The notes under the pieces: model-generated
What the model saw: only the letters and a program-made list of their open reading frames with translations
What the model was told of the DNA's origin: nothing
Database searches by the model: none
In this document: positions 1 through 40,192 of the stretch, in pieces
Layout of the letters: each line of letters starts with the position of its first letter
Numbering within the stretch: the first letter of the stretch is position 1
Position numbers and translations under genes: made by a program
DNA from: a virus
Direction: 5' to 3' (one strand)
Virus genome (UHGV): UHGV-0071970
DNA length: 40,192 nucleotides

Positions 1-49
1 TTTCAATGACTAAATCAAAACAAGGGGAGCAAATTAACGCAAATTACAA

Positions 50-1042
50 CTAGTCAATGGACAGTTTATGGACACTATCAGCCAGCGGATTAAAGCTAAT
101 CGCATCCTGTAAAAAGTCCGGTGAAAAATGCGCATACGTCATCGTTTGTTGAATCGTGGCGTGCCCAAGGATTCGCTGTAACGTAACGATATTTCCGCCG
201 TTCATCATGAAATGCGTGGCGAACGTGTGACGCATAACGTGAGTCGCCTGACCTTTGGGTAAATCCGGTTTCACCTCCTGAAGGATATCCCGAAAACGGA
301 TGTAATCAGCCTGGTACAATAGCCCGGTTTTTCGGGTTTTTATCAACGAAAGCACCGTATCAGAAACAGGAACCGCGCGGGATTTTCCATTCTTTGTGTT
401 AAAGAACATTACGCGGTTACCAACGATATGCTCACCACGTAAGCCAGCTGCTTCCCCCCACCTTGCGCCAGTGGAAAGACACAGAACAGCAACGCGACGC
501 GCATCCCCCTCGAGTCGTTCAAGCAGCCGATCAATCTCATCATCTGAAAGAAAGGCCATTTCTGTATTCCTGACCTTGAGCTTACGTATTCCACGCACCG
601 GGTTTTCGTTATGGAAAACATCCGCATCAATCAGCGAGGTAAACATTGCAGACAAGGCACACAAATCACGATTAACACTGGAGGGCATTAATCCGGCCTG
701 TAATTTATCTGAACGATACCCGAGCATAAACTTTCGCGTCATCTCACTGGCGCGGGGGTCCCTCATCTCACGGTTTATTTTTTCCAGCCTGACCCTGTAA
801 GTATCCCCGTAAGGCTGATTCCGGCCATCAAGCACCCACCAGGCATCTATCAGTTCGGATAACCGACGCTGATCAGCTGGCTTGGCCTGCCACGGTTTAT
901 CGTGGAAATTCTGCAAAACATACCTTTCAAACTCCTGTGCCTTTGACTTCAGGGTAAAAATCTTACGGATCCGCTTTCCTTCCGTCCCTTGCGGTCTTAC
1001 ATCAACCTTATAACGCCCGTCTTTGAGTTGCTTAATCGACAT
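50..1042 (-). CDS. int: Tyrosine recombinase / phage integrase (P2 Int-like)
   Basis: Translation MSIKQLKDGRYKVDVRP...LSTGARWGEA...HVMRHTFATHFMMNGGNIVTLQRILGHATIQQTMTYAHF matches the P2 integrase pattern including the catalytic R..H-x-x-R..Y region. ATG at 1042 has SD GGAGGGG upstream; the track start at 1057 is a TTG. Confidence 0.9.
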   Translation of the reverse strand: MSIKQLKDGRYKVDVRPQGTEGKRIRKIFTLKSKAQEFERYVLQNFHDKPWQAKPADQRRLSELIDAWWVLDGRNQPYGDTYRVRLEKINREMRDPRASEMTRKFMLGYRSDKLQAGLMPSSVNRDLCALSAMFTSLIDADVFHNENPVRGIRKLKVRNTEMAFLSDDEIDRLLERLEGDARRVAVLCLSTGARWGEAAGLRGEHIVGNRVMFFNTKNGKSRAVPVSDTVLSLIKTRKTGLLYQADYIRFRDILQEVKPDLPKGQATHVMRHTFATHFMMNGGNIVTLQRILGHATIQQTMTYAHFSPDFLQDAISFNPLADSVHKLSID

Positions 1043-1111
1043 GATTAGCCCCTCCAACGGATGAATCAGCCGTACACTCTCTACGGGATGAAACCCGCTC
1101 GATGTACAGCG

Positions 1112-1453
1112 TTAGCCAGCATTGCGACGAGATCGGGGTGATTTTTGGGTAATGCCGATTGAAACCTGATCGCCCTCCGACTGAATGGAGCCATCAAGAG
1201 AGAGAGCCGGGGCTATCTGACCGGCAGCAGGCATTGTCTTATCTTTTATTAGCCACATCATGTATTTTTCAAACCGATCAACTTGGAGAACCATCTCAAC
1301 AATTTTGGCTCTGGCGCTTTTTTGCCCTGATTCATAGTTCCTTATGGCAGCTAAAGACAACCCCGTAATATCCGCAAATTCCTTTTGCGTTAGCCCTTCA
1401 GCCTTGCGTATTTGACGTAGCTTTTTTGCATAGTCTATTGACAAGATAACCAT
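1112..1453 (-). CDS. Immunity repressor, P2 C-like helix-turn-helix protein
   Basis: Translation ...LTQKEFADITGLSLAAIRNYESGQ...GQIAPAL resembles P2 repressor C (HTH followed by a GQIAPAL motif). Divergent from the early operon and adjacent to int. Confidence 0.75.
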   Translation of the reverse strand: MVILSIDYAKKLRQIRKAEGLTQKEFADITGLSLAAIRNYESGQKSARAKIVEMVLQVDRFEKYMMWLIKDKTMPAAGQIAPALSLDGSIQSEGDQVSIGITQKSPRSRRNAG

Positions 1454-1473
1454 TTGAGTATTAACCTCTCGCG

Positions 1474-1497
1474 AAAGATACTCGTGCGAGTATCTTT
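1474..1497. promoter_or_regulatory. Candidate operator: perfect palindrome AAAGATACTCG-TG-CGAGTATCTTT between divergent repressor and early genes
   Basis: 11-bp perfect inverted arms in the 104-bp divergent intergenic region. A TTGACA hexamer (1438-1443) sits just upstream on the plus strand. Confidence 0.5.
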
Positions 1498-1557
1498 TAT
1501 AAACCTAAACAAACCTTCATGAGGCGCGACAAGCGCACCAACGCAAGAGGATAGCAA

Positions 1558-2082
1558 ATGCGGAAGTCAATTGCCGATAAAGAGTTATCTGACACACAAG
1601 CCCTTCAGGAAAACGACAGCATCACCGAATCCGTTGGCGCGGCAAACGACGATGAACACCAAGAGGAAAAGAAAAAACGCACCTACAAAAAAGGGGCAAC
1701 CTTGCGACTGGATGGCCCGGTAGCCGGACTTTGCTCACTTGAAAAAGGGGCAGCCTATATCGGGTTGACAAAAGCTGCATTGCGCGTGGCGCTTCAGCGA
1801 AATCAGATGCCTGGACACAAGACCCGTTCAAACCCTGAAGATGAAAATTCGGATGGCGTGTGGTGGTTTAACGCCAGAGAGTGGGACAAGCTGGCTGACG
1901 AACTACCAGAATGCGAGCCGCCAGAATGGCACAACTGGAAAAGCTACTGGACATACGACCGACAGAAAAGAAAGTTTTCCCCGGCAAACAAAGAAGACTG
2001 CCAGACCATCAATGGAAAGCGGGTTTACACAGGAAGAAAGTCAAAACTGGAGCAACACCAATACAGTGGAGGCAACCAGTGA
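1558..2082 (+). CDS. Cox/excisionase-like HTH protein with long acidic N-terminal extension (first early gene)
   Basis: Segment YIGLTKAALRVALQRNQMPG...WWFNAREW resembles the Cox/AlpA-type HTH plus aromatic wing. ATG with SD AAGAGG. At 174 aa it is far longer than P2 Cox, so the assignment is tentative. Confidence 0.5.
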   Translation: MRKSIADKELSDTQALQENDSITESVGAANDDEHQEEKKKRTYKKGATLRLDGPVAGLCSLEKGAAYIGLTKAALRVALQRNQMPGHKTRSNPEDENSDGVWWFNAREWDKLADELPECEPPEWHNWKSYWTYDRQKRKFSPANKEDCQTINGKRVYTGRKSKLEQHQYSGGNQ

Positions 2083-2166
2083 CATCAAAACAAACCGGCA
2101 ACAGCGAAATCCCAGGAATGAGATTTCGCCGCAGATGCTGTGGAAAATGGTTGTTATGCAAGCAGC

Positions 2167-2622
2167 CTACCAGGCTGATGGATGATCATCCTCAATATCA
2201 AACACATTTCTGTAAAAACGAGAATGTTGCAAGGGATGAATAAGCGACCCCCAACAATCATAAATATCAGCCAGTTCGAACACATCGTATGAGAGATGTT
2301 GAGCAAACGATTCGGCATCTTCAAAAGACTCAAACACCTCATCATACAAGTGAATGTTTTCAGGATACGAAAGTGACAAGCAAAAACCAGACGTAGATTC
2401 CGTAACCAAGAAGACAAGGTGATATTTATCATTCACCAGTGACTGAGCACATTTTTTTACAGAGCGAAGAATCACAGGGGAACGCGCGCCAATACGAAAG
2501 AGTTCTGCATGAGCACGGGCATCAACAAAACTGTGAAACCCCTCACTTCTTGCAAGCTCACGTTCGGCAGCACGCAAAACCCAAAACCACCGCCCAGATT
2601 CGGATGTAAGGATAATTTTCAT
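2167..2622 (-). CDS. Hypothetical protein (151 aa), opposite strand inside the early region
   Basis: 456-bp ORF with no competing plus-strand ORF over most of its length; lower GC than surroundings; no motif I recognise. Its ATG abuts the ATG of the divergent ORF at 2623. Confidence 0.4.
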   Translation of the reverse strand: MKIILTSESGRWFWVLRAAERELARSEGFHSFVDARAHAELFRIGARSPVILRSVKKCAQSLVNDKYHLVFLVTESTSGFCLSLSYPENIHLYDEVFESFEDAESFAQHLSYDVFELADIYDCWGSLIHPLQHSRFYRNVFDIEDDHPSAW

Positions 2623-2886
2623 ATGAATAAAGAGAAATCTCCGGATTATTTTGTGAAACGATTACAGGATGCAACAGAGTCAATGTTGATTGCCCTGAAT
2701 AATTACTCTTACGAAGAGGCCGTAACGGTACTTGAGTGGATAAAGGAAAAAATAACGGAAGACAGCATCGTCAAGATGCAGAGTATCAACATCTCCCGTG
2801 ACAAAACATTTCCACTGCGAATACCGCCAAAACGACGACTGGTTTACTCGATACCAGTCTCAATGCAGTGCAAATTGCCGAAATAG
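2623..2886 (+). CDS. Hypothetical protein (87 aa)
   Basis: ATG at 2623 (MNKEKSPDYFVKRLQD...); the track ORF begins upstream at 2509, but that part overlaps the minus ORF. Weak SD AAGGA 11 nt upstream. Confidence 0.4.
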   Translation: MNKEKSPDYFVKRLQDATESMLIALNNYSYEEAVTVLEWIKEKITEDSIVKMQSINISRDKTFPLRIPPKRRLVYSIPVSMQCKLPK

Positions 2887-2981
2887 TTTATGAGAAAACA
2901 TAAATACTCCTTTGTGTGGTTGGTTATCGTTACAACAGTTCGGGCAAGAATTGCAAGGCGTAACGAAATTACCACAAAACC

Positions 2982-3383
2982 ATGCGCCGGGCATGGCTAA
3001 AAACCCGGCACAAATTCACAGCAGCAGTAGGGATTTTTATGAAGAAACCGGGAAATTTTTCACAGCAGAATTTTCGAACAAGTGCCGAACGCCACGTTGC
3101 ACGCCAGCACTTCCGCAAAAATAGTGCGACCACAACCACTGAAATCCATGCCACACCAGACGGTCACCCGGTAAAACAAACCGGCAAGCACACCTGGACG
3201 ATTGGCGACACTGGCATCGTTATTCACAAAAGTTTTCGCAGCCCTGTTACTGGCAGATTTAATTTCACCCTGACTCGCGGGGATGATTACTTCGGACAGG
3301 ACTTCACATTTTTTGAAGCCTTAAGAACGGCAGACAGATTAATCAGCGGCCTGCGTTTTCAATATCCGGGAAGCAAGCACTGA
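2982..3383 (+). CDS. Hypothetical protein; start uncertain (alternative ATG at 3039)
   Basis: Open frame in the early operon; no recognised motif. Confidence 0.4.
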   Translation: MRRAWLKTRHKFTAAVGIFMKKPGNFSQQNFRTSAERHVARQHFRKNSATTTTEIHATPDGHPVKQTGKHTWTIGDTGIVIHKSFRSPVTGRFNFTLTRGDDYFGQDFTFFEALRTADRLISGLRFQYPGSKH

Positions 3384-3401
3384 TAAATAAAGGATTCAGC
3401 C

Positions 3402-3644
3402 ATGATCGAAGCCTACAAAATACTTATTAATAACGCGTTGCAGCGTTACCACTTCGAACTTGCAAACCGGGGCGTAACTAAGGATGAAAGCCTTCGTAAC
3501 TCACTGCGCGGCGCAATTATGGGACTGTATAACTGCGCGCTGGGCAGCGATGACCGTGAAGCGCTGGAAGAATTAAAGTCGATTATGACAGAACTGTTTG
3601 AAGGTGAAATTGTCGAGCCTTACTTCACAGGAGTGGCAGCATGA
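3402..3644 (+). CDS. Hypothetical early protein (80 aa)
   Basis: Compact ORF; its stop overlaps the next ATG (ATGA at 3641-3644). Confidence 0.5.
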   Translation: MIEAYKILINNALQRYHFELANRGVTKDESLRNSLRGAIMGLYNCALGSDDREALEELKSIMTELFEGEIVEPYFTGVAA

Positions 3645-3766
3645 GCATATTCCTTTCATGGGTAATTCTGATTATCTCCGTGCTTATGGCAATCGGCATT
3701 ATGCGAATTATCCACACACTGAAGGATATCGAATTATTCTTTACCGGCGATAAACGCCGTAAATAA
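3641..3766 (+). CDS. Small hydrophobic peptide (41 aa), candidate membrane peptide
   Basis: MSIFLSWVILIISVLMAIGIMRIIHTLKDIELFFTGDKRRK: one predicted TM helix and a basic tail; translationally coupled to the upstream ORF. Below the 60-aa cutoff of the ORF track. Confidence 0.3.
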   Translation: MSIFLSWVILIISVLMAIGIMRIIHTLKDIELFFTGDKRRK

Positions 3767-3778
3767 AGCGAAAACCTT

Positions 3779-3874
3779 ATGAAGAATGTAAAAGCAATAC
3801 ACACCATCGCCACTGTATGGGTGATATTTCAGGTGAGTGCGCTTATCTGGTTAGCCCTGAAGATCTGGGAATAA
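3779..3874 (+). CDS. Small hydrophobic peptide (31 aa)
   Basis: MKNVKAIHTIATVWVIFQVSALIWLALKIWE: one predicted TM helix; lies 13 bp after the previous small ORF. Confidence 0.25.
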   Translation: MKNVKAIHTIATVWVIFQVSALIWLALKIWE

Positions 3875-3980
3875 CCTGAAGCCGAAAGCAGGCGCGGAAT
3901 AACACCAGAAAACACACGAGCAATTAATTAAGGCATTCATGCCTTCGGGTTCCCTTTGTCTTTTTTTCAGGAGTCAACAA

Positions 3981-4211
3981 ATGAGAACAGCCGAATCACC
4001 CGGCAGAGAAATAACCGCCAGACCAGCTAACCATCATGCGCATATCAGCATGGCCGCAAGAAAAGCCGAGCGTGCACATATCTGCGAATTACTGCGCGAG
4101 CTGACTGAGACAGCGAAAGAGACACACACCTGTCCACAGGAAACCTGCGCAGCCATTGAACGACTGATTGCAATACTCGCCAACCCAGACGAACTGAAGG
4201 GGTGCGCATAA
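3981..4211 (+). CDS. Hypothetical protein (76 aa)
   Basis: ATG with SD CAGGAG upstream; ends where the exonuclease gene starts. Confidence 0.4.
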   Translation: MRTAESPGREITARPANHHAHISMAARKAERAHICELLRELTETAKETHTCPQETCAAIERLIAILANPDELKGCA

Positions 4212-4792
4212 TGAACCATCTCATGATTGACACCGAAACACTGGGTAACGGACCGGACGCAGCCATATTCGCGATTGGGGCGGTGTTTTTCGACCCGTTC
4301 ACCGGAAAGCTGGGCAAGCAGTTTGAGAAATTCATCGACCCGGTGGATTCAGAACGCAACGGCGGAACCGTCAATGCAGCCACCGCTGTATGGTGGGCCG
4401 GACAATCCGTGGAGGCCAGATCCTGCCTGCGCAACGCAGATGGAACAGAGCTGGCAGCAGTGACCGAATTTCTGGCGTTCATTTCACGCAATATGCATGA
4501 CGAAAGCCCGGGCAATTCACTGAACATATGGTGTAAGGGCGCATCCTTCGATTTCCCGATCCTGAAATCCGCCATAACACGCACAGCCGGAGAAAAAAGC
4601 ATCCCCTGGTGCTACTGGAACGAGCGCTGTATGCGCCCGCTTATCGCCATGGCTGAATCAACTGGATGGAAAATGCCAGGCAGATCAGGCAAAGAGACCA
4701 TTGCTCACACCGCGCTGGGCGACGCCGTTTACCAGGCAAAGGTCGTGTCAGAAATCTGGCAGCGCTTCACAACACCATTCCTGAACATATGA
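4211..4792 (+). CDS. DEDD-family 3'-5' exonuclease (DnaQ/epsilon-like)
   Basis: Exo motifs visible: MIDTETLG (Exo I, D-x-E), GASFDFPIL (Exo II), HTALGDAV (Exo III, H-x4-D). Confidence 0.75.
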   Translation: MNHLMIDTETLGNGPDAAIFAIGAVFFDPFTGKLGKQFEKFIDPVDSERNGGTVNAATAVWWAGQSVEARSCLRNADGTELAAVTEFLAFISRNMHDESPGNSLNIWCKGASFDFPILKSAITRTAGEKSIPWCYWNERCMRPLIAMAESTGWKMPGRSGKETIAHTALGDAVYQAKVVSEIWQRFTTPFLNI

Positions 4793-4830
4793 GGTGAAGC
4801 CATGGTCGCCATCCTGAATGTGTGTTGCTG

Positions 4831-4840
4831 CCCCCCCCCC
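4831..4840. repeat. Homopolymeric C(10) tract
   Basis: Exactly ten consecutive C read directly in the sequence, in the spacer upstream of dam. Confidence 0.95.
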
Positions 4841-5027
4841 TGAACGTGGAAAGAAAAGCCCGCGCATCGCTGCATTTATTCCGCGACGGCGTGCGGAATT
4901 TTTCACGCATAAAACCCCACGACTACCTGGTAATAAGAATCGGTTTTCGCTGGCGATTGCTGAGCAAAAACAACGGGGCGTCATGGGATTTATTAACGCA
5001 CGAAACCTATAACAAAGAGGCCGCGTT

Positions 5028-5816
5028 ATGAGCAAAGAACTGTTATCCGGCACGCCGCTTAAATGGGTGGGCGGAAAAAGTCGCATCATGAACACACTGA
5101 AGGCGCATCTGCCAGAAGCAGACTGCCTGGTTGAGCCGTTTGTGGGTGGCGCATCGGTATTCATGAACACCAGTTACAAGCGTTACATCCTGGGTGATTC
5201 CAATGGTGCGCTGATTAATTTCTACCGGCAAGCCAGGGACAACACCGACAGCCTGATCGACGAGGCGAAAACCCTGTTCCTGAACCACAACAACAGGGGT
5301 GACTATCTCATCATTCGCGAAACCTTTAACGCAGAGAATCATGCCTTCCTGAACAGTAGAACGGGAATAAGCGACCGCCGTGAACTGCGACTGGCCGCCA
5401 TGTTTTTGTACCTGAACCGACACAGCTTTAACGGTTTGTTCCGCGTGAACGGAAAAGGCGATTTTAACGTGCCTTTCGGCTGCTACCGCAAGCCCTACTT
5501 CCCTGAGCGGGAAATCCGCGCATTTGCAGACAAGGCAAACAGCACCCGAACGCTGCTTATCCACGCAGATTTTAAGGATACGCTGAACTCTGCCAGTCAC
5601 CTGTTCGGCATGGGCAACACGCTTTGCGTGTACTGCGATCCCCCTTACCTGCGATTCAGTGGCCGGGACAATTTCACCGCCTACGGAAAACCATTCGATG
5701 AAGACGAGCACGTTCGTCTGAGGGCAGCGCTTGACCGCCTTTCACAGGAAACGGGCGGCATGACCAGCATCACCATCTCCAATTCCGACACACCGGAAAC
5801 CAGACGCATTTATTAG
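5028..5816 (+). CDS. dam: DNA N6-adenine methyltransferase (Dam family)
   Basis: KWVGGK, FVGGAS (AdoMet motif I) and catalytic DPPY motif in the translation. Confidence 0.85.
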   Translation: MSKELLSGTPLKWVGGKSRIMNTLKAHLPEADCLVEPFVGGASVFMNTSYKRYILGDSNGALINFYRQARDNTDSLIDEAKTLFLNHNNRGDYLIIRETFNAENHAFLNSRTGISDRRELRLAAMFLYLNRHSFNGLFRVNGKGDFNVPFGCYRKPYFPEREIRAFADKANSTRTLLIHADFKDTLNSASHLFGMGNTLCVYCDPPYLRFSGRDNFTAYGKPFDEDEHVRLRAALDRLSQETGGMTSITISNSDTPETRRIY

Positions 5817-5825
5817 GGTTACCGG

Positions 5826-6008
5826 ATGAACGCCATCCAGGCACCACGAAGCGTTGGCGCAAGAACCCGCGAACCCGCACCGGAGGTTATCGCCACCCTG
5901 AAACAGTGCGACGCATGCGGTCGCCATGGCGGTGGCTACTGCCCGGACTGCGGACCGGTAACGGGAGATGCAACTTACAGCGCGATGTTAATCACCGCCA
6001 GTACGTAA
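5826..6008 (+). CDS. Small Cys4 zinc-ribbon-like protein (60 aa)
   Basis: CDACG...CPDCG pair of CxxC motifs; weak ribosome-binding site. Confidence 0.35.
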   Translation: MNAIQAPRSVGARTREPAPEVIATLKQCDACGRHGGGYCPDCGPVTGDATYSAMLITAST

Positions 6009-6042
6009 ACAACCAGTAAATCAGTAACACCGGAGTCAGGAA

Positions 6043-6279
6043 ATGAATAGCGAAAACAACAAAGAGCTTTTGTGGGAATTGCGTCTCATCGCCCGTGCAC
6101 ACGAGGAAGCAGCAAAAGTTGTCGCAGCTGCTGGAAGACCAGAGCTCGTTATCACTTCAGCAATCTCACTGAGGATCACCATGGAAGCAATTCAGGTAAT
6201 TCAGGATCAGGAAAGTGAAATCGCCACCCTTAAAAAGCAGCTCAACGAGAAATCTGCCGGGCAAAGGAGTCAGCAATGA
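6043..6279 (+). CDS. Hypothetical protein (78 aa)
   Basis: ATG with SD AGGAA; its stop overlaps the next start. Confidence 0.45.
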   Translation: MNSENNKELLWELRLIARAHEEAAKVVAAAGRPELVITSAISLRITMEAIQVIQDQESEIATLKKQLNEKSAGQRSQQ

Positions 6280-6494
6280 TCCAGGAATCAACCGTTATCA
6301 GATTCACAGCCAACGGCCGTCAGTATGAAGTCGACGAAAGCCTGATTGACCAGGGCATGACACGCCAGGACTCACGCAATTCTGAGATGCATCACATCCG
6401 CCTTATCAACGGTTCGCACTTCTGCGCCACGAACATGGAAGAAGTACGCGTGCTGACAGCAACACGCAATACGGGAGGTAAAGCATGGCAGTGA
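6276..6494 (+). CDS. Hypothetical protein (72 aa)
   Basis: ATGA overlap with the upstream ORF (translational coupling). Confidence 0.45.
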   Translation: MIQESTVIRFTANGRQYEVDESLIDQGMTRQDSRNSEMHHIRLINGSHFCATNMEEVRVLTATRNTGGKAWQ

Positions 6495-6835
6495 TTTATA
6501 TCGCCGGTCCCATGACCGGATGCAAAGACCACAACAGGACGGCATTTTGCGTGGAGGACCTGAAACTTCGGTGCGCCGGAAACATCGTTCTTAATCCTGC
6601 CGTACTGCCTGACGGATTAAGCCAGCAGCAGTACATGAGTATTTGTATTCCGATGCTCATGTGTGCCGATGCCATTTACTTACTGGATGGATGGGAAGAG
6701 TCCGCTGGCGCACGGGCTGAGTACGCAATGGCGCTCAAACTGAACATGCCAGTGTCATTCCCGGAAAACCGGGCAGCCGGCGAAACCGTCGCGCAGCTGC
6801 TTCACAAATCAAAAGCCGCACAGGCGACTGAGTAA
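6485..6835 (+). CDS. DUF4406-like protein (nucleoside 2-deoxyribosyltransferase-like fold)
   Basis: N-terminus MAVIYIAGPMTG is the characteristic start of this family. Confidence 0.55.
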   Translation: MAVIYIAGPMTGCKDHNRTAFCVEDLKLRCAGNIVLNPAVLPDGLSQQQYMSICIPMLMCADAIYLLDGWEESAGARAEYAMALKLNMPVSFPENRAAGETVAQLLHKSKAAQATE

Positions 6836-7273
6836 CCGACCGGAGATCGAAACATGATTGCGCGCAGAGCTACCAACCGTCTCACAGGCTTTATTCCAGG
6901 CAAGGTTGATCATGCACTCCATCACGGGGCTGTCACTTTCCTCAACAAAGGAGAGGCGCGCAATCATGCATTCCGGGGTGAGCACGTGGCGCTGGCTAAT
7001 CAGTCTTTGATAGCTAAGCGCCTGCCATTCAGCCTTTTCAGCTCTGATAGAAAGAGAGGCAGCCATGACCTGCCACACCAGAAAGAGCACCACACTGGCG
7101 AAAACAAACGTTGCGCTGTCGCAAAAAATGAATGCGGCAACAATCGCAAGGAAAGCGCTAATCCTCAGAACCAAGGAAGCGCGACGGTGGAGAAGGCTTG
7201 TCATGTGTTCAAGCCAGTAGCTGTACCACAGGTCAAAAAGAATTTCGTAATCAGAAGGGAGCTTATCACTCAT
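6809..7273 (-). CDS. Predicted membrane protein (154 aa)
   Basis: ATG at 7273 with SD GGGGTG; two long hydrophobic segments (LRISAFLAIVAAFIF, FASVVLFLVWQVMAASL). Its 3' end overlaps the DUF4406 gene by 27 bp, convergently. Confidence 0.45.
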   Translation of the reverse strand: MSDKLPSDYEILFDLWYSYWLEHMTSLLHRRASLVLRISAFLAIVAAFIFCDSATFVFASVVLFLVWQVMAASLSIRAEKAEWQALSYQRLISQRHVLTPECMIARLSFVEESDSPVMECMINLAWNKACETVGSSARNHVSISGRLLSRLCGF

Positions 7274-7450
7274 CAGAAACACCCCGCGTATGCAGACAAT
7301 CACCAGTTGCCAGGTGATATTAATTCGCAACATTCTAACCACATCAGCACGCAACACAAAAACCGCTTGCCAGCGCTCGTCGTGTCGGGTTACATTTCCG
7401 CTGCACCTCATAAAACGGGTGCCGGGATTTCCACCCCGCTGACAAACGAA

Positions 7451-7477
7451 GCGCACAGCCGCGCCAGCGGTTTTTTT
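7451..7477 (+). terminator. Terminator-like hairpin followed by T7 (copy 1 of 2; second copy at 8280-8306)
   Basis: GCGCACAGCCGCGCCAGCGG followed by TTTTTTT; short GC stem, so weak. Confidence 0.35.
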
Positions 7478-7517
7478 GTGCGTACTGTATCGCCACGTCT
7501 TTTTCGCGTCAGAATTA

Positions 7518-7595
7518 TGGCGGGGCGTACAGGGCCGACTTCGGTCGGGCCGGTTTCTTCGTTTGCCGGTTGTGGAAACCCTGTACGTCTCGCCA
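7518..7595 (+). other. Long imperfect hairpin with internal UUCG-capped stem-loop, RNA-like (copy 1)
   Basis: TGGCGGGGCGTACAGGG pairs with CCCTGTACGTCTCGCCA (17 bp, including two G-T pairs that would only pair as G-U in plus-strand RNA); inner GGCCGAC-TTCG-GTCGGGCC stem-loop. Confidence 0.4.
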
Positions 7596-7656
7596 CCCTG
7601 AGTTTTCCACCTCTGGTTGGTGAGTTTTCAAAATTCACAAACGAAGAGGCCACACC

Positions 7657-7878
7657 ATGGCAAACCGCAAGCAACAGCGCGCCCGCGCTGAGCGTCTTCA
7701 CATCCGCAGCGAAATCAACCGCAGACTTTTCCGCGCAACACGCGTCGCACAAATCATGCATATCAACATGCTGCATGAGCGCACGCACGCGCTGTCAAAC
7801 CGTTACTGCGCTGCTGTCTTCAGCTATCTCGCCGAAGATCTGGCAGAACTGCAAAGCCTCATCAACCAGCACCGATAA
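7657..7878 (+). CDS. Small basic protein (73 aa), copy 1
   Basis: MANRKQQRARAERLHIRSEINRRLF...; SD AAGAGG 7 nt upstream. A longer antisense ORF (7408..7788) also exists, so coding strand is not certain. Confidence 0.45.
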   Translation: MANRKQQRARAERLHIRSEINRRLFRATRVAQIMHINMLHERTHALSNRYCAAVFSYLAEDLAELQSLINQHR

Positions 7879-7946
7879 ACCACATCCGGAAGCTATCCCA
7901 CACCTGCACGCGGGAGGCTTCCGCACGTCTGTTACCGGAGGTTCTC

Positions 7947-8117
7947 ATGAAGAGCGTTAAGGGACTTTCAGATATTCAGGACTTCTTTAACTGGATGTGG
8001 GCGGTGGATCCCCTGCTGGCTTCCCGCCTGAACAACTGGCACGACTATTACCGCCGCGCCTGTAAACAGGCTGCCCGCAGCGTCACCACATACGGGGCTT
8101 TCTCCTTCACCGTTGAC
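7947..8117 (+). pseudogene. Duplicated 5' fragment (about 57 codons) of the 138-aa gene at 8776..9192
   Basis: Same N-terminus MKSVKGLSDIQDFFNWMW...; the frame then runs out of the unit into repeat copy 2, giving the artefactual 280-aa track ORF 7947..8789. Confidence 0.5.
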
Positions 8118-8346
8118 TATGCAGACAATCACCAGTTGCCAGGTGATATTAATTCGCAACATTCTAACCACATCAGCACGCAACACAAAAACCGCTTGCC
8201 AGCGCTCGTCGTGTCGGGTTACATTTCCGCTGCACCTCATAAAACGGGTGCCGGGATTTCCACCCCGCTGACAAACGAAGCGCACAGCCGCGCCAGCGGT
8301 TTTTTTGTGCGTACTGTATCGCCACGTCTTTTTCGCGTCAGAATTA

Positions 8347-8424
8347 TGGCGGGGCGTACAGGGCCGACTTCGGTCGGGCCGGTTTCTTCGTTTGCCGGTT
8401 GTGGAAACCCTGTACGTCTCGCCA
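8347..8424 (+). other. Second copy of the RNA-like hairpin element
   Basis: Identical sequence at +829 bp. Confidence 0.4.
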
Positions 8425-8485
8425 CCCTGAGTTTTCCACCTCTGGTTGGTGAGTTTTCAAAATTCACAAACGAAGAGGCCACACC

Positions 8486-8707
8486 ATGGCAAACCGCAAG
8501 CAACAGCGCGCCCGCGCTGAGCGTCTTCACATCCGCAGCGAAATCAACCGCAGACTTTTCCGCGCAACACGCGTCGCACAAATCATGCATATCAACATGC
8601 TGCATGAGCGCACGCACGCGCTGTCAAACCGTTACTGCGCTGCTGTCTTCAGCTATCTCGCCGAAGATCTGGCAGAACTGCAAAGCCTCATCAACCAGCA
8701 CCGATAA
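8486..8707 (+). CDS. Small basic protein (73 aa), copy 2, identical
   Basis: Identical duplicate inside repeat copy 2. Confidence 0.45.
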   Translation: MANRKQQRARAERLHIRSEINRRLFRATRVAQIMHINMLHERTHALSNRYCAAVFSYLAEDLAELQSLINQHR

Positions 8708-8775
8708 ACCACATCCGGAAGCTATCCCACACCTGCACGCGGGAGGCTTCCGCACGTCTGTTACCGGAGGTTCTC

Positions 8776-9192
8776 ATGAAGAGCGTTAAGGGACTTTCAG
8801 ATATTCAGGACTTCTTTAACTGGATGTGGGCGGTGGATCCCCTGCTGGCTTCCCGCCTGAACAACTGGCACGACTATTACCGCCGCGCCTGTAAACAGGC
8901 TGCCCGCAGCGTCACCACATACGGGGATTTCTCCTTCACCGTGGACGGTCGTTACCGCGTGGACGTGAAAGGTGATGGTGATGGACTGGGTTTATTTCAC
9001 ATCAACGGCACCGACAGTACCGCCATCAGCTGGTCGTCATCAGAGATGGCGCTGATTCTGGAAATGACAACCCACAGCGTGGCCGTGAAAGGTATATACA
9101 CCGCAGAAGGTTTTATCGGCGAATACCAGCGCCTTCTCGTGCTGTACCGCGCGGCGTTTCAGGTGGCAACTGCCGGGGAGTGCGACGCATGA
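8776..9192 (+). CDS. Hypothetical protein (138 aa) immediately upstream of gpA
   Basis: Its stop overlaps the gpA ATG (ATGA at 9189-9192). Confidence 0.5.
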   Translation: MKSVKGLSDIQDFFNWMWAVDPLLASRLNNWHDYYRRACKQAARSVTTYGDFSFTVDGRYRVDVKGDGDGLGLFHINGTDSTAISWSSSEMALILEMTTHSVAVKGIYTAEGFIGEYQRLLVLYRAAFQVATAGECDA

Positions 9193-11702
9193 GCGACCAT
9201 AACGCACAACTGGCGTACCCGTGGAACGCCCCGCTACCGGTTATCGATCCTGAAACGTTCGGCAGAGCACAGCCAACCGCATTACGCCAGGCCATTCAGA
9301 GCTACATCAACGAGGACATTCGCATTGATGCCAGACTGGATGAAGAAACCGTCGCCTTTCTGACAACCACAGACGAAGGGAAGCGAATTAATTCGCACCT
9401 TCACCACAACGAAGAGCGTCGGATCAGACTGGAAAAACTGGCGAAGCACAAACGCGAGAATCCGCCCACGGTGGTATCGGAAGCCATGGCAGAACTTCGC
9501 GCCCTGCCCTCGTTTCTTGGCAACGTGCTCATTCGTGATCTGGCGCGTTTAAACCGCAAACAACAAAGCGCCCGCAATGAAGGCGTGAAAAACAACAACA
9601 CTCACGTGGCCGATAACTTCGTTCGCCGTGGACTGCGCACACGCCTGAAACGCATCGAACAGGTGAATGAATGCTTCGCCACGACGGCATTCAAAGCCAC
9701 CGCAGCGCGTCATCGCCTTGATGAATTACTCATGCTGCCACAACTCAACCGTGATCAAATTCAGCGCCTTGCCACACTAACGGCGGCGGCATTTTCCACC
9801 GAACTGGAACGCATATGTGATGAAGTTACTGAGCGGACAGGAAAAGGTGACGATAACCTGTTCACCTGGTTGCTGACTTACCAGCAGCTGGCGCGCATGG
9901 CGTTAAAACTGGGCGTGACCCCACCATACTGGCCGTCACTCGAGATCAGACGTGACCGCCGCACGGCACCAGACCCTGAACTGGTACCGGGTGCGGTAAT
10001 GCGTATCACCTGCGCCACCTGGTGGAACAACCAGCTGCGCCACCTCGCTGATCTCTGGCGGGAGGAATTACTGCGTGCCGCCGGAAGAGTATCGCGCAAG
10101 GCATCCCCCTACATCAGCCATGAGTCACTCCAGGAATTCCGGGAGAAACGCCAGCGCACCCGTGATTTTCTCAAAAGCTGGGACATTGAAAACGAAGACG
10201 GTGAACGCCTGAGTCTGGAGGACGTGTACTGGTCAGGGCTGGGGAATCCGCGCAACCGCCGCAACGAGATGATGGCCTGCGTCAGAGGGATGGAACAGGT
10301 CGCCGAATCGCGTGGTGACTCCGCGTTCTTCGTGACAGTGACCTGCCCTTCCCGCTTTCACAGCGTAAACGAGGACGGCAGCCTGAACCCGAAATACAAC
10401 GGTGCCACCGTGCGCGATGCCAGTGATTATCTGGTTTACGACGTCTTTGCAGCTGCAAGAAAAAAACTCAACAAAGAAGGCCTGAGCTGGTACGGGGTGC
10501 GCACCGTTGAGCCACACCATGACGGCACACCGCACTGGCACATGCTGGTATTCACCGCCCCGGACAATGAAGAACGCATCATTGAAATCATGCGTGACGC
10601 AGCAATCAAATCAGATCGCGCAGAACTGGGGAATGATATTTCTCCGCGCTTCAAGTGCGAAAAAATCGACCCGGCAAAAGGCACACCGGCAAGCTACATC
10701 GCAACCTATATTGGCAAGAACCTGGACGCCAGCACCTTTCACGACAATGACCCGAAAACCGGCAAACCTTACGCCGATAAAGAATCGGGAAAAACCATGG
10801 CGGAAACCGTGGAAAACGCCATTGCCTGGGCGAGTCTCCACCGCATCCGGCAGTTCCAGTTCTTCGGTATCCCGCCCCGCCAGGTATGGCGTGAACTCCG
10901 CCGCCTTGCCGGACAAATGGAGCGTAACCCCGCATCACCGAAGCGCCTGGACCATGACGACATTGACGCCATTCTGGCCGCCGCTGACGTGGGGTGTTTT
11001 GCCACCTACATCAACCGTCAGGGCGGCGTGCTCATTCCACGCAACCTGTACCTGATCCGCACCGCATACGAAACCGCAGATGAGGCCAACGACTACGGCG
11101 AATTCCCGCAGCGCATCTACGGAATTTGTGCCCCGTCGCTCGGCGAGCGCTACACCATCTGCACCCATCCGGACGAGTGGAAACTGGTCAGAAAAGAAGC
11201 GAAAGCCGACAACAGCACGGACGAGGATTTTGACGTTGGGGGCGGCTTCGCCGCACCTTGGACTCGTGGCAATAACTGTCCCCATGATGAAAAAACAGAC
11301 ACCGGAGAGGGTAAAACCCCACCACCGGAAACCAGGAAAGAACAAAAACTGGTCGTCCCGGGAGGTGATTTGGGTGAGTGGTTAAGGTCACTGACCCCCA
11401 CAGAGCGAAAACAACTCACCAGGCAGCTGAAAGATGCGCCATCTGACACAAAAACCGTGAAAACCGGCGGCCCCACCACGCCCGATGACGTCATACATGT
11501 GCGTACAGCATTGCCGCTGACTGACGTCACCACCACCGTAATCAAGTCGGCACTGAGCGCGACGGGCGAGGAGCTACACAGTGGCGCAGCACTTTCCGTA
11601 CACAGAGGTGCACGCGTTCGCCTGCCTGACGGGCGGATTGTGCACTGGGATGAGAAATCACGAAGCCTGGTGGCAGCAGATCAACCGGAGGTGAACCCAT
11701 GA
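9189..11702 (+). CDS. A: Replication initiation protein gpA (rolling-circle endonuclease)
   Basis: About 838 aa; tyrosine motif SYIATYIGKNLD typical of rolling-circle initiators; position and size match P2 gene A. ATG at 9189; the track start at 9180 is a GTG. Confidence 0.8.
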   Translation: MSDHNAQLAYPWNAPLPVIDPETFGRAQPTALRQAIQSYINEDIRIDARLDEETVAFLTTTDEGKRINSHLHHNEERRIRLEKLAKHKRENPPTVVSEAMAELRALPSFLGNVLIRDLARLNRKQQSARNEGVKNNNTHVADNFVRRGLRTRLKRIEQVNECFATTAFKATAARHRLDELLMLPQLNRDQIQRLATLTAAAFSTELERICDEVTERTGKGDDNLFTWLLTYQQLARMALKLGVTPPYWPSLEIRRDRRTAPDPELVPGAVMRITCATWWNNQLRHLADLWREELLRAAGRVSRKASPYISHESLQEFREKRQRTRDFLKSWDIENEDGERLSLEDVYWSGLGNPRNRRNEMMACVRGMEQVAESRGDSAFFVTVTCPSRFHSVNEDGSLNPKYNGATVRDASDYLVYDVFAAARKKLNKEGLSWYGVRTVEPHHDGTPHWHMLVFTAPDNEERIIEIMRDAAIKSDRAELGNDISPRFKCEKIDPAKGTPASYIATYIGKNLDASTFHDNDPKTGKPYADKESGKTMAETVENAIAWASLHRIRQFQFFGIPPRQVWRELRRLAGQMERNPASPKRLDHDDIDAILAAADVGCFATYINRQGGVLIPRNLYLIRTAYETADEANDYGEFPQRIYGICAPSLGERYTICTHPDEWKLVRKEAKADNSTDEDFDVGGGFAAPWTRGNNCPHDEKTDTGEGKTPPPETRKEQKLVVPGGDLGEWLRSLTPTERKQLTRQLKDAPSDTKTVKTGGPTTPDDVIHVRTALPLTDVTTTVIKSALSATGEELHSGAALSVHRGARVRLPDGRIVHWDEKSRSLVAADQPEVNP

Positions 11703-12103
11703 CACGATTCCATTGTGTACTCCAGCGCCATGATTTCAGCGCCATCATGAGTGGACGCATTCCCGCACTGACGCTGAGCGGCGTCAGTGTTCGACCACAG
11801 CCAGGCGACGAACTGGAGATCACGATCGCAAACCCCGATCGCAGCACAGATACCGTCATGACCGACATCCTGACTGCAAGAATCAACACCGACAGAAGCG
11901 CATTCATCGTTGCCGTGCGCCCTCGTCGCGCCATATCAGAGCCTGAACCACTGACTCCCGTAGGAAAAATCATGCAGGCATACCACGAAAAACAGACCAG
12001 AAAACTCAACGAAGAACTGGCAAGAACGCTGGCCGTCGTTAACCGAAAAGCGGCAATTGTCCGCTATGTGCATTCGGCCGCCAGCAGGCAATCACGCAGG
12101 TAA
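11699..12103 (+). CDS. Hypothetical protein (134 aa)
   Basis: ATGA overlap with the gpA stop. Confidence 0.45.
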   Translation: MTRFHCVLQRHDFSAIMSGRIPALTLSGVSVRPQPGDELEITIANPDRSTDTVMTDILTARINTDRSAFIVAVRPRRAISEPEPLTPVGKIMQAYHEKQTRKLNEELARTLAVVNRKAAIVRYVHSAASRQSRR

Positions 12104-12151
12104 CAAAAGACCATGAACATGACCAGAAACAGCAAACCGAAGGAGCACACC

Positions 12152-12322
12152 ATGAACGACATCAGGAGGATCAGCGACAAAGAGCTTACGAAAATGATTG
12201 AGTCGGCGCAGCAGCTGCTTTCACGACGAAATCCGGTTGTGGAAGAAACATGGTGGGAAAATTTACTGGCAGCACTGACCGAACTCCGCGAACGCCGGAA
12301 CAACGAAGGAGCCGCCAAATGA
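12152..12322 (+). CDS. Hypothetical small protein (56 aa)
   Basis: ATG at 12152 with strong SD AAGGAG; the track ORF starts further upstream at 12113. Confidence 0.4.
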   Translation: MNDIRRISDKELTKMIESAQQLLSRRNPVVEETWWENLLAALTELRERRNNEGAAK

Positions 12323-12657
12323 AGACACCCAGAATGACCGGAAAGGTAATCATTTTACGCTACCTGGAAACGCACGCACGCTTCAGCGCACCAGAGCTGG
12401 TTGAAAAACTGGGCGTGAAAAGGACCATCATTAATCAGGCCGCCGGAAAGATGGTACGCGAAGGGCTGCTGGTTGTGGACGGGTACACGGACAAGATAAC
12501 GCATTACCGGAAGCCAACGGAAAAGGAACGACTGGAGCTGGAGCGGCGGGCTGAACAGCAACAAAAGCCGTCCGTAATCCAGGACTGCAAGCGAAGCGAA
12601 ATCATGAAGCGAATTCTGTTTATCTACGGCGCTGGCGAAGAGCTGCCAGTCATCTAA
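12319..12657 (+). CDS. Putative winged-helix DNA-binding protein (112 aa)
   Basis: ATGA overlap with the previous ORF; LRYLETHARFSAPELVEKLGVKRTIINQAAGKMVREGLLVV looks like an HTH followed by a wing. Confidence 0.45.
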   Translation: MKTPRMTGKVIILRYLETHARFSAPELVEKLGVKRTIINQAAGKMVREGLLVVDGYTDKITHYRKPTEKERLELERRAEQQQKPSVIQDCKRSEIMKRILFIYGAGEELPVI

Positions 12658-12689
12658 CCCCAACAATAAAACCAACACGGGAGACAAAT

Positions 12690-13007
12690 ATGCCAACACA
12701 GGTTGCAACAGAGGGACGACTGGCAGCAGACCCGAACACAAGGAGAACAACCAAAGGAACCAACGTCACAACGGCACAACTGGCGGTATCACTACCCTGC
12801 CATGGCGCAGAACAGCCAACCACAATGTGGCTTTACCTTATTGCATTCGGGAAGCAGCACGAAGAACCGGCAAAACACAGAAAAGGCGATCTGATTCTGG
12901 TGCACGGAAACTTGCAGGTAAACAGGTATCAGGACAAGTACGGGCAACAGAAAGAGGGCTGGCAGTTGCTGGCGCAAAGCATTATCAGCTCAAGAACCGG
13001 GCGATGA
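12690..13007 (+). CDS. SSB-like OB-fold protein (105 aa)
   Basis: Residue pattern G-L..DP....KG....A.LAV ... W....AFGK.AE ... KGD.I.V.G.L....Y.DK.G.Q follows the single-strand-binding protein fold pattern; SD GGGAGA. Confidence 0.45.
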   Translation: MPTQVATEGRLAADPNTRRTTKGTNVTTAQLAVSLPCHGAEQPTTMWLYLIAFGKQHEEPAKHRKGDLILVHGNLQVNRYQDKYGQQKEGWQLLAQSIISSRTGR

Positions 13008-13017
13008 CTTCACGCAT

Positions 13018-13041
13018 GTTACCCTCAGCAGCGAGGGTAAC
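13018..13041. terminator. Bidirectional terminator hairpin between convergent genes
   Basis: GTTACCCTC-AGCAGC-GAGGGTAAC, 9-bp stem, with a T-rich run (13049-13058) on the plus side. Confidence 0.5.
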
Positions 13042-13056
13042 ACAGGATTTCTTTTT

Positions 13057-13602
13057 TCAGTCAAACCGAAATCGGCCGCTTGTCGCGTATGCATAGGTGA
13101 CCACCGCACCCAGCGCATTCACACGCTTCTTCACATAAATCACATTACCATCCTGATAGTCACCGTATGGGTAGCAAATAAAGATTGTTTTTTGCAAATC
13201 AGGATCATCAACAAATGCCCCTGAACAACTTTTTGAGCTACCGCGACTGTACTCATAGGGAGCGGAATAGAATGAATCTTCACCCGGAAGAAAATATATC
13301 AGCGTAACCAGGAGGGTAAACAGAATCATCCAGGTAAGAAGGCACATACCCGAAAAAAACTTAAGATACGATGTAACCCCGGTAAATTTAGACCGATCAA
13401 CCAGGTTCTTTTTCAACAGGCACAGTGAGACAAAAACCGAAAGCACCACAGACACTGAAACAAGGCAGTTTGTCGTGAACGAATAAAGGTAGGTAATTCT
13501 GTAAACATCGTTTCGCCACCAAATAAAAAGAAAAATCCCCCCCAAAACAGAAAGCGTGACAAAAGTTAAATAAGGATATGAGTAATTTTTCACAGTTCTC
13601 AC
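13057..13602 (-). CDS. Multi-pass membrane protein (about 182 aa) of the accessory cassette
   Basis: Probable GTG start at 13602 with SD GGGAGA; the track ORF extends to 13764 over the promoter motif. Three hydrophobic helices plus a C-terminal soluble domain; AT-rich. Confidence 0.5.
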   Translation of the reverse strand: MRTVKNYSYPYLTFVTLSVLGGIFLFIWWRNDVYRITYLYSFTTNCLVSVSVVLSVFVSLCLLKKNLVDRSKFTGVTSYLKFFSGMCLLTWMILFTLLVTLIYFLPGEDSFYSAPYEYSRGSSKSCSGAFVDDPDLQKTIFICYPYGDYQDGNVIYVKKRVNALGAVVTYAYATSGRFRFD

Positions 13603-13673
13603 CCGGCAGTCTCCCACTGATTCAGACAGATGAATATCATCACCACTTGCCACAAAAAATCGCAAGATCAAAA

Positions 13674-13712
13674 CTGCACAAAAGCGCACGAAATTGCACA
13701 ATTTTTCTAATG
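13674..13712. promoter_or_regulatory. Conserved 39-bp promoter-proximal element, copy A (upstream of membrane gene)
   Basis: CTGCACAAAAGCGCACGAAATTGCACAATTTTTCTAATG; 30/39 identical to the element at 16602-16640; contains three GTGCA/GTGCG repeats at about 10-11 bp spacing. Confidence 0.5.
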
Positions 13713-13932
13713 TACTTTTTCCCCATTCCGCCCGGTAACGGCGCTGGCTGAGGCCGGTTTGCACGGTGCACGAAAAACGAGGCGAGTAGTGGATGGGTAA
13801 AAATTAATAATAAGTATAAGCAATGTCGATAAACCAAGACACAACAAGTATTCAACACAATTAATCATGCACGTGCAAATAGCAATAACATTAACACATT
13901 ATTTATATAAAAAACAATCTGATATTATTTCG

Positions 13933-13963
13933 GTTGTGGGCTTGGTATTTTCAAACCCACAAC
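13933..13963 (-). terminator. Possible terminator hairpin downstream of the three-gene operon
   Basis: GTTGTGGG-N15-CCCACAAC; a U-rich run follows only after a gap on the minus strand, so weak. Confidence 0.3.
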
Positions 13964-13997
13964 AATAATATTATTTCGAGATATTAAACATAGACAA

Positions 13998-14789
13998 TCA
14001 CCCTATTTTTCTATGCATTTTCATGAGTTCCCTTATTAAGCTAGCATGAAAGATTGATACATCAGAAATCCTTGTATCAATAGATGAATCAATATTATCA
14101 GAAACCTTTTGCTCAAATAAATCGCAGATACCATCAAGTGACTCAATATCTTTTTCCAACTTAGAAAAACCCTTAAATAGATATAATGAATCCCTTAACT
14201 CCCCAAGCTTTGAAAATAGTTGGCTATCTAGTAATGATATAAATTCATCAGAGGGAAGCCCCATCGCATCCTTAAAATCTTCCGTAACTTCAAAAGCTAA
14301 TCCATTAATTTTAGGGAGAATAACTTCTCGTAACCAATACCCTTCGTTTATAGCTTCATTTCTTCCTTTATAATGCTGCCACAAAGGAACCCCTACAGAT
14401 GCAATTAGCGCAATAATTGAAATTGCTATAGAGTACCATTCAGGTCCTGATTCAGGAACTCTAACGATATTATAGAGATTCCCCGATGAGGTTGAGGGGT
14501 AATATCCATTCAGAACATAATTATCAGGTTTATCATAAAGAAGGTGCGGTGTAAACTTCCTTTCATAACTATTGCATAATTTTAGATCGCTATTTTTTCC
14601 AATGCATATATCAGCATTAAAAATGTTTCCACTCTTTGGTTCTATTACGTGAGACTCTGAATTTTGCGAATCCATGTTAGACGCGGTTCTTTCTAGATAT
14701 GTCGCAGAGCAAGCGGATATATTAACAAAAAAAATGACAGGCAATGCTGTCATTTTAAAAACAGAGCACAAATCAGAAGAACGGAACAT
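13998..14789 (-). CDS. Predicted lipoprotein/membrane protein (263 aa), cassette gene 3
   Basis: N-terminus MFRSSDLCSVFKMTALPVIFFVNISAC looks like a signal peptide with lipobox ISAC; internal TM WYSIAISIIALIASVGVPLW; acidic C-terminal domain. Start overlaps the upstream gene by 17 bp. Confidence 0.5.
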   Translation of the reverse strand: MFRSSDLCSVFKMTALPVIFFVNISACSATYLERTASNMDSQNSESHVIEPKSGNIFNADICIGKNSDLKLCNSYERKFTPHLLYDKPDNYVLNGYYPSTSSGNLYNIVRVPESGPEWYSIAISIIALIASVGVPLWQHYKGRNEAINEGYWLREVILPKINGLAFEVTEDFKDAMGLPSDEFISLLDSQLFSKLGELRDSLYLFKGFSKLEKDIESLDGICDLFEQKVSDNIDSSIDTRISDVSIFHASLIRELMKMHRKIG

Positions 14790-15117
14790 TTCGATGTAAT
14801 CCTCTTCTCACAGCCCTATCCAGCTCAGAAAGCATTCCTTCTTTATAATTCACTCCATCTAAAGATGTTCTGCTATAAAATTCATTCGGAGATGAAAAAA
14901 GAGGCAATATATTCTCTAGCATACCCAAAAAGTATGAGCTTGACACAACCACACCATTCGGAATTGATAGAAAAATCCTATCATTGTTATCAAAAGTAAA
15001 GCGATCTATGCCAAAGAAACTATATGCCTTGCGACCATTATCACGCCCAGCAAATAATTTCTTGCCGCCATCTTTAACTAATTTATTGAAATCTATATAA
15101 ATATTTGCCATTTTCAT
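14773..15117 (-). CDS. STAS-like (DUF4325-type) small protein, cassette gene 2
   Basis: Core RIFLSIPNGVVVSSSYFLGML fits the STAS-like DUF4325 pattern as I recall it; SD GAGGAA; coupled to the upstream ATPase gene. Confidence 0.45.
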   Translation of the reverse strand: MKMANIYIDFNKLVKDGGKKLFAGRDNGRKAYSFFGIDRFTFDNNDRIFLSIPNGVVVSSSYFLGMLENILPLFSSPNEFYSRTSLDGVNYKEGMLSELDRAVRRGLHRNVPFF

Positions 15118-15128
15118 TTACCTATTCC

Positions 15129-16505
15129 TCAGGTTCTTTGAGTTGCATTTTCCGGTAAAGGAAAACGTATATTAATCATAACTCCCGGAAAACGGGCTTT
15201 CTGCATACACTTAAGATAGGTACGATCTGGTTCAGATTCAAGCCCTGTATTATTAAATGGATAAGTGAATTTGTCACTTTGGTTATCTAACGTTTGCTTT
15301 TTCAACTTATAAGAACCATCAAAGTTTATATGTGTGCATCCAGAAATTAAAGACATTCTGATGTTTCCACTTAGTTCTTTGGATAGTTCTTTTAAACTAT
15401 CATGCATATCCTGGAAAAACTTCAATAGCTCAATGGTTCCCGTACCAGAACTATCTGTCTCCGTTTCATTTTTACAACTAACCCGCCCCTGCAAAGCAGC
15501 GACTGTAATCAAACCTTCTCTAAACATCCCTTTTTTATTTATGTGTTTTTCCACATAAGGGATTATGTGATTGTTATATGAATAATGTTCTAAAGAAAGT
15601 CCTGAAAAAGTTTCATCAATAGTTTTTCCAAAGTTAAAAACAGCTATTTCACATGTTGGCTGTTTTAAGCCATTATTTACAAACCCCCTCAAATACCAAC
15701 GCGGACGCTGCTCAAGCCCACAATGTCTCTCTGCATTATCAAGTAATTCGCCCATGCAAGATGTTAGATGGTTTTCTGCCTTGCTAACTAATTTTAATTG
15801 ATGATCACTTAGACACTCGTTTATATAATTAGTGAATTTCTCAGACATTCTATTTTTGGTATCTTGTGCAAATGCAGACGCATTTTCCTTGCCGATACTA
15901 TCAGCAGAGAATATTCTTTTCTTAGGGTTATCTTTTTTCGATTTTTCTGTTTCATCATGCACCTTCCCTGGCGTCACTTTATTTATTTCTTTAACCAACC
16001 CGATGTCACGAATAATTTCTAAATATTTTTCATCCTTCGGATAAATGCCATTAAGTTGTACTTGAGCATCTTTTAAATTTATATTGTGACGTTTGGCTGA
16101 GCTCAGTGCAACACCAAGGAGACATTCCGCACCTAAACAATGCTTTTTATTTTTAGTATAATCAAGCAAATATGATTTACGTTTACCCCTGGCAATCAAT
16201 CTAGTTACACCATGAATAAACAAAAGAGATTTTTCTGGATGATCAAACAAATCGAAACATTTAGGTATTATTACTCTATCTTCTTTGCGACGAAGAGTTG
16301 CAGTATCATATTTCTTTACGGATGAAATACTTTCAATAAAAGTAGCCACCTGACTTTTCACTGGTGTTACTTCGTCAGAAAAATGTAACCTTTCATAGGC
16401 TTTATATTTAATTCTTCTTTTATTTTTTCTCTCAACGCCTTTTAAAAAGCGAATCCAACCACGTAAAAAGCGTTTTCTTGCATCCTTTTTATCTATTTTT
16501 TTCAC
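15129..16505 (-). CDS. GHKL-superfamily ATPase, anti-sigma-factor-kinase-like, with about 240-aa basic N-terminal extension; cassette gene 1
   Basis: N-box-like GELLDNAERH and G-rich lid DSSGTGTIELL in the C-terminal half; GTG start at 16505 with SD AAGG; strongly AT-rich. Confidence 0.5.
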   Translation of the reverse strand: MKKIDKKDARKRFLRGWIRFLKGVERKNKRRIKYKAYERLHFSDEVTPVKSQVATFIESISSVKKYDTATLRRKEDRVIIPKCFDLFDHPEKSLLFIHGVTRLIARGKRKSYLLDYTKNKKHCLGAECLLGVALSSAKRHNINLKDAQVQLNGIYPKDEKYLEIIRDIGLVKEINKVTPGKVHDETEKSKKDNPKKRIFSADSIGKENASAFAQDTKNRMSEKFTNYINECLSDHQLKLVSKAENHLTSCMGELLDNAERHCGLEQRPRWYLRGFVNNGLKQPTCEIAVFNFGKTIDETFSGLSLEHYSYNNHIIPYVEKHINKKGMFREGLITVAALQGRVSCKNETETDSSGTGTIELLKFFQDMHDSLKELSKELSGNIRMSLISGCTHINFDGSYKLKKQTLDNQSDKFTYPFNNTGLESEPDRTYLKCMQKARFPGVMINIRFPLPENATQRT

Positions 16506-16547
16506 TATTCACCTTACTTAACAAACATCTATACTACTTCGTTGCAA

Positions 16548-16575
16548 AGTATACATATCACTTGCTAATACACAA
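16548..16575 (-). promoter_or_regulatory. Candidate sigma70 promoter of the cassette operon (TTGTGT-N16-TATACT on the minus strand)
   Basis: Hexamers read on the minus strand about 45 bp upstream of the GTG start, just downstream of the repeat motif. Confidence 0.3.
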
Positions 16576-16601
16576 TATGGCTTCGAGATAATCCGCAGCA
16601 T

Positions 16602-16640
16602 CTGCACAATAGTGCACAAATTTGCATAATTTTTTTGAAC
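16602..16640. promoter_or_regulatory. Conserved 39-bp promoter-proximal element, copy B (upstream of ATPase operon)
   Basis: CTGCACAATAGTGCACAAATTTGCATAATTTTTTTGAAC; see copy A. Confidence 0.5.
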
Positions 16641-16725
16641 GACTTTTTGCCCTTCCGGCCCGCGTGGCGGCTGGATCCGTCAAGGATCCGTGCGTGCACA
16701 AAAAAACACGCTTTTTCTGCGCGCA

Positions 16726-16745
16726 GGCGACGAGGGAAGGGCGCC
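16726..16745. other. Candidate cos (cohesive end) region
   Basis: GGCGACGAGGGAAGGGCGCC loosely resembles the P2 19-nt cos sequence as I recall it (GGCGAGGCGGGGAAAGCAC); sits between the accessory region and portal gene as in P2. Exact ends not determinable. Confidence 0.3.
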
Positions 16746-17024
16746 CGAATTGAGGGGTGGAAGGCAGGTTGCTTTATTTGGGGTCGTATTGCGCGTGATA
16801 CGCACGCAGTGAAGCCGGTTCTGAAAAAACCACACCGAAACAGAGTCAGAAAAACAGGCCGCCAGAATGCGTCTGGTTGAGTTTTACGGGGTCGGGATTA
16901 AATGCGGAAACATCACACCGCAGGCATGACGCGAAAAAGAGAAAAACCACAGCAAAACATAATGTTAAATGTTATTGATGAGTTGAGAAGCGAAAGGTGT
17001 ATTGCGTTGACAGAGCTGGAGAGT

Positions 17025-17049
17025 CGGGGCATAAATTTTTTATGCCCCG
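17025..17049 (-). terminator. Perfect 11-bp-arm hairpin just downstream of the portal gene
   Basis: CGGGGCATAAA-TTT-TTTATGCCCCG, 27 bp past the Q stop; no clean U-run after it, so function as terminator is uncertain. Confidence 0.35.
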
Positions 17050-17075
17050 GCGAAGCAGCCGACAAGCGAAGCGCG

Positions 17076-18119
17076 TCAGCTGGCGCCATCCTGAAGCAGC
17101 GAATAGGGATTAAAGCGCATCACTTCAACCCCAAGCCATTCATTGACATGCTTCATCGCTTCCATGACCGGTTGCAACTCGTTGATGAAAAATACCCTCG
17201 CCGCCTTCTCAACGTCACCGAACGCCGTGTTCCCGTCAGGCATTGCCCCCATCAGCTGAGGCGGTACACGGTGAGCCGCAAGGATATCGTCGCGGGCACT
17301 CCCCTTGATGTTAAGGAATTCGTCCTTCGCGGTGATTTGCTGGAACGGTAGTATTTGCACACCATCCTTGCCGCCACCTGGCGCGTGCAGAAGGATATTG
17401 CGGAACGCCCCCTTGCCACGGGATTCCGTGAGTGTTTTCTTGATGGCTTCCACGCTTTCAGCGTTTGCCTGGGCGGCACCAACATAGACAATGCACCCGG
17501 CATGTGAACCGTTGTCATAGTAGAGCTTGCGGAACGTATCCGCTGAGTTCGACAGACTCACCGACAGCAACCCACCGATATACTCCGGCATCCCGTAGAT
17601 TTCCTGGTTGATATCGGGGTTCAGAACGTGGCACACAGCCCCCTTACGGAAAGCAAATTCAGAACCATCATCATTGAGGTACCAGTACGTATCGAGATCA
17701 CTGCCCCGCCGCGTGTATTTCGCCAGCGCAGGACGAAGCGCAATGGGTTCACCGAACTTGTTGCGGCGGACTTCAAGATAGGCATTACCGAACACGAACC
17801 AGTCCAGCGCAAACGCGGAAAACGCCTGGCGGGACAGTAGCGGATGAGGAACAAAGCAGCCGTTCAGGGCATTACGCTTAAAATACAGGGCCGACTGGTG
17901 CCATGATGCACGACGCGAGGCGCGAGCAATGGCATTCCAGTCCATGGGGGTGTCATAGTAGCGGCCATTATCGGCGCACGACATGTTATCAAGCAGATCA
18001 AGACGGCTTGCTTCATAAGGACCGTCAAACGTGAAAGCACTGAGTGACGGCGCTGATTTCAGTGCATCAGCCAGTGAGCCCGTGCCGCGCTTTCCGGTGT
18101 ATTTTTTACGTTTACTCAT
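17076..18119 (-). CDS. Q: Portal protein (gpQ)
   Basis: 347-aa translation matches the P2 Q portal family by size, position next to terminase and overall sequence character. Confidence 0.85.
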   Translation of the reverse strand: MSKRKKYTGKRGTGSLADALKSAPSLSAFTFDGPYEASRLDLLDNMSCADNGRYYDTPMDWNAIARASRRASWHQSALYFKRNALNGCFVPHPLLSRQAFSAFALDWFVFGNAYLEVRRNKFGEPIALRPALAKYTRRGSDLDTYWYLNDDGSEFAFRKGAVCHVLNPDINQEIYGMPEYIGGLLSVSLSNSADTFRKLYYDNGSHAGCIVYVGAAQANAESVEAIKKTLTESRGKGAFRNILLHAPGGGKDGVQILPFQQITAKDEFLNIKGSARDDILAAHRVPPQLMGAMPDGNTAFGDVEKAARVFFINELQPVMEAMKHVNEWLGVEVMRFNPYSLLQDGAS

Positions 18120-18124
18120 TGTGT

Positions 18125-19858
18125 TCAGAACTCCATTGCAAAGCCACGATTATCCTCACGCTCTGCGCCGATTGGCTCATTGATAACAGCAAGCATGGTT
18201 GCCCAGGCGAGATCACCATGACTGACACCGCGTGAGCGGTCAGTGTCATAGGTGATATAGCCGCCGGGCGTCTGTATTTTTCGCACCGATGCAAAGGCCT
18301 GTACCAGGTCGCGCTCGCTGCGGTCATACTCCCAGCGTCCGGCACGGACCACCTGAAGCATCTTCATGACCAGCGCCCGCTTTGAAGCGATATTAAAGTT
18401 ATACGGAACAGCCAGGGGGAAGAATTTTTTCACTATCTGATAAACCCCTTCCCCGTTCCCGCCGGTGACATCAATCCCGATATGCTTCACATTGTATTTT
18501 TGGGTGTACTCCTCAATCAGGGCGGCCTGCTGTTCAAACTCCATGCCCTGAACCCTGACGGTTTCCACCGTACGAAAACGCCCACCGGCAACAAGGGGTG
18601 GCACGCACACCGACAGCGCCCCGCAGTCCCCCTTCCCGCTGCTGCCGTTGGCGTCATACCCGAGCCAGACTTCCCTCACCCCCATAGGGCGGACAGCAAA
18701 AGGCTTCCAGTCCGGCCATTCGTCATAGCCATCAACACCGCACCCGACGAGCGTATTCAGACTGAAGGCTGCCTCACCATCACGGACAAATTCGCACATG
18801 TACAGATTGCGAAATTCACTTTCTGTATTTTCGCCGCGAATATCATCAATACTGGTGAACTGCCATCCGTTAGCGACAGCATCCTCAATGGTGACAATCT
18901 GCCGCCACGTTTTGTCGGGAAAGAGCACGCCCCTCTTCAGGTGAGCATGTGAAACATCAAACTCACTGCGTTTTGAGCGTGGCTGTTCGCTGTTCCAGCG
19001 GTCCCCCGTCCAGAACTGATACGCCTCATGCATTTCCCCCGACGGCGTCGAGAAGTAAGTGCGCGTAAGCCCTTCCAGGGTCGCCATTGCCCCGGCAACC
19101 TTCCTGAGGTTCACAAAGTTACTGACCCAGAAAAATTCGTCGAATTTAAGATGACCGGTATAGGACTGCGCGGTGGCAGCTGACGTACCGAGGAAGTGCA
19201 GCTCCGCGCCGTTGGACAGCACGATCTTGTCGCCCCCTTTCAGCTCAACATCCACTTCCAGCGCCGCCTGCTGAATAAAATGCTTGAACTGATACGCCTG
19301 ACGACGGGAGGCGGACAAAAATATCTGGTTGCGCTGATACCCGGCGGAGACGTCATCACGCAGTGCATCAAGGAGCGCCTCGCGCGCAAAATACCAGGTC
19401 GCACCAATCTGACGCGACTTCAGGATCATACGGTTGCGGTGGTGACGGTTTTCGTACCATTCACGTTGATGCCACGCCAGCGTCGGGAGGATTTTTTCAC
19501 GAAGCGCGACAATCTGTTCTTCGGTGAAGTGATTTTTCAGTCTGCGTTTACGGGGCTTTTTACCGGAAACGGCCTGTTCTCCCTGACCGTCATTCAGTTT
19601 TTTCAGCTGGCGCGTGAGAAGGTCAATTTCCTTAAAATCGCTGCCGCTTTTCTCTGTTTTTGTGGTGAGCTGGATCAGGCGCGCATCAATGGACTGGGTG
19701 ACCCGCTGGATCGGAGGTGTGGCATCCCACTCATCGCGTTTTTTCCATGAGTAAATCGTGTTCTGGCTGATCCCCATCAGTTGCGAGATTTCCGCAGGTG
19801 TGTACCCTTGCCAGTAAAGTTGTCTTGCCCTTATGCGGACAAATGCATCCTGAATCAT
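18125..19858 (-). CDS. P: Terminase large (ATPase) subunit (gpP)
   Basis: N-terminal HTH-like segment ARQLYWQGYTPAEISQLMGISQNTIYSWKKRDEWD followed by a large ATPase/nuclease body. ATG at 19858 has SD GGGGG; the track gives an alternative ATG at 19903. Confidence 0.85.
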   Translation of the reverse strand: MIQDAFVRIRARQLYWQGYTPAEISQLMGISQNTIYSWKKRDEWDATPPIQRVTQSIDARLIQLTTKTEKSGSDFKEIDLLTRQLKKLNDGQGEQAVSGKKPRKRRLKNHFTEEQIVALREKILPTLAWHQREWYENRHHRNRMILKSRQIGATWYFAREALLDALRDDVSAGYQRNQIFLSASRRQAYQFKHFIQQAALEVDVELKGGDKIVLSNGAELHFLGTSAATAQSYTGHLKFDEFFWVSNFVNLRKVAGAMATLEGLTRTYFSTPSGEMHEAYQFWTGDRWNSEQPRSKRSEFDVSHAHLKRGVLFPDKTWRQIVTIEDAVANGWQFTSIDDIRGENTESEFRNLYMCEFVRDGEAAFSLNTLVGCGVDGYDEWPDWKPFAVRPMGVREVWLGYDANGSSGKGDCGALSVCVPPLVAGGRFRTVETVRVQGMEFEQQAALIEEYTQKYNVKHIGIDVTGGNGEGVYQIVKKFFPLAVPYNFNIASKRALVMKMLQVVRAGRWEYDRSERDLVQAFASVRKIQTPGGYITYDTDRSRGVSHGDLAWATMLAVINEPIGAEREDNRGFAMEF

Positions 19859-19925
19859 TGACGCCCCCTTGCTGTTTGATCTCAAGAGTAAACGCCCGCG
19901 CATTCATCCAGGTATCCGGTGCCAT

Positions 19926-19943
19926 TGTCGCCACGCTCTTACA
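19926..19943. promoter_or_regulatory. TGT-N12-ACA dyad in the P/O divergent intergenic region (candidate Ogr-type late activator site)
   Basis: TGTCGCCACGCTCTTACA; the P2 late-promoter dyad motif is recalled from memory. Confidence 0.4.
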
Positions 19944-20015
19944 ACATCGCCGCCTTGAGGCGCAGCCATCCCCTTATCATCATGAAGAAAAGCAACCCAC
20001 AGAAAGGGGATTTAC

Positions 20016-20852
20016 ATGGCAAGTAAAAACGCGCCAGTACGGAAAAAATTCCGCGTCGCCGTCTCGGGCACCACCATCGACGGGCGTGAGATTTCGGGGC
20101 TGATGTTGCGTCAGGCCGCTGAGAATTACGACCCGGAAGTGTGGGGGTCACGGGTGAACGTGGAGCACATGCTTTCACGTATGCCATCCAGTGAATTCAG
20201 TGCCGTGGGCGATGTGATTTCACTGTCCACCGAAGAAATCAGGGAAGGCAAACTGGCCGGCCGCACCGCACTGTATGCCGAAATTGAGCCCACCGACCGC
20301 ATGACGCAGATGCTGAATGATGGCAAGAAAATCTACTCAAGCATTGAGCTTGAACCCAACATTGATGCCGTTGGCGGCCCTTACGTAATTGGCCTGGCAA
20401 TGACCGATACCCCGGCAAGTCTCGGCACTGAACGACTGAAGTTTGCCGCCCAGCAGCGCGCCAGCATCATGCAGTTCAACAGCCGCAACGGTGAGCCAGT
20501 CATGTTCACCGAATGTATGGAAGCGGAACTCGCGGCCTCCGTACAGGACAGCACCGAAGAAAGCCAGAAATGGTTTTCGCGCGTCATGGCGCTCATCAGC
20601 AAAACCCGTGACACGGACAGCGAGCAGTTCGCTCACGTGCGCGAAGCCGTCGAGAGCATTGCCACGGAACAGGCCGGCCTTCTGGATCGCTTCCATGCGA
20701 TGGAAGAGCAACAGCGCAGTGATAAGGCATCACTGGAAACCCTGACCCGCGAACTGACTGAACTGAAGGCGCAGCTGAAAACCGAAGATGCAGACAAGGA
20801 ACAGCGCTTTGCTTCAACCGGTGGCAACAGCCACGCCCTGGCTGATTTTTAA
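20016..20852 (+). CDS. O: Capsid scaffolding protein (gpO)
   Basis: Size, position and N-terminus (KKFRVAVSGTTIDGREIS...) parallel P2 gpO. Confidence 0.75.
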   Translation: MASKNAPVRKKFRVAVSGTTIDGREISGLMLRQAAENYDPEVWGSRVNVEHMLSRMPSSEFSAVGDVISLSTEEIREGKLAGRTALYAEIEPTDRMTQMLNDGKKIYSSIELEPNIDAVGGPYVIGLAMTDTPASLGTERLKFAAQQRASIMQFNSRNGEPVMFTECMEAELAASVQDSTEESQKWFSRVMALISKTRDTDSEQFAHVREAVESIATEQAGLLDRFHAMEEQQRSDKASLETLTRELTELKAQLKTEDADKEQRFASTGGNSHALADF

Positions 20853-20867
20853 CTGAGGAACAAAATC

Positions 20868-21962
20868 ATGGGAAACCGCTTAACGCTTTCTCGCGAAGGT
20901 CGCAGCAATCTTGAGGCCTATCTTGCACGCCAGGCTGAACTGGCCGAAACCACCGTAGAACGACTGGGGAAAACCTTCAGCGTTGATCCGGCTGTTCATC
21001 AGAAGATGGAAAACGCCATCAAAGAGAGCGACGAGCTGCTGAAAAGAATCAACAGCATCGGCGTTGACGATCAGGAGGGTGAAAAAGTCCTGGTGAATAC
21101 CAGCGGCCCCATCGCCAGCACCAACTCAACCAGTGACGGCGTGAAGCGACGCAATCCCGCTGACGTCTCTGATCTGGCATCACGTCGTTATCGCTGCGAA
21201 CAGGTGAACTACGACACCTTCATCAGCTACGCACAGATTGACGCGTGGAGCAGCCAGAAAAACTTCCAGCAACTGCTGAGTGCACAAATCACCCGACAGA
21301 TTGCACTGGACCGTATCATGATTGGCTTTAACGGTGAGTCGCACGCCATCATCTCCGATCGTTCTGCCAACCCGAAACTTCAGGACGTTAACACCGGGTG
21401 GCTGAAACACATCCGTGAACACGCCACGACGCGTGTCGTGAAGGCAATGACGCTGACCCGTCGCGATCATGAAAACAAACTGGTTGCAAAAGGCGACTAC
21501 GGCAACGCTGACGCGATGGTTAACGACATTCGTTCTTCCGTACTGGATGAGTGGCACAAGGACGCCCCGGATCTGGTTGTTGTCATGGGCCGCAACCTGT
21601 TCAACACGCTGCGTCTGCCTATGATTAACGCCATCAGCACCACCAACCCGAACACGGAGCTGGTCGCCGGACAGCTGATTACAGCCTCCCGCACCATTGG
21701 CGCGCTGCCGACCTTCTTTGCGCCGTACTTCCCGGACGATGCCATGCTGATCACGTCGTTCAGCAACCTTTCGGTGTACTTCCAGAAAGGGTCACTGCGT
21801 CGCTTCATCCGTGAAGAGCCGGAGTACAACCGTATCGCCACCTACCAGTCCATGAACGACTGCTACGTGGTGGAAGACTACGGCAAATGTGCGCTGATTG
21901 AGGGCATTTCTTTCGCCGGTGAAGATCCGGAAGACAAGGAAGAGGCAGAAGCGCAGGCGTAA
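20868..21962 (+). CDS. N: Major capsid protein (gpN)
   Basis: 364 aa, directly after the scaffold gene; P2 N-like. Confidence 0.8.
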   Translation: MGNRLTLSREGRSNLEAYLARQAELAETTVERLGKTFSVDPAVHQKMENAIKESDELLKRINSIGVDDQEGEKVLVNTSGPIASTNSTSDGVKRRNPADVSDLASRRYRCEQVNYDTFISYAQIDAWSSQKNFQQLLSAQITRQIALDRIMIGFNGESHAIISDRSANPKLQDVNTGWLKHIREHATTRVVKAMTLTRRDHENKLVAKGDYGNADAMVNDIRSSVLDEWHKDAPDLVVVMGRNLFNTLRLPMINAISTTNPNTELVAGQLITASRTIGALPTFFAPYFPDDAMLITSFSNLSVYFQKGSLRRFIREEPEYNRIATYQSMNDCYVVEDYGKCALIEGISFAGEDPEDKEEAEAQA

Positions 21963-21970
21963 CGCATCAT

Positions 21971-21990
21971 GGCGGGCACATGCGCCCGCC
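21971..21990 (+). other. GC-rich hairpin between N and M
   Basis: GGCGGGC-ACATGC-GCCCGCC; no U-run. Confidence 0.3.
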
Positions 21991-22011
21991 GGTTAATCAG
22001 GAGTCGAATAC

Positions 22012-22821
22012 ATGCTGACACCGGCACAACGATACCTTCAGCGCGTGATGGCGCATCATCGGGCTGATCCATTCAGTCGCGAAGAGCAGCGAACACGAAC
22101 GGCACATGAACAGGTTCTTCACCAGTTACGCCTCGCCCAGTTGCAGCTGAAGGGCGTGCAGTCGAACATCGCGAAAGCGGAGCTGAAGAAGCACCTGATA
22201 CCGAATTTTGAAGGCTGGATAGACGGCACGCTGGCAGGCGACAGCGGACGCCAGGACGAAGTCATTACCACCATGATGGTGTGGGCAATTGACTGCCGGG
22301 ATTATCCGCTGGCACTGCGTATCGGTGAGTACGTCATTCGTCACCGGCTGGCACTGCCGGACAACTTCGGGCGCGATTCGGCGACCGTGCTCACCGAAGA
22401 AATTGCCGAAGTTGTGCTGACAGAAGCCGCCACCAACAGCGAAACCGACTTATCCGGCTATATCCGTATGCTGGACGAGCTGGATGCACTGGTTCACGAC
22501 CAGGACATGCCGGATCAGGTTCGTGCAAAACTACATAAGGCGCGGGCATTTTCACGGCGCGCATCAGGCAGTACGGAAGACATGACTGTGTCACTTGGTC
22601 TGCTGCGTGAAGCCATGCGCATCAATCCGGCAGCGGGCGTGAAGCGTGAAATCGCCACGCTGGCCAGAAAGGTATCAAAGGTTCAGCCGGAACCGGAAAA
22701 ACCGGCAGAAGAGAAAAGTAAATCGAAAGCAACATCAGGGCGCAAAAAGCCGACTACAAAAGCGACGGCCAGAAAAGCCACGAAAAAAACCGCCGCAAAA
22801 CCGGCGCGCAAGGCGACCTGA
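22012..22821 (+). CDS. M: Terminase small (endonuclease) subunit (gpM)
   Basis: Position after N and a basic lysine-rich C-terminal tail, as in P2 gpM. Confidence 0.75.
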   Translation: MLTPAQRYLQRVMAHHRADPFSREEQRTRTAHEQVLHQLRLAQLQLKGVQSNIAKAELKKHLIPNFEGWIDGTLAGDSGRQDEVITTMMVWAIDCRDYPLALRIGEYVIRHRLALPDNFGRDSATVLTEEIAEVVLTEAATNSETDLSGYIRMLDELDALVHDQDMPDQVRAKLHKARAFSRRASGSTEDMTVSLGLLREAMRINPAAGVKREIATLARKVSKVQPEPEKPAEEKSKSKATSGRKKPTTKATARKATKKTAAKPARKAT

Positions 22822-22853
22822 TAACACCGGACCCGACCTCGTCGGCAGGCGGC

Positions 22854-22900
22854 GCGACCGGTGATCTGATCGCTGACTCCCGGTCATTTTCACCGGTCGC
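22854..22900. repeat. 11-bp perfect inverted repeat (GCGACCGGTGA ... TCACCGGTCGC) in the M-L spacer
   Basis: Arms at 22854-22864 and 22890-22900, extendable with one bulge to about 19 bp. Confidence 0.4.
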
Positions 22901-22929
22901 CCACCGCCTGATCTACAGGAGAAGACATC

Positions 22930-23424
22930 ATGAGCATGGTAGCCAGACCCCGTGTGAACGACGCCACGGATGACACGACAGACATCGACGACGGAGAAGC
23001 GCGCATCAGTACAGACGCGTTCTGGCCGGATATCGTGCTGAAAGAGCTGCGCCTTGCCATGCGCATTCCCGGGCGCACCACCACCTCACGTCTGCTGCAT
23101 TCGGCCACCGAAGCTGTGGCACATGTAACGGCAGAGCTTGACGCCTGGAAACAGAAACAGGAGGCGGCGGGACGGTCGACACTGGCGGACGTTCCGGCAG
23201 CACACATCAACGGTGAGAGCGTGAACGTGCACCGGTATCGACGCGCGGTGTATGCACTGACCCGCGCGGGCGTTCTTGAGCGTTCGCGGGATGTGGACAC
23301 CACCGACAAAGGTGATCGCCGGGCCGATGCGCTGGACATGCAGATTGAAGATATGTGGCGCGATGCACGCTGGGCAATATCCGATATTCGCGGCGTCAGA
23401 CGGATTTATGCGGAGCTGATTTAA
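22930..23424 (+). CDS. L: Head completion/stabilisation protein (gpL)
   Basis: Position and size as P2 L; SD AGGAGA. Confidence 0.75.
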   Translation: MSMVARPRVNDATDDTTDIDDGEARISTDAFWPDIVLKELRLAMRIPGRTTTSRLLHSATEAVAHVTAELDAWKQKQEAAGRSTLADVPAAHINGESVNVHRYRRAVYALTRAGVLERSRDVDTTDKGDRRADALDMQIEDMWRDARWAISDIRGVRRIYAELI

Positions 23425-23624
23425 TGAAGGTAACCGCGCATGACGGCGACACCGTTGACTTACTCTGCCAGCGTCATTACGGCATGACAAAGGGCGTGAC
23501 AGAGCGCGTTCTGGCTGCCAATCCGGGGCTGAGTAACACGGTATTCCTCACTGCCGGGCAGGAAGTTGAATTACCGGAAATCACACAGGAAAAACAGCGC
23601 GAAACCGTTCAGTTGTGGGATTGA
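23424..23624 (+). CDS. X: Tail protein X (LysM-like)
   Basis: 66-aa ORF in the gpX position. Confidence 0.65.
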   Translation: MKVTAHDGDTVDLLCQRHYGMTKGVTERVLAANPGLSNTVFLTAGQEVELPEITQEKQRETVQLWD

Positions 23625-23626
23625 TT

Positions 23627-23917
23627 ATGTTTCAGAGAATTTACGACCACATTACGTTTTTCACATCCGTCATGGTCACCGGTATAGGGGTTATGACGCT
23701 GAGCGAGAAGATGGCGCTGGCAGGACTGATTCTGGGGGCGCTTTCACTGCTGCGCGGATGGATGCACAGAACACGTATGGAGCAGGCACAGGAGCGGCGC
23801 AATGAGCTTATTGCACGCATTGCCGACCAGATGCAGCACCGACCACTAAAAGGCAGCGAGAAGCGCGCTCTGGAAGCCCTGAATGCAGACGGGGAATCAC
23901 ATGCCAGGACAGATTAA
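23627..23917 (+). CDS. Holin (gpY-like)
   Basis: Two hydrophobic helices and a charged C-terminus, immediately before the endolysin. Confidence 0.65.
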   Translation: MFQRIYDHITFFTSVMVTGIGVMTLSEKMALAGLILGALSLLRGWMHRTRMEQAQERRNELIARIADQMQHRPLKGSEKRALEALNADGESHARTD

Positions 23918-24440
23918 ACGCTATGCCGTTGCCGCCATCGTGGCGCTGGGTTTTTCGCTGGCCCCCGGGGAGCTGAGAACCTCACAGGAGGCACAGGAAA
24001 AAATTGCCACCTGGGAAGAGTGTCGGGCATTCCCGTACAGGGATATCGCTGGCGTGAAAACCGTGGGTTGTGGCTCAACGGGAAACGTCCCCGACCGCCA
24101 CCATACCAAACAGGAAGTTGCCGGTCGATGGGTGAACGATTTACGACGGGCGGAGAACTGCATCAATCAGAATTTCAATGGCCGCGACATGCCACAACGC
24201 CACTTTGAGGCAATGACGGATGCTGCCTTTAATCTGGGGTGCAAAGGCCTGATGTGGTTTAAGGGGCGTGACGGGAGGATGCACAGAACAACCATCTGGA
24301 AGTTCGCTCAGGGAAAGAACTGGAGCGCAATGTGCGGCAGGCTGACGGATTTTGTGAACAGCGGCGGACGCTATTCACAGGGGCTGTTTAACCGGCGCAA
24401 TGACTTCAGGAACTGGTGTATGAACGGAGTGAAGCAATGA
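23901..24440 (+). CDS. Endolysin (T4-type lysozyme family), possibly with an N-terminal signal-arrest-release segment
   Basis: Catalytic E-x8-D-x5-T-like spacing in TWEECRAFPYRDIAGVKT; hydrophobic N-terminus YAVAAIVALGFSLAPG. ATG at 23901 with SD GGGGAA. Confidence 0.75.
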   Translation: MPGQIKRYAVAAIVALGFSLAPGELRTSQEAQEKIATWEECRAFPYRDIAGVKTVGCGSTGNVPDRHHTKQEVAGRWVNDLRRAENCINQNFNGRDMPQRHFEAMTDAAFNLGCKGLMWFKGRDGRMHRTTIWKFAQGKNWSAMCGRLTDFVNSGGRYSQGLFNRRNDFRNWCMNGVKQ

Positions 24441-24871
24441 AAACACCTGCCGTGTTGCTCTGGTTTCTTGCCACCCTGTTGCTTTGTGGCCTGACAGGCT
24501 GGGAAGCATACCGCAAAGGGAAGGAAAGTCTCGGACGGGAACAGATGATGGACATCATAGAGGACAACCGCGCCGCCATGCAGGAAGTTCGCCATGCATA
24601 CACAGACTTTTCCAGGGTGATAAACGTGATCCGCATTCTGGACCAGCAACGGATTGCAGAAGGAGAGCAACGACGTGAAGAAATGCAAAAAGACGCGCAG
24701 GGTGACACGTGTGCCAGCGCTTATCCTCCCGCTGCTGTTACTGAGCGGTTGCAGCAACACGCAGCACACATTGAAAACCAGACTCGTTTACGAGCCGGTG
24801 CCGACAGTTCTGACAAGGCAGACCCCGGTTCCGGCACTGGAAATACCCGTGACATGGTACAGGGTGACTGA
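24437..24871 (+). CDS. Rz-like inner-membrane spanin (LysB)
   Basis: N-terminal TM then a charged coiled region; position after the endolysin. Confidence 0.6.
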   Translation: MKTPAVLLWFLATLLLCGLTGWEAYRKGKESLGREQMMDIIEDNRAAMQEVRHAYTDFSRVINVIRILDQQRIAEGEQRREEMQKDAQGDTCASAYPPAAVTERLQQHAAHIENQTRLRAGADSSDKADPGSGTGNTRDMVQGD

Positions 24872-24986
24872 ATGGAGCGATCGGCTACTGGAAGCACTCG
24901 ACACATGCAACGCAGACAAGGCTGCGATCGCCTGGCTGGATAAACAAAGAGCAGAGCGGGCGCAAGATGCGCCCCATCAGGAGTAA
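24675..24986 (+). CDS. Rz1-like outer-membrane lipoprotein spanin (LysC), overlapping LysB in another frame
   Basis: Lipobox LLLLSGC followed by a proline-rich segment; GTG start at 24675 with SD AGGAGA. Confidence 0.5.
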   Translation: MKKCKKTRRVTRVPALILPLLLLSGCSNTQHTLKTRLVYEPVPTVLTRQTPVPALEIPVTWYRVTEWSDRLLEALDTCNADKAAIAWLDKQRAERAQDAPHQE

Positions 24987-24989
24987 ACG

Positions 24990-26960
24990 ATGAGCAAAAA
25001 ACACTTTGAACTGATTACTGCCACCAACCGCGCAGAATTCGCTGAAAAAGTTAACAAGCGATTACAGGAAGGCTGGGAACTTCTCGGTAATGCCGGTATT
25101 GCATCAGAGCCGGGAGTCCCCTGGTATCTCATGCAGGCTATGGTTTCAGGCAGTGATGACCAGGGAGGCACCATTATCACCCCGACATCCGACAGCGAAC
25201 CGGAGTGGTATTACGTTGTGGTGAGCGCTGGTCAGTCCAACTCTATGGCATACGGTGAGGGGTTACCTCTCCCGGACAGTTACGATAAACCCGATTCGCG
25301 CATTCGCCAGCTGGCACGCCGCAGCACCGTAACCCCGAGCGGAAAAGCCTGTGCCTATAACGACATCATTCTGGCGGATCACTGCCTGCATGACGTGCAG
25401 GATATGAGCCAGTACAACCACCCGAAAGCCGACCTGAACAAAGGTCAGTATGGCTGTGTGAGTCAGGGATTGCACATTGCGAAGCGCCTGCTGCCATTTA
25501 TCCCGGCAAATGCGGGGATCCTTCTGGTCCCATGCAGCCGTGGCGGTTCCGGCTTTACAACCGGTGATGCGGGGCAATTCAGCGAGATCGGCGGCGCAAC
25601 TGAAAAATCCTGCCGCTGGGGAACGAACACGCCGCTGTACAAGGATTTAATCAGCCGCACAAAAGCAGCGCTGGCGAAAAATCCGAAAAACGTCCTGCTG
25701 GCCGTCTGCTGGACACAGGGCGAGGCAGATCTTGAGAAAGAACAAAACGCCGCACAGCATAAAGATCTTTTCACAGCCATGGTGAAGCAGTTCCGGGCTG
25801 ACCTGGCCGATGTTGCGAAGCAGTGCAACCAGGGCAACCCTGAAAGCGTGCCGTGGATTTGTGGAGATACCACCTACCACTGGAAAAAAACCTACGAAGC
25901 ACAGTACGCAACCGTGTATGGCGGATACAAAAACAGCACTGAGAAGAATATTGTTTTTGTGCCTTTTGTTACGGATGAGTACGGGAAAAACACCCCAACA
26001 AACGAGCCGACAGAAGATCCGGATATTGCGGAAGCGGGTTATTACGGTGCCGCATCCCGCAGTAGCGGAAACTGGGTAAGCCATCTGCGTGGAACGCACT
26101 TCAGCTCATGGGCCCGCCGGGGCATTATTGCCGATCGCATGGCGTCAGCAATCCTGCTTAACGTCGGCCGCACGCTGCCATTTATTGCGGGTACAGAGCC
26201 GGAACGCGTGGCAAAACCATCACAGGATGCACCGGGCGGCATCAGTAAGCCATCTTCACCGGAAGCAGAACAACCGGCAGTCAGACCGGGGCCGGTCACG
26301 CTCATGAGTCTGCTGGCATCATCTCCTGAACTGGAAAGCCAGGGCTGGACGCTGAGCGAAGGCAAAAACGGGGCCAACACACCAAAACAACTGAAAGACA
26401 CGCTGATCGGTGATGAGGAAGCAACAGGGAAAAAAGCCCTGAAACTGACCAAACAGGAAGGCAATACCTGGTATCTGGAGCATAAGGCCGGTAATGGTGC
26501 TGACCTTCTGAAAAATGGCGGGACTGTAAGTTGCCGATTCAAAATCGAGGGTGAGCTGAAAAAAGACCAGTACGCAATGGCGATGTACTGGAAAACATCA
26601 GCATTACCGCAGGATGTGAAATTACTGGGGGCAGATCCAAATAATTTATTGCTCTCATTCTTTCTTCAGACAGACAGCGCAAACCTGAATCTGATGTATC
26701 ACAAAACGCCAAACGAACAACTGGGAACCTTTGGTCAGTTCAATAACAACTGGCACACCATAGCGTTTCGTTTTGCGGGAAACAACAGCACCCAGGTAAC
26801 ACCGGTTCTGGATGGCGTGGACGGAAAACCGTTCATGCTTTCCACATCAAAAGCCGATGTTACCAACGACACGTTACGCGTGACCGATATCACGTATCGG
26901 CCGACCTATACCGTACTGATTGACAGCCTGAGCGTTGTCGTAAATCAGCCACCGGCATAA
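24990..26960 (+). CDS. NanS-p-like carbohydrate O-acetylesterase: DUF1737-like N-domain + SGNH/SASA esterase + C-terminal beta-rich domain
   Basis: N-terminus ...FAEKVNKRLQEGWELLGNAGIASEPGVPWYLMQAMV fits the DUF1737 pattern; catalytic-serine block VVVSAGQSNSMAYGEG (GQSN). Architecture is as I recall for prophage NanS-p esterases. Confidence 0.65.
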   Translation: MSKKHFELITATNRAEFAEKVNKRLQEGWELLGNAGIASEPGVPWYLMQAMVSGSDDQGGTIITPTSDSEPEWYYVVVSAGQSNSMAYGEGLPLPDSYDKPDSRIRQLARRSTVTPSGKACAYNDIILADHCLHDVQDMSQYNHPKADLNKGQYGCVSQGLHIAKRLLPFIPANAGILLVPCSRGGSGFTTGDAGQFSEIGGATEKSCRWGTNTPLYKDLISRTKAALAKNPKNVLLAVCWTQGEADLEKEQNAAQHKDLFTAMVKQFRADLADVAKQCNQGNPESVPWICGDTTYHWKKTYEAQYATVYGGYKNSTEKNIVFVPFVTDEYGKNTPTNEPTEDPDIAEAGYYGAASRSSGNWVSHLRGTHFSSWARRGIIADRMASAILLNVGRTLPFIAGTEPERVAKPSQDAPGGISKPSSPEAEQPAVRPGPVTLMSLLASSPELESQGWTLSEGKNGANTPKQLKDTLIGDEEATGKKALKLTKQEGNTWYLEHKAGNGADLLKNGGTVSCRFKIEGELKKDQYAMAMYWKTSALPQDVKLLGADPNNLLLSFFLQTDSANLNLMYHKTPNEQLGTFGQFNNNWHTIAFRFAGNNSTQVTPVLDGVDGKPFMLSTSKADVTNDTLRVTDITYRPTYTVLIDSLSVVVNQPPA

Positions 26961-27024
26961 CAATGCTTCCCAGCCATCCGGCGGGGAAGCTCGCTGACAA
27001 CCGGGAAAATAAAAGGAGCAAGCC

Positions 27025-27189
27025 ATGGGATTTATTCATCAGATAATGTTGTATTTCAGTACCGCCGTATCCCTTCTGTATCTGATCTCAGGGGGATATA
27101 AAGCCGTCCGCAATTTCTGGAACAAAAAGATAGATGAAGCAGCCGCCAGGAAATCAGCTGGCGGAGCGGTCAACGGGGTATTGCCATAA
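27025..27189 (+). CDS. Small membrane protein (54 aa)
   Basis: Strong SD AAGGAG 6 nt before the ATG; one TM helix (IMLYFSTAVSLLYLISGGY) and a basic tail. Confidence 0.4.
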   Translation: MGFIHQIMLYFSTAVSLLYLISGGYKAVRNFWNKKIDEAAARKSAGGAVNGVLP

Positions 27190-27245
27190 CAACAGGCACA
27201 GCGCATCAGAACGGCACCACTGTCCACAGCAAAAGAAACAAAAAA

Positions 27246-27264
27246 CCCTCCGGTATACGGAGGG
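27246..27264 (-). terminator. Intrinsic-terminator-like hairpin whose U-run is on the minus strand
   Basis: CCCTCCG-GTATA-CGGAGGG preceded on the plus strand by AAACAAAAAA (U-rich after the stem on the minus strand). Confidence 0.4.
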
Positions 27265-27361
27265 TGCAAGAGGGGAAAGGTGAGCAAGAAAGAACCCGAA
27301 TTAAAAGCCATTTAATTTTGAGATTTTTAATTGCCACACGCAACACGTTCTACGGTGTTTT

Positions 27362-27832
27362 ATGCTGAAACTGAATTCATTACGCGAAGCTCTGACCAGC
27401 AACTGCCGGTGGTGTAAGGCCAGCCCGGAAAAATTCACGGTATTCATTGAATCGGGTGGCATTGAAACCACCGGTGAATCCCCCTCATTCCTGTACCGCT
27501 ACAACCTGGTGTTGTTCGTCATGGACTTCACAGAAAGTATCGACAACATCATGCTGCCGGTCATGGCGTGGCTGTACAGGAATCAGCCGGATCTTCTTCT
27601 CAATCCGGAGAAGAACAAAAGCATCAAATTTTCGACGGCCATCAACGATGACGACAGTGCCGATATCCTGCTGGAAATCCCGGTATGGGAGCGCGTGATT
27701 GTGCGCCGTAATGACGACGGCACGGTGACGGCAGAGCACATCGGTGAGCCCCCGATAAGCCGGGCACTGGAAGCATGGCGCGTAGTGTTTGAAGACATGA
27801 CGTGGCGAACCGGAACGGAGACCAGCACATGA
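27362..27832 (+). CDS. R: Tail completion protein R
   Basis: P2 R-like pattern (MLK...SLR.ALT...F.E.Y.L.....DFT....L.V.AWL..NQPD). Confidence 0.8.
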   Translation: MLKLNSLREALTSNCRWCKASPEKFTVFIESGGIETTGESPSFLYRYNLVLFVMDFTESIDNIMLPVMAWLYRNQPDLLLNPEKNKSIKFSTAINDDDSADILLEIPVWERVIVRRNDDGTVTAEHIGEPPISRALEAWRVVFEDMTWRTGTETST

Positions 27833-28464
27833 GAGCGGACCGCGAACTGGATGTCATCTTTCAGGATATTCTTTCCGGCCTGTCGGCAGCCGGAATTCAG
27901 CGCACGGCAATGAGCGTGGGTAAGGTCGTCCGACAGCTACAGACAAAACGCATCAGAAGCCAGGTATCCCCGGAAGGCCAGCCATGGGAGAAACGAAAAC
28001 GCCGCATCATGCGCATACAAAAAGGCGTGAAGTTTATCTGGAAGGACGGCCAGGTAAGAAACCTGAAAAACTGGAGCACGTCACAGGGATGTTTCGGGCA
28101 GAAAATCACCGGCTACGATACGGACGCCGGGGGGATCAGGACGTTTTACAAGGCAGACATCGGGGACTACCTGGAAATTAACACACAGCGCGTCGCAGCA
28201 AGAGCATCACGTCGCTCACCTATGTTCGAAAAGCTGAGAACAGCACGCTTTCTGAGAATCATCCCCGACACAAACGGCGTAAGTGTCGGCTTTCAGGGCC
28301 GGGCCGCGCGTATTGCCAGAGTGCACCAGTTCGGTGAGGTGGGCCTGGTATCACCCGGGAACGCCACGAAATACCCCGTGCGCGAGCTGCTGGGCCTGAA
28401 CGAAAAAGACAAACAGCAAATCACAGAAACCGTGATTGCCGGACTGGGGAAAGCAGCGAAATGA
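27829..28464 (+). CDS. S: Tail completion/virion morphogenesis protein S
   Basis: ATGA overlap with R; position between R and V. Confidence 0.7.
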   Translation: MRADRELDVIFQDILSGLSAAGIQRTAMSVGKVVRQLQTKRIRSQVSPEGQPWEKRKRRIMRIQKGVKFIWKDGQVRNLKNWSTSQGCFGQKITGYDTDAGGIRTFYKADIGDYLEINTQRVAARASRRSPMFEKLRTARFLRIIPDTNGVSVGFQGRAARIARVHQFGEVGLVSPGNATKYPVRELLGLNEKDKQQITETVIAGLGKAAK

Positions 28465-29042
28465 ACATCGAGCTTATGCGTCTGCTGGAAAACATTGTGC
28501 GGATTGGTGTGGTTACGGAAATCAACACCGACACCTGGGAGGTGCGTGTGCAGACCGGCGGCCTGACCACAAACTGGATCCGATGGAACAGCGGGCGGGC
28601 CGGAAAATTTAAAATCTGGATCCCCCCATCACCGGACGAACAGGTGTTTCTCCTATGCCCGGGCGGCAATCCGGAAACCGCAGTCAGCGCAGGAAGTCTG
28701 TACAGCAACGACAACCCGCCACCGGGATCGCTGGAAAACGAAATGGTCATTACCGCGCCGGACGGTGCGGAATTTCGCTATAACGCACAGGAAAGCAACC
28801 TGACGGCCAGAGGTATAAAAACCGCAACCATTACGGCTGAAACCAGTATCACGCTGGACGCGCCAAAGGTGGAATGTACGCAGTTGCTGAAGACAAAGAC
28901 ATTCGAGCTGACCAGCGGCGGAACAATGAAAGGCAACGTGAAACACAGTGGCGGCAGCCTCGAATCAAACGGCATCACCGTACACACCCACGTACACAGC
29001 GGAGTGAAGAGCGGTAGCGATACGAGCGGAGGCCCACAATGA
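28461..29042 (+). CDS. V: Baseplate spike/assembly protein V
   Basis: 193 aa, P2 V-like, with Gly/Ser-rich C-terminal tip. Confidence 0.8.
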   Translation: MNIELMRLLENIVRIGVVTEINTDTWEVRVQTGGLTTNWIRWNSGRAGKFKIWIPPSPDEQVFLLCPGGNPETAVSAGSLYSNDNPPPGSLENEMVITAPDGAEFRYNAQESNLTARGIKTATITAETSITLDAPKVECTQLLKTKTFELTSGGTMKGNVKHSGGSLESNGITVHTHVHSGVKSGSDTSGGPQ

Positions 29043-29407
29043 GTACCGGCTACACAGGCATGAATCACGCAGGCTACGGAACGCTGACAGACATCGACCA
29101 TCTGAACCAGTCAATCACGGATATTATCCTGACACCGGAAGGTTCGCGTGTTATGCGGCGCGAGTATGGCAGCAACCTGCCCGTTCTTCTTGACAGTCCG
29201 GCAAATGAAATAACCAGACTGCGCTGTATGAGTGCTGCCGTGATCGCCATTACACGATGGGAGCCACGCGTTGCCATAAACAGCGTGGACCTGACGTGGA
29301 GAAACAATGGCAGCGCAGTGTTATCCATGAGCTATCTGATTGTAAGCACCATGCAGAGCGCCAGTATTTCCGTTGATATACAGGGAGGGAAGGATGCCGA
29401 CAATTGA
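29039..29407 (+). CDS. W: Baseplate wedge protein W (gp25-like)
   Basis: 122 aa; ILTPEGSRVMRREYGSNL matches the GPW/gp25 family pattern. Confidence 0.8.
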   Translation: MSTGYTGMNHAGYGTLTDIDHLNQSITDIILTPEGSRVMRREYGSNLPVLLDSPANEITRLRCMSAAVIAITRWEPRVAINSVDLTWRNNGSAVLSMSYLIVSTMQSASISVDIQGGKDADN

Positions 29408-30290
29408 TTTATCCCAGCTGCCGCAACCGGCGATCATTGAATCGCTGGATTATGAAGTGATTCTGGCACAGACAAAGACATTCATGATTAGCGTCTTTCC
29501 GGAAGCCATGCGCGATGAAGTGGCGGCAGCCCTTGAACTGGAGTCAGAACCACTGAACATCATCGCTCAGGCTATGGCATGGCGGGAGCTGTTACTGCGG
29601 CAGCGAATCAATGATGGCGCAGCGGCCTGTATGCTGAGTCATTCATCAGGAAGCGATCTTGACAATCTGGGTGCAAACATGAATGTGCAGCGCCTGGTTA
29701 TCACCGAAGCAACGGAGACCACACCGGCGGTAATGGAAAGTGACGCCGCGTTCCGGATGCGCATACAGAGCGCCTTTGAAGGGATGAGTGTTGCCGGGCC
29801 TTCCGGCTCATATGAGTATTTTGCACGCAGCGCAAGCGGAAAAGTGGCAGATGCCAGAGCAACCAGCCCGGCACCGGCGGAAGTTGTGGTTGCGCTCCTT
29901 TCAGCCGACGGAGACGGAACGGCGAACGAAGCACTGATTAACGAAGTGAAAGCCGTACTGAACGACGAAACAGTTCGCCCCGTGGCGGACAGACTGACGG
30001 TGAAAAGCGCGGAAATCATCAGCTACAAGATTGATGCGACACTCTATTTTTACCCGGGGCCGGAATCAGAACCCATACTTCAGGCCGCACGGGCACAACT
30101 GGAGGCGTGGCTGGCAGAGCAGCGAAGAATTGGTCGTGACGTGGCCCGTTCAGCCATCATGGCGGCCCTGCATGTGCCCGGAGTTCAGCGGGTGGAGTTA
30201 ACACAACCAGCGAAGGATCTGGTGATCAGCGAAACACAGGCGGCGCGATGCTCCGCCACAGAGATTCGCGCCGGGGGGACCGATGAGTAA
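29394..30290 (+). CDS. J: Baseplate assembly protein J
   Basis: ATG at 29394 with SD GGGAGGGAAGG; about 298 aa as for P2 J. Confidence 0.8.
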   Translation: MPTIDLSQLPQPAIIESLDYEVILAQTKTFMISVFPEAMRDEVAAALELESEPLNIIAQAMAWRELLLRQRINDGAAACMLSHSSGSDLDNLGANMNVQRLVITEATETTPAVMESDAAFRMRIQSAFEGMSVAGPSGSYEYFARSASGKVADARATSPAPAEVVVALLSADGDGTANEALINEVKAVLNDETVRPVADRLTVKSAEIISYKIDATLYFYPGPESEPILQAARAQLEAWLAEQRRIGRDVARSAIMAALHVPGVQRVELTQPAKDLVISETQAARCSATEIRAGGTDE

Positions 30291-31002
30291 AACGGTGCTT
30301 CCGCCGTCTGCCAGTGTTTTTCTGAAAACCGTTGATCGCTCCGGGGAAAAAATCAGCCAGCTGCCGGTGAAACTTAACACCCTGTGGAATGCGGACGAAT
30401 GCCCTGAAGTACTGCTGCCATGGCTCGCATGGACGCTTTCAGTGGACAGATGGGATAAGGCATGGACGGAAGAGACTCGCCGGGACGTTATACGCGAGTC
30501 GTGGATGGTTCACCGTCATAAGGGGACCATCAGCGCCATGAGAAGAGCTATTGCCCCGTTCGGCGCGCTGCTGAGCATTACAGAGTGGTGGGAAAACGGC
30601 GACCCTCCAGGCAGTTTTCGTCTCAACATCGATGTTACACATGCAGCCCTGACAGAGGCGACCTATCAGGAAATGGAGCGCATGATTGCGCTGGCGAAGC
30701 CGGTAAGCCGTCACCTGAAAGCACTGAGGCTGACATACATTGCAAAAGGGGAAGTCTTTACCGGGGCAGTGAGTCATAGCGGAGACATCATACAGGTATA
30801 TCCGGACGCAACACTGCCGAACCCCTGCATTACCGGAGGAGAAATTTATTGTGCTGGCGCGATTTACGACAGTGACATAACCCGGGTTAAACCGGATACG
30901 GAGATACCGTCACCGTGCGCCGCACAAGCCGCTATCTGTATAGCCGGAACAACATACGACGGCACAACGACCATCGTAAAACCGGCACCGGAGGAACCAT
31001 GA
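30283..31002 (+). CDS. I: Baseplate/tail protein I (C-terminally extended relative to P2)
   Basis: Overlaps the J stop; P2 I position. Confidence 0.75.
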
Positions 31003-32597
31003 CACAGAAATACAAAACCATTATCACCACTGAGGGCCGCCGGAAGCTGGCCGAAGCCCTGAAGCCCGGTGGAAAAAAAGTCACCCTGGCAAAGATGCAG
31101 GTGGGCGACGGCAACGGCCAGGAAGTGGAGCCATCAGAAGGGCAAAAACAACTGGTGAAAAAAGTCTGGGAAGGGAATATCTCCAGCATCACACAGGATG
31201 CGGAGAATGAAAGCTTTGTCACCGCAGAGCTGGTTATTCCTGCTGACCAGGGCGGCTTCTGGGTGAGGGAGATTGGGTTATTCGATGATGAAGGTGCCCT
31301 GATTGCTGTTGGCAACGTAGCAGAAGGTTACAAACCGAAGCTGGAGGAAGGTTCAGGTCGGGAGCAGGTATTCAGGATGGTTATTCTCCTGAGTAATATT
31401 TCTGCGCTGAATATTAAACTGGATCAGTCAGTTGTCATGGTCACAAAAGCCGCTCTGGATCAGGCCATCAAAGAACATGAAAAAAGCGGCACCCACCAGT
31501 CTGCATCCACAAGCACAAAGGGATTTGTGCAACTGAGCAGTGCCACCGACAGTGACAGCGAAGAAACAGCCGCAACCTCTAAGGCCATCAAAACGCTGAA
31601 AGGAATGATTAATGAAAAATCTTCAGTCACTGACGCCACGACCAGCCAGAAAGGCATCGTCCGGCTGAGCAGCGAAACGGGCAGCGCCGCCGAAAACGCC
31701 GCTGCAACACCAAAGGCAGTCCAGCTCACCATGCAGAAAGCCACTGAAGCCGAAAAACTGGCTGAACAGGCTAAACAGAGTGCACAGGCAGCAAGTGAGA
31801 AAGCCTCAACACTGGAGCAACAAATCAATGCCACAAACCAGACCGTACAACAACTTCAACAGTCAACACAAAGCGGAGCACAGAAGGCGAAATATACCGC
31901 GCTGACCGTTGATCTCAATACACTGGGAAAACCAGAACACCACGGGGATTACTATCAGTCGGCCAATAAAGATGCAACCACCGCCATGCACTACCCCGTT
32001 GAACAGGCGGGATACCTGTCCGTGAAAATGGGAGCCTGGGGTTTCTGTCAACAGGAATACACTACATGGAACCCCATCAGGAAGTTTGTCAGGGCTGTCA
32101 ACGGTAATTTCACCGGAAATGGTCCATGGACGGACTGGAAGGAACTGGGGGCCGAGGGGCCGGCGGGTCAACAAGGACCTGCCGGGCCGACGGGGCCGCA
32201 GGGGAACACCGGGCCACGAGGTTCGCAGGGAGAAACAGGAAGACAGGGCCCGGCAGGTCCACAGGGCCCGACAGGTGAAACCGGACCACGGGGACCACAA
32301 GGGCCAACCGGAAGGCTGGTACCCGGGGAAATTTACAGCATCGGAACATACATTATTGCCGCACTAGGCCCGTATATAACCGACATCGGCAGAACCTATC
32401 AGCCAGGAGAAACTGTATCGGGTTCACGCCTTAAGCGATGCGCCCTAATCAAAGACGAAAACGGAAACTATATGAAAGCTAACACCGATGGCATTGACGG
32501 CAACCTATCCTCAGTTCCGGGGTCATGGATGGTGTGTAATGAAATTACGTCGACAAATGACAATGAAGGCATCGGGCTGTTCCAGCGCGCATACTGA
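30999..32597 (+). CDS. H: Tail fibre protein H with collagen-like segment
   Basis: N-terminus [20 protein letters not shown] and the next 150 aa parallel the P2 H N-terminus (...[27 protein letters not shown]...); Gly-X-Y repeats; divergent C-terminus. Confidence 0.8.
32154..32312 (+). repeat. Collagen-like Gly-X-Y repeat (about 17 triplets) inside the tail fibre gene
   Basis: [52 protein letters not shown]. Confidence 0.8.
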
Positions 32598-32616
32598 CAG
32601 ACAGGAGATGACATGA

Positions 32617-33216
32617 ATGTGGAAAAAAATAAGCAATCCGCAATGGGCAGATAAAGATCACACTGCTGTCAATTGCATGGTGAAGTTTGAGCACATTGAG
32701 CAGGCGGTTCCTTTCACTGCAACAGCCAGCGATACCGAAGCATACGGGCGGGATATTTATGCCGCTTGTCTGAGAGGAGAGGCCGGTGAAATTGCAGAAT
32801 ATGTACAGCCATCCATCAGCCCGGAAAAAGCCAGAGAACTCAAAACCGCCGGGATCAACGCCTGGCGGAACAGAATGGAATCAGCCAGTTATATTTTCAG
32901 CTTTAATGGCCGTAACTGGGATTATGGAAAGGAAACACAGGATCGCCTTGGCCCATCAGTTATCGCAGCAAAAGAAGGCAATCTCCCGGAGAAGTTTTTC
33001 TGGACAGACGCAGACAACAACGACGTCCCCATGACTGCGGAAGAACTGATTGCGCTGAGTGAAGCCGCGCAACAGGCAATGTTCGCGAAGGGAATGGAAA
33101 TTCATGTGCGCCAGCGCAACATGAAAAAAGAGATTGCAGAACTTCAGGATGCGGAGGCCATTCAGCGTTACGTTGTGGGCTGGCCCACAACGGAAGAACC
33201 CGCCACCGAAAGATGA
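32617..33216 (+). CDS. Putative tail fibre assembly chaperone (G position)
   Basis: Follows H with SD AGGAGA; no resemblance to P2 gpG that I can see, so the function is positional. Confidence 0.45.
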   Translation: MWKKISNPQWADKDHTAVNCMVKFEHIEQAVPFTATASDTEAYGRDIYAACLRGEAGEIAEYVQPSISPEKARELKTAGINAWRNRMESASYIFSFNGRNWDYGKETQDRLGPSVIAAKEGNLPEKFFWTDADNNDVPMTAEELIALSEAAQQAMFAKGMEIHVRQRNMKKEIAELQDAEAIQRYVVGWPTTEEPATER

Positions 33217-33224
33217 ACAGCAAA

Positions 33225-33246
33225 AACGCCCTGACACCAGGGCGTT
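33225..33246. terminator. Bidirectional terminator between convergent G-position gene and U
   Basis: AACGCCCTG-ACAC-CAGGGCGTT flanked by an A-run upstream and a T-rich run downstream. Confidence 0.55.
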
Positions 33247-33251
33247 ATTAT

Positions 33252-33725
33252 TTAAACCGGAATGGACAGATTATTCAGGGCACCTTTGACGTTATTCGCA
33301 AGATCACCAAGCGACGAGGACTGAAGACGTTCACGCAGATCTTCATCCACACGCTCAAAAGTGACAGTAAACTCAATCTTTCTTGCCCGACCATAGCGAT
33401 CAAGTTCAGAGCGGGTGGTGTTAAGCCCGGTAATGACATACATCCCGTAAATCTGCCCTACCCCATCAATCAGCGGCCATGGTCGCCCGACGTAAGCCTG
33501 GCTGGTCAGTGCGGTCAGGGAGACTTCACCGCCCGTAATTTCCGGGTAGAGCAAACCCGAAAGCGTGATGGTATCGTCACCCGCGCCGATATACTGCCAG
33601 CTGGCTGAGCGGTTGATTCGCTCGTTCTTTACATGCCTCCAGTTACGGGACTGTTGTATTTGTTGGTGTGGCAGTGTGCTTAACTGAAAAACAAACATGC
33701 CGTAAATCATCATCATAACCATCAC
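33252..33725 (-). CDS. U: Tail protein U
   Basis: MMVMMMIYGMFVFQL...RNWRH...GDDTITLSG.L.PEITGG...L...GRPWPLIDG.G...GMYVI closely parallels P2 gpU. The track start at 33725 is a GTG; first ATG at 33722. Confidence 0.85.
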   Translation of the reverse strand: MMVMMMIYGMFVFQLSTLPHQQIQQSRNWRHVKNERINRSASWQYIGAGDDTITLSGLLYPEITGGEVSLTALTSQAYVGRPWPLIDGVGQIYGMYVITGLNTTRSELDRYGRARKIEFTVTFERVDEDLRERLQSSSLGDLANNVKGALNNLSIPV

Positions 33726-33727
33726 TC

Positions 33728-34117
33728 CTAATCACGATCGCGGAAACTGTTCATACCGCCGGATTGTCTGCGAATTTCTTCCCGTACCGCCTCCCCCACC
33801 ATTCTGGCAAGGTCGCGAGGGTTCTGCGTAACCACGTTGTGAAGGTGAACATGAATATCACCACCGTACACAGGCGGCGGTTCAGGAGAGCGCGAAGGCC
33901 CCCGGGGTGTCGGGGACACCGGATCCCACCGCTTAACCTCCACAGGACGGGAAGAATCCGGGGAAACCGCCGGAGACACAGGCGAAAACGCTGGCATAAG
34001 CGGAAGCCCGGGTGCAACAGTCGGTTCATTCCACTGCCCGCGAACAGCCAGCGCACGGGGGAGATTTTTAAACACGATATCGCCAGGACCGATACGCTTG
34101 CGGGCTTCCTGAAGCAT
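33728..34117 (-). CDS. 129-aa ORF between T and U; possibly the displaced C-terminus of the tape measure protein
   Basis: Its frame is open upstream to 34249 (no stop), overlapping the last 24 codons of T in a -1 frame. Proline-rich linker then ...GGDIHVHLHNVVTQNPRDLARMVGEAVREEIRRQ. Confidence 0.4.
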   Translation of the reverse strand: MLQEARKRIGPGDIVFKNLPRALAVRGQWNEPTVAPGLPLMPAFSPVSPAVSPDSSRPVEVKRWDPVSPTPRGPSRSPEPPPVYGGDIHVHLHNVVTQNPRDLARMVGEAVREEIRRQSGGMNSFRDRD

Positions 34118-34176
34118 ACCCGACGTATTACCCTCGATACCTTTGAGCCTGCGAAGAACGCCACTGGTGCCGTCGT

Positions 34177-36558
34177 TTATGACAGAAGGCTTGCCACCAT
34201 TATTACCTTTATCATTGCCATCAACTGGCTTAGCGGCGAGATAATGGCATTAACATCCCCCTGAAGCAGGGAGAGCTTGCCCTGAAGAAGCGAAGCCCGC
34301 TGTGCATCCTCCAGTTTCCGGCGCGCCCTTTCAGCTTCATCAGGCAGCACGCCAAGCTTTTCCAGTACCCAGGCAAGTCCATCCATCAGCGCCTTCAGCG
34401 GCGTAAGCGCAAGCGATATCGCCCCACTAAGTACACGACCGAAGCTTTCTCCCGCAGACGTACACCGTTCAAGAGATTCGTTGCTGGCCTGAACAGGCGT
34501 GAGTAACCGGGTAAACCAGTCAAACACCGTGGACACCGCACCCGACACCAGATCAAACAACGGCGCAAACTGAGCAATACTTTCACGAACAGGCGCAAGG
34601 CCAGCCCACAGCGACCGGAATGTGCCGAGCATGAACGCCTTAACCTGTTCCCAGTGACGCCATATGAGCAGCGCCCCACCGGCAAGAGCAGCAATCACGA
34701 GACCAACAGGACTGAGAAGACCGGAAAGCACCCCGCCCAGCACAGAAACCGCACCGGAGACCATCCCCCACAGTGCCGGAAGGCCGGACAGGCGAAGAGC
34801 AAGACCACCAACACCGTTTGTAAGCGAGGATAGCCCGCCACCAAGAAGCGCAGAGCCAAGCTGAAGTTTTGCAAAAATCCCCGTCAGTAACCCACCTCCG
34901 ACAGACAACGCACCAATGGCCGTTGTGGCCGCAAGCACGCCACCCACGGTAAGGGTCAGCGTGCGTACAAGCTGCGGGTTTTCCTGAACCCACGACCTGA
35001 AGCGTTCACCCACAGAAGCAACAGCCTGTACAAGCTCGCGGATATCATCAGTAACCAGCGACACAACATCACTGCGAATACCGGAGAAAATGCCGGACAG
35101 ACGATCGGTGTCGCCGCCGAGGTTGTCACGCAGAACATCCCCCATTCGCCGGGCGGTTCCCTGAACCAGCCCCATACGGTCAGATACCGTTGCAAGCGAC
35201 CGGAGAAAATCCGGGATCTGGTCAACAGCCAGATCTTCAATGGGTGTGCCGAACAGCGCTATCGCCGCATTGGCCCGTTCTGCAGGATCCTGAATCTGTA
35301 ACAGACCTGACGCGGTGCGACGCATCGCTTCACGCGCGACCGCGCCGCCACTGGCGATCGCTGACGACATTCTTTCAGCGTTAAGGCCAATCAGCTCATA
35401 GGCTTCAACGCTGGATTTGGACATATCCGAGCCGCGAATACTGAATTCTTTGACAGCATCGCCGGTTTTATCCAGGGCGAATTTCCCCTGCTGCGCCATA
35501 CTGACAAGCAGCGTCATGGTTTCAGAGCCGGATAGCCCCATATTGCGGAAATGCGTGGAATACTCATGCAGAATTTCAGGAAGTTCGCCGCGCATTTCGG
35601 AAGACATTTTCTGCATCCCTGCCGCCATCAGGTCCACGGCCTCACCTGCATTTGCGGCAAGCCCGTTTTTCAGCATAATGCCGGCAGCCTGAACCTGTTC
35701 AGCCACATTACCGCCGGTGACCTGAGCAAGATCGATTGCCTGCCGTGCCACCCTTTCCAGTTCTTCAGTACCTACGGTACCCAGTGCGCCAAGCGTGCTT
35801 TGCGCCGCAGCTGCTGCTTCCGAAATCATCGCGATATCCGTGGCCGCACCTGACGCACGGATGCTCTGAATCATACGGCTGTAGCGCTGGCCGTCTTCTG
35901 CGCTGCCGCCACTCTGTGCCGCAATGAGCGCCCCCTGCCGTTGCTCTTCAACAACAGGTGCAACCGCGCGACCGGCAGCATACAGACCGGCACTGCCAGC
36001 CGCCATGGCAACAGCACCGCGCTGACTGAGCTTACCGGCAATATCCTGAACACGGTCATAGCGTTGCTGCGCCTGCGTGACGCGTGCAAGCTGGCCCCGC
36101 TGGCGTTCGAGCTGATCGTTGTATTCCTGCGTCCGCCTGATTGCCCTCTCGACCGTACGGTTACTTCCGTCCGCCCGTATACCGTGAGATTCCAGTTCGC
36201 GACTGGCTTCGCTAAGTCGGGATTTGTGGAGGGAATAAACCGTATTAAGGCGATCAATCTTCACAGTCAGCGAGCGGATAGCTTCCTGCTGTTTTTCCGT
36301 TAGTGTTGTGCCTGTACGCTGGGCCTCCTGGAGGCGCTGAAGTCGCGCACGCGCCTCGTTCAGACTGTTTTCAGTCGAGGTCACCTGCTGGCGGGCACGG
36401 GAAAACGCATCACTGCTTCGCTGGAGTGACTTAAGAGCGTTCTGCGTGGAGGAAAGAGATTCAGAAAGCGCGCCGGTCATTTCCCGGGCGCGCCTGACGG
36501 GTTGAGTGAGACGGTCGACCGCAGTAAGGGCTACACGTATCTGGAGATTATTACTCAT
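34177..36558 (-). CDS. T: Tail tape measure protein T (as annotated, 793 aa; may be interrupted near its 3' end)
   Basis: Long alpha-helical Ala/Gln/Arg-rich protein after E/E'; ATG at 36558 overlaps the E' stop (ATGAGTAA). Confidence 0.8.
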   Translation of the reverse strand: MSNNLQIRVALTAVDRLTQPVRRAREMTGALSESLSSTQNALKSLQRSSDAFSRARQQVTSTENSLNEARARLQRLQEAQRTGTTLTEKQQEAIRSLTVKIDRLNTVYSLHKSRLSEASRELESHGIRADGSNRTVERAIRRTQEYNDQLERQRGQLARVTQAQQRYDRVQDIAGKLSQRGAVAMAAGSAGLYAAGRAVAPVVEEQRQGALIAAQSGGSAEDGQRYSRMIQSIRASGAATDIAMISEAAAAAQSTLGALGTVGTEELERVARQAIDLAQVTGGNVAEQVQAAGIMLKNGLAANAGEAVDLMAAGMQKMSSEMRGELPEILHEYSTHFRNMGLSGSETMTLLVSMAQQGKFALDKTGDAVKEFSIRGSDMSKSSVEAYELIGLNAERMSSAIASGGAVAREAMRRTASGLLQIQDPAERANAAIALFGTPIEDLAVDQIPDFLRSLATVSDRMGLVQGTARRMGDVLRDNLGGDTDRLSGIFSGIRSDVVSLVTDDIRELVQAVASVGERFRSWVQENPQLVRTLTLTVGGVLAATTAIGALSVGGGLLTGIFAKLQLGSALLGGGLSSLTNGVGGLALRLSGLPALWGMVSGAVSVLGGVLSGLLSPVGLVIAALAGGALLIWRHWEQVKAFMLGTFRSLWAGLAPVRESIAQFAPLFDLVSGAVSTVFDWFTRLLTPVQASNESLERCTSAGESFGRVLSGAISLALTPLKALMDGLAWVLEKLGVLPDEAERARRKLEDAQRASLLQGKLSLLQGDVNAIISPLSQLMAMIKVIMVASLLS

Positions 36559-37086
36559 CGTTATGATTCCCGGTTCTGACGGCCGCCCGTTCTCGCCAGG
36601 CAACCAGTTCACCGGGAGTCATCACAAAGATTTCAGAGGGCGACCAGTGAAATACAACGGCTATATCAGCGACAATATCTTCAACGTAATCAAAAGCAAG
36701 AAGCGTTACGCGCCGCCCGCCTCCTGCGCCTTCTTCGCTGACGAGGGAAGCAAAAAACCGACTGCCACCTCGTACAGTTTAAAGAAGTCTTCCGGGCACA
36801 TTGACATAAGTGCCGCGCGGCTGAGGTGAGGTTCAGTTACGCGTTCCAGAAAAATGGCGGCAGCATCAACATCGGTGTTGAACAGGTCCGTCATGCGGAT
36901 CCCTCGAAGCGAGCCCACCTGACGCGCAAGCGCCCCAATCTTCACGCTGGAAACCGTCTTATTACCGCAGACAACAGGAACCCTGAGATTAACCGTGTCA
37001 TTTGCGATCGCCTCTGCGTTTTCCGTGTCTCCATTCGTCACAGCATCTGTGTCATTCGTCACGATATTTTCTTCAGTCTGATCCAT
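36551..37086 (-). CDS. E+E' fusion chaperone produced by programmed -1 frameshift
   Basis: The -1 frame is open from the slip site to a TAA at 36551-36553 (about 68 extra codons) and ends overlapping the T start, as in P2 E/E'. Confidence 0.6.
36706..37086 (-). CDS. E: Tail assembly chaperone E
   Basis: 126 aa; SD GGGAGA; contains the slippery heptamer near its 3' end. Confidence 0.8.
   Translation of the reverse strand: MDQTEENIVTNDTDAVTNGDTENAEAIANDTVNLRVPVVCGNKTVSSVKIGALARQVGSLRGIRMTDLFNTDVDAAAIFLERVTEPHLSRAALMSMCPEDFFKLYEVAVGFLLPSSAKKAQEAGGA
36751..36757 (-). promoter_or_regulatory. Slippery heptamer T-TTT-TTG for the E/E' -1 frameshift
   Basis: Minus-strand GGTTTTTTG with zero-frame codons TTT TTG. 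Confidence 0.65.
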
Positions 37087-37137
37087 TATTTTTCTCCCGG
37101 GGCAACAGGACGCCGCCCCTGTTATCAGATTTAACTA

Positions 37138-37650
37138 TCAGCCAAGCCCCAGCATGGAGCGGGTGCGGTCAGGAAGAACATCCTTACCATCAATGCGCCA
37201 GATGAAGTTCAGCACGTCGATTTCAATAACATCGCTGTTATCAACGCTGAGCTTGTACCAGGTGCATTTCATCGCATAGGTATGTTCGGTATCTTCACCC
37301 TGTTTGGCCTCGCCCTTGTCGATTTCGACAATGCGACCACGGGCTTCAATATCGACGTACTCAATCCCTTCTTCGGAATAGTATTCACCCGAGAAGCGAA
37401 CACGCACGGCATCAATACCGGCGGCGTATTTGGCAAAGATGTGACGATCGACGCCACCAACCGCAAAGGAGAGATCCAGTGCACCATCATCAAGACCGAG
37501 ATCCACCGACGCAGAGCCTGGCATCCCCGCCCCGCGATACGACTCTGTTTTACGGGTCAGTTTTGGCGGGGTAAAAGACGTCACCTTTCCCAGCTTGTTG
37601 TCACCGTCCACAAAGACGGTAAACACACGAAGTTTTTTTGGTACGGCCAT
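37138..37650 (-). CDS. FII: Tail tube protein FII
   Basis: 170 aa, P2 FII-like; start overlaps the FI stop (TAATG). Confidence 0.85.
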   Translation of the reverse strand: MAVPKKLRVFTVFVDGDNKLGKVTSFTPPKLTRKTESYRGAGMPGSASVDLGLDDGALDLSFAVGGVDRHIFAKYAAGIDAVRVRFSGEYYSEEGIEYVDIEARGRIVEIDKGEAKQGEDTEHTYAMKCTWYKLSVDNSDVIEIDVLNFIWRIDGKDVLPDRTRSMLGLG

Positions 37651-38843
37651 TAGCTACCTCCAAGAGATGCAAAAGCAGAGCTGAAGAACTCGTCGGTAAA
37701 CGTCTGATAGAGTTCCATACACTCCATCGGCGGAACAGGCGTGTATTTGTAGCGAATACGCACAATGCCCTGACGAAGACTGGTTGTGCCGTTGTCGATG
37801 ATATCGAACCAGCACTCAGCCCCGATGAGTTTTCCGGCTGTCACCAGTGCATCCAGCTTTGCCTTGATAGCGCTCACGGCATCCTTAGCATTGGCAGGCG
37901 TAAGCGGTGAATCCACTATCTGAAGTTGCGCCTCCGCAATGGTGTCAGCCAGTTGCTGCGCCGTACGTGTGTACACCTCAAAGATGTACTCCGCAGTTTC
38001 CGGCGTACGGTTACCCCAGAAACGGAAGGAGCCGTCGCCCTGGTGAATAAGAGTGGTCACCTCGCTATTGTTCAGCGTGTTGGCATCGCTGTTTTCATCC
38101 TGAAGTGACCAGGAAACAGACGCTGACACCCCAAGAACATTTTTCACAGGCATGTTAGAAAGGGAGCGATGCCAGCCCTGTTCATGGTCGAGTCGGGCAC
38201 GAAGACCGCACGCATACGCCGCAGCCGGGAAGGTTTCGTTTTTACCGGACACCGGGTTGAACGCAATGAAATCAGGCCACAGAAGCATGATTTCGCGACC
38301 GGAAATCTTTTTACGAAACGCAATAGCATCGGACGGTTTTGTGCAGCCAGGGCAGCCGGAATACGCAAATGCGCGCATTTTTCCGGCAACAGTCACCAGT
38401 GCAGCCGTGACAGCATCCGATTCAAGGCCCGGAGCGGCAAGAATGCGGGGTCGGTAACCAATACCTTCCATCTGTTCGGCAACCAGAAGCGCCTGCATAC
38501 CGCTGTAGCTTCCGTCTTCTTCCGTGGTACCAATGACCAGTTGATCCTGTGTTTTATTCTCAGCCCCCTCTTTTGCCGCCTCCACGCGAACGACAATCAC
38601 CCGTGTACTGACCTGGTCAGATATCGCTTTAAGGGCCTTATAAAGCGTGCCCGCTTTCCCGGCCTTCCCCAGAACAGAAGATACACGGGTAATCAGCACT
38701 GGCTTGTTAAGGGGGAACTGCCCGGTATCCGCATCATCTGCAACGGCAACAATACCAATGACGCTGGAATCAACGTCATTAATGGCCGTCACAAGGTCGG
38801 TATTCTCCGTGACGCGCACACCGTGAAATCGTTTTTCAGCCAT
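37650..38843 (-). CDS. FI: Contractile tail sheath protein FI
   Basis: Close match to the P2 FI pattern (FPLNKPVLIT, KLRAF.YSG, LRA..D.EQGWH..LSN, GFRFWGNRT, NYTRTAQ, RI.Y.YTPVPP). ATG at 38843 with SD GGTGA; the track alternative is 38855. Confidence 0.9.
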   Translation of the reverse strand: MAEKRFHGVRVTENTDLVTAINDVDSSVIGIVAVADDADTGQFPLNKPVLITRVSSVLGKAGKAGTLYKALKAISDQVSTRVIVVRVEAAKEGAENKTQDQLVIGTTEEDGSYSGMQALLVAEQMEGIGYRPRILAAPGLESDAVTAALVTVAGKMRAFAYSGCPGCTKPSDAIAFRKKISGREIMLLWPDFIAFNPVSGKNETFPAAAYACGLRARLDHEQGWHRSLSNMPVKNVLGVSASVSWSLQDENSDANTLNNSEVTTLIHQGDGSFRFWGNRTPETAEYIFEVYTRTAQQLADTIAEAQLQIVDSPLTPANAKDAVSAIKAKLDALVTAGKLIGAECWFDIIDNGTTSLRQGIVRIRYKYTPVPPMECMELYQTFTDEFFSSAFASLGGS

Positions 38844-38895
38844 ACGATTCACCATCAGTTGTGTTTATGCTCGCCTGAATAATCCACCATTGGCG

Positions 38896-38922
38896 CACAG
38901 CCCTCACCTGATGCGGGCTGTG
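38896..38922 (+). other. Hairpin CACAGCCC-N11-GGGCTGTG followed by T7, in the FI/D divergent spacer
   Basis: 8-bp perfect stem; T-run starts 4 nt after the stem on the plus strand. Confidence 0.35.
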
Positions 38923-38936
38923 GGGATTTTTTTACA
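38919..38936. promoter_or_regulatory. TGT-N12-ACA dyad in the FI/D divergent spacer
   Basis: TGTGGGGATTTTTTTACA, about 60-80 bp from both the FI and D start codons. Confidence 0.3.
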
Positions 38937-38996
38937 ACAGAGCCGGACAGAAACGACAAGGTACGCGTGGGATGATACGCACACGGGAGGGATATC

Positions 38997-40142
38997 ATGA
39001 GCATCACTGAATCAGTAACACATCACATCAACAGCGCACTGGATGCAGCGGAAGATACCGTTAGGGTGCCAGACTTCACTATCACACTGGAAGGGAAAGA
39101 TGCCAGCCTGAAGAACATCACGCAGCGCATCATGAGCCTGACCATGACAGACAACAGGGGTTTTGAGGCTGACAGGGTGACACTGGAAATCGACGACGCC
39201 GAGGGCGGGGTGGTACTTCCGGAACGCGGAACACGATTATCGCTGGCGATGGGATGGAAAGGTGAAAGCCTCACTCGCAAGGGAACGTTTGTGGTGGACG
39301 AAGTGAGCCACGAAGGTCCGCCGGATAAGCTGACCATATCCGCGAACAGTGCGGATTTTCGCGAAGAGTTTAACGTGAAACGCGAAGTCTCCTGGCATGA
39401 CGTGACCGTTGAGCGTGTGGTATCTGCCATCGCGCACCGTTACGGACTGAAAGCACAAATCAGCGAAATGCTGATGAATATCGAAATCGACCATGCAGAC
39501 CAGACAGAGGAAAGCGACATCTCGTTCCTCACGCGCATGGCTGACATGCTGGGTGCAATAACCACCGTAAAAAACGGATGCCTGCTGTTCATTCTGCCGG
39601 GTGGCGGTGTGACAGCCAGCGGGCGCGCCCTCCCCTCATTCGCCCTGACCCGCTCGGATGGCGACAGTCATCGCTTTCGCATTGCTGACAGAAAAGCCTA
39701 TACCGGAGTGAAAGCTTACTGGCTGGATTTAAAGTTCGGCCAGAAGAAGGCCGTGAACGTGAAAAAGCGAAACGCGAAAACCACACAGAAGCCGGAGAAA
39801 AGCAGTTCACGGGAGGGTGGATACATGGAAGGCGCAGAAGGCAATGTGTATGTGCTGAGAAAAACCTACCCGAACGAAGAAGCCGCGCGTCGCGCAGCTG
39901 CCGCACGCTGGCAGCAACTTCAGCGGGGTGCAGCAGAATTCAGCATCACGCTGGCGCGCGGACGCGCCGACCTGTATCCGGAGATGCACGGCACGGTATC
40001 CGGGTTCAAGAGCGACATTGACAATCAGGACTGGGTTATTTCGCGCATTGAGCACGTCATCGACGACAGCGGCTTCACCACCAGACTGGAGCTGGAAGCA
40101 AAAATCGCAGACTGGATAGCAGAGCGCGCCACGACTGGCTAG
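38997..40142 (+). CDS. D: Tail protein D (late control D family)
   Basis: 381 aa; SD GGGAGGG; motifs TLTDNRG, EADRVTLEIDDA, ASWHD, IDHADQTEESD match the gpD family as I recall it. Confidence 0.85.
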   Translation: MSITESVTHHINSALDAAEDTVRVPDFTITLEGKDASLKNITQRIMSLTMTDNRGFEADRVTLEIDDAEGGVVLPERGTRLSLAMGWKGESLTRKGTFVVDEVSHEGPPDKLTISANSADFREEFNVKREVSWHDVTVERVVSAIAHRYGLKAQISEMLMNIEIDHADQTEESDISFLTRMADMLGAITTVKNGCLLFILPGGGVTASGRALPSFALTRSDGDSHRFRIADRKAYTGVKAYWLDLKFGQKKAVNVKKRNAKTTQKPEKSSSREGGYMEGAEGNVYVLRKTYPNEEAARRAAAARWQQLQRGAAEFSITLARGRADLYPEMHGTVSGFKSDIDNQDWVISRIEHVIDDSGFTTRLELEAKIADWIAERATTG

Positions 40143-40192
40143 AATGAGCGCGAGCCCACCCCGTTTCAGCCTGGGGGACCATCATGCATCCT

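What the first reader, a model, noticed from the sequence alone, without database searches (positions are those of the whole stretch)
4793..5031. Poly-C(10) tract sets the reading frame of a leader ORF translationally coupled to dam: possible phase-variable control of the phage methyltransferase
An ATG at 4802 with a good Shine-Dalgarno (GAGGTGA, 4791-4797) reads MVAILNVCCCPPP and hits TGA immediately after the C10 tract (4841-4843). With 11 C (or 8 C) the same ATG would be in frame with an ORF of about 76 codons whose stop overlaps the dam start (ATGA at 5028-5031). Tract length therefore switches translation of a leader peptide coupled to dam ON or OFF. Homopolymeric C/G tracts of 9 or more are classic slipped-strand phase-variation switches and are rare in enterobacterial-type sequence. 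Variable Dam expression from a prophage would change host methylation patterns. A homopolymer sequencing error is the alternative explanation.
Basis: partly seen in the sequence, partly recalled or inferred. Interest (0 to 1): 0.7.

Follow-up and report, generated by a model that had tools for sequence, protein, structure and literature searches.

The report
Slippery poly-C run in phage gene
A run of ten C's sits near the start of a small, conserved ParE-like gene in a P2-type E. coli prophage. Its length really does vary (5 to 12 C) among otherwise near-identical prophages, and this copy is a frameshifted variant; nothing shows that it controls the neighbouring Dam methylase gene.

Summary
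C10 lies at 4831-4840, a Shine-Dalgarno-served ATG at 4802, a TGA directly after the tract, and a downstream frame whose stop overlaps the dam ATG.

The "leader ORF" is a conserved 75-aa phage protein (Pfam ParE_like PF24732, PHROG 1525) in the early operon of a P2/186-like prophage. It is under purifying selection (pN/pS 0.32).

The normal in-frame tract is C8, not C11. Public sequences carry C5 to C12: C8 on at least 1160 contigs, C7 on 102, C9 on 38, C11 on 9, C10 on 2. Prophages differing by 0-1 SNP per 1.5 kb carry C7, C8 and C9, so length changes recur. A second assembly shares the window's C10, which argues against a one-off sequencing error.

The best reading is a replication-slippage hot spot in the 5' coding region of the ParE-like gene, with the window holding a heritable +2 frameshift allele.

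Control of dam is not supported:
- dam has its own GAGG ribosome-binding site, and there is no unusual RNA structure around it.
- Relatives place another ORF, or a different gene, after the ParE-like gene.
- dam in this window is already truncated by a nonsense codon (Q263*).

Whether switching is fast and adaptive (true phase variation) remains untested.

The parts
4202..4792 (+). 3'-5' exonuclease gene (Rv2179c-like / DEDDh); its stop TGA at 4790-4792 overlaps the Shine-Dalgarno sequence of the next gene
   Evidence: Pfam PF16473, 173.6 bits; annotated as 3'-5' exonuclease in RefSeq relatives
4791..4797 (+). Shine-Dalgarno sequence GAGGTGA serving ATG4802
   Evidence: Direct reading; identical in 29 of the 30 relatives compared, the exception being L011 with a T insertion
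4802..5031 (+). ParE_like-domain gene, frameshifted in this window. With C8 it encodes 75 aa. Here ATG4802 reads 13 codons to TGA 4841-4843, and the domain frame continues from 4840 to the TGA at 5029-5031.
   Evidence: Pfam PF24732, 63.1 bits against a cutoff of 24.4, residues 14-71; PHROG 1525, residues 4-73 of a 75-position profile; 75-aa homologs across Enterobacterales; pN/pS 0.32 against about 1.2 in the shifted frames
4831..4840 (+). C10 homopolymer, spanning codons 10-13 of the gene; a hypermutable slippage tract. The wild-type length is C8.
4846..4848 (+). GTG in the ParE frame, 2 nt after the premature TGA. It is in frame at every tract length and is a possible re-initiation start (inference only). 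GTG4822 and TTG4825 are in the ParE frame for C7, C10 and C13; ATG4818 is in frame for C6, C9 and C12. None of these has a Shine-Dalgarno sequence.
   Evidence: gene callers use these starts in out-of-frame alleles
5015..5020 (+). dam's own Shine-Dalgarno sequence AAGAGG; the GAGG ends 7 nt before ATG5028
   Evidence: Direct reading; no unusually stable local RNA structure
5028..5816 (+). Dam-family DNA adenine methyltransferase gene, truncated to 262 aa by TAG at 5814-5816 (CAG in relatives, which encode 326 aa)
   Evidence: TIGR00571 at 210.7 bits and PF02086 at 172.5 bits; C to T at 5814 relative to L001; unique among the 30 comparison loci, shared by assembly L036
5826..6008 (+). Orphaned 3' part of dam (CxxC...CxxC C-terminus), left out of the protein by the nonsense codon
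   Evidence: the full gene in relatives spans the equivalent of 5028-6008

Best explanation
The C tract is a replication-slippage hot spot at codons 10-13 of a real, conserved early gene of a P2/186-like prophage. The gene encodes a 75-aa ParE_like-domain protein and lies between a 3'-5' exonuclease gene and the phage dam gene.

The functional, ancestral length is C8. Slipped-strand mispairing repeatedly produces C5 to C12 alleles.

The window carries a heritable C10 (+2) allele. Ribosomes starting at the only Shine-Dalgarno-served start (ATG4802) stop after 13 codons, so the ParE-like protein is lost, or made at most weakly from starts that lack a Shine-Dalgarno sequence.

Shown here: the anatomy, the gene's identity, purifying selection on its frame, length polymorphism, recurrence of changes, and inheritance of C10.

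Inferred: the slippage mechanism, and that C10 is a loss-of-function or hypomorphic allele.

The tract is primarily a property of the ParE-like gene. Any effect on dam (loss of coupling, or polarity across 184 untranslated nt) would be secondary and is unproven.
For: Gene identity:
- Pfam ParE_like at 63 bits and PHROG 1525 over the full length.
- 75-aa homologs in Klebsiella, Enterobacter, Citrobacter, Pantoea and Salmonella, with a conserved N-terminal segment.
- Conserved synteny in the early operon.
- pN/pS of 0.32 in this frame, against 1.15 and 1.27 in the shifted frames.

Frame logic.

Polymorphism:
- C7, C8, C9 and C10 in an alignment that is 99% identical elsewhere.
- 20 loci from the viral and metagenome collections: C7 x3, C8 x14, C9 x3.
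- Exact-product counts by contig: C5 5, C6 3, C7 102, C8 at least 1160, C9 38, C10 2, C11 9, C12 1.

Recurrence:
- L003 (C9), L014 (C7) and L025 (C8) differ by 0-1 SNP over 1.5 kb. The window (C10) is 1 SNP from L001 and L010 (both C8).
- At least 5 independent changes against 31 segregating sites in 13 close sequences.

Alleles are recent or reversible: the ParE frame downstream of the tract is intact in all 31 sequences.

Not a read error:
- It is the only indel against the nearest relative in 6.5 kb of clean alignment.
- C10 is shared by the separate assembly GCA_052539155.1.
Against: - No within-population or rate data are available.
- Some public length calls may still be platform errors; sequencing platforms could not be checked.
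- If the true length in the window's lineage were 11, systematically undercalled, the allele would be in frame.
- Loss of function in C10 is inferred. Alternative starts, including GTG4846 2 nt after the stop, could give some product.
- The tract has stayed uninterrupted in two sub-lineages that differ at 6-9% of flanking positions, and a distant homolog has independently acquired a C8 run. A purely accidental hot spot does not predict this.
Confidence: 0.6

Rival explanations
1. The tract is a true contingency locus. It is maintained by selection so that the ParE-like early gene switches ON (C5, C8, C11) and OFF at high frequency and reversibly, giving the phage or lysogen population a bet-hedging mix of states.
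For: - The tract sits in the 5' coding region, the classical position for such switches.
- Length changes are recurrent and homoplastic.
- The downstream frame is never degraded in OFF alleles.
- The pure C run is retained in two sub-lineages, with only one interrupted allele (CCCCACCC, L030).
- In-frame three-step alleles (C5 and C11, 14 contigs) outnumber out-of-frame two-step alleles (C6 and C10, 5 contigs).
- An independent in-frame C8 run lies at the 5' end of a distant homolog in Lelliottia.
Against: - C8 dominates: at least 88% of contigs.
- Sets of similarly named isolates from one source share one length: G1/2, G6/7 and G8; SW071611, SW071619 and SW07163.
- C10 is stably shared by two assemblies.
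- The tract is absent from homologs in other genera.
- The inferred rate is about 250 times the per-site substitution rate. Taken with a typical E. coli base-substitution rate (my own knowledge), that falls well below classical phase-variation frequencies.
- Contig counts are not phylogenetically independent.
- No phenotype is known.
Confidence: 0.2
2. Tract length gates Dam expression, because dam translation is coupled to (or polar on) translation of the upstream ORF, which would make a phage-borne phase-variable methyltransferase.
For: - ATGA stop/start overlap at 5028-5031.
- In C7, C10 and C13 alleles the ribosome from ATG4802 stops 184 nt before dam. In C6, C9 and C12 it stops 15 nt before; in C5, C8 and C11 the stop overlaps the dam start.
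- No promoter-like site on the + strand between the genes.
- Weak hint: both sequences with a disrupted dam (the window and L011) have non-C8 tracts. My Fisher estimate is p of about 0.07-0.1, which is not significant.
Against: - dam has its own GAGG 7 nt upstream, and the local RNA folds no better than shuffles (z = +0.68).
- The overlap is generic to this tightly packed operon. The exonuclease/ParE-like and ParE-like/next-gene junctions also overlap in relatives.
- Klebsiella relatives insert a 64-aa ORF before dam. Other relatives pair the gene with a non-Dam protein.
- dam in this window is truncated at codon 263 regardless of the tract.
- The operon is the repressor-controlled early operon, and E. 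coli hosts normally have their own Dam. Both points are inference from established P2/186 biology.
Confidence: 0.07
3. The C10 call in the window is a homopolymer sequencing or assembly error, and the true sequence is C8 (or C11).
For: - Long G/C homopolymers are error-prone on several platforms (general knowledge).
- NCTC9112 (C9) is, from memory, from a PacBio-era project.
- The window's two 829-bp repeat copies are nearly identical, whereas those of L036 differ at 43 sites. This hints at a different assembly method, perhaps with some collapse.
Against: - No other indel against the nearest relative in 6.5 kb of clean alignment.
- The same C10 occurs in the separate assembly GCA_052539155.1, which also shares the dam TAG.
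- Length variants are also present in SPAdes-named metagenome contigs and in many draft assemblies.
Confidence: 0.06
4. This is a recoding site. Ribosomal frameshifting on CCC-C quadruplets, or RNA-polymerase slippage on the C run, restores the frame in a fraction of products, so out-of-frame alleles still make the ParE-like protein.
For: - CCC-C motifs are known +1 frameshift-prone sites (my own knowledge, not tested here).
- Out-of-frame alleles keep an intact downstream frame.
Against: - C8, the commonest allele, needs no recoding.
- C10 needs a -1 or +2 shift, not the +1 shift favoured at CCC-C.
- No stimulatory structure was looked for or found.
- There is no direct evidence.
Confidence: 0.03

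Closest known systems
Homopolymer frameshift switches inside coding regions, e.g. the run of C's in Bordetella pertussis bvgS, and contingency loci of Neisseria, Haemophilus and Campylobacter (own knowledge; surveys PMC1891110 and PMC5084427 were listed but not read)
   Same: A G/C mononucleotide run near the 5' end of an ORF. Gains or losses of one or more bases by slippage put the gene in or out of frame, and length differs among closely related genomes.
   Different: The host is E. coli, where such switches are rare, and the gene belongs to a temperate phage early operon. Switching frequency and reversibility within a clone are unmeasured. The population is about 90% in frame, and the tract is short (C8).
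Phasevarions: phase-variable Type III mod or Type I hsd methyltransferases (review PMC13076061)
   Same: A repeat tract lies physically next to a DNA methyltransferase gene, so variable methylation is conceivable.
   Different: The repeat is not in the methyltransferase gene. The enzyme is an orphan Dam-family (D12 class) methylase, not part of a Type I or III R-M system. It has its own ribosome-binding site. No regulon is known.
ParE/RelE-superfamily toxins of type II toxin-antitoxin systems
   Same: Sequence membership in Pfam PF24732 'ParE-like toxin domain'. The weak structural model has a helix followed by four strands.
   Different: The protein is only 75 aa. No antitoxin-like neighbour is present; its neighbours are an exonuclease and Dam. 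The fold was not confirmed, and toxicity is unknown.
Translational coupling through overlapping stop/start codons (ATGA) in phage and bacterial operons
   Same: The ParE-like stop overlaps the dam ATG.
   Different: The downstream gene has a good Shine-Dalgarno sequence of its own, and no occluding structure was found. Dependence on upstream translation, the defining feature of obligatory coupling, is not indicated.

Membership tests
Slipped-strand (simple-sequence-repeat) phase-variable / contingency locus | A repeat tract within an ORF or promoter whose length determines expression | tested here: met
   The C run occupies codons 10-13. Lengths 5, 8 and 11 are in frame with ATG4802; other lengths are not.
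Slipped-strand (simple-sequence-repeat) phase-variable / contingency locus | Tract-length polymorphism among closely related strains, arising recurrently | tested here: met
   C5 to C12 observed. Haplotypes 0-1 SNP apart carry C7, C8 and C9. At least 5 independent changes in 13 close sequences.
Slipped-strand (simple-sequence-repeat) phase-variable / contingency locus | High-frequency (about 1e-5 per generation or more), reversible switching within a clonal population | not testable with these tools
   This needs raw reads or fluctuation assays. Indirect data are mixed: the tract changes about 250 times faster than an ordinary site, but similarly named isolate sets and two C10 assemblies share one length.
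Slipped-strand (simple-sequence-repeat) phase-variable / contingency locus | ON and OFF states have different phenotypes | not testable with these tools
   The function of the ParE-like protein is unknown.
Phasevarion (phase-variable DNA methyltransferase regulon) | The repeat lies in, or directly gates, the methyltransferase (mod, hsdS or hsdM) gene | tested here: not met
   The tract is in the upstream gene, 188 nt before dam. dam has its own GAGG, and no occluding structure was found.
Phasevarion (phase-variable DNA methyltransferase regulon) | The methyltransferase belongs to a Type I or Type III R-M system | tested here: not met
   Dam family, D12 class. The best PADLOC match is an orphan methyltransferase model.
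ParE/RelE toxin of a type II toxin-antitoxin pair | Sequence match to a ParE/RelE-type family model | tested here: met
   PF24732 ParE_like at 63.1 bits against a cutoff of 24.4. No NCBIfam or PADLOC match.
ParE/RelE toxin of a type II toxin-antitoxin pair | RelE/ParE fold | tested here: inconclusive
   The AlphaFold model has pLDDT 66. Foldseek against PDB gave no hit with E of 0.001 or better, and a profile search against PDB sequences gave no hit.
ParE/RelE toxin of a type II toxin-antitoxin pair | An adjacent cognate antitoxin gene | tested here: not met
   Its neighbours are an Rv2179c-like exonuclease and Dam, or a 64-aa ORF with no Pfam hit in Klebsiella.
Obligatory translational coupling | Stop/start overlap, plus a downstream start that lacks an accessible ribosome-binding site of its own | tested here: not met
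   The ATGA overlap is present, but GAGG lies 7 nt before the dam ATG and local folding has z = +0.68.

The most novel reading that the evidence does not exclude
A temperate P2-like phage of E. coli carries a genuine contingency switch. Slippage in the C tract stochastically turns a ParE-like early gene on and off and, through lost coupling or polarity, modulates Dam output. The result would be heritable but reversible heterogeneity among lysogens or phage progeny in induction outcome, anti-restriction capacity or host toxicity.

The independent C8 run in a Lelliottia homolog would then reflect convergent evolution of the same device.
Probability: 0.12. Interest if true: 0.6.

Novelty: new member of a known kind. 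Interest (0 to 1): 0.35.

Why it matters
If the tract switches at appreciable frequency, it would be a rare example of repeat-mediated phase variation in E. coli, and in a P2-like phage gene. It would also give a handle on the unknown function of a widespread ParE-like early protein.

There is a practical consequence for annotation. The tract explains why pipelines give this gene five or more different lengths and start codons (46 to 76 aa), and why it is sometimes missed. Tract length should be checked before calling it a pseudogene.

The specific idea of a phase-variable phage Dam is not supported by anything found here.

Tried and rejected
- Megablast of 4600-5250 against sequenced phage isolates gave no match, so the segment is known only from prophages.
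- Exact-pattern scans of the one-genome-per-species collection gave no hits for either tract.
- NCBIfam and PADLOC gave nothing for the small protein.
- A profile search against PDB sequences gave no hit.
- The AlphaFold model (pLDDT 66) with Foldseek against PDB gave no significant match, so the ParE/RelE fold could not be verified independently.
- RNA folding around the dam ribosome-binding site showed no unusual structure, so I dropped the idea that it is occluded.
- The promoter/terminator scan found nothing relevant on the + strand between the exonuclease gene and dam.
- Literature searches for the locus, for PF24732 and for phage-borne phase-variable Dam found no precedent. PMC6286511 looked promising but concerns host mannose-pathway genes.
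- The Lelliottia C8 tract occurs in a single genome, so its polymorphism could not be assessed.
- An association between out-of-frame tracts and a disrupted dam rests on 2 cases and is not significant.

Full report
**1. Observation**

- GAGGTGA lies at 4791-4797 and overlaps the TGA (4790-4792) that ends a 3'-5' exonuclease ORF (4202-4792).
- ATG at 4802 reads MVAILNVCCCPPP and stops at TGA 4841-4843, directly after a run of ten C (4831-4840).
- The frame of ORF 4822-5031 ends in ATGA at 5028-5031, overlapping the dam start.

A C run of 10 or more is expected 0.024 times in the window under a first-order Markov (dinucleotide) model. It is the only G or C run longer than 7 in 40 kb.

**2. What the ORF is**

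It is not an anonymous leader. With C8 the ATG4802 ORF encodes 75 aa.
- It matches Pfam PF24732 "ParE-like toxin domain" at 63.1 bits (cutoff 24.4), residues 14-71.
- It matches PHROG 1525 (unknown function) over residues 4-73 of a 75-position profile.
- RefSeq annotates it as "ParE family toxin-like protein".
- Homologs, nearly all exactly 75 aa, occur in Klebsiella, Enterobacter, Citrobacter, Pantoea and Salmonella. Their N-terminal segment is conserved (MHPRLSVVCSAPL...), so ATG4802 is the real start and the tract is coding, at codons 10-13.
- Within the E. coli clade the frame has pN/pS 0.32, against 1.15 and 1.27 in the two shifted frames and 0.23 for the flanking exonuclease and dam genes.

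The context is the rightward early operon of a P2/186-like prophage: integrase, HTH repressor, Cox, DUF4761, DUF4754, exonuclease, ParE_like, Dam, DUF4406, derepression protein, gpA.

Independent confirmation of a ParE/RelE fold failed. The AlphaFold model has pLDDT 66, and there was no significant Foldseek or PDB-sequence hit. No antitoxin-like neighbour is present.

**3. The frame logic has three states, not two**

| Tract length | Product from ATG4802 | Position of stop relative to dam ATG |
|---|---|---|
| C5, C8, C11 | full ParE-like protein | overlaps it (ATGA) |
| C6, C9, C12 | about 69-aa out-of-frame peptide | ends 15 nt upstream |
| C7, C10, C13 | 12-14-aa peptide | ends 184 nt upstream |

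In each out-of-frame state some start without a Shine-Dalgarno sequence is in the ParE frame. These are ATG4818 for C6, C9 and C12; GTG4822 and TTG4825 for C7, C10 and C13; and GTG4846 for all lengths, 2 nt after the premature TGA. Gene callers use these starts, which explains annotated products of 46 to 76 aa. Whether ribosomes use them is unknown.

**4. Tract length in relatives**

The window is nearly identical to prophages in E. coli chromosomes. Against strain G1/2, over the 6.5 kb that align cleanly, the only indel is the two extra C.

Tract lengths:
- An alignment that is 99% identical elsewhere shows C7, C8, C9 and C10.
- 20 loci found by an exact flank pattern in the viral and metagenome collections give C7 x3, C8 x14 and C9 x3. 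The metagenome contigs carry SPAdes-style names, suggesting short-read assemblies.
- A second E. coli sub-lineage (TTGCCG before the run) also shows C7, C8 and C9, plus one interrupted allele, CCCCACCC.

Exact look-ups of the predicted products in the 15-billion-protein collection found every allele tried from C5 to C12. Numbers are contigs carrying each product, summed over the two backbones:

| C5 | C6 | C7 | C8 | C9 | C10 | C11 | C12 |
|---|---|---|---|---|---|---|---|

At most about 11% of copies are therefore out of frame. Contractions outnumber expansions. The in-frame three-step alleles (C5 and C11: 14 contigs) outnumber the out-of-frame two-step alleles (C6 and C10: 5 contigs). These contigs are not independent samples.

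**5. Recurrence**

Length does not follow the flanking haplotype.
- L003 (C9), L014 (C7) and L025 (C8) differ by 0-1 SNP in 1.5 kb.
- The window (C10) is 1 SNP from L001 and L010 (both C8).
- L002 (C7) is 2 SNPs from L023 (C8), and L026 (C7) is 1 SNP from L024 (C8).

Among 13 close sequences there are at least 5 independent tract changes against 31 segregating sites in 1549 nt. The tract therefore changes roughly 250 times faster than an ordinary site. This is a lower bound if switching is reversible.

The ParE frame downstream of the tract is intact in all 31 sequences whatever the tract length, so out-of-frame alleles are recent or reversible. On the other hand, similarly named isolate sets share one length, so switching is not fast enough to randomise close relatives.

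**6. Is the window's C10 an error?**

Probably not. A separate E. coli draft assembly (GCA_052539155.1, locus L036) has the same C10. It differs from the window at 43 positions in 10 kb, 41 of them inside the duplicated segment.

I could not check sequencing platforms. A shared systematic miscall, for example a true C11, therefore cannot be fully excluded.

**7. Does the tract control dam?**

Nothing found supports this.
- dam has AAGAGG at 5015-5020, with the GAGG ending 7 nt before the ATG.
- The RNA from 4960 to 5070 folds no better than shuffled sequence (z = +0.68).
- Stop/start overlaps are the rule throughout this operon.
- In Klebsiella a 64-aa ORF sits between the ParE-like gene and dam.
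- In Lelliottia and Enterobacter relatives the gene overlaps a CxxC protein of at least 500 aa instead of dam.
- In the window, and in L036, dam is itself truncated: C to T at 5814 turns CAG into TAG, giving 262 of 326 aa. This is unique among the 30 comparison loci.
- The operon is the one that the prophage repressor silences in P2 and 186 (established knowledge), and E. coli has its own Dam. An effect on lysogen methylation is therefore doubtful; this is inference.

Polarity across the 184 untranslated nt in C7 and C10 alleles remains possible but untested.

**8. Comparison with known systems**

The anatomy matches coding-region homopolymer switches, such as the C run in Bordetella bvgS and the contingency loci of Neisseria, Haemophilus and Campylobacter. 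It meets two of their defining features: the tract sets expression, and length is recurrently polymorphic among close relatives. The decisive features, high-frequency reversible switching within a clone and a phenotype, cannot be tested here.

It fails the definition of a phasevarion (review PMC13076061). The repeat is not in the methyltransferase gene, and the enzyme is an orphan Dam-family methylase.

The tract is absent from homologs in other genera (GCA CCG CTG in Klebsiella), so it is a recent, lineage-specific feature. One distant homolog, in Lelliottia sp. WB101, has independently acquired an in-frame C8 run at codons 4-7. No literature precedent for this locus was found.

**9. Verdict**

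It is not supported as a dam switch.

The best reading (0.6) is a mutational hot spot in a functional ParE-like early gene, with the window carrying a heritable +2 frameshift allele in a prophage lineage that has also lost full-length Dam.

Rivals:
- adaptive phase variation of the ParE-like gene, 0.2
- control of dam, 0.07
- sequencing error, 0.06
- recoding, 0.03

Novelty: new member of a known kind. Interest: 0.35.

Noticed in passing
window 5814-5816 (dam 5028-5816; orphaned 3' part 5826-6008): The phage dam gene carries a premature TAG (CAG in relatives) that truncates Dam at 262 of 326 aa. It removes the end of the MTase domain and a CxxC...CxxC tail. The mutation is shared with assembly GCA_052539155.1 and is absent from the 30 other relatives compared.
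   Followed up: yes
window 7289-8117 and 8118-8946: An 829-bp tandem direct duplication with only 2 mismatches. It contains a 126-aa ORF on the minus strand and the 'derepression protein' gene. Several relatives (L001, L005, L012, L013, L014, L023) have one copy. L036 has two copies that differ at 43 sites, which suggests gene conversion or assembly collapse in the window.
   Followed up: partly
window 3961-3967: A T7 run just upstream of the Shine-Dalgarno sequence (CAGGAG) of ORF 3981-4211 (PHROG 22206) is T6, T7 or T8 among relatives. It is a second length-variable homopolymer in the same operon, this one non-coding.
   Followed up: no
L050 1471-1704 (Lelliottia sp. WB101 prophage; IMGVR_UViG_2832991980_000005): A distant homolog of the ParE-like protein (55% identity) has its own in-frame C8 run at codons 4-7 (ACC CCC CCC ACG). 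Its siblings L049 and L051 have none. It was found in only one genome, so polymorphism could not be assessed.
   Followed up: partly
L011 (IMGVR_UViG_2778261354_000013), equivalent of window 4793 and 5028-5166: This relative has C9, a T insertion that disrupts the Shine-Dalgarno sequence (GAGTGTGA), and a dam ORF of only 117 aa where homology to the window ends. Together with the window, both sequences with a disrupted dam carry non-C8 tracts. The association is weak and not significant.
   Followed up: partly
L031-L034 3225-3419; L049-L051 about 1701 onward: The gene after the ParE-like gene varies. In Klebsiella it is a 64-aa ORF with no Pfam hit, followed by dam. In Enterobacter and Lelliottia relatives it is a CxxC protein of at least 500 aa. 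The ATGA-type overlap with the next gene is kept in each case examined.
   Followed up: partly
protein cluster of P0038/P0048: The 90%-identity cluster that holds the ParE-like proteins has a 193-aa 3'-5' exonuclease as its representative and includes many exonuclease sequences. Some database entries (P0023, P0036) are read-through or fused exonuclease/ParE-like products. The cause, whether fusion proteins or a clustering artefact, was not examined.
   Followed up: no

Follow-up and report, generated by a model that had tools for sequence, protein, structure and literature searches.

A tandemly duplicated, putative C4-type RNA immunity cassette upstream of the replication gene in P88-like prophages of Escherichia coli

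Results

The 829-bp tandem repeat and its genes

The window, that is, the whole stretch of 40,192 nucleotides analysed from virus genome UHGV-0071970, can be assigned by sequence and gene order to the P88-like prophages of E. coli (Xuanwuvirus, P2-family Peduoviridae), as it shares with P88 the succession of cox-early genes, isrK/C4, derepression gene, replication gene and P2-type structural genes, and its leader-C4 region is 89.9% identical to that of P88. Its early region contains the following features:

1112-1453: HTH_3 repressor, encoded by the same phage
6809-7273, minus strand: predicted membrane protein gene (PHROG 6315), single copy, adjoining copy 1 on the left
7289-8117, plus strand: repeat unit, copy 1, ending in a truncated gene fragment; markers C8098 and T8114
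8118-8946, plus strand: repeat unit, copy 2, continuing into the intact 138-aa gene
7299-7318 and 8128-8147: perfect palindrome ATCACC-N8-GGTGAT (sequence scan)
7367-7396 and 8196-8225, plus strand: predicted cassette promoter, sigma-70-like, TTGCCA-18-TACATT (consensus scan)
7403-7477 and 8232-8306, plus strand: isrK-family leader RNA (Rfam RF01394)
7428-7434 and 7443-7451, plus strand: upstream sites b1 and a1 in the leader (covariation)
7513-7600 and 8342-8429, plus strand: C4 antisense RNA (Rfam RF01695)
7554-7565 and 7572-7578, plus strand: C4 recognition elements, loop a' and single-stranded b' (covariation)
7604-7649 and 8433-8478, plus strand: downstream target region, with b2 at 7604-7610 and a2 at 7638-7649
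7657-7878, plus strand: 73-aa ORF, copy 1; marginal match to Pfam Derepression (PF25738), P4 epsilon-like
8486-8707, plus strand: 73-aa ORF, copy 2, identical to copy 1
7947-8117, plus strand: truncated 5' fragment of the 138-aa gene, 57 codons or 171 bp (ORF list)
8776-9192, plus strand: intact 138-aa gene (PHROG 3237), first 57 codons within copy 2
9180-11702, plus strand: gpA-type replication endonuclease (Pfam Phage_GPA), directly downstream of the cassettes

The two 829-bp units are mismatched only at 8098 (C, versus A at 8927) and at 8114 (T, versus G at 8943), that is, 20 and 4 nt from the unit's end, and their interior is free of differences. Identity ends sharply at the left and right outer edges of the repeat, and direct comparison detected no microhomology at the junction 8117/8118. 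A repeat of this length with two mismatches cannot be due to chance. As Tandem Repeats Finder (longest period 500) is blind to it, the repeat was checked by direct comparison, which recovered the exact positions given by an earlier, sequence-only reading. That reading had also correctly described the content of each unit (a structured non-coding segment, the 73-aa ORF and the first 57 codons of the 138-aa gene) and the head-to-tail order, with a truncated gene in copy 1 and the intact gene in copy 2. Its proposal that the promoter of the membrane gene lies at the left edge of copy 1 was not supported, as a consensus scan found no minus-strand consensus promoter for this gene inside the unit and only the plus-strand promoter-like sites at 7367-7396 and 8196-8225.

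The 73-aa protein is marginally placed in the P4-epsilon "derepression" family by its score against the Pfam model PF25738 (28.2 bits, cut-off 27), and precomputed Derepression matches on carriers of the duplication are flagged "weak". Among 50,697 phage records, tblastn found relatives of this ORF only in P88-like phages and Citrobacter phage phiSM, with no match in P4 or P1. The 138-aa protein had no tblastn match at all among phages, P88 included, and NCBIfam returned no match for the 73-aa, 138-aa and membrane proteins. A 280-aa ORF running across the junction (7947-8789) was rejected as a real gene, since it lacks a family match and its frame is open incidentally; in E. coli G1/2 it is shortened to 122 aa. 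In the annotation of carrier genomes, the cassettes are routinely given spurious "hypothetical proteins" on both strands. The palindrome is restricted within the window to the two units, and its copy-2 occurrence is deleted in G1/2; it was dismissed as an operator common to the CI/cox switch, as the switch (1453-1558) has another inverted repeat.

RNA elements and their pairing

The structured non-coding segment, whose existence the sequence-only reading had recognised while missing its identity and with it the whole immunity cassette, consists of an isrK leader followed by a C4 RNA. Both copies score 64.1 bits against the Rfam covariance model of isrK (RF01394, gathering threshold 50) and 82.1 bits against that of C4 (RF01695, gathering threshold 45), the latter over the full length of the model (1-87 of 87). 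A tRNA/tmRNA scan of the window gave no match, and the segment is therefore not tRNA-like. Because an isrK leader, a C4 RNA and an epsilon-family ORF occur together, each unit represents a full immI-like cassette. The predicted promoter lies about 7 nt 5' of the start of the isrK-like RNA, a predicted intrinsic terminator (stem 7457-7472 followed by a U-run) is located in the leader, and a2 covers the Shine-Dalgarno motif GAGG (7646-7649) of the 73-aa ORF, 7 nt before its ATG at 7657.

The pairing of these elements was assessed by covariation over 36 distinct modules, with 500 shuffles and slid controls. Within the C4 RNA, the helices 116-132/177-193, 133-137/142-146 and 147-151/164-168 (numbering of alignment A1) are 100% paired, and compensatory changes at four pairs show that the closing helix and two hairpins are kept in relatives. 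Compensatory changes were likewise found between C4 and its sites, both downstream (6 of 12 pairs for a'-a2, 4 of 7 for b'-b2) and upstream (7 of 9 for a'-a1, 4 of 7 for b'-b1). None of the 500 shuffles matched the observed covariation score, and pairing fell to about 40% in the slid controls. Furthermore, predicted C4/target duplexes were more stable for cognate partners (-32 to -36 kcal/mol) than for non-cognate ones (-14 to -26 kcal/mol). These data support that a' and b' of C4 pair with sites up- and downstream on the same transcript.

A shared junction in diverged carriers

Cassette relatives are common in E. coli, being found in 1220 of 5426 complete genomes, about a fifth; known P88-like phages have just one cassette, immediately 5' of the replication gene. 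A leader-C4 module ahead of anti-repressor genes is also seen in many phages of the lambdoid, Stx and N15 types. Carriers of the duplication were found via complete E. coli genomes, IMG/VR and a look-up of the junction-spanning ORF. The exact junction of the window is present in the complete E. coli genomes G6/7, G8, SCU-172 and STEC2018-607, and also in that of G1/2, where it is accompanied by a small deletion just 3' of the junction that removed the second promoter region. The junction recurs in one IMG/VR contig, which breaks within the repeat, and a large assembly collection has it on contigs of 49 blocks; draft genomes of several isolates and metagenome contigs are among the carriers. Neither genome_contigs, a set with one genome per species, nor metagenome_contigs yielded an exact match to the junction, and no further tandem cassette copies were seen within 1.5 kb on each side of 80 IMG/VR loci, a search in which short-read collapse would hide homotypic arrays.

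Both copy-1 markers, C8098 and T8114, are present in copy 1 of every carrier examined. The comparison with single-copy relatives, which the sequence-only reading had suggested, showed that the C at 8098 belongs to copy 1 alone, all seven relatives having A at the equivalent position, and that the T/G difference at 8114 is synonymous and polymorphic among single-copy relatives as well. The clustering of the two mismatches at the junction, considered odd for a simple duplication, thus reflects inherited markers, one confined to copy 1 and the other a standing polymorphism. The cassettes and flanks of the carriers are 40-210 substitutions apart over about 2.7 kb; since junction and copy-1 markers are common to such diverged carriers, the duplication is older than the genome of the window.

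This bears directly on the claim of a very recent duplication, which is contradicted by a junction common to five complete genomes and to drafts. A de novo event in this very genome, with the two mismatches as errors of the duplication itself, would readily explain why only 2 differences in 829 bp exist and why both lie within 20 bp of the junction, and the lack of microhomology fits an illegitimate, possibly error-prone join. We nevertheless hold it to be very improbable, as the junction and both copy-1 markers occur in carriers separated by 40-210 substitutions and the T/G difference at 8114 is already polymorphic in single-copy phages; the mutations may date from the original event, though not from the genome of the window.

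The same carriers speak to the suspicion of an assembly artefact. Over 6843 bp, the window matches base for base the ENA metagenome scaffold ERZ28567571 scaffold_10 from sample SAMEA2580055, apparently a short-read assembly, and short-read assemblers perform poorly on an 829-bp near-perfect tandem repeat, so that a single cassette could have been traversed twice or two strains joined; the IMG/VR contig breaking inside the repeat would be in line with this. However, the junction sequence needs reads that contain it, the same junction and copy-1 markers occur in five complete genomes and in isolate drafts, in which the diverged copies assemble unambiguously, and the arrangement of the window was recovered from at least three samples with differing flanks. 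A false junction hence appears extremely unlikely, and this part of the earlier suspicion falls, while its concern about the interior identity of the copies partly stands (see below). Taken as a whole, the explanation of the repeat as a C4 cassette whose duplication is inherited, from a single origin, rather than a false junction, seems to us likely.

Specificities of the two cassettes

Each carrier has two slots, and the combinations W+W, W+B, W+D, E+B, B+B, E+W, B+W, C+D and F+W were seen. Most carriers are heterotypic, a rule subject to detection bias, since short-read drafts tend to miss homotypic arrays, and their copies are 40-64 substitutions apart, mostly in the specificity sites, with heterotypic patches of at least 34 substitutions in 220 bp. 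Pairing is complete inside a slot and weaker between slots: in every slot examined, 8-9 of 9 and 7 of 7 C4/target pairs are formed and the 73-aa ORF is intact. Typing distinguished about 12 a-types and 6 b-types, in varied combinations and with fully compensated targets.

The window itself represents the homotypic W+W form, which came from no fewer than three samples whose flanks differ, all instances being metagenome scaffolds. Here, the effect of the duplication is probably no more than a doubled dose of C4 and its targets from two identical cassettes, plus one dead gene fragment. The pattern of only two mismatches may partly be a product of assembly, because a de Bruijn assembler phases differences near the unit ends only. 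A real array with differing interiors might then have been collapsed to one consensus, as could be expected from the metagenomic origin of every W+W case, from the sole differences being placed at distances of 4 and 20 nt to the end of the unit, and from a variant at 7927 in L107, which is found in both copies as a collapsed node would give. Yet heterotypic patches give rise to graph paths of their own, equal in coverage, which are not normally popped, near-identical copies (6 differences) exist in the complete genome SCU-172, and the same W+W structure came from three independent samples, which together make such a collapse unlikely.

If the near-identity of the W+W copies is taken as genuine, it may represent either a recent gene conversion or unequal exchange that spared the unit edge, or a near-original state. 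In SCU-172, the two copies differ at 6 nt and have one recombinant haplotype in common; the window differs from G6/7 in two patches only, and in each of these its sequence equals that of its own other copy. Both observations are evidence for a concerted evolution of the two copies, as judged from haplotype comparison. Single-copy relatives show mosaic haplotypes.

Discussion

By analogy with the immI locus of P1/P7 and the IsrK locus of Gifsy-1, we infer the following mode of action. From the cassette promoter, transcription would proceed through the isrK leader with its decoy sites a1/b1, C4 (a'/b') and the targets b2/a2 into the 73-aa gene. C4 would pair with b2/a2 and thereby block translation of the 73-aa gene, and polarity from the blocked gene might lower the expression of what follows, namely the 138-aa gene and the replication endonuclease gpA. 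The 73-aa protein itself may act as an anti-repressor. With respect to its history, the duplication would go back to a single illegitimate join lacking microhomology and would then have spread through E. coli prophages, in which recombination would have exchanged the specificity patch in one copy or the other, giving rise to two specificities in most carriers.

Why the duplication has been maintained is a matter of two competing views. It might be a neutral and unstable passenger, with the variety of slots caused by frequent recombination among common P88-like cassettes. Donors are indeed abundant, given cassette relatives in 1220 of 5426 genomes, many close relatives are single-copy, as expected of an easily collapsing array, and G1/2 has lost its second promoter region. 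On the other hand, every slot examined keeps full C4/target complementarity and an intact 73-aa ORF, so that both copies are under purifying selection, or young, and heterotypic pairs dominate among carriers, despite a biased detection. We consider neutrality a real possibility, though somewhat short of an even chance. Slightly more tentatively still, we propose that selection has kept the duplication as a "two-slot" RNA immunity locus with two a/b specificities in tandem. In this case, a prophage would be protected against superinfection by phages of two immunity groups, and the phage would be fully repressible only by a lysogen supplying both C4 types. Recombination would bring specificities from a combinatorial pool into one slot or the other, and gene conversion would occasionally homogenise the slots, as in the window. 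Such a locus would be a hitherto undescribed means by which temperate phages broaden and evolve their immunity. If the pairs work as proposed above, these prophages would offer a natural system for the study of RNA-immunity diversification, double immunity and the concerted evolution of tandem copies.

Secondary immunity is determined by C4-type antisense RNAs in the phages P1 and P7, whose heteroimmunity is reportedly set by a few bases in a'/b', a finding ascribed to Citron and Schuster in 1990. The cassette described here resembles immI of P1/P7 in that an RF01695 C4 RNA arises from the same transcript as its targets, with two elements, a' and b', and repeated sites upstream (a1, b1) and downstream (a2, b2), one of which lies over the ribosome-binding site of a small first ORF; specificity would likewise depend on a few bases in a'/b'. 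In contrast to immI, it resides in an integrated P2-family phage, a2 rather than b2 covers the Shine-Dalgarno motif, and it is tandemly duplicated, with copies mostly of different specificity in carriers. In P1, C4 blocks the expression of icd/ant (PMC8198154). Downstream of the window's C4, icd and ant1/2 are absent and the 73-aa Derepression ORF, the 138-aa ORF and Phage_GPA are found instead, and the regulated function must therefore differ from that in P1. The two-slot locus is a further form of the already known C4 immunity system. Literature searches retrieved no paper linking C4 to P2-like or Xuanwuvirus phages and none in which an immunity region of this kind is duplicated in tandem. 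The present data show P88-like P2-family prophages to carry the leader-C4 module directly upstream of their replication genes.

Our cassette is also reminiscent of the IsrK-orf45-anrP locus of Gifsy-1 in Salmonella, where an isrK-family leader with a partly read-through intrinsic terminator pairs with the downstream "orf45" region, itself the source of a processed short RNA, and the translation of a downstream anti-repressor is controlled. IsrK acts there via a read-through transcript that governs anti-repressor translation (PMC4825925). The two loci differ as the regulated gene in Gifsy-1 is AnrP, activated by the short IsrK RNA from an unduplicated locus, whereas the window has an epsilon-like downstream gene and a region equivalent to orf45 that scores as C4.

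A further parallel is the immunity region of P4, in which a leader-encoded RNA factor (CI RNA) is followed by the derepression (epsilon/E) gene, a small ORF and a replication gene. The CI RNA of P4 acts through transcription termination. P4 differs in being a satellite whose replication gene encodes the alpha primase-helicase, and the match of the 73-aa ORF to the Derepression family is marginal and not accompanied by a BLAST match to P4. The E protein of P4 is an anti-repressor of P2 C (PMC2995052).

Finally, the repeat shares with other tandem segmental duplications its head-to-tail orientation, its novel junction and the expected loss or homogenisation by homologous exchange. Such duplications are usually transient, whereas that of the window is common to many lineages and its copies have individually been replaced by heterologous alleles.

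The repeat comprises two C4 antisense-RNA cassettes of probable immunity function

As the sequence-only reading had claimed, the window holds two 829-bp tandem units mismatched only at 8098 C/8927 A and 8114 T/8943 G; its two copies of a 73-aa gene and its truncated gene likewise stand, each unit bearing 57 codons from the 5' end of a 138-aa gene that is intact only from copy 2. Similarity ends abruptly at the outer edges of both units, no microhomology was found at the junction (8117/8118), and Tandem Repeats Finder left the repeat unreported solely because its period exceeds 500.

Features of the repeat and its flank (units and their cassette elements on the plus strand)
7289-8117; 8118-8946: copy 1; copy 2
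7367-7396; 8196-8225: sigma-70-like promoter, just 5' of the isrK start
7403-7477; 8232-8306: isrK (Rfam), 64.1 bits, gathering score 50
7428-7434: b1, in the isrK-like leader
7443-7451: a1, in the isrK-like leader
7513-7600; 8342-8429: C4 antisense RNA (Rfam), 82.1 bits, gathering score 45
7554-7565: a', C4 hairpin loop, complementary to a1 and a2
7572-7578: b', single-stranded stretch in C4, complementary to b1 and b2
7604-7610: b2, 3' of C4
7638-7649: a2, 3' of C4
7657-7878; 8486-8707: 73-aa ORF
7947-8117: truncated 138-aa gene (copy 1)
8776-9192: intact 138-aa gene, beginning in copy 2
9180-11702: gpA-type replication endonuclease, directly after the 138-aa gene

The window contains two identical cassettes (promoter, leader, C4, targets and intact 73-aa gene) and a dead 57-codon fragment. 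The isrK element ends 3' in an intrinsic terminator, and the GAGG Shine-Dalgarno of the 73-aa ORF lies inside a2. This ORF matches the Pfam Derepression (P4 epsilon) family by a narrow margin (28.2 bits, gathering score 27), and its tblastn relatives are limited to P88-like phages and one Citrobacter phage. The fragment of copy 1 continues in an incidental open frame of 280 aa, rejected as a real gene as it has no family match and is shortened in the complete E. coli genome G1/2.

The P1/P7 immI operon has the same architecture: its C4 prevents icd translation, and with it expression of the Ant anti-repressor (PMC8198154). So does the Gifsy-1 IsrK locus, in which anti-repressor translation is controlled by a read-through transcript together with a leader RNA that ends at a terminator, and a short RNA is processed out of the region 3' of the leader (PMC4825925). 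In P4, the E (epsilon) protein acts as an anti-repressor on the P2 C repressor (PMC2995052). In a lysogen, C4 would repress the 73-aa epsilon-like gene, polarity from which would also lower the 138-aa gene and gpA, and immunity specificity would be set by the a/b code.

A perfect palindrome, ATCACC-N8-GGTGAT (7299-7318 and 8128-8147), confined in the window to the two units, separates the minus-strand membrane gene from the cassette promoter and may be an operator. Thirty nucleotides coding for the N-terminal residues NRKQQRARAE of the 73-aa protein (7662-7691/8491-8520) are 83% identical to 9551-9580 inside gpA (NRKQQSARNE). In the PGAP annotation of three compared loci (L001-L003), the isrK/C4 region and the junction carry spurious "hypothetical proteins" on both strands (e.g. 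WP_162861635.1), and the name given to the 73-aa gene varies between "derepression protein" and "hypothetical".

A covarying recognition code

The 97 modules gathered from genomes of E. coli and from IMG/VR contigs gave 46 distinct sequences, 36 of them gap-free and aligned; they vary mainly at the a/b recognition and target sites, and the variation is compensatory. In this alignment both sides had changed in 6 of the 12 a'-a2 pairs, 4 of 7 b'-b2, 7 of 9 a'-a1 and 4 of 7 b'-b1, while the b helices were 99-100% paired. None of 500 shuffles matched the covariation score, and sliding the partner reduced pairing from 95-98% to ~40%. The pool comprises ~12 a-types and ~6 b-types that assort combinatorially, with predicted duplex energies of -32 to -36 kcal/mol for cognate and -14 to -26 for non-cognate pairs. 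In one IMG/VR locus (L090:126-405, IMGVR_UViG_2582580934_000004), a 17-nt insertion in the C4 gene creates a second a' hairpin; with two a' loops of differing type, this single RNA may have dual specificity.

The two slots usually differ in specificity type

The window is the homotypic form of a polymorphic two-cassette locus, in which the differences between copies fall at the specificity sites.

Cassette types (copy 1 + copy 2) and differences between copies
Window, L105, L106, L107: W+W, 2
G6/7, L095: W+B, 43
L096: W+D, 40
L097: E+B, 14
SCU-172: B+B, 6
L099, L100, L103: E+W, 41
L104: B+W, 45
STEC2018-607: C+D, 64
L108: F+W, 61
IMG/VR contig: copy 1 not assembled, copy 2 F

Within a slot, C4 pairs with its targets at 8-9/9 and 7/7 positions, but across the slots of heterotypic arrays at only 5-8/9 and 4-5/7. 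In the window C4 dose and target dose are likely both doubled; heterotypic carriers may, on a more speculative reading, have immunity toward two specificity groups. The rarity of homotypic arrays is partly detection bias, since short reads assemble them less readily. Tandem duplications undergo RecA-dependent collapse, and the window array should likewise be unstable.

In SCU-172 copy 1 (L002:3704-3966) leader a1 is type E and a'/a2 type B, and in IMG/VR copy 2 (L018:224-486) the leader is type W and C4 with its targets type F; such mismatches reflect recombination with breakpoints that separate leader from C4; in L018, a metagenome contig, chimeric assembly is the alternative.

C4 and isrK RNA families, immI-type control and epsilon-type derepression proteins are already known. 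The searchable literature gave no account of this cassette ahead of the replication genes in P88-like P2-family phages, of its combinatorial a/b code, or of a shared tandem duplication with differing slot specificities.

The duplication is old and shared

Near-identity had suggested a very recent duplication or an assembly artefact; the same junction and copy-1 markers in other E. coli genomes speak instead for an old, shared event. The 100-nt junction sequence is 100% identical in the complete genomes G6/7, G8, SCU-172 and STEC2018-607, and ~190 bp on either side are identical across the four full-length complete-genome carriers. G1/2 keeps the junction with an ~80-bp deletion immediately past it, and an IMG/VR contig with the junction starts 109 nt before it, at a contig break within the repeat. 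Furthermore, a 64-aa junction-spanning ORF is recorded in 49 blocks of a large assembly collection, with the duplication in all 10 neighbourhoods inspected, while ~20 close relatives are single-copy.

The clustering of both mismatches at the junction, earlier considered odd, is inherited, because copy 1 of every carrier ends with C at 8098 and T at 8114, and the latter site also varies among single-copy relatives (T in 5/7, G in 2/7; synonymous). These relatives have A at 8098 (7/7), so that C is private to the truncated fragment, and 8114 T/G is a standing polymorphism.

In G1/2 (L004, about 5431-5450; window equivalent 8131-8211), the ~80-bp loss takes from copy 2 both the palindrome and the -35 region of its cassette promoter; the unit is complete in the sister strains G6/7 and G8.

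Near-identity of the window's two copies

Across 2.7 kb, only 7749-7927 (copy 1) and 8256-8472 (copy 2) distinguish the window from G6/7, and in both patches the window matches its own other copy. This fits two gene-conversion events in a G6/7-like array, or a window near the original duplicate from which G6/7 departed by gaining two foreign patches; single-copy relatives are mosaic haplotypes compatible with W+W as either the original or the converted state. That the two copies can evolve in concert is seen in the complete genome SCU-172, where both share a recombinant haplotype absent from either G6/7 copy. Since conversion tracts need flanking homology on both sides, edge mismatches should survive homogenisation, which, by sparing the unit edge, would account for both mismatches clustering there.

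Assembly could contribute as well, by collapsing a few true interior differences: a de Bruijn assembler phases only differences close to repeat-unit ends, and every W+W case, the window included (identical over 6843 bp to ENA scaffold ERZ28567571 scaffold_10), is a metagenome scaffold. As a homotypic array, the window has the least informative form of the locus.

Host prophage and relatives

The window is a P2-family prophage with portal, terminase and capsid genes of P2 type, and its nearest named relatives are phage P88, which has one cassette between early genes and the replication gene, and other Xuanwuvirus members.

Early genes of the window
50-1057: integrase
1112-1453: HTH_3 repressor
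1558-2082: Cox-like gene

Relatives of the isrK-C4 leader region (68-75% identical) occur in many lambdoid Stx-converting phages (Stx2a/Stx2c), Salmonella ST64B and N15, with 1720a-02 among the matched records, and mostly adjoin genes annotated anti-repressor, Rha or regulatory protein. Three minus-strand ORFs (13998-16505; 263, 114 and 458 aa) without a match in Pfam or PADLOC separate the replication region from the portal gene, where P2-like phages have a cargo/defence hotspot (PMC9122126). The Dam methylase ORF (5028-5816) has 262 aa in the window and L105 versus 314-326 aa in related prophages, and may be 5'-truncated or frameshifted.

Follow-up and report, generated by a model that had tools for sequence, protein, structure and literature searches.

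The hairpins at 7451-7595 of UHGV-0071970, flagged in a sequence-only reading of this DNA, very likely belong to an RNA immunity module of the P4/P1 type that would keep an epsilon-like anti-repressor untranslated in a P88-like prophage. The window, that is, the whole stretch of 40 kb that was analysed, represents a prophage of this group (Xuanwuvirus, Peduoviridae; P2 family, E. coli) and encodes an integrase. The module contains two RNA genes, of the IsrK type and of the C4/CI type, followed by a 73-aa open reading frame related to epsilon of phage P4. Since P4 has the same two RNA families in the same order, the element is assigned to the P4/P1 type of module. Both RNAs are members of described families and this type of switch is already known, as the IsrK-C4 system has been described in P4, P1, P7, N15 and some lambdoid prophages (PMC3632133). 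The features of the module and of its surroundings are listed in Table 1.

Table 1. Features of the RNA module and of the surrounding genes (positions in the window)
Feature	Positions	Strand	Remarks
P2 C-type immunity repressor	1112-1453	-	35% identity to P2 C over 80 aa, E 2e-21; HTH_3 domain
Repeat unit, copy 1	7289-8117	.	829 bp; promoter, IsrK, C4, targets, epsilon-like ORF, first 57 codons of the 138-aa ORF
Sigma-70-like promoter (candidate)	7367-7396	+	TTGCCA, 18-nt spacer, TACATT; predicted start about 7403
IsrK-type small RNA, copy 1	7403-7477	+	Rfam RF01394, 75 nt; equivalent of the P4 seqA leader
a1 patch	7428-7434	+	UUUCCAC, loop of IsrK hairpin 2; complementary to a' and covarying with it
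b1 patch	7443-7451	+	CAAACGAAG, IsrK linker before the terminator; complementary to b'
C4/CI-type antisense RNA, copy 1	7513-7600	+	Rfam RF01695 (family includes P4 CI RNA)
b' recognition loop	7554-7565	+	UUUCUUCGUUUG, 12-nt loop of C4 hairpin 2
a' recognition patch	7572-7578	+	GUGGAAA, single-stranded junction of the C4 RNA
a2 target site	7604-7610	+	UUUCCAC, leader of the 73-aa ORF; 7 bp with a'
b2 target site	7638-7649	+	CAAACGAAGAGG; contains the Shine-Dalgarno box AAGAGG of the 73-aa ORF
Epsilon-like 73-aa ORF, copy 1	7657-7878	+	related to epsilon, the derepression protein of P4; start codon 57 nt beyond the C4 match
Repeat unit, copy 2	8118-8946	.	829 bp; identical to copy 1 except at the counterparts of 8098 and 8114
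IsrK-type RNA, copy 2	8232-8306	+	Rfam RF01394; a1 8257-8263, b1 8272-8280
C4/CI-type RNA, copy 2	8342-8429	+	Rfam RF01695; b' 8383-8394, a' 8401-8407
Target sites, copy 2	a2 8433-8439, b2 8467-8478	+	complementary to the copy-2 C4 patches
Epsilon-like ORF, copy 2	8486-8707	+	in copy 2 of the repeat unit
138-aa ORF	8776-9192	+	phrog_3237, own GGAGG ribosome-binding site; overlaps the start of the gpA gene
gpA-type replication gene	9180-11702		start overlapped by the 138-aa ORF

IsrK-type and C4-type RNAs

The Rfam scan took in the whole window and yielded four matches above the curated thresholds, all of them full-model and all on the plus strand. They represent one isrK and one C4 match in each of two module copies, with the same scores in both. 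The isrK match has 64.1 bits against the gathering score of 50 (E 1.4e-11, model positions 1-77 of 77), and the C4 match has 82.1 bits against 45 (E 8.5e-15, model positions 1-87 of 87). Weak matches to Chloroflexi-1 and anti-hemB score far under the Rfam thresholds and were taken as chance. The sequence-only reading had described a single structured element. Its hairpins are real; however, they belong to two RNAs, each with an Rfam family of its own.

At its 5' end the IsrK-type RNA has two hairpins, which a single-stranded linker connects to an intrinsic terminator. The terminator consists of an AGCCGC/GCGGTT stem at 7457-7472 and a T-run at 7471-7477; the hairpin followed by T7 that had been noticed at 7451-7477 is thus present in the sequence, and its stem is also found by a terminator scan. 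What had been missed is the rest of the RNA: it begins at about 7403, is 75 nt long and has two further hairpins, the terminator hairpin forming its 3' end. The U-run 3' of the terminator is the only feature visible in the sequence with respect to Hfq binding. Both the promoter-like and the terminator-like sites are present and conserved in homologues. The -35 hexamer is invariant in 57 homologous loci and the -10 hexamer is conserved in 55-57 of them; ten positions of the spacer vary. This candidate promoter would drive the module.

In the C4/CI-type RNA, the outer stem is formed by TGGCGGGGCGTACAGGG (7518-7534) pairing with CCCTGTACGTCTCGCCA (7579-7595). It contains 17 base pairs, 15 Watson-Crick and two G-U, and agrees with the long stem with two G-U wobbles of the sequence-only reading, being also visible as an inverted repeat in the DNA. 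Inside it lie hairpin 1, CCGAC-UUCG-GUCGG at 7535-7548, and hairpin 2, in which GCCGG and CCGGU enclose a 12-nt loop (7549-7570) and which had gone unnoticed. The minimum-energy fold coincides with the structure of the Rfam family. For 7513-7600 its energy is -48.9 kcal/mol on the plus strand (z = -6.07, none of 200 shuffles as good) and only -36.7 kcal/mol on the minus strand, which is consistent with the argument that G-U-dependent pairing points to the plus-strand transcript. Each of the 27 stem pairs is kept in every one of 46 distinct homologous sequences, and four of these pairs have changed on both sides. The UUCG tetraloop, which had also been taken as a sign of a functional RNA, is indeed present at 7535-7548, but it is not kept across the family, where relatives carry AUCA, ACAA or UCCG. 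The motif GCCACCC 3' of the stem is invariant in homologues and is compatible with a tRNA-like 3' end.

The proposal of a functional RNA rather than a DNA-level signal is thus borne out by two Rfam matches and by compensatory and G-U changes that keep the stems paired. Both analyses that had been suggested as checks, an Rfam/Infernal scan and folding with covariation across homologues, point the same way: RF01394 and RF01695 exceed their gathering scores, and the base pairing is kept. A small RNA, a 5' leader and a processing site had been offered as options. Judged from the precedents of P1, P4 and Gifsy-1, all three apply in part, and the C4-type RNA is probably processed.

Recognition patches and their covariation

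Six short patches connect the two RNAs and the leader of the 73-aa ORF: a1 and b1 in IsrK, b' and a' in C4, and a2 and b2 in the leader. The target sites a2 and b2, downstream of C4, had been missed in the sequence-only reading. The b'-b2 duplex contains ten Watson-Crick and two G-U pairs and covers the AAGAGG box, whose end lies 7 nt upstream of the ATG at 7657. Apart from these module sites, the 9-mer CAAACGAAG is absent from the 40-kb window.

The main sample for comparison consisted of 80 viral contigs encoding relatives of the 73-aa ORF (76-100% identical), with P88 in addition. It contained 57 unique upstream sequences, 46 of them distinct over the aligned 271 nt. The variation among these 57 loci is concentrated in the six patches, whereas the stems, the terminator and the promoter hexamers are nearly invariant. 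There are three to five pair types per position of the b'-b2 duplex, and up to five when a'-a2 and b'-b2 are taken together. The number of alignment cells changed on both sides of a pair, counted over all stems inside IsrK and C4 together with the b'-b2 and a'-a2 pairs, is 223, compared with 62.7 in shuffles (0 of 500 reach it) and 15-64 when the partner is slid by one to three columns. The covariation score for b1-b' and a1-a' is 0.524 against 0.097 in shuffles (again 0 of 500).

The loci contain 27 six-patch combinations, drawn from six a-types and twelve b-types that are reassorted while the patches stay complementary. Duplex energies were compared between own and foreign partners over these combinations. 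For b'-b2 the own duplex has -12.9 kcal/mol and the foreign one -5.8 kcal/mol, the own partner being the best in 26 of 27 combinations; for a'-a2 the values are -9.9 and -2.7 kcal/mol (own best in 27 of 27). The IsrK patches behave similarly, with -11.1 against -4.6 kcal/mol for b'-b1 (23 of 27) and -9.3 against -2.3 kcal/mol for a'-a1 (25 of 27). In one homologue (L006) IsrK is mismatched to its own C4, and therefore matching between IsrK and C4 is not absolutely required. The patches are physically linked, and co-inheritance alone is no evidence of interaction; the evidence is that each of many types is complementary at three places. Matched triplets of IsrK, C4 and target are kept although a swap of one patch type takes three coordinated exchanges.

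The second sample, of at least 120 loci, was fetched by the pattern of the backbone with the patches left free, and is for this reason independent of the first. It contains at least 11 variants of a' and at least 24 variants of b'. The first downstream ORF is epsilon-like in at least 84 loci, belongs to the Rha family in at least 34, and is absent in at least two. A sample of 120 P4-type loci contains three a' and 25 b' variants, which are also reassorted. No exact a' or b' core is common to the P4-type and the P88-type samples; one P4-type b' (UUUCUUCGUUUA) differs from the b' of the window by a single base.

The epsilon-like gene and its surroundings

The 73-aa protein matches the Derepression protein family of Pfam (PF25738) by a small margin, 28.2 bits against a threshold of 27. 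The same family is matched by 40 of 40 distinct relatives of the protein (best E 5.6e-8), and P4 epsilon itself has 170 bits. Compared directly by BLASTP, the protein and P4 epsilon share 32% identity over 50 aa (E 8e-8), and hhalign assigns the pair a probability of 90.7%. The epsilon-like protein is presumed to be the cargo of the RNA switch. In the P4 record, epsilon is annotated as "helper derepression protein". P4 epsilon reportedly is an anti-repressor that binds the P2 C repressor. By analogy, the P2 C-type repressor of the window is the presumed target of the epsilon-like protein, which may bind and inactivate it; the interaction is predicted from homology on both sides.

A Cox-like protein is also encoded in the window, with 25.3 bits for Pfam Phage_Cox, just under the threshold of 27.5 bits. 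The 73-aa, 138-aa and membrane ORFs have no matches in NCBIfam. The 138-aa ORF and the gpA-type gene overlap and probably share one transcript. Of 5426 complete E. coli genomes, 1220 contain a match to the 2.6 kb at 6800-9400 that include the module. In an Rfam scan, the early region of P88 has both isrK and C4 whereas that of P2 has neither, and thus the module is not general to P2.

The canonical LexA box CTGT-N8-ACAG is absent across the whole window, including the module. Control of the module by LexA was therefore rejected; the sequence TACTGTAT at 7484 is a half-site only. P88 has been recovered after mitomycin C treatment.

Tandem duplication

The module is part of a repeat unit of 829 bp that is present in two tandem copies. 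The duplication of the structured element together with the unit (8280-8424) had already been recognized in the sequence-only reading, and an exact copy of the element is indeed found 829 nt downstream.

The duplicated region is found in three complete E. coli genomes, G6/7, G8 and SCU-172, whereas most genomes are single-copy. In the two that were examined, G6/7 and SCU-172, the junction carries the same two differences at 8098 and 8114. Copy 1 of G6/7 has the address of the window, and copy 2 has another one, with UUCGCAG as the a-type and CUAGCAAAG as the b-type, switched at all six patches. In SCU-172, the second a-type is present in both copies. The window is thus the homotypic form of an array in which address cassettes are exchanged between copies.

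Comparison with known systems

The closest counterpart is the immunity system of the satellite phage P4, with its seqA leader, CI RNA and seqC. The scan of its genome yields isrK with 60.8 bits (8615-8692) and C4 with 74.9 bits (8420-8507), both on the minus strand. As in the window, the two families occur in the same order on one strand upstream of an epsilon-family gene. The layout of a1/b1, b'/a' and a2/b2 is the same, with b2 on the Shine-Dalgarno box and with other patch sequences, and P4-type elements resemble the family of the window in having many reassorted patch variants. In P4, the seqA region is a target of CI-dependent termination. IsrK and the P4 seqA leader are structural homologues, as are C4 and the P4 CI RNA (PMC3632133; PMC4825925), and the seqA region is required for establishing lysogeny (PMC3632133).

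There are also differences. P4 is a satellite, whereas the window represents a complete P2-like phage, of the type that serves as helper. The epsilon-like gene of the window is the first ORF, 57 nt after the C4 match, whereas in P4 it starts about 245 nt after the match and behind another ORF. The proteins have 73 and 95 aa, respectively, and are just 32% identical. The replication gene further downstream is gpA in the window and the alpha primase gene in P4. Extended synteny with P4 was rejected, as the 138-aa ORF is unlike both orf151 and orf106 of P4.

In the immI region of P1 and P7, C4 reportedly lies upstream of the anti-repressor operon on one transcript with it, and is said to act through two short patches, one of them covering the ribosome-binding site. 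The two phages are said to be heteroimmune through differences in these patches, and the c4 RNA of P1 is reportedly processed by RNase P. The C4/CI RNA is released by RNase P in both P1 and P4. We know of no separately terminated IsrK-type small RNA in P1. The cargo is icd/ant in P1 and P7, whereas it is epsilon-like in the window. In a review table, c4 is listed as a 77-nt trans regulator of ant.

The isrK-orf45-anrP system of the Salmonella prophage Gifsy-1 also includes an RNA of the IsrK family, transcribed from a promoter of its own and ended by a leaky terminator (PMC4825925); in the window, read-through is predicted. The read-through mRNA of Gifsy-1 is silent until IsrK pairs downstream, and its cargo is an anti-repressor (PMC4825925); the window is likened to it from its sequence. 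In this system, the short IsrK acts in trans, turning translation on (PMC4825925). A Stx2a-phage relative has the same patch layout with other sequences upstream of a Rha-family ORF. The cargo differs, being of the epsilon type in the window and not an AnrP or Rha-type anti-repressor. Gifsy-1 contains orf45, whereas no equivalent conserved short ORF is supported in the window; the anti-terminator AntQ belongs to the Gifsy-1 context and is absent from that of the window. Finally, the window is a P2-like phage and Gifsy-1 is lambdoid.

Proposed regulatory mechanism and alternatives

The most likely mechanism is as follows. Transcription would start at about 7403 from the conserved promoter. Most transcripts would end at the T7 terminator, giving the 75-nt IsrK-type RNA, and read-through transcripts would carry the C4/CI-type RNA together with the mRNA of the epsilon-like anti-repressor. 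The C4 RNA would be processed as it is in P1 and P4, and its b' and a' patches would pair with a2/b2 in the leader either in cis or, once processed, in trans. As b2 holds the Shine-Dalgarno box, this pairing would block ribosomes and keep the anti-repressor off. Polarity on downstream genes would be a probable further effect, as judged from P1 and P4, and could plausibly reach the 138-aa ORF and gpA.

Since IsrK carries a1/b1, it may either compete for C4 or be itself co-targeted by C4. The former role would match the activation in Gifsy-1, the latter would be like that of seqA in P4. If C4 were outcompeted, the epsilon-like protein would be made, the P2 C-type repressor would be inactivated and the prophage would be derepressed. 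The patch sequences would then serve as an address deciding which modules cross-react, and in this way may set immunity specificity.

One possibility, of limited likelihood, is that the main output is termination or polarity as in P4, so that C4, paired at a1/b1 and a2/b2, would mainly stop transcription into the 138-aa ORF and gpA and control replication more than the anti-repressor. Indeed, the module lies directly upstream of both genes, and in P4 the same module governs the expression of replication genes by premature termination (PMC4825925). This would be compatible with translational control of the anti-repressor and does not exclude it. On the other hand, b2 lies precisely on the Shine-Dalgarno box of the epsilon-like ORF in every type, and lambdoid relatives have the module before Rha-family regulators and not before replication genes.

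It is improbable that the region is purely a cis-acting 5' leader, in which the b' loop of C4 hides the Shine-Dalgarno box in the same molecule, IsrK amounts to an attenuator terminator and no stable trans-acting RNA is set free. The 221-nt leader does fold b' (7552-7565) onto 7638-7651, with -90.9 kcal/mol and z = -4.85, and covariation cannot separate pairing in cis from pairing in trans. However, the same families yield processed trans-acting RNAs in P1/P7 and P4, and a stable RNA, STnc1160, is found downstream of IsrK in Gifsy-1 (PMC4825925). Besides, a cis-acting leader hardly explains why IsrK has its own promoter and terminator and carries a1/b1 patches that covary with C4.

The plus-strand frame through this segment had been described as open yet not protein-like. 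In the window it runs without a stop for 148 codons from a conserved ATG at 7517, and the same holds over 142-150 codons in most unique homologues, which by itself would allow a protein. A coding role of this frame, or of a short upstream ORF translated and coupled to the next gene as in Gifsy-1, where mutation of the orf45 start codon lowers activation (PMC4825925), is nevertheless very improbable. Variable sites follow the codon positions of the epsilon frame, with 16, 19 and 45 sites at positions 1, 2 and 3, respectively. Of the codon differences, 54% are synonymous when read in the epsilon frame, as opposed to only 9% for the long frame and 13% for the third. In six unique homologues the long frame is interrupted by indels or stops. 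The protein-coding reading of the long frame was rejected on these statistics and frame breaks. The conservation of AUGG is accounted for by the base of the outer stem, which is formed by UGG/CCA. A short upstream ORF may be translated occasionally.

That the inverted repeats of the element, which adjoins the junction of the tandem duplication, form a signal at the DNA level (an operator, an origin or a recombination site) is scarcely credible, as G-U pairing is needed on the plus strand only, changes in homologues keep the RNA pairs, G-U pairs included, and the covariance-model matches are strand-specific.

Implications for P2-like phages

In the literature, no paper was found that links IsrK or C4 to P2-like phages, and no description was found of the module in these phages directly upstream of an epsilon homologue. 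Likewise, no description was found of the breadth of the reassorted address code or of heterotypic tandem arrays. It can be suggested only tentatively, and with some doubt, that helper-type phages of the P2 family carry a P4-satellite-like cassette of RNA immunity and epsilon, with a combinatorial two-patch code (at least 11 a' and at least 24 b') and with arrays bearing two addresses. The immunity/epsilon cassette of the P4 satellite appears to share ancestry with the cassette in the family of its helper.

For annotation, the consequence is that a region left blank or filled with spurious minus-strand "hypothetical proteins" contains two RNA genes, and these probably control the anti-repressor in a family of prophages. 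The natural sets of matched patches also constitute an orthogonal series of antisense RNAs and targets for testing the specificity of two-site RNA recognition.

The module is a candidate induction route for P88-like phages, the window being without a canonical LexA box. If helper-type phages do carry such an addressed cassette, the patches would form a lock-and-key network among co-resident prophages, incoming phages and satellites, in which mutual silencing or induction would be decided by RNA, beyond repressor proteins alone.

Open frames and annotation of the region

The genes for the IsrK-type small RNA and the C4/CI-type antisense RNA are unannotated in all public records examined. Instead, the annotations place minus-strand "hypothetical proteins" over this region, and the derepression-protein gene is at times shortened in the same annotations. 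On the plus strand, a 368-codon open frame runs antisense to the membrane gene, continues through IsrK and C4 and crosses the epsilon-like ORF out of frame. It is uninterrupted in most relatives but lacks a coding signature.

Immediately 5' of the module, the rightward early operon is broken up by a minus-strand 155-aa ORF with two hydrophobic segments, as judged by eye. The corresponding position in P88 is occupied by a plus-strand SPFH-domain gene, and homology among the relatives is lost upstream of approximately position 7350 of the window. The related phage P88 was recovered following mitomycin C treatment, whereas the whole 40 kb window contains no LexA box of the form CTGT-N8-ACAG.

The Stx2a phage locus (L083) contains an ALIL pseudoknot (120.9 bits), the element responsible for frameshifting in insertion sequences of the IS3 family, about 2 kb from its IsrK-C4 module. 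It appears to be unrelated to the module.

Coordinates of features in the window and the comparison loci (L numbers)
Feature	Sequence	Position	Strand
368-codon open frame	window	6854-7960	+
155-aa ORF, phrog_6315	window	6809-7276	-
"Hypothetical protein" over IsrK/C4	window	7408-7788	-
"Hypothetical protein" over IsrK/C4	L084 (E. coli G6/7)	909-1277	-
"Hypothetical protein" over IsrK/C4	L086	909-1277	-
"Hypothetical protein" over IsrK/C4	L001	4055-4243	-
829-bp tandem duplication	window	7289-8946	
ALIL pseudoknot	L083	5066-5182	-
Module whose C4 RNA has hairpin 2 duplicated	L078	138-408	
Recombinant module	L006	219-489	

Reassortment of addresses

The junction of the tandem duplication is common to the window and other complete genomes, E. 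coli G6/7 (CP060061) and SCU-172 (L085, CP054353). The window copies differ at two bases only (8098 C/A and 8114 T/G), both adjoining the junction. In G6/7 the a and b address types differ between the copies, all six patches being switched together, and in SCU-172 the second a-type is present in both copies.

The addresses of the P4-type CI RNAs are reassorted too: 120 loci (L208-L327) contain 37 combinations of three a' and 25 b' patches. One of these b' patches, UUUCUUCGUUUA, differs from that of the window by one base; no exact address common to these loci and the P88-type set was found.

Two homologues have unusual addresses. L006 (IMG/VR UViG_3300029738_000139) is a recombinant with the address of the window in IsrK and another one in C4 and the target. 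Thus its IsrK and C4 are mismatched; the energies of their duplexes are -3.7 and -2.3 kcal/mol. In L078 (IMG/VR UViG_2582580934_000004), duplication of hairpin 2 has produced a C4 RNA with two unlike b' loops. The first is UUCUUUGCUCU; the second is UUCUUGUGUAG, and it alone matches the b1 and b2 patches of the same locus. This C4 RNA may represent a dual-address intermediate.

Follow-up and report, generated by a model that had tools for sequence, protein, structure and literature searches.

The cassette and its borders

The window, that is the whole stretch of 40,192 nucleotides analysed here, holds four minus-strand open reading frames between gpA/SSB and the portal gene of a P2-like E. coli prophage. 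These are g1 (positions 15129-16505), g2 (14773-15117), g3 (13998-14789) and g4 (13057-13764), exactly where a preliminary description of this DNA had placed them, and all four encode hypothetical proteins in RefSeq. Their position is the P2 gpA-gpQ defence hotspot, again as that description proposed.

We refer to g1, g2 and g3 as K, S and T. Together they form a mobile three-gene cassette of about 2.93 kb (13787-16717) that is flanked by g4 on one side and by the cos/portal part of the prophage on the other, and that moves as one unit into the hotspot. The base composition of this unit sets it apart, as first noted from its AT-richness: its GC content is 0.347, compared with 0.527 and 0.547 in the remaining prophage.

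The preliminary description had counted g4 as a fourth component of the system. However, only g1-g3 travel together. A four-gene cassette is ruled out by the megablast match, which stops at query base 785 (about 13785 in the window), by E. coli SE11, which has g1-g3 without g4, by strain G1/2, which has g4 without g1-g3, by the GC content of g4 (0.435), and by the homologues that g4 has of its own in lambdoid phages. The g4 product (235 residues) does have four hydrophobic segments, in keeping with its description as a multi-TM protein, and is a separate membrane moron outside the K-S-T system.

Both cassette junctions were placed from alignments to the cassette-free prophage L003 and to SE11 (L002). 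The 12-nucleotide repeat GTGCACRAAAAA marks the two edges, with a left copy at 13766-13777 and a right copy at 16694-16705 (both plus strand). It occurs exactly twice in the window, once per edge, where 0.08 occurrences are expected by chance, and in the same alignments the empty site has a single copy. In the region upstream of the operon (16506-16705, minus strand), the GTG start of K is preceded at 5 nt by an AAGGTG Shine-Dalgarno sequence; this region is identical in SE11 and so belongs to the mobile unit. A consensus scan of the minus strand of this region gave no strong sigma-70 match. The portal/terminase operon is followed, at the right junction, by a terminator-like hairpin with a T-run (16706-16724, minus strand), which probably shields the cassette from late transcription. 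Inside the mobile unit, 35 nt downstream of the T stop, an inverted repeat with an 8-bp stem (GTTGTGGG/CCCACAAC, 13932-13963) is a possible operon terminator, a call that is tentative because the minus strand has no T-run after the repeat.

A predicted kinase, its candidate substrate and a membrane protein

The three genes are operon-coupled: S begins 11 nt past the K stop, and T overlaps S by 17 nt. Both couplings had been noticed at the outset, and S and T have their own Shine-Dalgarno sequences (GAGGAA and GAGGA). Searches with the PADLOC, Pfam and NCBIfam models gave no match to K, S or T.

In K (458 residues, GTG start), a basic helix and a STAS domain precede a GHKL serine-kinase domain that resembles SpoIIAB/RsbW. 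Residues 1-45 (16371-16505, minus strand) are strongly basic, with 18 Lys and Arg and 6 Asp and Glu, and form a helix over residues 6-36 in the AF2 model. The N-terminal half had been read as a long basic extension; its start is indeed basic, but it is no mere extension, as it contains an internal STAS-like domain at residues ~70-200 (15906-16298, minus strand; limits approximate). The position of the STAS phospho-serine appears to be aliphatic in this domain (L124), so that the domain is probably not a substrate itself.

The Bergerat-fold kinase domain occupies residues ~215-450 (15156-15863, minus strand). It has an N-box (E253, N257, H261), a G1-like NFG (N291-G293) and a G2 box (G354-x-G356). 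The motifs ELLDNAERH and DSSGTGT, on which the original GHKL assignment was based, have key residues that are invariant among 46 non-redundant homologues, and in structure K matches SpoIIAB best. These results support placing K among the GHKL proteins of the anti-sigma serine-kinase type. The canonical GHKL G1-box Asp is replaced by Asn or Ser across the K family, and kinase activity is for this reason not guaranteed. The best explanation of K is a cytoplasmic sensor kinase in which the internal STAS domain packs against the SpoIIAB-like GHKL domain.

S (114 residues, ATG start; AF2 pLDDT 90) is DUF4325/STAS-like but divergent, and is the protein that K probably phosphorylates. Its candidate phospho-acceptor loop, S59-S60-S61 (codons 14935-14943, minus strand), sits at the N-terminal end of the second long helix (residues 60-67 in the AF2 model). 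Among 45 non-redundant homologues S61 is invariant and S60 is conserved in 35. Sequence alignments place S48 of VapS, the second protein of the anti-phage system VapKSC, onto S60. The acceptor serine is thus ambiguous: the VapS alignment points to S60, invariance to S61.

A chain of sequence matches links S to its proposed superfamily. We found 107 distant relatives of S, and PF14213 (DUF4325) is matched by 4 of the 70 that were scanned. VapS matches DUF4325 at 2.7e-17 and also matches the relative P0205. Moreover, a broad S-family HMM matches VapS with P = 9e-4, a score that 4 of 500 shuffles reached, and the serine loops align. The chain supports S as a member of the DUF4325/STAS-like superfamily. 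The family named in the preliminary description therefore holds, and the HHpred label of Rousset et al. (2022) agrees with it; the STAS fold named alongside was not confirmed by a fold search.

T (263 residues) was described as lipoprotein-like with one TM, and we find a lipobox (ISAC, residues 24-27), a single TM helix (residues 118-136), a periplasmic segment of about 90 residues between them and a cytoplasmic helical domain. The conserved family core (residues 118-159; 14313-14438, minus strand) consists of the TM helix and a basic stretch together with a juxtamembrane motif, (A/S)I-x-(D/E)-x-(F/Y)-W-x-R-x-V-I-x-P, whose W152 is invariant in the family alignment. What the T family conserves is the TM helix and the orphan cytoplasmic domain. 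The periplasmic segment is variable, and several members lack it (for example L009, L022, L027 and L030). Between two E. coli alleles, T identity is 0.57 over the TM and cytoplasmic parts versus 0.27 over the periplasmic part. For the same two alleles dN/dS is 0.07 for K, 0.08 for S and 0.22 for T; all three genes are under purifying selection. T gave no PDB, Pfam or structural match, and neither a toxin motif nor a pore motif can be recognised in it; we cast it as the candidate effector by elimination.

Two other roles for T have to be weighed against this pattern of conservation. Superinfection-excluding prophage lipoproteins are well known, T5 Llp being one example. With this precedent, the lipobox and the ~90-residue periplasmic segment of this prophage's T would suit a lipoprotein that acts from the periplasm to stop receptor use or DNA injection and spares the cell, with K and S only tuning its activity or stability. 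We regard such exclusion as very improbable, since the family varies in the periplasmic part or lacks it, whereas the cytoplasmic domain is found throughout, together with K and S, and since a constitutive blocker has no need of a cytoplasmic kinase switch.

T might instead sense an event at the envelope, for instance the injection of phage DNA or a perturbed membrane, and signal to K and S; the effector would then be the kinase acting on phage or host proteins, or free or phosphorylated S acting on an unlinked target. The exported, fast-evolving periplasmic segment of enterobacterial T would fit a phage-contacting surface, and the want of a toxin motif points the same way. However, SpoIIAB-type kinases are highly specific for their own STAS substrate, which counts against the kinase as effector. 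The putative sensor surface is also not part of the conserved core, and in CapK and VapK sensing sits in the STAS-GHKL groove of the kinase (PMC13373217). A sensor role for T is, in our judgement, unlikely, though better placed than exclusion.

Distribution, neighbours and proposed function

K, S and T co-occur in every one of the 59 loci that we examined, which come from several bacterial phyla. S follows K in each of them, and a TM-anchored helical protein comes third throughout: it is detected by the T-family HMM in 47 loci, and the other 12 have the same layout on inspection. The carriers are prophages, plasmids and islands, and known defence genes are often adjacent. The cassette lies directly downstream of type III restriction-modification (R-M) genes in L005/L006 and L009, and neighbours in 28 non-P2 loci include matches to REase_III, MADS, AriA/PbeA-like, PD-T4-3, dGTPase, AbiEi, DrmD and HmaA models as well as integrases.

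Some placements would suit a cassette that is not primarily anti-phage but serves its mobile element as an addiction or stabilisation (toxin-antitoxin) module or as a stress-responsive regulator, with phage effects incidental at most. A 6.8-kb mobilisable MOBQ plasmid carries essentially no other cargo than K-S-T, which fits a toxin-antitoxin-like module. The cassette also sits beside ParAB on a Vibrio plasmid and among metabolic neighbours at a chromosomal site in Aeromonas (L008), and partition systems and toxins are among the non-defence cargo of P2 hotspots (Rousset et al. 2022). Against this stands the repeated association with R-M systems, other defence genes and phage defence hotspots. 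Moreover, VapKSC, the closest characterised analogue, is both toxin-antitoxin-like and phage-protective, so that the two roles are not exclusive. A primarily non-defensive function is in our view improbable.

We favour, at a probability of about 0.45, a VapKSC-like, phosphorylation-gated toxin-antitoxin-like system of the abortive-infection type, carried as prophage cargo and acting through a membrane effector. The small plasmid on which it is almost the only cargo would fit this toxin-antitoxin-like character as well. In an uninfected cell, unphosphorylated S would be bound to the cytoplasmic domain of T and keep T inactive. An infection cue would activate K, and active K would phosphorylate S in its serine loop, on the invariant S61 or on S60. 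Once phosphorylated, S would release T, and free T would damage or depolarise the inner membrane, halting phage replication at the cost of the cell. We infer that K phosphorylates S, that T acts on the membrane and, from genomic context, that the outcome is phage defence; by analogy with characterised relatives, S rather than K would be the partner that binds T. A phosphorylation-gated output, which the preliminary description had already suggested, is the most plausible logic because CapK/CapS and VapKSC have been characterised in this way.

The opposite wiring would be a classical partner switch as in SpoIIAB/SpoIIAA/sigma-F. Here K would hold the T cytoplasmic domain, unphosphorylated S would displace K, and phosphorylation of S would reset the switch; the output would still be a membrane effector, with the inverse logic of VapKSC. 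SpoIIAB, which K matches best in structure, is an anti-sigma factor with two binding partners, its sigma factor and its STAS antagonist, and the basic N-terminal helix and insertions that K has over VapK (458 versus 302 residues) could form a T-binding surface. However, no PP2C phosphatase that could restore unphosphorylated S is encoded in the K-S-T loci inspected, and in the only characterised relatives from a defence context, CapKS and VapKSC, S binds the output and phosphorylation releases it. We consider the classical switch unlikely, and keep the gated release of T by phospho-S as our preferred reading.

Comparison with known systems

The preliminary description recognised no named system in this architecture. 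That no longer stands: Rousset et al. (2022) catalogued the cassette, without testing it, as P2-hotspot system 19 ('HATPase_c | DUF4325', labelled by HHpred; 155 occurrences), and a 2026 paper described the kinase-STAS mechanism, coupled to other outputs. Table S5A of Rousset et al. includes WP_000717775 and WP_000781372, and protein 3 (1 TM) is flagged separately. The representative of system 19 is a second E. coli allele, ~71% (K) and ~75% (S) identical, at the same gpA-gpQ position. It is the same cassette, with no biological difference. Rst_3HP ('hp + hp + hp'), which protects against P1 (Rousset et al. 2022), likewise consists of three hypothetical-protein genes in this hotspot, but its proteins (332, 363 and 228 residues) are unrelated; the best blastp E value, 0.042 in a four-sequence search, is not significant.

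The partner-switching modules SpoIIAB-SpoIIAA and RsbW-RsbV also differ. K-S-T is phage or plasmid cargo rather than housekeeping, has neither a sigma factor nor a PP2C phosphatase, fuses a STAS domain to the kinase and includes the membrane protein T as third partner.

Chambers et al. (EMBO J 2026; PMC13373217) characterised the kinase-STAS logic as CapK/CapS and anti-phage VapKSC, and identified single-stranded DNA as the cue that activates CapK and VapK. CapK, like K, is a STAS and GHKL kinase paired with a STAS-domain substrate, CapS, which it phosphorylates on the equivalent conserved serine. CapK-CapS is often found downstream of R-M systems (88 of 443 cases; PMC13373217), a placement shared by the R-M-linked K-S-T loci above. 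However, CapK begins with an HTH where K has a single basic helix, and CapS is a DNA-binding repressor with a C-terminal wHTH, whereas S has no DNA-binding domain. The K-S-T unit also ends after T, with no downstream immune operon to regulate.

VapKSC is closer. It consists of the kinase VapK, VapS and the PIN toxin VapC; phosphomimetic VapS frees VapC, and the operon protects against phage Bas42 (PMC13373217). Both systems are three-gene operons in the same order, near other defence genes and with no phosphatase encoded. In both, the first protein fuses a STAS domain to a SpoIIAB-like GHKL kinase, and the second is a DUF4325/STAS-like protein (~115 residues in VapKSC) with a conserved serine at a helix start. 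Sequence similarity between VapK/VapS and K/S is marginal (hhalign E 0.05-0.18, empirical P ~0.01). VapK retains the G1 Asp (D190) that is Asn or Ser in the K family, and the ssDNA-sensing aromatic (F54 in VapK, W68 in CapK) has no securely alignable counterpart in K. The third gene differs as well, a PIN nuclease in VapKSC and a TM-anchored helical protein in all 59 K-S-T loci. K-S-T thus has a membrane protein in place of the nuclease toxin of VapKSC, on a kinase-STAS logic that is otherwise already published.

A three-gene mobile unit in the gpA-gpQ hotspot

The window corresponds to a complete P2-like prophage whose integration site lies beside dmsA. It carries the four minus-strand open reading frames reported in the preliminary description: g1 (15129-16505, 458 aa), g2 (14773-15117, 114 aa), g3 (13998-14789, 263 aa) and g4 (13057-13764, 235 aa). 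RefSeq lists all four as hypothetical proteins in E. coli S1-CAM-02-A. One flank of the block consists of gpA, three small ORFs and an SSB gene; the other holds the portal and terminase genes.

The four genes had been proposed to form a single cassette. However, the mobile unit holds only three. When 5,426 complete E. coli genomes were searched by megablast, the match broke at window position ~13785, and the two parts are found separately: g1-g3 follow gpA immediately in SE11 and seven other genomes, which have neither g4 nor the SSB block there, and in many other prophages (for example, strain G1/2) the SSB gene and g4 directly adjoin the portal gene and g1-g3 are missing. Aligning the window with each of these arrangements places the junctions sharply at about 13786/13787 and 16717/16718. 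The enclosed segment (13787-16717) is as AT-rich as had been supposed, with a GC content of 0.347 compared with 0.527 and 0.547 for the remaining prophage. We refer to its genes as K (g1, the putative kinase), S (g2, the STAS-like partner) and T (g3, the membrane protein).

Each edge of the cassette carries one copy of a 12-nt repeat, GTGCACRAAAAA, on the plus strand (13766-13777 and 16694-16705). These are the only two copies in the 40-kb window, where 0.08 would be expected by chance, and the empty site of strain G1/2 has a single copy. The repeat may have provided the microhomology for swapping in the cassette.

We rejected g4 as a member of the system, given the megablast break, the occurrence of g1-g3 without g4 in SE11 and of g4 without g1-g3 in G1/2, and its relatives in other phages. 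Indeed, full-length homologues (44% identity) are present in the lambdoid phages 434, mEp332 and 2B8, annotated there as two ORFs, and g4 accompanies the SSB gene in cassette-free prophages. It has a GC content of 0.435 and encodes four hydrophobic segments. Pfam returned sub-threshold noise only for g4, and there was no significant NCBIfam or PADLOC match; g1-g3 had no match whatever in these three profile libraries. PHROGs gave matches to families of unknown function only; for g4 the match covers just its last 90 residues (phrog_1416). g4 is an independent membrane moron.

The three cassette genes are tightly packed. S starts 11 nt past the K stop codon and is preceded by the Shine-Dalgarno sequence GAGGAA; the ATG of T lies 17 nt inside S and is preceded by GAGGA. 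Upstream of K, scanning for the sigma-70 consensus revealed no convincing promoter. Within the 5' coding region of T, over the signal-peptide codons, there is a terminator-like hairpin with a 10-bp stem followed by a T-run (14731-14756, minus strand), which could be a chance feature or an internal attenuator.

In this prophage lineage, the stretch between gpA and the hotspot holds a MarR-family regulator (12250-12657, plus strand) and a short 105-aa SSB-like gene (12690-13007, plus strand). Both are absent from the SE11-type prophage, and the region upstream of the hotspot is therefore itself modular. Between the lysis and tail genes, at ~24777-26976, the RefSeq annotation has a DUF6645 protein of 656 aa as well as a DUF1378 protein; a dip in GC to 0.47-0.48 at 26.5-27.5 kb overlaps this block, which may be a second cargo site of the prophage.

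The cassette had been described as undescribed. It is unnamed and untested, but it was catalogued by Rousset et al. 2022, who defined the gpA-gpQ hotspot. Their Table S5B lists it as system #19, "HATPase_c | DUF4325" (the HATPase_c label came from HHpred), with 155 occurrences and a third protein that has one TM helix, and their Table S5A includes the exact accessions of the window. The proteins are the same and we confirmed the gpA-gpQ position. The cassette is absent from the validated or tested constructs of that study. One validated system, Rst_3HP ("hp + hp + hp", Rousset et al. 2022), was considered as a match and rejected: its three proteins, from E1114, differ in size from those of the cassette, and blastp gave no E-value below 0.042. 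That alignment, between residues 67-197 of Rst_3HP protein 1 and residues 311-422 of K (28% over 141 aa in a four-sequence search), is not significant and is probably due to chance.

The three proteins

K is a GHKL-type protein that profile libraries miss. There is no Pfam HATPase_c-type match for K at E<=1, and none is precomputed for 56 homologues; all 56 homologue clusters are annotated as hypothetical. A sequence-profile search of the PDB with K returned only noise, and tblastn against 50,697 phage isolates gave zero matches. Nevertheless, the GHKL-like ATPase assignment of the preliminary description holds on fold and motifs: K has the Bergerat alpha/beta ATP-binding fold of the GHKL anti-sigma serine-kinase branch (SpoIIAB/RsbW). 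In 46 of 46 non-redundant homologues the N-box (E-x3-N) residues E253 (the catalytic Glu), N257 (the Mg-binding Asn) and H261 are invariant, as are G354 and G356 of the G2 box or ATP lid. G293 is also invariant in this set. The G1 box (D-x-G-x-G in GHKL ATPases) is unusual in that the canonical adenine-contacting Asp is replaced at position N291 by Asn (37 of 46), Ser (8) or Cys (1).

The region preceding the kinase domain had been described as a long basic extension. The basic part is real: 18 of the first 45 residues are Lys or Arg, and residues 1-60 form one long helix in the predicted model. What was overlooked is an entire STAS domain (~70-200), which lies between this helix and the SpoIIAB-like kinase domain (~215-450).

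S is a 114-aa protein with no additional domain. Its STAS/DUF4325 likeness could not be established directly. With hmmscan, neither S itself nor any of 36 family members (at E<=10) matched PF14213 or a STAS Pfam model; Foldseek reached an E-value of 0.67 at best; the best PDB profile match is the STAS protein TM1081 (E 0.33); and hhalign of S with the internal STAS region of K found nothing. The link comes instead through intermediates. An S profile collects 107 relatives at E<=1e-3 from 1.84 billion proteins, and a scan of 70 of them gave PF14213 (DUF4325, "STAS-like") matches for four, the strongest at E 3.7e-8. VapS, the STAS protein of the VapKSC system, matches PF14213 at 2.7e-17 and the S relative P0205 at 7.9e-6. 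This chain of intermediate sequences argues that S is homologous to DUF4325 members, and to that extent the earlier assignment stands.

A single serine, S61, is invariant across 45 of 45 non-redundant S proteins, and the adjacent S60 is kept in 35 of them. In the model both are at the start of a helix (60-67). The phospho-serine of SpoIIAA, CapS and VapS sits at the equivalent helix start (PMC13373217). S61 or S60 is therefore the candidate phospho-acceptor of S, as judged from sequence and position.

T is, as anticipated, lipoprotein-like with one TM helix. A lipobox (ISAC, residues 24-27) precedes a periplasmic segment of ~90 residues, a single TM helix (118-136) and a basic stretch. Past the basic stretch lies the motif AINEGYWLREVILP, in which W152 is invariant, and the protein ends in a helical cytoplasmic tail of ~110 residues. 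What family members retain is the TM helix, the motif and the cytoplasmic tail; the exported part varies or is missing. The divergence of T between the two E. coli alleles lies mainly in the periplasmic part. A reading in which T serves as an envelope sensor and the kinase is the effector has to be set beside this pattern, and we think it quite unlikely. The T family profile found only helical-bundle and His-tag noise in the PDB and Pfam. There is no significant PIN match for T; a single family member reaches PIN_8 at E 0.039.

Conservation and genomic contexts

K, S and T are one conserved system. We gathered 59 loci from E. coli genomes, one-genome-per-species contigs, IMG/VR viral contigs, metagenome assemblies and plasmids, and S follows K in every one. 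At 47 loci the third gene matches a T-family HMM. At the other 12, the gene after S encodes a protein of 167-283 aa with an N-proximal hydrophobic stretch (found in eight by a 19-residue hydropathy scan and in four by eye) followed by a long helical tail. Counting HMM matches and inspected layouts together, the third gene encodes a TM-anchored helical protein in all 59 loci, and neither a PIN domain nor any other effector was seen at that position among them.

The hosts extend from Enterobacterales to Alphaproteobacteria and Verrucomicrobia, and include Aeromonas, Vibrio, Idiomarina, Pseudoalteromonas, Paraburkholderia, Undibacterium, Ensifer, Ciceribacter, Opitutaceae and a Bdellovibrio-like MAG. 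Within E. coli the cassette is present in 33 of 5,426 complete genomes, always on the chromosome. The two E. coli alleles share ~72% DNA identity, with dN/dS values of 0.07 for K, 0.08 for S and 0.22 for T. Because these values are low (0.07-0.22), we rejected the notion that the cassette is decaying or non-functional cargo.

Both E. coli alleles occupy the gpA-gpQ hotspot. Elsewhere K-S-T is found downstream of type III restriction-modification (R-M) genes, next to integrases, in a lambdoid-type phage and on plasmids. Regulated superinfection exclusion seems to us a very improbable function of the system. On the Providencia vermicola plasmid pZ34CR2292_colE10 (6778 bp, MOBQ mobilisable), K-S-T is essentially the sole cargo; the K gene appears to span the record origin and was left unannotated. 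This pattern fits a toxin-antitoxin-like or addiction property. The corresponding proposal, that K-S-T is an addiction or stress module and not a defence system, has to accommodate the other neighbourhoods too, and we regard it as unlikely.

Defence genes are among those neighbours. In two unrelated metagenomic contexts (L005/L006, 377-3397; L009, 373-4823) K-S-T sits immediately downstream of two type III R-M genes, a methylase and ResIII. PADLOC models run on 101 neighbouring ORFs from 28 non-P2 loci matched REase_III, mad1/2/3/8, AriA/PbeA-like ATPases, PD-T4-3, dGTPase, AbiEi, DrmD, HmaA and PLD-helicase. This guilt by association, from ORF matches pooled over loci, is suggestive. MADS-like genes occur near L016-L038, with two or three of the 101 scanned ORFs matching each of mad1, mad2, mad3 and mad8.

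A possible kinase-STAS latch and its relation to CapKS and VapKSC

Two kinase-STAS systems were described this year (Chambers et al. 2026, PMC13373217). CapK is an ssDNA-activated HTH-STAS-GHKL kinase that phosphorylates S54 of CapS, a STAS-wHTH repressor. VapKSC consists of VapK (STAS-GHKL), VapS (a 116-aa STAS protein) and the PIN toxin VapC; phosphomimetic VapS S48E fails to neutralise VapC, and protection against phage Bas42 is conferred by the operon. Membrane partners and DUF4325 both go unmentioned in that paper; the coupling of one VapC clade to DUF4325 genes had been noted in an older survey.

By analogy with these systems, our best-supported reading, to which we assign a probability of about 0.45, is that the cassette is a VapKSC-like latch with a different payload. 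S would keep the cytoplasmic domain of T inactive. An infection cue would switch K on, K would phosphorylate S at S61 or S60, and the released T would act at the inner membrane. The sequences themselves show the set of parts, the conserved catalytic residues, the strict gene linkage and the mobility of the unit; phosphorylation of S, contact between S and T, the role of T as effector, the trigger and phage defence as the outcome are inferred. The classical partner-switch wiring assembles the same parts differently, with K rather than S holding T; it seems unlikely to us. A more specific version of the VapKSC-like latch can also be formulated. Here T, which resembles no known fold or motif, would be a new type of abortive-infection effector that acts on membranes and is held by a phospho-switchable STAS-like antitoxin. 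K would sense an infection cue other than ssDNA, the activator of CapK and VapK, through its family-specific basic N-terminal helix and a STAS-GHKL interface that is aliphatic and not aromatic. We consider this version possible but doubtful.

If the more specific version is true, kinase-STAS pairs would serve bacteria and phages as a general, portable "sensor plus latch" that plugs onto distinct killing devices: a repressor, a nuclease or a membrane protein. Validation of the cassette would add a third output class, the membrane-anchored effector, to kinase-STAS logic, beside the transcription of CapKS and the nuclease toxin of VapKSC; would show the sensor-latch pair to be a modular unit exchanged between defence systems; and would give a function to the occupant that ranks 19th in frequency in the E. 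coli P2 defence hotspot, catalogued in 2022. It could extend a mechanism first described only this year (Chambers et al. 2026, PMC13373217). Testing the hypothesis would be cheap, because the cassette is compact (2.9 kb including its native promoter) and occurs widely, and because it predicts the effects of point mutants (K E253 and N257; S S60 and S61; T W152).

How close is the cassette to its relatives? The preliminary description was right about a GHKL-type K, a DUF4325 link for S and a TM-bearing T, but it included g4 and did not recognise the architecture as a named defence system. We compared K and S directly with VapK and VapS, using sequences taken from the AF3 model file of PMC13373217. 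hhalign to the single sequences was not significant (E 0.095 for K, 0.05-0.18 for S). Broad HMMs gave P values of 0.005 for VapK and 0.0009 for VapS, with 4 of 500 shuffles reaching each score, and the aligned pieces are co-linear: N-box with N-box, the C-terminal F-x-G-T-I strand with its counterpart, and serine loop with serine loop. No VapK relatives for profile building were found in IMG/VR. The direct K-VapK and S-VapS similarity is marginal.

Like VapKSC, the cassette encodes first a kinase with fused STAS and GHKL domains (59 of 59 loci). However, VapK keeps the G1 Asp (VVDFGVG) that the K family replaces with Asn, Ser or Cys. The ssDNA-sensing aromatic residue at the STAS-GHKL interface (F54 in VapK, W68 in CapK) may, as judged by eye, correspond to L124 of K, aliphatic in 45 of 46 homologues, in a region left unaligned by hhalign or HMM. 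K-S-T shares with capK-capS a location downstream of R-M genes, which for capK-capS is seen in 88 of 443 published cases. Unlike CapK and CapS, K lacks the N-terminal HTH and S lacks the wHTH, with no HTH Pfam matches. CapK-CapS is also placed upstream of an immune operon whose transcription it controls, whereas the mobile unit here stops after T, the downstream genes varying in every context. Transcriptional control of the CapKS type was therefore rejected: S carries no DNA-binding domain, and no operon follows the unit.

The cassette is not a member of VapKSC, because the PIN toxin is missing, nor of CapKS, because the DNA-binding domains are missing. Its first two parts may nonetheless work like those of both systems. 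The third position differs from that of VapKSC, with a TM-anchored helical protein in place of the VapC-like PIN nuclease.

Follow-up and report, generated by a model that had tools for sequence, protein, structure and literature searches.

In phage lambda, the nicking site cosN lies next to cosB, which comprises the gpNu1 sites R3, R2 and R1 together with an IHF site. For phage 186, Dodd and Egan reportedly described in 1996 a retron replacement next to cos. The cos-adjacent variable hotspot of P2-like phages and P4-like satellites is documented, and hotspots with more than one system have been reported (Rousset et al., 2022, PMC9122126). The functional core of the P2/P4 cos site is given as 55 bp in the literature that cites the original work (Ziermann and Calendar, 1990, cited in PMC3931495, PMC5694545, and PMC9594776). 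Cosmid transduction increased more than 10^4-fold when the P2/P4 cos carried longer flanks (PMC9594776), and TerS proteins of cos packagers bind cos in a sequence-specific manner (PMC9611059). P4-like satellites are described in the literature as having no structural genes in common with their helpers, with homology at cos only.

Here, we analyzed a pair of 39-bp sequences in the virus genome UHGV-0071970. The whole stretch of 40,192 nucleotides is referred to as the window. The window is a P88-like (P2-family) prophage with the gene order of P88-like Peduoviridae (gpA, hotspot, portal, terminase) and a capsid gene that belongs to PF05125, and the region under study lies in the variable hotspot between gpA and cos/portal. 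The original prediction had interpreted the pair as operators of two co-regulated transcription units or, alternatively, as terminal direct repeats of an inserted three-gene module. Our comparisons indicate that each element forms the outer portion of the flank to the left of a P2-family cos site, with a probable role in terminase recognition, and that its duplication arose by hotspot exchange.

The repeat pair and the cos site of the window

The features of the region are listed below. Negative offsets are distances from the nick, and A-type and B-type refer to the two parental P88-like lineages.

9180-11702, gpA, left side of the hotspot
13057-13602, minus strand, membrane-protein gene, likely start GTG 13602 with the SD sequence GGGAG 8 nt upstream
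13674-13712, plus strand, distal block of copy 1: TGCACAA, CGCACGA and TGCACAA at 13675, 13685 and 13695, then an AATTTTT run
13674-13783, plus strand, entire A-type cos-left flank of copy 1 with its proximal units (13760 and 13767), ending 14 nt short of the nick
13784-16718, B-type-derived segment with the three-gene cassette and the B-type cos-left flank, 99.3% identical to positions 3001-5957 of the E. coli SE11 prophage L005
13998-14789, 14773-15117 and 15129-16505, minus strand, three-gene cassette of low GC
16602-16640, plus strand, distal block of copy 2: TGCACAA, TGCACAA and TGCATAA at 16603, 16613 and 16623, corresponding to -123/-113/-103 from the inferred nick
16695-16707, plus strand, proximal unit of copy 2, TGCACAAAAAAAC, at -31 from the inferred nick
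16719-16727, plus strand, GCGCGCAGG, 9 nt common to both parents across the inferred nick, right-hand crossover interval
16726-16744, plus strand, inferred 19-nt cohesive-end sequence GGCGACGAGGGAAGGGCGC, G+C-rich, between hotspot and portal gene
17076-18119, minus strand, portal gene gpQ, right of cos
18125-19903, minus strand, large terminase gene gpP, right of cos
22012-22821, plus strand, small terminase subunit, gpM homologue (PF05944, E = 7e-39; PHROG 74), proposed repeat binder

The two 39-bp sequences were found on the plus strand at 13674-13712 and 16602-16640, as originally predicted, and the phased triple repeats described for them were confirmed, with an exact spacing of 10 bp. In each copy a fourth unit is located 72 bp beyond the third (13767 in copy 1 and 16695 in copy 2). 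The pattern TGCACAANNNNGCACNAANTTGCANAATTT, which holds the 23 shared core positions, matched only the two elements in the whole 40 kb when up to 3 mismatches were allowed, and 100 dinucleotide shuffles searched with it gave 0 matches. Five of the six TGCACAA heptamers on the plus strand of the window lie inside the two elements. The similarity of the copies exceeds the 39 bp, since a gapless stretch of 61 nt is 77% identical (13674-13734 versus 16602-16662) and a gapped alignment yielded 86 matches over 110/113 nt (13674-13783 versus 16602-16714). An Rfam search of 12500-17500 returned nothing relevant. A terminator scan revealed only two weak hairpins; both are on the minus strand of copy 1, and copy 2 had no such structure.

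Judged from its sequence, copy 2 belongs to the only complete cos site of the window. The cohesive-end sequence is attached to copy 2 only and is identical at 13 of 19 positions to the P2 overhang GGCGAGGCGGGGAAAGCAC, as annotated in the P2 record, at the equivalent location; the inferred nick rests on this likeness. The B lineage keeps the cohesive-end sequence as GGTGACGGGGGAACAGCCC. Around the 9 nt common to both parents, the sequence is of B-type leftward and of A-type from 16728 onward. The proximal unit of copy 2 corresponds to TGCATTAAAACC of the 55-bp cos core in P2, P4, and 186. Copy 1 has no cosN and is truncated before the nick, and is therefore an orphan that cannot be cleaved. The start of the linear P88_4B11 record was considered as a physical end; it lies at -87 inside the flank, unlike P2-type ends, and was treated as arbitrary.

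Like the P2, P4, and 186 cos sites, the region is bordered by the gpA-side hotspot on one side and by the portal gene Q of the head-gene cluster on the other, and it has a G+C-rich 19-nt overhang related to that of P2. To the left of the nick, it also shares with them a TGCAN-A-rich proximal unit at about 30 bp and three phased units at about 100-125 bp, with almost identical offsets. It differs from them in the unit itself (TGCACAA here, TGCAT there), in the spacing of the units (10/10 bp versus 12-13/10 bp) and in an unrelated spacer sequence, and its distal block lies outside the 55-bp core as described in the citing literature. With lambda cosB the region shares several short repeats beside the nicking site at a fixed distance and a proposed anchoring of the small terminase subunit, which would position the nuclease. 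In contrast to lambda cosB, to which there is no sequence relationship, all units here run in the same direction, one unit stands about 70 bp apart from the array, and no IHF site was identified. The locus also has the variable cargo between gpA and cos that is typical of the P2-like/P4-like defence hotspot. What sets it apart are two stacked cargo units with a duplicated cos flank between them, a visible recombination scar.

Conservation of the element at a fixed distance from cos

We compared the element in 120 related IMG/VR loci. It is single-copy in all of them, with a second copy in 0/120. The distance from the element to GCGCGCAGG is 116 bp (115-117) in 113/113 loci in which the latter was matched, and the portal gene adjoins the element in 111/120. 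On the other side, 56 different 30-nt left flanks were found in the 120 loci; the cargo thus varies while the element stays constant. Within the window, homology to all P88-like relatives starts exactly at the distal block of copy 2 (16602). A first conservation profile was biased because its loci had been chosen with the repeat pattern, and the profile was therefore redone on a cos-anchored set. In the cos-anchored scan a site was counted as real by its proximal TGCAC unit near -31, so that this unit is present in 79/79 by criterion, and all three distal units were in register in 77 of these 79 sites. The information content in this set was 0.17 bits for the left flank, 1.58 bits for the distal units, 1.06 bits for the spacer and 1.51 bits for the proximal unit. 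The element hence shows phased repeats, a fixed distance from the nick and a conservation above that of its surroundings, as in a cosB-like array. By comparison of these sequences, it is shown to be the outermost conserved part of the backbone, with the variable cargo hotspot starting directly to its left. Lying at the outermost edge of the signal for cos packaging, the motif marks precisely where the P2-type defence hotspot ends on the right, which makes it useful for automatic cargo delimitation.

The same architecture was found in other phages and satellites. TGCAT units are located at -123/-111/-101/-29 in P2, at -124/-111/-101/-29 in P4 and 186, at -120/-111/-101/-29 in PSP3 and at -129/-110/-100/-29 in RSA1. 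The P88-like types A, B, and T5282H have TGCAC units at -123/-113/-103/-31. In phiCTX and Smp131 the placement is looser and the motif is GCAG. Lineage by lineage, the motif variant changes together at the distal and proximal sites. P4-like satellites (a Psu-chosen set) kept TGCAT at -124/-111/-101/-29 in 72 of 75 cases, even with a diverged spacer. P4-like satellites with TGCACAA units, which would have pointed to a cos matched to the helper, were sought among the 120 TGCACAA loci; none was found, and a single integrase match occurred in one locus. The phiCTX record contains annotated repeats and IHF sites around cos. The comparison suggests that the functional P2/P4 cos may reach to about -125, with a lineage-specific repeat code. 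Such an extended cos would matter when P2/P4 delivery vectors are designed (flank effect >10^4-fold, PMC9594776).

Possible functions of the repeats

By analogy with lambda cosB, the most likely function of the repeats is that of a terminase-recognition array. The units would be recognized by a packaging protein of the phage, most likely gpM acting as an oligomer. This oligomer would contact both the phased distal array and the proximal unit, with the spacer of about 70 bp bent or wrapped between them, and would position gpP to nick at GCGCGCA/GG (slash, nick), which is the role of cosB in lambda. Since the distal block lies outside the published 55-bp core, it may enhance packaging and not be required for it. 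When gpM, gpN, and gpP of P2, RSA1, phiCTX, Smp131, and the two P88-like types were compared with regard to the motif class, their identities followed the overall phylogeny, and gpM is not singled out as the binder.

More tentatively, the phased TGCA-N units could represent a bipartite terminase-recognition code of the Peduoviridae and their P4-like satellites, composed of the distal triple array and, about seven helical turns away, the proximal unit, in which the variable fifth base and flank (TGCAT, TGCAC, GCAG) set the packaging specificity. We regard this wider proposal as possible but somewhat doubtful. If true, the code would decide which satellites a helper mobilises and which cos-adjacent defence modules can be swapped between lineages without loss of packaging. 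In that case, the 55-bp core published so far would make up no more than half of the functional site, and orphan arrays such as copy 1 would represent scars left by module exchange that might titrate terminase.

It seems unlikely to us that the repeats are a cos-linked backbone element with another job, such as a cosQ-like signal for termination, a binding site for a DNA-bending protein of the host, or iterons or a centromere that would serve the plasmid-like maintenance known from some P88-type phages (ParM/ParR). Conservation and fixed distance show a cos-linked function and leave the binder unspecified, P88 carries ParM-type partition genes in its hotspot, and the repeats and IHF sites annotated around phiCTX cos would be in line with such a job. 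However, the lineage-specific changes of the motif from TGCAT to TGCAC or GCAG, which affect distal and proximal units together, argue for a phage-encoded reader and not for a host factor, and the proximal unit lies inside the 55-bp packaging core as reported in the citing papers. A ParR-type centromere, considered because P88 has ParM, was rejected since the block also occurs in phages and satellites that have no partition genes. As for the preferred terminase-recognition array, it could act in termination (cosQ-like) rather than in initiation (cosB-like).

We consider it very improbable that the repeats serve as a direct-repeat operator or activator site, with a factor such as the MarR/wHTH protein (12319-12657) co-regulating the membrane gene together with the three-gene operon as a single system. 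Both copies were indeed found upstream of minus-strand starts, copy 1 at 71 bp from GTG 13602 and copy 2 at 96 bp from GTG 16505. Phased direct repeats are typical of activator sites, and in P2 the -35 of the old-tin promoter overlaps the equivalent outermost TGCAT unit. However, the element keeps its distance from cos whatever the cargo, with 56 distinct left flanks, and P4 and 186 have the block with no leftward gene next to it. The neighboring gene is encoded on the opposite strand in 82 of 107 relatives and runs convergently toward the element, which is at odds with an operator of adjacent operons. Among 59 element-bearing loci (gpA to portal), the MarR/wHTH gene is missing from 56, with a homologue in 3, and the cassette is missing from 58, which speaks against this protein as the cognate regulator and against a tie between element and cassette. 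The original prediction had named absence of the motif from homologous cassettes elsewhere as evidence against it, and the cassette homologue in Proteus faecis lacks the motif. A scan of the minus strand for sigma-70-like promoters predicted none at either copy. Each of the two units descends from a different parental phage, and they are therefore not one system. Co-regulation is not supported, the operator reading is contradicted by the comparative data, and a structural reading replaces a tempting regulatory one.

The mapped old-tin mRNA of P2 starts 26-28 bp beyond the block, with the old mRNA beginning at -151/-149, and on the evidence of this promoter a secondary role of the repeats in cargo transcription is still conceivable. 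Leftward cargo promoters lie beside the repeats, in P2 overlapping them, and the repeats are not cargo-specific regulators. A plus-strand promoter match inside copy 2 (TGCACA-N16-CATAAT) is probably a by-product of the repeat sequence. In RefSeq the membrane gene starts at GTG 13764 and reads through copy 1. We think that this is an over-extended call, and the assignment of copy 1 to a cos flank argues against an N-terminal extension of the membrane gene.

Origin of the duplicated cos flank

The alignments show that the two copies are homologous cos flanks of two phage lineages, 77% identical. Positions 11100-13783 of the window are 99.1% identical to the A-type prophage L004, which continues with AATTGCA-GCGCGCA/GGCGACG. 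The distal block of copy 1 is identical to the cos-left flank of this parental type, where it lies at -123/-113/-103 from the nick. In type A parents in E. coli (about 15 genomes among the matches listed) the membrane gene, copy 1, and cos are contiguous, and the contiguity of copy 1 with cos was confirmed when related A-type prophages were checked. The membrane gene is native hotspot cargo of type A. The type B parent, also found in E. coli, has the order gpA, cassette, copy 2, cos. The first six nucleotides of the B-type segment (13784-13789, GAG TAG) are the last two codons of the B-type donor gpA, and the GC content within the segment falls to 0.28-0.39.

The comparison shows that the backbone is that of an A-type phage, with membrane gene, flank, and cos, into which the entire hotspot of a B-type phage was transferred from gpA to cos. 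The left junction (13783/13784) is illegitimate, and the other crossover lies within the 9 nt shared at the nick (16719-16727). The 39-bp element is present twice because a defence-gene module of a related phage recombined in beside cos with its own copy of the flank. Copy 2 now serves the single complete cos, and copy 1 is an orphan relic 2.9 kb away without a nick site.

It is hardly credible that a mobile three-gene element inserted here and that the pair represents its terminal direct repeats or a target-site duplication, although a foreign low-GC segment (13784-16601) is flanked by both copies in the same orientation. Identity between the copies is only 77%, and their orthologs are the cos flanks of two different lineages. 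The cassette-free site (type A) already has copy 1 and the donor (type B) has copy 2 only, the left insert end is the stop codon of the donor gpA with no repeat, and the cassette homologue in Proteus L142 is not bounded by both repeats. The alternative of the original prediction was nevertheless close to correct, as the copies bracket an inserted module (13784-16718); what has to be given up is their nature, since they are cos flanks of two lineages and not mobile-element repeats or a target duplication.

Searches of Pfam and PADLOC gave no matches for the cassette proteins, PHROGs gave weak matches to unknown-function families for two of the three, and the membrane protein strongly matches PHROG 1416 (function not known). 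Since none of these proteins matched a family of known function in Pfam, PADLOC, or PHROG, a transposase or integrase is not identifiable among them. In the hotspot survey, the cassette appears as a "hypothetical x3" arrangement and is absent from the systems tested (Rousset et al., 2022, PMC9122126). With both parents extant in E. coli, the stacked arrangement is a clean example of cos-adjacent hotspots gaining more than one system; it was found in 1 of 5426 complete E. coli genomes.

Layout of the prophage and its repeat element

The window is a P88-like prophage (Xuanwuvirus, Peduoviridae) of the P2 family. Its interval between gpA and gpQ corresponds to a documented variable hotspot of P2-like phages that directly adjoins cos (Rousset et al., 2022, PMC9122126).

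Features of the prophage
9180-11702: replication endonuclease gpA
12250-13007, plus strand: small genes, including a MarR-like gene and SSB
13057-13602, minus strand: membrane-protein gene
13998-16505, minus strand: low-GC three-gene cassette
17076-18119: portal gpQ
18125-19903: large terminase gpP
20016-21962: scaffold and capsid
22012-22821: small terminase gpM
13675, 13685, 13695: copy 1 units, (T/C)GCA(C/T)(A/G)A
16603, 16613, 16623: copy 2 units, (T/C)GCA(C/T)(A/G)A
13767 (copy 1) and 16695 (copy 2): fourth unit, 72 bp downstream of the triplet

The original prediction described two similar 39-bp elements, each with three repeats about one helical turn apart. Both were recovered and are not a chance match: the pattern of 23 shared core positions matched only the two copies in the 40-kb window with three mismatches allowed, and matched none of 100 shuffles. 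The spacing is exactly 10 bp, and five of the six TGCACAA heptamers on the plus strand of the window lie within the two elements. Indeed, the similarity reaches beyond the 39 bp, extending without gaps over 61 nt (77%) and with gaps to 86 matches between 13674-13783 and 16602-16714.

Downstream of copy 2 we found GCGCGCA/GGCGACGAGGGAAGGGCGC (16719-16744). Of the 19 nt after the slash, 13 agree with the P2 cohesive end GGCGAGGCGGGGAAAGCAC, which has an equal map position, and the slash would mark the cos nick. The linear record of phage P88_4B11 (NC_049391; L002/L003) begins within the left flank of cos, at position -87 relative to this putative nick, with its break between GAACGAATTTT and TGCCCTTCC. 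This break does not coincide with a P2-type cohesive end, so physical termini should not be deduced from the coordinates of the record.

Conservation and unit architecture of the cos flank

The element belongs to the phage backbone and not to the cargo. The first unit of copy 2 is the exact point where homology of the window to every related phage record starts. Scanning IMG/VR with the repeat pattern gave 120 loci with one copy in each and 56 distinct 30-nt sequences immediately to its left. To its right, GCGCGCAGG followed at 116 bp (115-117) in all 113 motif-matched loci, and a variant of this motif occupied the corresponding position in six more. Because these loci had been selected by the repeat, a second survey was anchored on the cos motif alone. 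All three units were in register at 77 of 79 genuine P88-like cos sites.

Information content after dereplication, cos-anchored survey (bits per position)
Left of the block: 0.17
Distal units: 1.58
Spacer: 1.06
Proximal unit: 1.51
Just before cos: 0.96

In the two exceptions, a deletion has fused the proximal unit with a distal one. In the IMG/VR P88-like prophages L168 and L189, a loss of about 82 bp directly joins distal unit 2 and the proximal unit (ctgcacaatagtgcacaaaaaacgcg), some 40 nt to the left of the cos motif. Recombination between TGCACAA units is the probable cause of this deletion, and both prophages may be packaging-defective. In another IMG/VR lineage (L046/L097), the three TGCACAA units are preceded at 10 bp by an extra degenerate unit with 5 of 23 template mismatches; the unit positions are -121/-111/-101/-38/-29, and the overhang is nearer to that of P2 (GGCGAGGCGGGGGAGCAAG).

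The bipartite arrangement extends across the P2 family.

Unit positions, measured from the top-strand nick
P2: -123/-111/-101/-29, TGCAT
P4: -124/-111/-101/-29, TGCAT
186: -124/-111/-101/-29, TGCAT
PSP3: -120/-111/-101/-29, TGCAT
Ralstonia RSA1: -129/-110/-100/-29, TGCAT
P88-like A and B, Enterobacter phiT5282H: -123/-113/-103/-31, TGCAC(A/G)A
Pseudomonas phiCTX: -109/-99/-83/-37/-28, (T/C)GCAG
Stenotrophomonas Smp131: -141/-129/-112/-102/-29, (T/C)GCAG

We regard the element as one lineage's form of the P2-family cos flank. Between lineages the distal and proximal units vary together while the spacers are unrelated, and this points to a single phage-encoded reader for both. The published core cos comprises 55 bp, as cited in PMC3931495, PMC5694545 and PMC9594776; the proximal unit lies inside this core and the distal block outside, and the openly accessible literature that was searched names the core alone, with no mention of the distal block. 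The phiCTX record (L133/L136) annotates "R4, R5, R6 repeats" spanning cos, as well as IHF sites in the vicinity.

P4-like satellites lack structural genes of their own; cos is their sole reported region of homology with helpers. Among 75 satellites ascertained by the Psu protein (L191-L270), the 140 nt to the left of cos had TGCAT at -124/-111/-101/-29 in 72, among them satellites with only 62-64% Psu identity and a diverged spacer. As to the remaining ones, the distal block of L268 is shifted whole by 6 bp, and in two others a single unit carries a point change.

Regulatory and packaging readings

The element had been proposed as an operator co-regulating the membrane gene and the cassette as one system, and the comparative data do not support this. 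In 82 of 107 loci the adjoining gene lies on the plus strand and converges on the element, often with a terminator at its end; a minus-strand neighbor occurs in only 25. Among 59 element loci spanning gpA to portal, the membrane gene was present in two and the cassette in one. A homologue of the suggested cognate factor, the MarR/wHTH protein, was present in three of these 59. Cassette homologues were found in two other species. That of Yersinia aleksiciae (L143) likewise lies within a P2-like hotspot adjoining a cos. That of Proteus faecis (L142; 69/69/52% identity) lies outside any P2-like context, with neither gpA nor a portal gene within 6 kb, and the 500 nt upstream of it contain no TGCAC repeat, an absence that counts against the operator on the original prediction's own terms. 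At neither copy was a sigma-70-like promoter predicted on the minus strand, and an Rfam search gave no match.

In the P2 record (L007, 33424/33426), old-tin mRNA 5' ends are annotated at -151/-149, 26-28 bp beyond the outermost TGCAT unit, which by our reading would be overlapped by the -35 hexamer TTGAAT. Leftward cargo genes thus appear to be transcribed from promoters abutting the block, which would explain why the element was seen upstream of two start codons. The block may make a minor contribution to promoter strength; it is not a cargo-specific operator. In P4 it follows the 3' end of psu, with the variable hotspot on the opposite side of cos, and in 186 it follows the t95b terminator; neither offers it any leftward gene to drive. 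Together with the conservation in family and satellites, this makes a packaging role the best explanation. Published results fit such a role: longer P2/P4 cos flanks raise cosmid transduction more than 10^4-fold (PMC9594776), and in cos phages the binding of the small terminase subunit to cos is sequence-specific (PMC9611059). The small terminase gpM is a candidate binder of the units, which might act in initiation or termination of packaging, and the element probably works like lambda cosB.

For the membrane protein, RefSeq/PGAP (e.g., NZ_CP145707) annotates 235 aa from GTG 13764 (13057-13764, minus strand), a start that would carry the ORF across the repeats conserved in the cos flank. A start at GTG 13602 (181 aa), with the Shine-Dalgarno sequence GGGAG 8 nt upstream, seems more plausible. 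The PHROG 1416 match is limited to the C-terminal 90 residues. Pfam and PADLOC searches of the cassette gave no match; by eye, GHKL-ATPase-like motifs (ELLDNAERH; DSSGTGT) can be made out in its 458-aa protein. In Table S5A of Rousset et al. (2022, PMC9122126) the cassette appears as "hypothetical + hypothetical + hypothetical", and it is absent from their tested systems.

Origin of the duplication

Both parental types exist in complete E. coli genomes. Type A, with about 15 listed records such as strain SW070917, has SSB and the membrane gene followed by the copy-1 flank, AATTGCA, GCGCGCA/GGCGACGAGGG and portal. In type B, represented by SE11 and seven further genomes, the gpA stop is followed by the cassette, the copy-2 flank, GCGCGCA/GGTGACGGGGG and portal. 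The window is 99.1% identical to type A up to 13783, 99.3% identical to type B over 13784-16718, and type A again from 16728. The type B stretch opens with GAG TAG, the final two codons of type B gpA. The left junction (13783/13784) has no homology, and the right-hand crossover falls within 9 nt common to both parents at the nick. From these alternating matches we infer that an A-type phage took up the whole hotspot, along with its cos flank, from a B-type phage. Copy 1 is an orphan that has lost the last 14 nt and the nick site. The alternative view that the repeats bracket an inserted module was therefore essentially right, except that they originate from the cos flanks of two phages. Units and offsets are equal in A and B, so the hybrid cos should still be compatible with the A-type terminase despite only 57% identity between the gpM proteins. 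The recombination scar illustrates how cos-adjacent hotspots stack. None of the 120 IMG/VR loci scanned had a second copy, and the stacked arrangement occurred in one of 5426 complete E. coli genomes, strain S1-CAM-02-A. This genome and the window differ by an indel of roughly 100 bp, located between cos and portal (window 16876-17013; L006, 5775-5810).

Follow-up and report, generated by a model that had tools for sequence, protein, structure and literature searches.

The prophage genome UHGV-0071970, a stretch of 40,192 nt analysed here at its full length (the window), carries in its P2-type late region a gene that encodes an intact sialate O-acetylesterase of the NanS-p family, with activity predicted from homology. 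Taken together, the data make it fairly probable that a NanS-p module, exchanged between phages, resides in a P2 late operon with its N-terminal DUF1737 domain acting as a capsid anchor. The NanS-p family identity and the exchange between phages we hold with very high confidence. Elsewhere, genes of the NanS-p type have been described from Shiga-toxin-type lambdoid phages alone; here a known family has a new carrier. What is new is that DUF1737 falls into groups by phage type and co-varies with the lambdoid head module.

Domain structure of the esterase

The esterase starts with ATG and has 656 aa. Pfam returned three domains, all above their gathering scores: DUF1737 at aa 3-52 (E 1.6e-8), SASA at aa 148-274 (E 3.4e-13) and DUF6645 at aa 507-620 (E 1.5e-44). 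The full length was covered by phrog_143 (E 1e-296). PDB entry 3PT5 (NanS/YjhS) matched aa 70-389 with an E-value of 2.3e-114, and 6YP6, the C-terminal domain of a NanS-p, matched aa 434-652 with 1.2e-63. Because the homology matches are this strong, chance can be dismissed. Thus the NanS-p-like protein of three domains that the first-pass annotation had proposed from the letters alone was recovered by the HMM searches. Homology to a tail fibre or structural protein was rejected; a weak PHROG 'tail protein' match over the SGNH part (E 1.4e-5) was all that pointed there. The protein belongs to a 90%-identity cluster of 277 sequences with the NCBI name 'sialate O-acetylesterase [Escherichia coli]', while NCBIfam had no model for it.

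Ser83 of the GQSN motif (aa 81-84) and His370 align with the corresponding residues of 3PT5, and we take them to be the catalytic dyad after Rangarajan et al. 2011. S83, Q243-G244-E245 and H370 were invariant in 25 homologues. With these residues the SGNH domain would strip O-acetyl groups from the sialic acids of mucin glycans, e.g. from Neu5,9Ac2. The C-terminal jelly-roll, beta-rich in an AF2 model with a pLDDT of ~80, is by homology a putative carbohydrate-binding module. The conserved carbohydrate-binding aromatics of vb_24B_21 from phage phi24B are Y510, Y515, Y540 and F611 (PMC10462455). They map to Y528, Y533, F558 and V624 of the window protein, i.e. two are identical, one is conservatively exchanged and one of the four proposed sugar-binding aromatics is lost to V624. 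Across all three domains dN/dS was 0.07-0.28; on this and on the invariant catalytic residues a pseudogene or relic was rejected. A hydrophobic N-terminus or signal peptide was not found on the esterase.

Chromosomal NanS is a secreted enzyme of the nan regulon and not a phage late gene. It is homologous to aa 70-389 of the window protein with the GQSN serine and the C-terminal histidine aligned, yet at about 330 aa (L011 and L012 are examples) it has neither DUF1737 nor the C-terminal lectin-like domain. The NanS-p proteins of lambdoid and Stx phages, such as L0105/z1466 of 933W and vb_24B_21 (gp84) of phi24B, share the order DUF1737-SASA-DUF6645 and the same SGNH motifs with the window allele, which is ~51-58% identical overall to any lambdoid allele.

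The locus in the P2-type late region

The carrier is a P2-family (Peduoviridae) E. coli prophage that adjoins serS. Gene set and order are of the P2 type, with Q and P, followed by O, N, M, L, X, holin, lysozyme, LysB/LysC, R, S, V, W, J, I and additionally ogr. A 99.7% identical locus (L001) is annotated in RefSeq with a GPO scaffold, P2-family capsid, gpM, tail X, the baseplate genes V/W/J/I, late control D and ogr. These annotations and our own Pfam and PHROG matches agree with a P2-type late-region site directly 3' of LysB/LysC, as had been read from the sequence. The insert consists of a two-gene module, the nanS-p-type gene and a DUF1378 gene, and an element that we call 'A-run + hairpin'. 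Over its 3' third the GC content is ~0.47-0.51, down from ~0.54-0.57. Accessory ORFs elsewhere in the prophage had no PADLOC or Pfam match, and Rfam gave no match over 24.8-27.5 kb. The coordinates are collected in Table 1.

Table 1. Features of the esterase locus and of the late operon in the window
Feature	Position	Strand	Evidence or remark
TGT-N12-ACA dyad	19926..19943	+	divergent terminase/gpO intergenic region; likely Ogr-dependent late promoter
Lysozyme	23883-24440		upstream of the esterase gene
LysB-like spanin	24416-24871		upstream of the esterase gene
lysC (Rz1-like spanin)	24654..24986	+	PF23793 E 2e-12; phrog_456; left insert boundary; TAA at 24984-24986
GGAG ribosome-binding site of the esterase gene	24980..24983	+	read from the sequence; inside the last lysC codons
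Whole accessory insert	24987..27361	+	2,375 nt, from lysC stop codon to gpR start codon
Esterase ORF	24990..26960	+	656 aa
DUF1737 domain (aa 3-52)	24996..25145	+	PF08410 E 1.6e-8; P2-specific subtype with loop SEPGVPWYLMQ
SGNH/SASA catalytic domain (aa 70-389)	25197..26156	+	3PT5; PF03629
Ser83 in GQSN	25236-25238	+	aligns with 3PT5 residue
His370	26097-26099	+	aligns with 3PT5 residue
C-terminal lectin-like jelly-roll domain (aa 434-652; DUF6645)	26289..26945	+	6YP6; PF20350
DUF1378 small membrane protein, 54 aa	27025..27189	+	PF07125 E 6e-21; phrog_494
GC-rich hairpin	27245..27265	.	8-bp stem, 5-nt loop, -16.4 kcal/mol, z = -3.4
gpR tail completion gene	27362..27832	+	PF06891 E 9e-41; phrog_65; right insert boundary
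gpS	27802-28464		downstream of gpR

Because the esterase gene starts just 3 nt past the lysC stop codon, it likely rides on the late operon transcript. A motif scan found no sigma-70-like promoter between lysC and R, and a TGT-N12-ACA motif of the Ogr type was absent from 24-28 kb. Upstream in the late head/lysis operon such a motif occurs once, between the terminase gene and gpO; over the whole window 10 were found versus 9.5 expected, i.e. they are not enriched and position alone is meaningful. Most likely, as judged from this anatomy, the esterase gene is co-transcribed with the late operon. The enzyme would then be made only during late, Ogr-activated transcription and probably leaves the cell at phage lysis.

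The smaller elements were as the first-pass annotation had described them. The gene has its own ribosome-binding site, a GGAG 6 nt 5' of the ATG. The small membrane peptide is a DUF1378 protein with one hydrophobic stretch (aa 3-21), and a hairpin follows it. However, the hairpin has an A-run 5' and no T-run 3' on the plus strand, which makes it terminator-like for the minus strand alone; as a plus-strand terminator between the insert and R it was rejected. The term moron does not hold in its strict sense, because the insert lacks its own promoter and the hairpin does not terminate on the plus strand. An 'A-run + hairpin' is found 3' of nanS-p in all other P2-context alleles as well as in lambdoid phages. 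The same is seen for DUF1378 as the neighbour of nanS-p in lambdoid loci; among P2-context loci it is decayed in L002 and absent in L094.

The lambdoid and Stx-phage modules thus share the 3' DUF1378 partner, the 'A-run + hairpin' and a late-operon place beside the lysis genes. They differ in carrier and in side: there the module precedes the lysis genes, between stx and S, whereas in this Peduoviridae myovirus it follows them, between lysC and R.

Distribution of the insert and exchange between phage families

That the gene is an insertion was confirmed by comparison with related prophages. P88, phiT5282H and ST16-OXA48phi5.4 run from the spanin gene to gpR without the insert, and in insert-less Peduoviridae relatives gpR begins 0-140 nt after spanin/LysC. 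The lysC-R slot is filled by at least seven diverged alleles, including L002, L003 and L094-L097, either intact or truncated by the assembly. It is occupied in about 30 of 5,426 complete E. coli genomes (~0.5%), and the window allele itself is present at >=99% identity in 14 complete genomes. The expectation of a shared slot, set prospectively, held in three of three cases. A peptide-pattern scan of genome contigs with narrow patterns found five loci. Other carriers share the insert, which hence is no special feature of this window. When the locus was compared with the phage collection by megablast, nothing matched, and no sequenced phage record has this allele; at the protein level such records matched the esterase with at most 56% identity.

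To our knowledge the lysC-R junction is not among the described hotspots of P2, and we found no paper on it. The accessory hotspots of P2-like phages (old, tin and Z/fun in P2) likewise hold non-essential modules that are present or absent among close relatives at a fixed junction of conserved genes. Yet the lysC-R junction lies inside the late operon and brings no expression signals with it. A further example of accessory genes is the cdt-V operon carried by P2-like prophages (cited in PMC8065619).

In some P2-borne alleles the catalytic and C-terminal parts shared 91-95% identity with Stx-phage alleles, and the breakpoints in the DNA were sharp. The clearest comparison is that of the P2-borne L096 with the Stx-phage locus L072, where the catalytic domains were 95% and the C-terminal domains 94% identical. 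DNA identity of L096 to the Stx-phage allele was below 50% over nt 1-190, 90-100% over nt 216-1926 and again below 50% past the stop codon. Because enzyme bodies of high identity end at such sharp breakpoints, exchange between the phage families is real. Thus the suggestion from the first reading that the gene moves between unrelated phage types is upheld by the tract from nt ~216 to the stop codon. As read from the alleles, the enzyme bodies in the P2 slot have recombined with lambdoid and Stx-phage alleles.

The DUF1737 domain and the phage head

The N-terminal domain behaves differently. It shares 53-73% identity with other alleles in the P2 context and 27-47% with those of lambdoid phages, and a loop insertion of four residues (EPGVPWY) distinguishes it from the latter. 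The split of P2 from the rest had a bootstrap support of 100% for the N-domain and of 0% for both the catalytic and the C-terminal domain. In the P2 context the N-domain is under purifying selection with a dN/dS of 0.13-0.28 and pN well below pS. A large protein database queried with the 60-aa N-domain returned two fragments, a yield subject to the word-index limit. An alternative N-terminal module of ~110 aa ('type B') was not identified by Pfam or PHROGs.

Among lambdoid loci, in which the head modules were verified, the AMI with the head module was 0.57 for the N-domain, ~0 for the catalytic domain and 0.09 for the C-terminal one. The association is correlative and uncorrected for phylogeny, in sequences that are phylogenetically non-independent, with n=4 for module IV. 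The table of N-domains and heads has exceptions, namely a single lamA with module II and a single phi24B type with module III. Both of the other domains sit closer to the head genes than the N-domain does. Simple physical linkage was therefore rejected as an explanation of why N-domain and head are associated, for the domains nearer to the head genes are unassociated. Within the P2 group a Mantel test of gpN against the N-domain gave r = 0.56, and phages with 98-99% identical gpN carry N-domains that are just 71-87% identical, which indicates a loose coupling. In all, DUF1737 subtype and head-module type go together, a match of anchor and head that is correlative.

In the AF2 model DUF1737 adopts a beta-alpha-beta-beta fold (pLDDT ~80-89). 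This fits the description of the capsid-binding domain of phi24B gp84, likewise one helix and three antiparallel strands, and counts in favour of an anchor. W45 and Y46 adjoin the predicted hairpin loop, and the loop aromatic of gp84 is Tyr42 compared to Y46 here. The loop differs in sequence and length, SEPGVPWY in the window protein versus STAGYGAEF in gp84. Both proteins have disordered linkers with SSP motifs in the second one. SSP, a motif proposed for autoprocessing, is absent from the first linker of the window protein, a point against the anchor, and occurs only at aa 422 and 444; a SISSP motif after DUF1737 as in gp84 is lacking.

Proposed capsid anchoring and alternative explanations

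Whether DUF1737 is a head-matched capsid anchor we consider about evenly balanced, on the comparative evidence above and a preprint on phi24B. In that phage the homologous domain is reported to bind the capsid, on the basis of virion proteomics and cryo-EM (bioRxiv 10.64898/2026.04.10.717836). The P2-specific DUF1737 would correspondingly bind the enzyme to P2-type (gpN) capsids, transiently if not longer. The esterase may then be a mucus-acting enzyme displayed on the virion as well as one released at lysis.

The targets differ, the podovirus shell of phi24B being T=9 and the candidate here the T=7 shell of P2 gpN. P2 heads have no flat hexon on a 3-fold axis, and the lack of a phi24B-type hexon in the T=7 head counts against a capsid anchor. 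The DUF1737 hexamer of phi24B binds only the flat hexon at the 3-fold axis of its shell (bioRxiv 10.64898/2026.04.10.717836).

Alternatively, the esterase could be a 'public good' that is freed by the burst and lets surviving sibling lysogens use O-acetylated sialic acids, with an N-domain that has no role in the virion and a partition that is a by-product of recombination. NanS-p esterases do enable lysogens to grow on Neu5,9Ac2, de-O-acetylate mucin glycans and are induced with the late genes (PMC8065619; PMC10462455). The place beside the lysis genes in the late operon and the missing signal peptide suit this explanation, as do recombination tracts that stop where DNA homology stops. Because the 5' end is too diverged to recombine, a passive cause is possible for the split between P2 and lambdoid alleles, but for this split alone. 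Release at lysis does not explain the purifying selection on the P2-context N-domain. Nor does it explain the co-variation of N-domain and head in lambdoid loci, which the catalytic and C-terminal domains lack despite being nearer to the head genes, and it is at odds with the phi24B virion proteomics and cryo-EM (bioRxiv 10.64898/2026.04.10.717836). We regard it as rather unlikely.

Much less probable is that the enzyme, free or bound to the virion, deacetylates glycans of the bacterial surface (O-antigen or an O-acetylated polysialic acid capsule) and thereby gives the phage access to its receptor. This possibility was raised in a review of Stx phages (PMC8065619), and the C-terminal binding domain varies strongly between alleles (30-98% identity) as expected of a specificity module. 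On the other hand, the catalytic domain is very near to the sialate-specific NanS, and the same enzyme bodies move among phages with different tails and receptors. That the gene is a functionless hitch-hiker, a decaying remnant of illegitimate recombination with a lambdoid prophage, was already disfavoured and has hardly any probability left: the decay or loss of DUF1378 in two loci and a 3' third with a GC content unlike its flanks stand against an intact ORF with invariant catalytic residues, constraint on all three domains, seven intact or assembly-truncated alleles, and the size of the cluster and the number of complete genomes that carry the window allele.

Returning to the putative capsid anchor, the gene had been called cargo in the first-pass annotation. 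The label is probably too simple given the purifying selection on DUF1737, a subtype that tracks the head module and a phi24B homologue that is reported to bind the capsid. More tentatively, and with somewhat less than an even chance, DUF1737 may be a modular, head-type-specific 'capsid display tag' beneath which the NanS-p body is swapped freely. At least five anchor classes are proposed, each paired with one head module: those of lambda-like gpA/portal heads, of ClpP-capsid-fusion heads, of HK97-like TerL heads, which have the lamA subtype in common with the lambda-like ones, of 933W/phi24B podovirus heads, and of P2 gpN heads, the class of the present prophage.

Implications

So far NanS-p has been seen as an accessory of the Stx and lambdoid prophages, one that helps EHEC to feed on O-acetylated sialic acids of mucin. 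The present data widen this picture to P2-family prophages of ordinary E. coli from human gut and wastewater. The enzyme body is traded between two unrelated temperate phage families by intragenic recombination, while the N-domain stays with the head type. We know of no head decoration of its own in the P2-like phage family. If the display tag is real, P2-like virions of the human gut would show a sialic-acid esterase on their capsid hexons, a mucus-interacting decoration in P2-like phages. If head-matching reflects capsid binding, DUF1737 would be a natural, portable module for capsid display. This would bear on models of phage-mucus interaction and on the engineering of phages decorated with enzymes, and for the P2-type capsid it yields a specific prediction.

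Identity and domain structure of the esterase

The first-pass annotation had proposed a NanS-p architecture of 656 aa with a DUF1737-like N-terminus, an SGNH/SASA block carrying GQSN and a beta-rich C-terminus. Pfam (with SASA and DUF1737 both above threshold), solved structures and an AlphaFold2 model all agreed with it. PHROGs family phrog_143 matched the protein end to end (E 1e-296), 3PT5 (E. coli NanS/YjhS) matched aa 70-389 (E 2.3e-114) and 6YP6, a crystallised NanS-p C-terminal domain, aa 434-652 (E 1.2e-63). GQSN, QGE and His370 aligned with their 3PT5 counterparts and were invariant among 25 aligned sequences. In the AlphaFold2 model (mean pLDDT 66) the N-domain (aa 4-54) has a confidently predicted beta-alpha-beta-beta fold, the linkers (aa 55-72 and 397-435) are disordered and the C-terminal domain is beta-rich. 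No signal-peptide-like hydrophobic stretch was seen in residues 1-60. The four aromatic residues proposed in the C-terminal glycan-binding domain of phi24B (PMC10462455) map to two identical residues, one conservative replacement and one loss. The window's allele has a 90%-identity cluster to itself, 277 sequences named 'sialate O-acetylesterase' at NCBI, and its nearest relative was only 60% identical. All defining features testable in sequence mark the gene as a genuine member of the NanS-p family.

Features of the esterase insert and of related loci
Feature	Position	Strand	Remarks
Accessory insert	24987-27361		2,375 nt, between lysC and gpR
Esterase ORF	24990..26960	+	656 aa; ORF list
DUF1737	aa 3-52		Pfam, score above gathering threshold
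SASA	aa 148-274		Pfam, score above gathering threshold
DUF6645	aa 507-620		Pfam, score above gathering threshold
GQSN	aa 81-84		SGNH block I motif
QGE	aa 243-245
Histidine	aa 370
DUF1378 ORF	27025..27189		54 aa; Pfam, E 6e-21
Hairpin	27245-27265		8-bp stem, -16.4 kcal/mol, z = -3.4
A-run + hairpin	27238-27265
A-run + hairpin	L002:10441-10480
A-run + hairpin	L094:6930-6975
A-run + hairpin	L095, L096		directly 3' of stop codon
A-run + hairpin	L007:4936-4980
A-run + hairpin	L008:4981-5030
Partial nanS-p, L097	ON470623.1:32421-33671		gene meets record end

Locus and expression

A prophage beside serS in 14 of the 5,426 complete E. coli genomes matches the window at 99.5-99.7% identity, and RefSeq annotates a full P2-type gene set there. 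Genes for lysozyme, a LysB-like spanin and LysC precede the esterase gene; gpR and gpS follow. Because the related Peduoviridae phiT5282H (Enterobacter), ST16-OXA48phi5.4 (Klebsiella) and P88 (Escherichia) proceed from spanin/LysC directly to gpR, the insert could be delimited as listed, and these phages together with the flank matches bear out the suggested insertion into a P2-type late region. No target duplication was found at the insert. The esterase ATG follows the lysC TAA by 3 nt, and its postulated ribosome-binding site is present as a GGAG inside the final lysC codons.

The interval from lysC to R has no sigma-70-like site; the only one in 5.2 kb (3.3 expected) is inside the gene. TGT-N12-ACA dyads mark P2 late promoters. 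Because their count across the whole window was at chance level, only their position is informative: the sole dyad of the late head/lysis region is at 19926-19943, between the divergent terminase and gpO genes, and positions 24-28 kb of the window hold none of this Ogr type. Since neither a promoter nor a plus-strand terminator was seen between the insert and the downstream R and S, these signals make it most likely that the insert is transcribed as part of the late operon. Lacking both, it is no moron in the strict sense; of the proposed exchanged moron, the exchange was upheld by domain and DNA identities (see below). The gene is a late-operon accessory module of a P2-family prophage.

The predicted 54-aa membrane peptide matched DUF1378 and has a single hydrophobic segment. 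The hairpin reported after the insert genes is real by its fold z-score, yet an A-run before it and the absence of a T-run after it on the plus strand make it terminator-like for the minus strand only. An A-run plus GC-rich hairpin without T-run follows nanS-p in all P2-context and lambdoid alleles examined, in the window after DUF1378; it represents a minus-strand-type terminator inside an operon of plus-strand genes only. Lambdoid phages share this hairpin and have the order Q-(stx)-nanS-p-DUF1378-DUF826-holin S, thus the transferable unit is nanS-p + hairpin + DUF1378. DUF1378 is an interrupted remnant at L002:10545-10660 (tblastn E 1e-5 over aa 1-35) and is absent from L094:6930-7076, and is therefore dispensable in P2-type carriers.

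Elsewhere in the prophage, a Hok/Gef family toxin gene directly follows ogr at the end adjoining serS (36228-36368 of the 99.7% identical locus L001, corresponding to the right end of the window's prophage). Four minus-strand ORFs (235, 263, 114 and 458 aa; 13057-16505) between the replication and portal genes occupy the classical P2 accessory-gene hotspot; they had no Pfam or PADLOC match at E <= 1e-3 and may encode undescribed cargo, anti-phage or otherwise. Three early-region ORFs (6809-8789; 215 aa on the minus, 368 and 280 aa on the plus strand) likewise had no Pfam or PADLOC match, and the early region seemingly differs in length from that of L001.

Recurrence and exchange between phage families

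Six further nanS-p alleles lie between LysB/LysC and gpR: L002 (SCU-172), L003 (S19-651), P0002/L094, P0004/L095, P0011/L096 and the partial L097. As a prospective test, the proteins of L094, L095 and L096 had been chosen solely for the N-terminal motif EPGVP[WF]YLMQ, and all three lie in a P2 late operon. Junction-specific searches found four allele types in 14 + 2 + 12 + 2 complete genomes; lysC-like sequence occurs in >1,000. The L097 gene carries no annotation beyond 'hypothetical protein'; its record (Escherichia phage vB_EcoM-705R2, Peduoviridae) carries the host genes ycaO-focA-pflB at the opposite end, and the multi-copy esterase gene is probably where assembly failed.

Among the window, L002 and L094 prophages gpN (window 20868-21962) is 98-99% identical, while catalytic domains share 64-79% and N-domains 71-87%; the window and L002 esterases are 52% identical overall. 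Thus the lysC-R junction is a site of allele replacement on near-identical backbones.

The nearest neighbours of each P2-context N-domain were other P2-context alleles (47-100% identity, against at most 47% to lambdoid ones). On the other hand, several P2-borne catalytic domains had their best match in a lambdoid or Stx-phage allele (L096 95%, L095 91%, L002 85%, L097 83%), and the C-terminal domains of L095 and L096 were 94-95% identical to that of the Stx-phage locus L072. DNA identity between L096 and L072 is <50% in nt 1-190, rises to 90-100% from nt ~216 to 1926 and drops to <50% again 3' of the stop codon. In neighbour-joining analysis, a split of P2-context alleles from the rest received 100% bootstrap support with the N-domain and 0% with both other domains.

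N-domain subtype and head type

The NanS-p protein gp84 of phi24B is reported as capsid-decorating: its DUF1737, one helix and three strands with a Tyr42 'tooth', forms a hexamer that binds the hexon at the centre of every T=9 facet (bioRxiv 10.64898/2026.04.10.717836). This preprint was the only literature we found tying DUF1737 to capsids. Alternatively, the N-domain partition may be passive, a diverged 5' end being unable to recombine. The two readings were compared on 112 IMG/VR loci with 10-kb flanks by classifying N-domain subtypes by sequence motifs and clustering large downstream ORFs, with clusters checked in Pfam; wherever the capsid gene fell outside the flank, terminase and portal served to define the head module.

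N-domain subtypes and head modules in 38 non-redundant protein/module combinations (I, lambda gpA terminase + lambda portal; II, gpA terminase + lambda-family portal + ClpP-capsid fusion; III, HK97-like TerL; IV, P22-like portal, 933W/phi24B podovirus type)
Subtype	I	II	III	IV
lamA	18	1	4	0
lamA2 (YTDDG)	0	8	0	0
phi24B type (STAGYGAEF)	0	0	1	4
'type B'	1
Unclassified			1

Adjusted mutual information with the head module was 0.57 for the N-domain, ~0 for the catalytic and 0.09 for the C-terminal domain, in sequences that are phylogenetically non-independent and with four loci only in module IV. Simple linkage would give the opposite ranking and was rejected, because in lambdoid loci the catalytic and C-terminal domains lie physically closer to the head genes. 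The lamA allele with module II and the phi24B-type allele with module III break the rule and would be informative for anchor specificity. In the P2 group gpN identity correlated with that of the N-domain (Mantel r = 0.56, p ~0.001) and more weakly with that of the catalytic domain (r = 0.31). Yet the coupling is loose, as near-identical gpN accompanies N-domains of just 71-87% identity.

NanS-p homologues of 683-692 aa (L045-L047, L052, L055-L062, L064-L067, L069, L073; e.g. L059:5713-7767) carry in place of DUF1737 an unrelated ~110-aa N-terminal module (MSDSKWKMLSAMPGEF...) without Pfam family, possibly another kind of virion anchor; the lysis markers usual in lambdoid phages are missing from most of these loci.

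Proposed function and significance

We propose that the esterase is made late and would leave the cell at lysis, that it would de-O-acetylate sialic acids by a Ser83/His370 SGNH mechanism, and that its C-terminal jelly roll would serve as a glycan-binding module. That the P2-specific DUF1737 tethers it to the P2-type capsid is the least certain step, to which we give an even chance. A public-good enzyme released purely by lysis, with a passively partitioned N-domain, is the less probable reading, and O-acetyl groups on the bacterial surface are an improbable target. Purifying selection acts on each of the three domains (N-domain dN/dS 0.13-0.28 in pairs with unsaturated dS), and a functionless relic can practically be dismissed.

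Earlier publications describe the NanS-p family, its biochemistry and its distribution among lambdoid phages (PMC8065619, PMC10462455). Because no paper found in our literature search reported NanS-p from P2-like phages, the novelty here is another carrier family for it. The more interesting by-product is that DUF1737 is partitioned by head module and the enzyme body freely exchanged. This combination lends the phi24B observation independent support, generalises it, and for P2-type capsids leads to a concrete prediction that can be tested.
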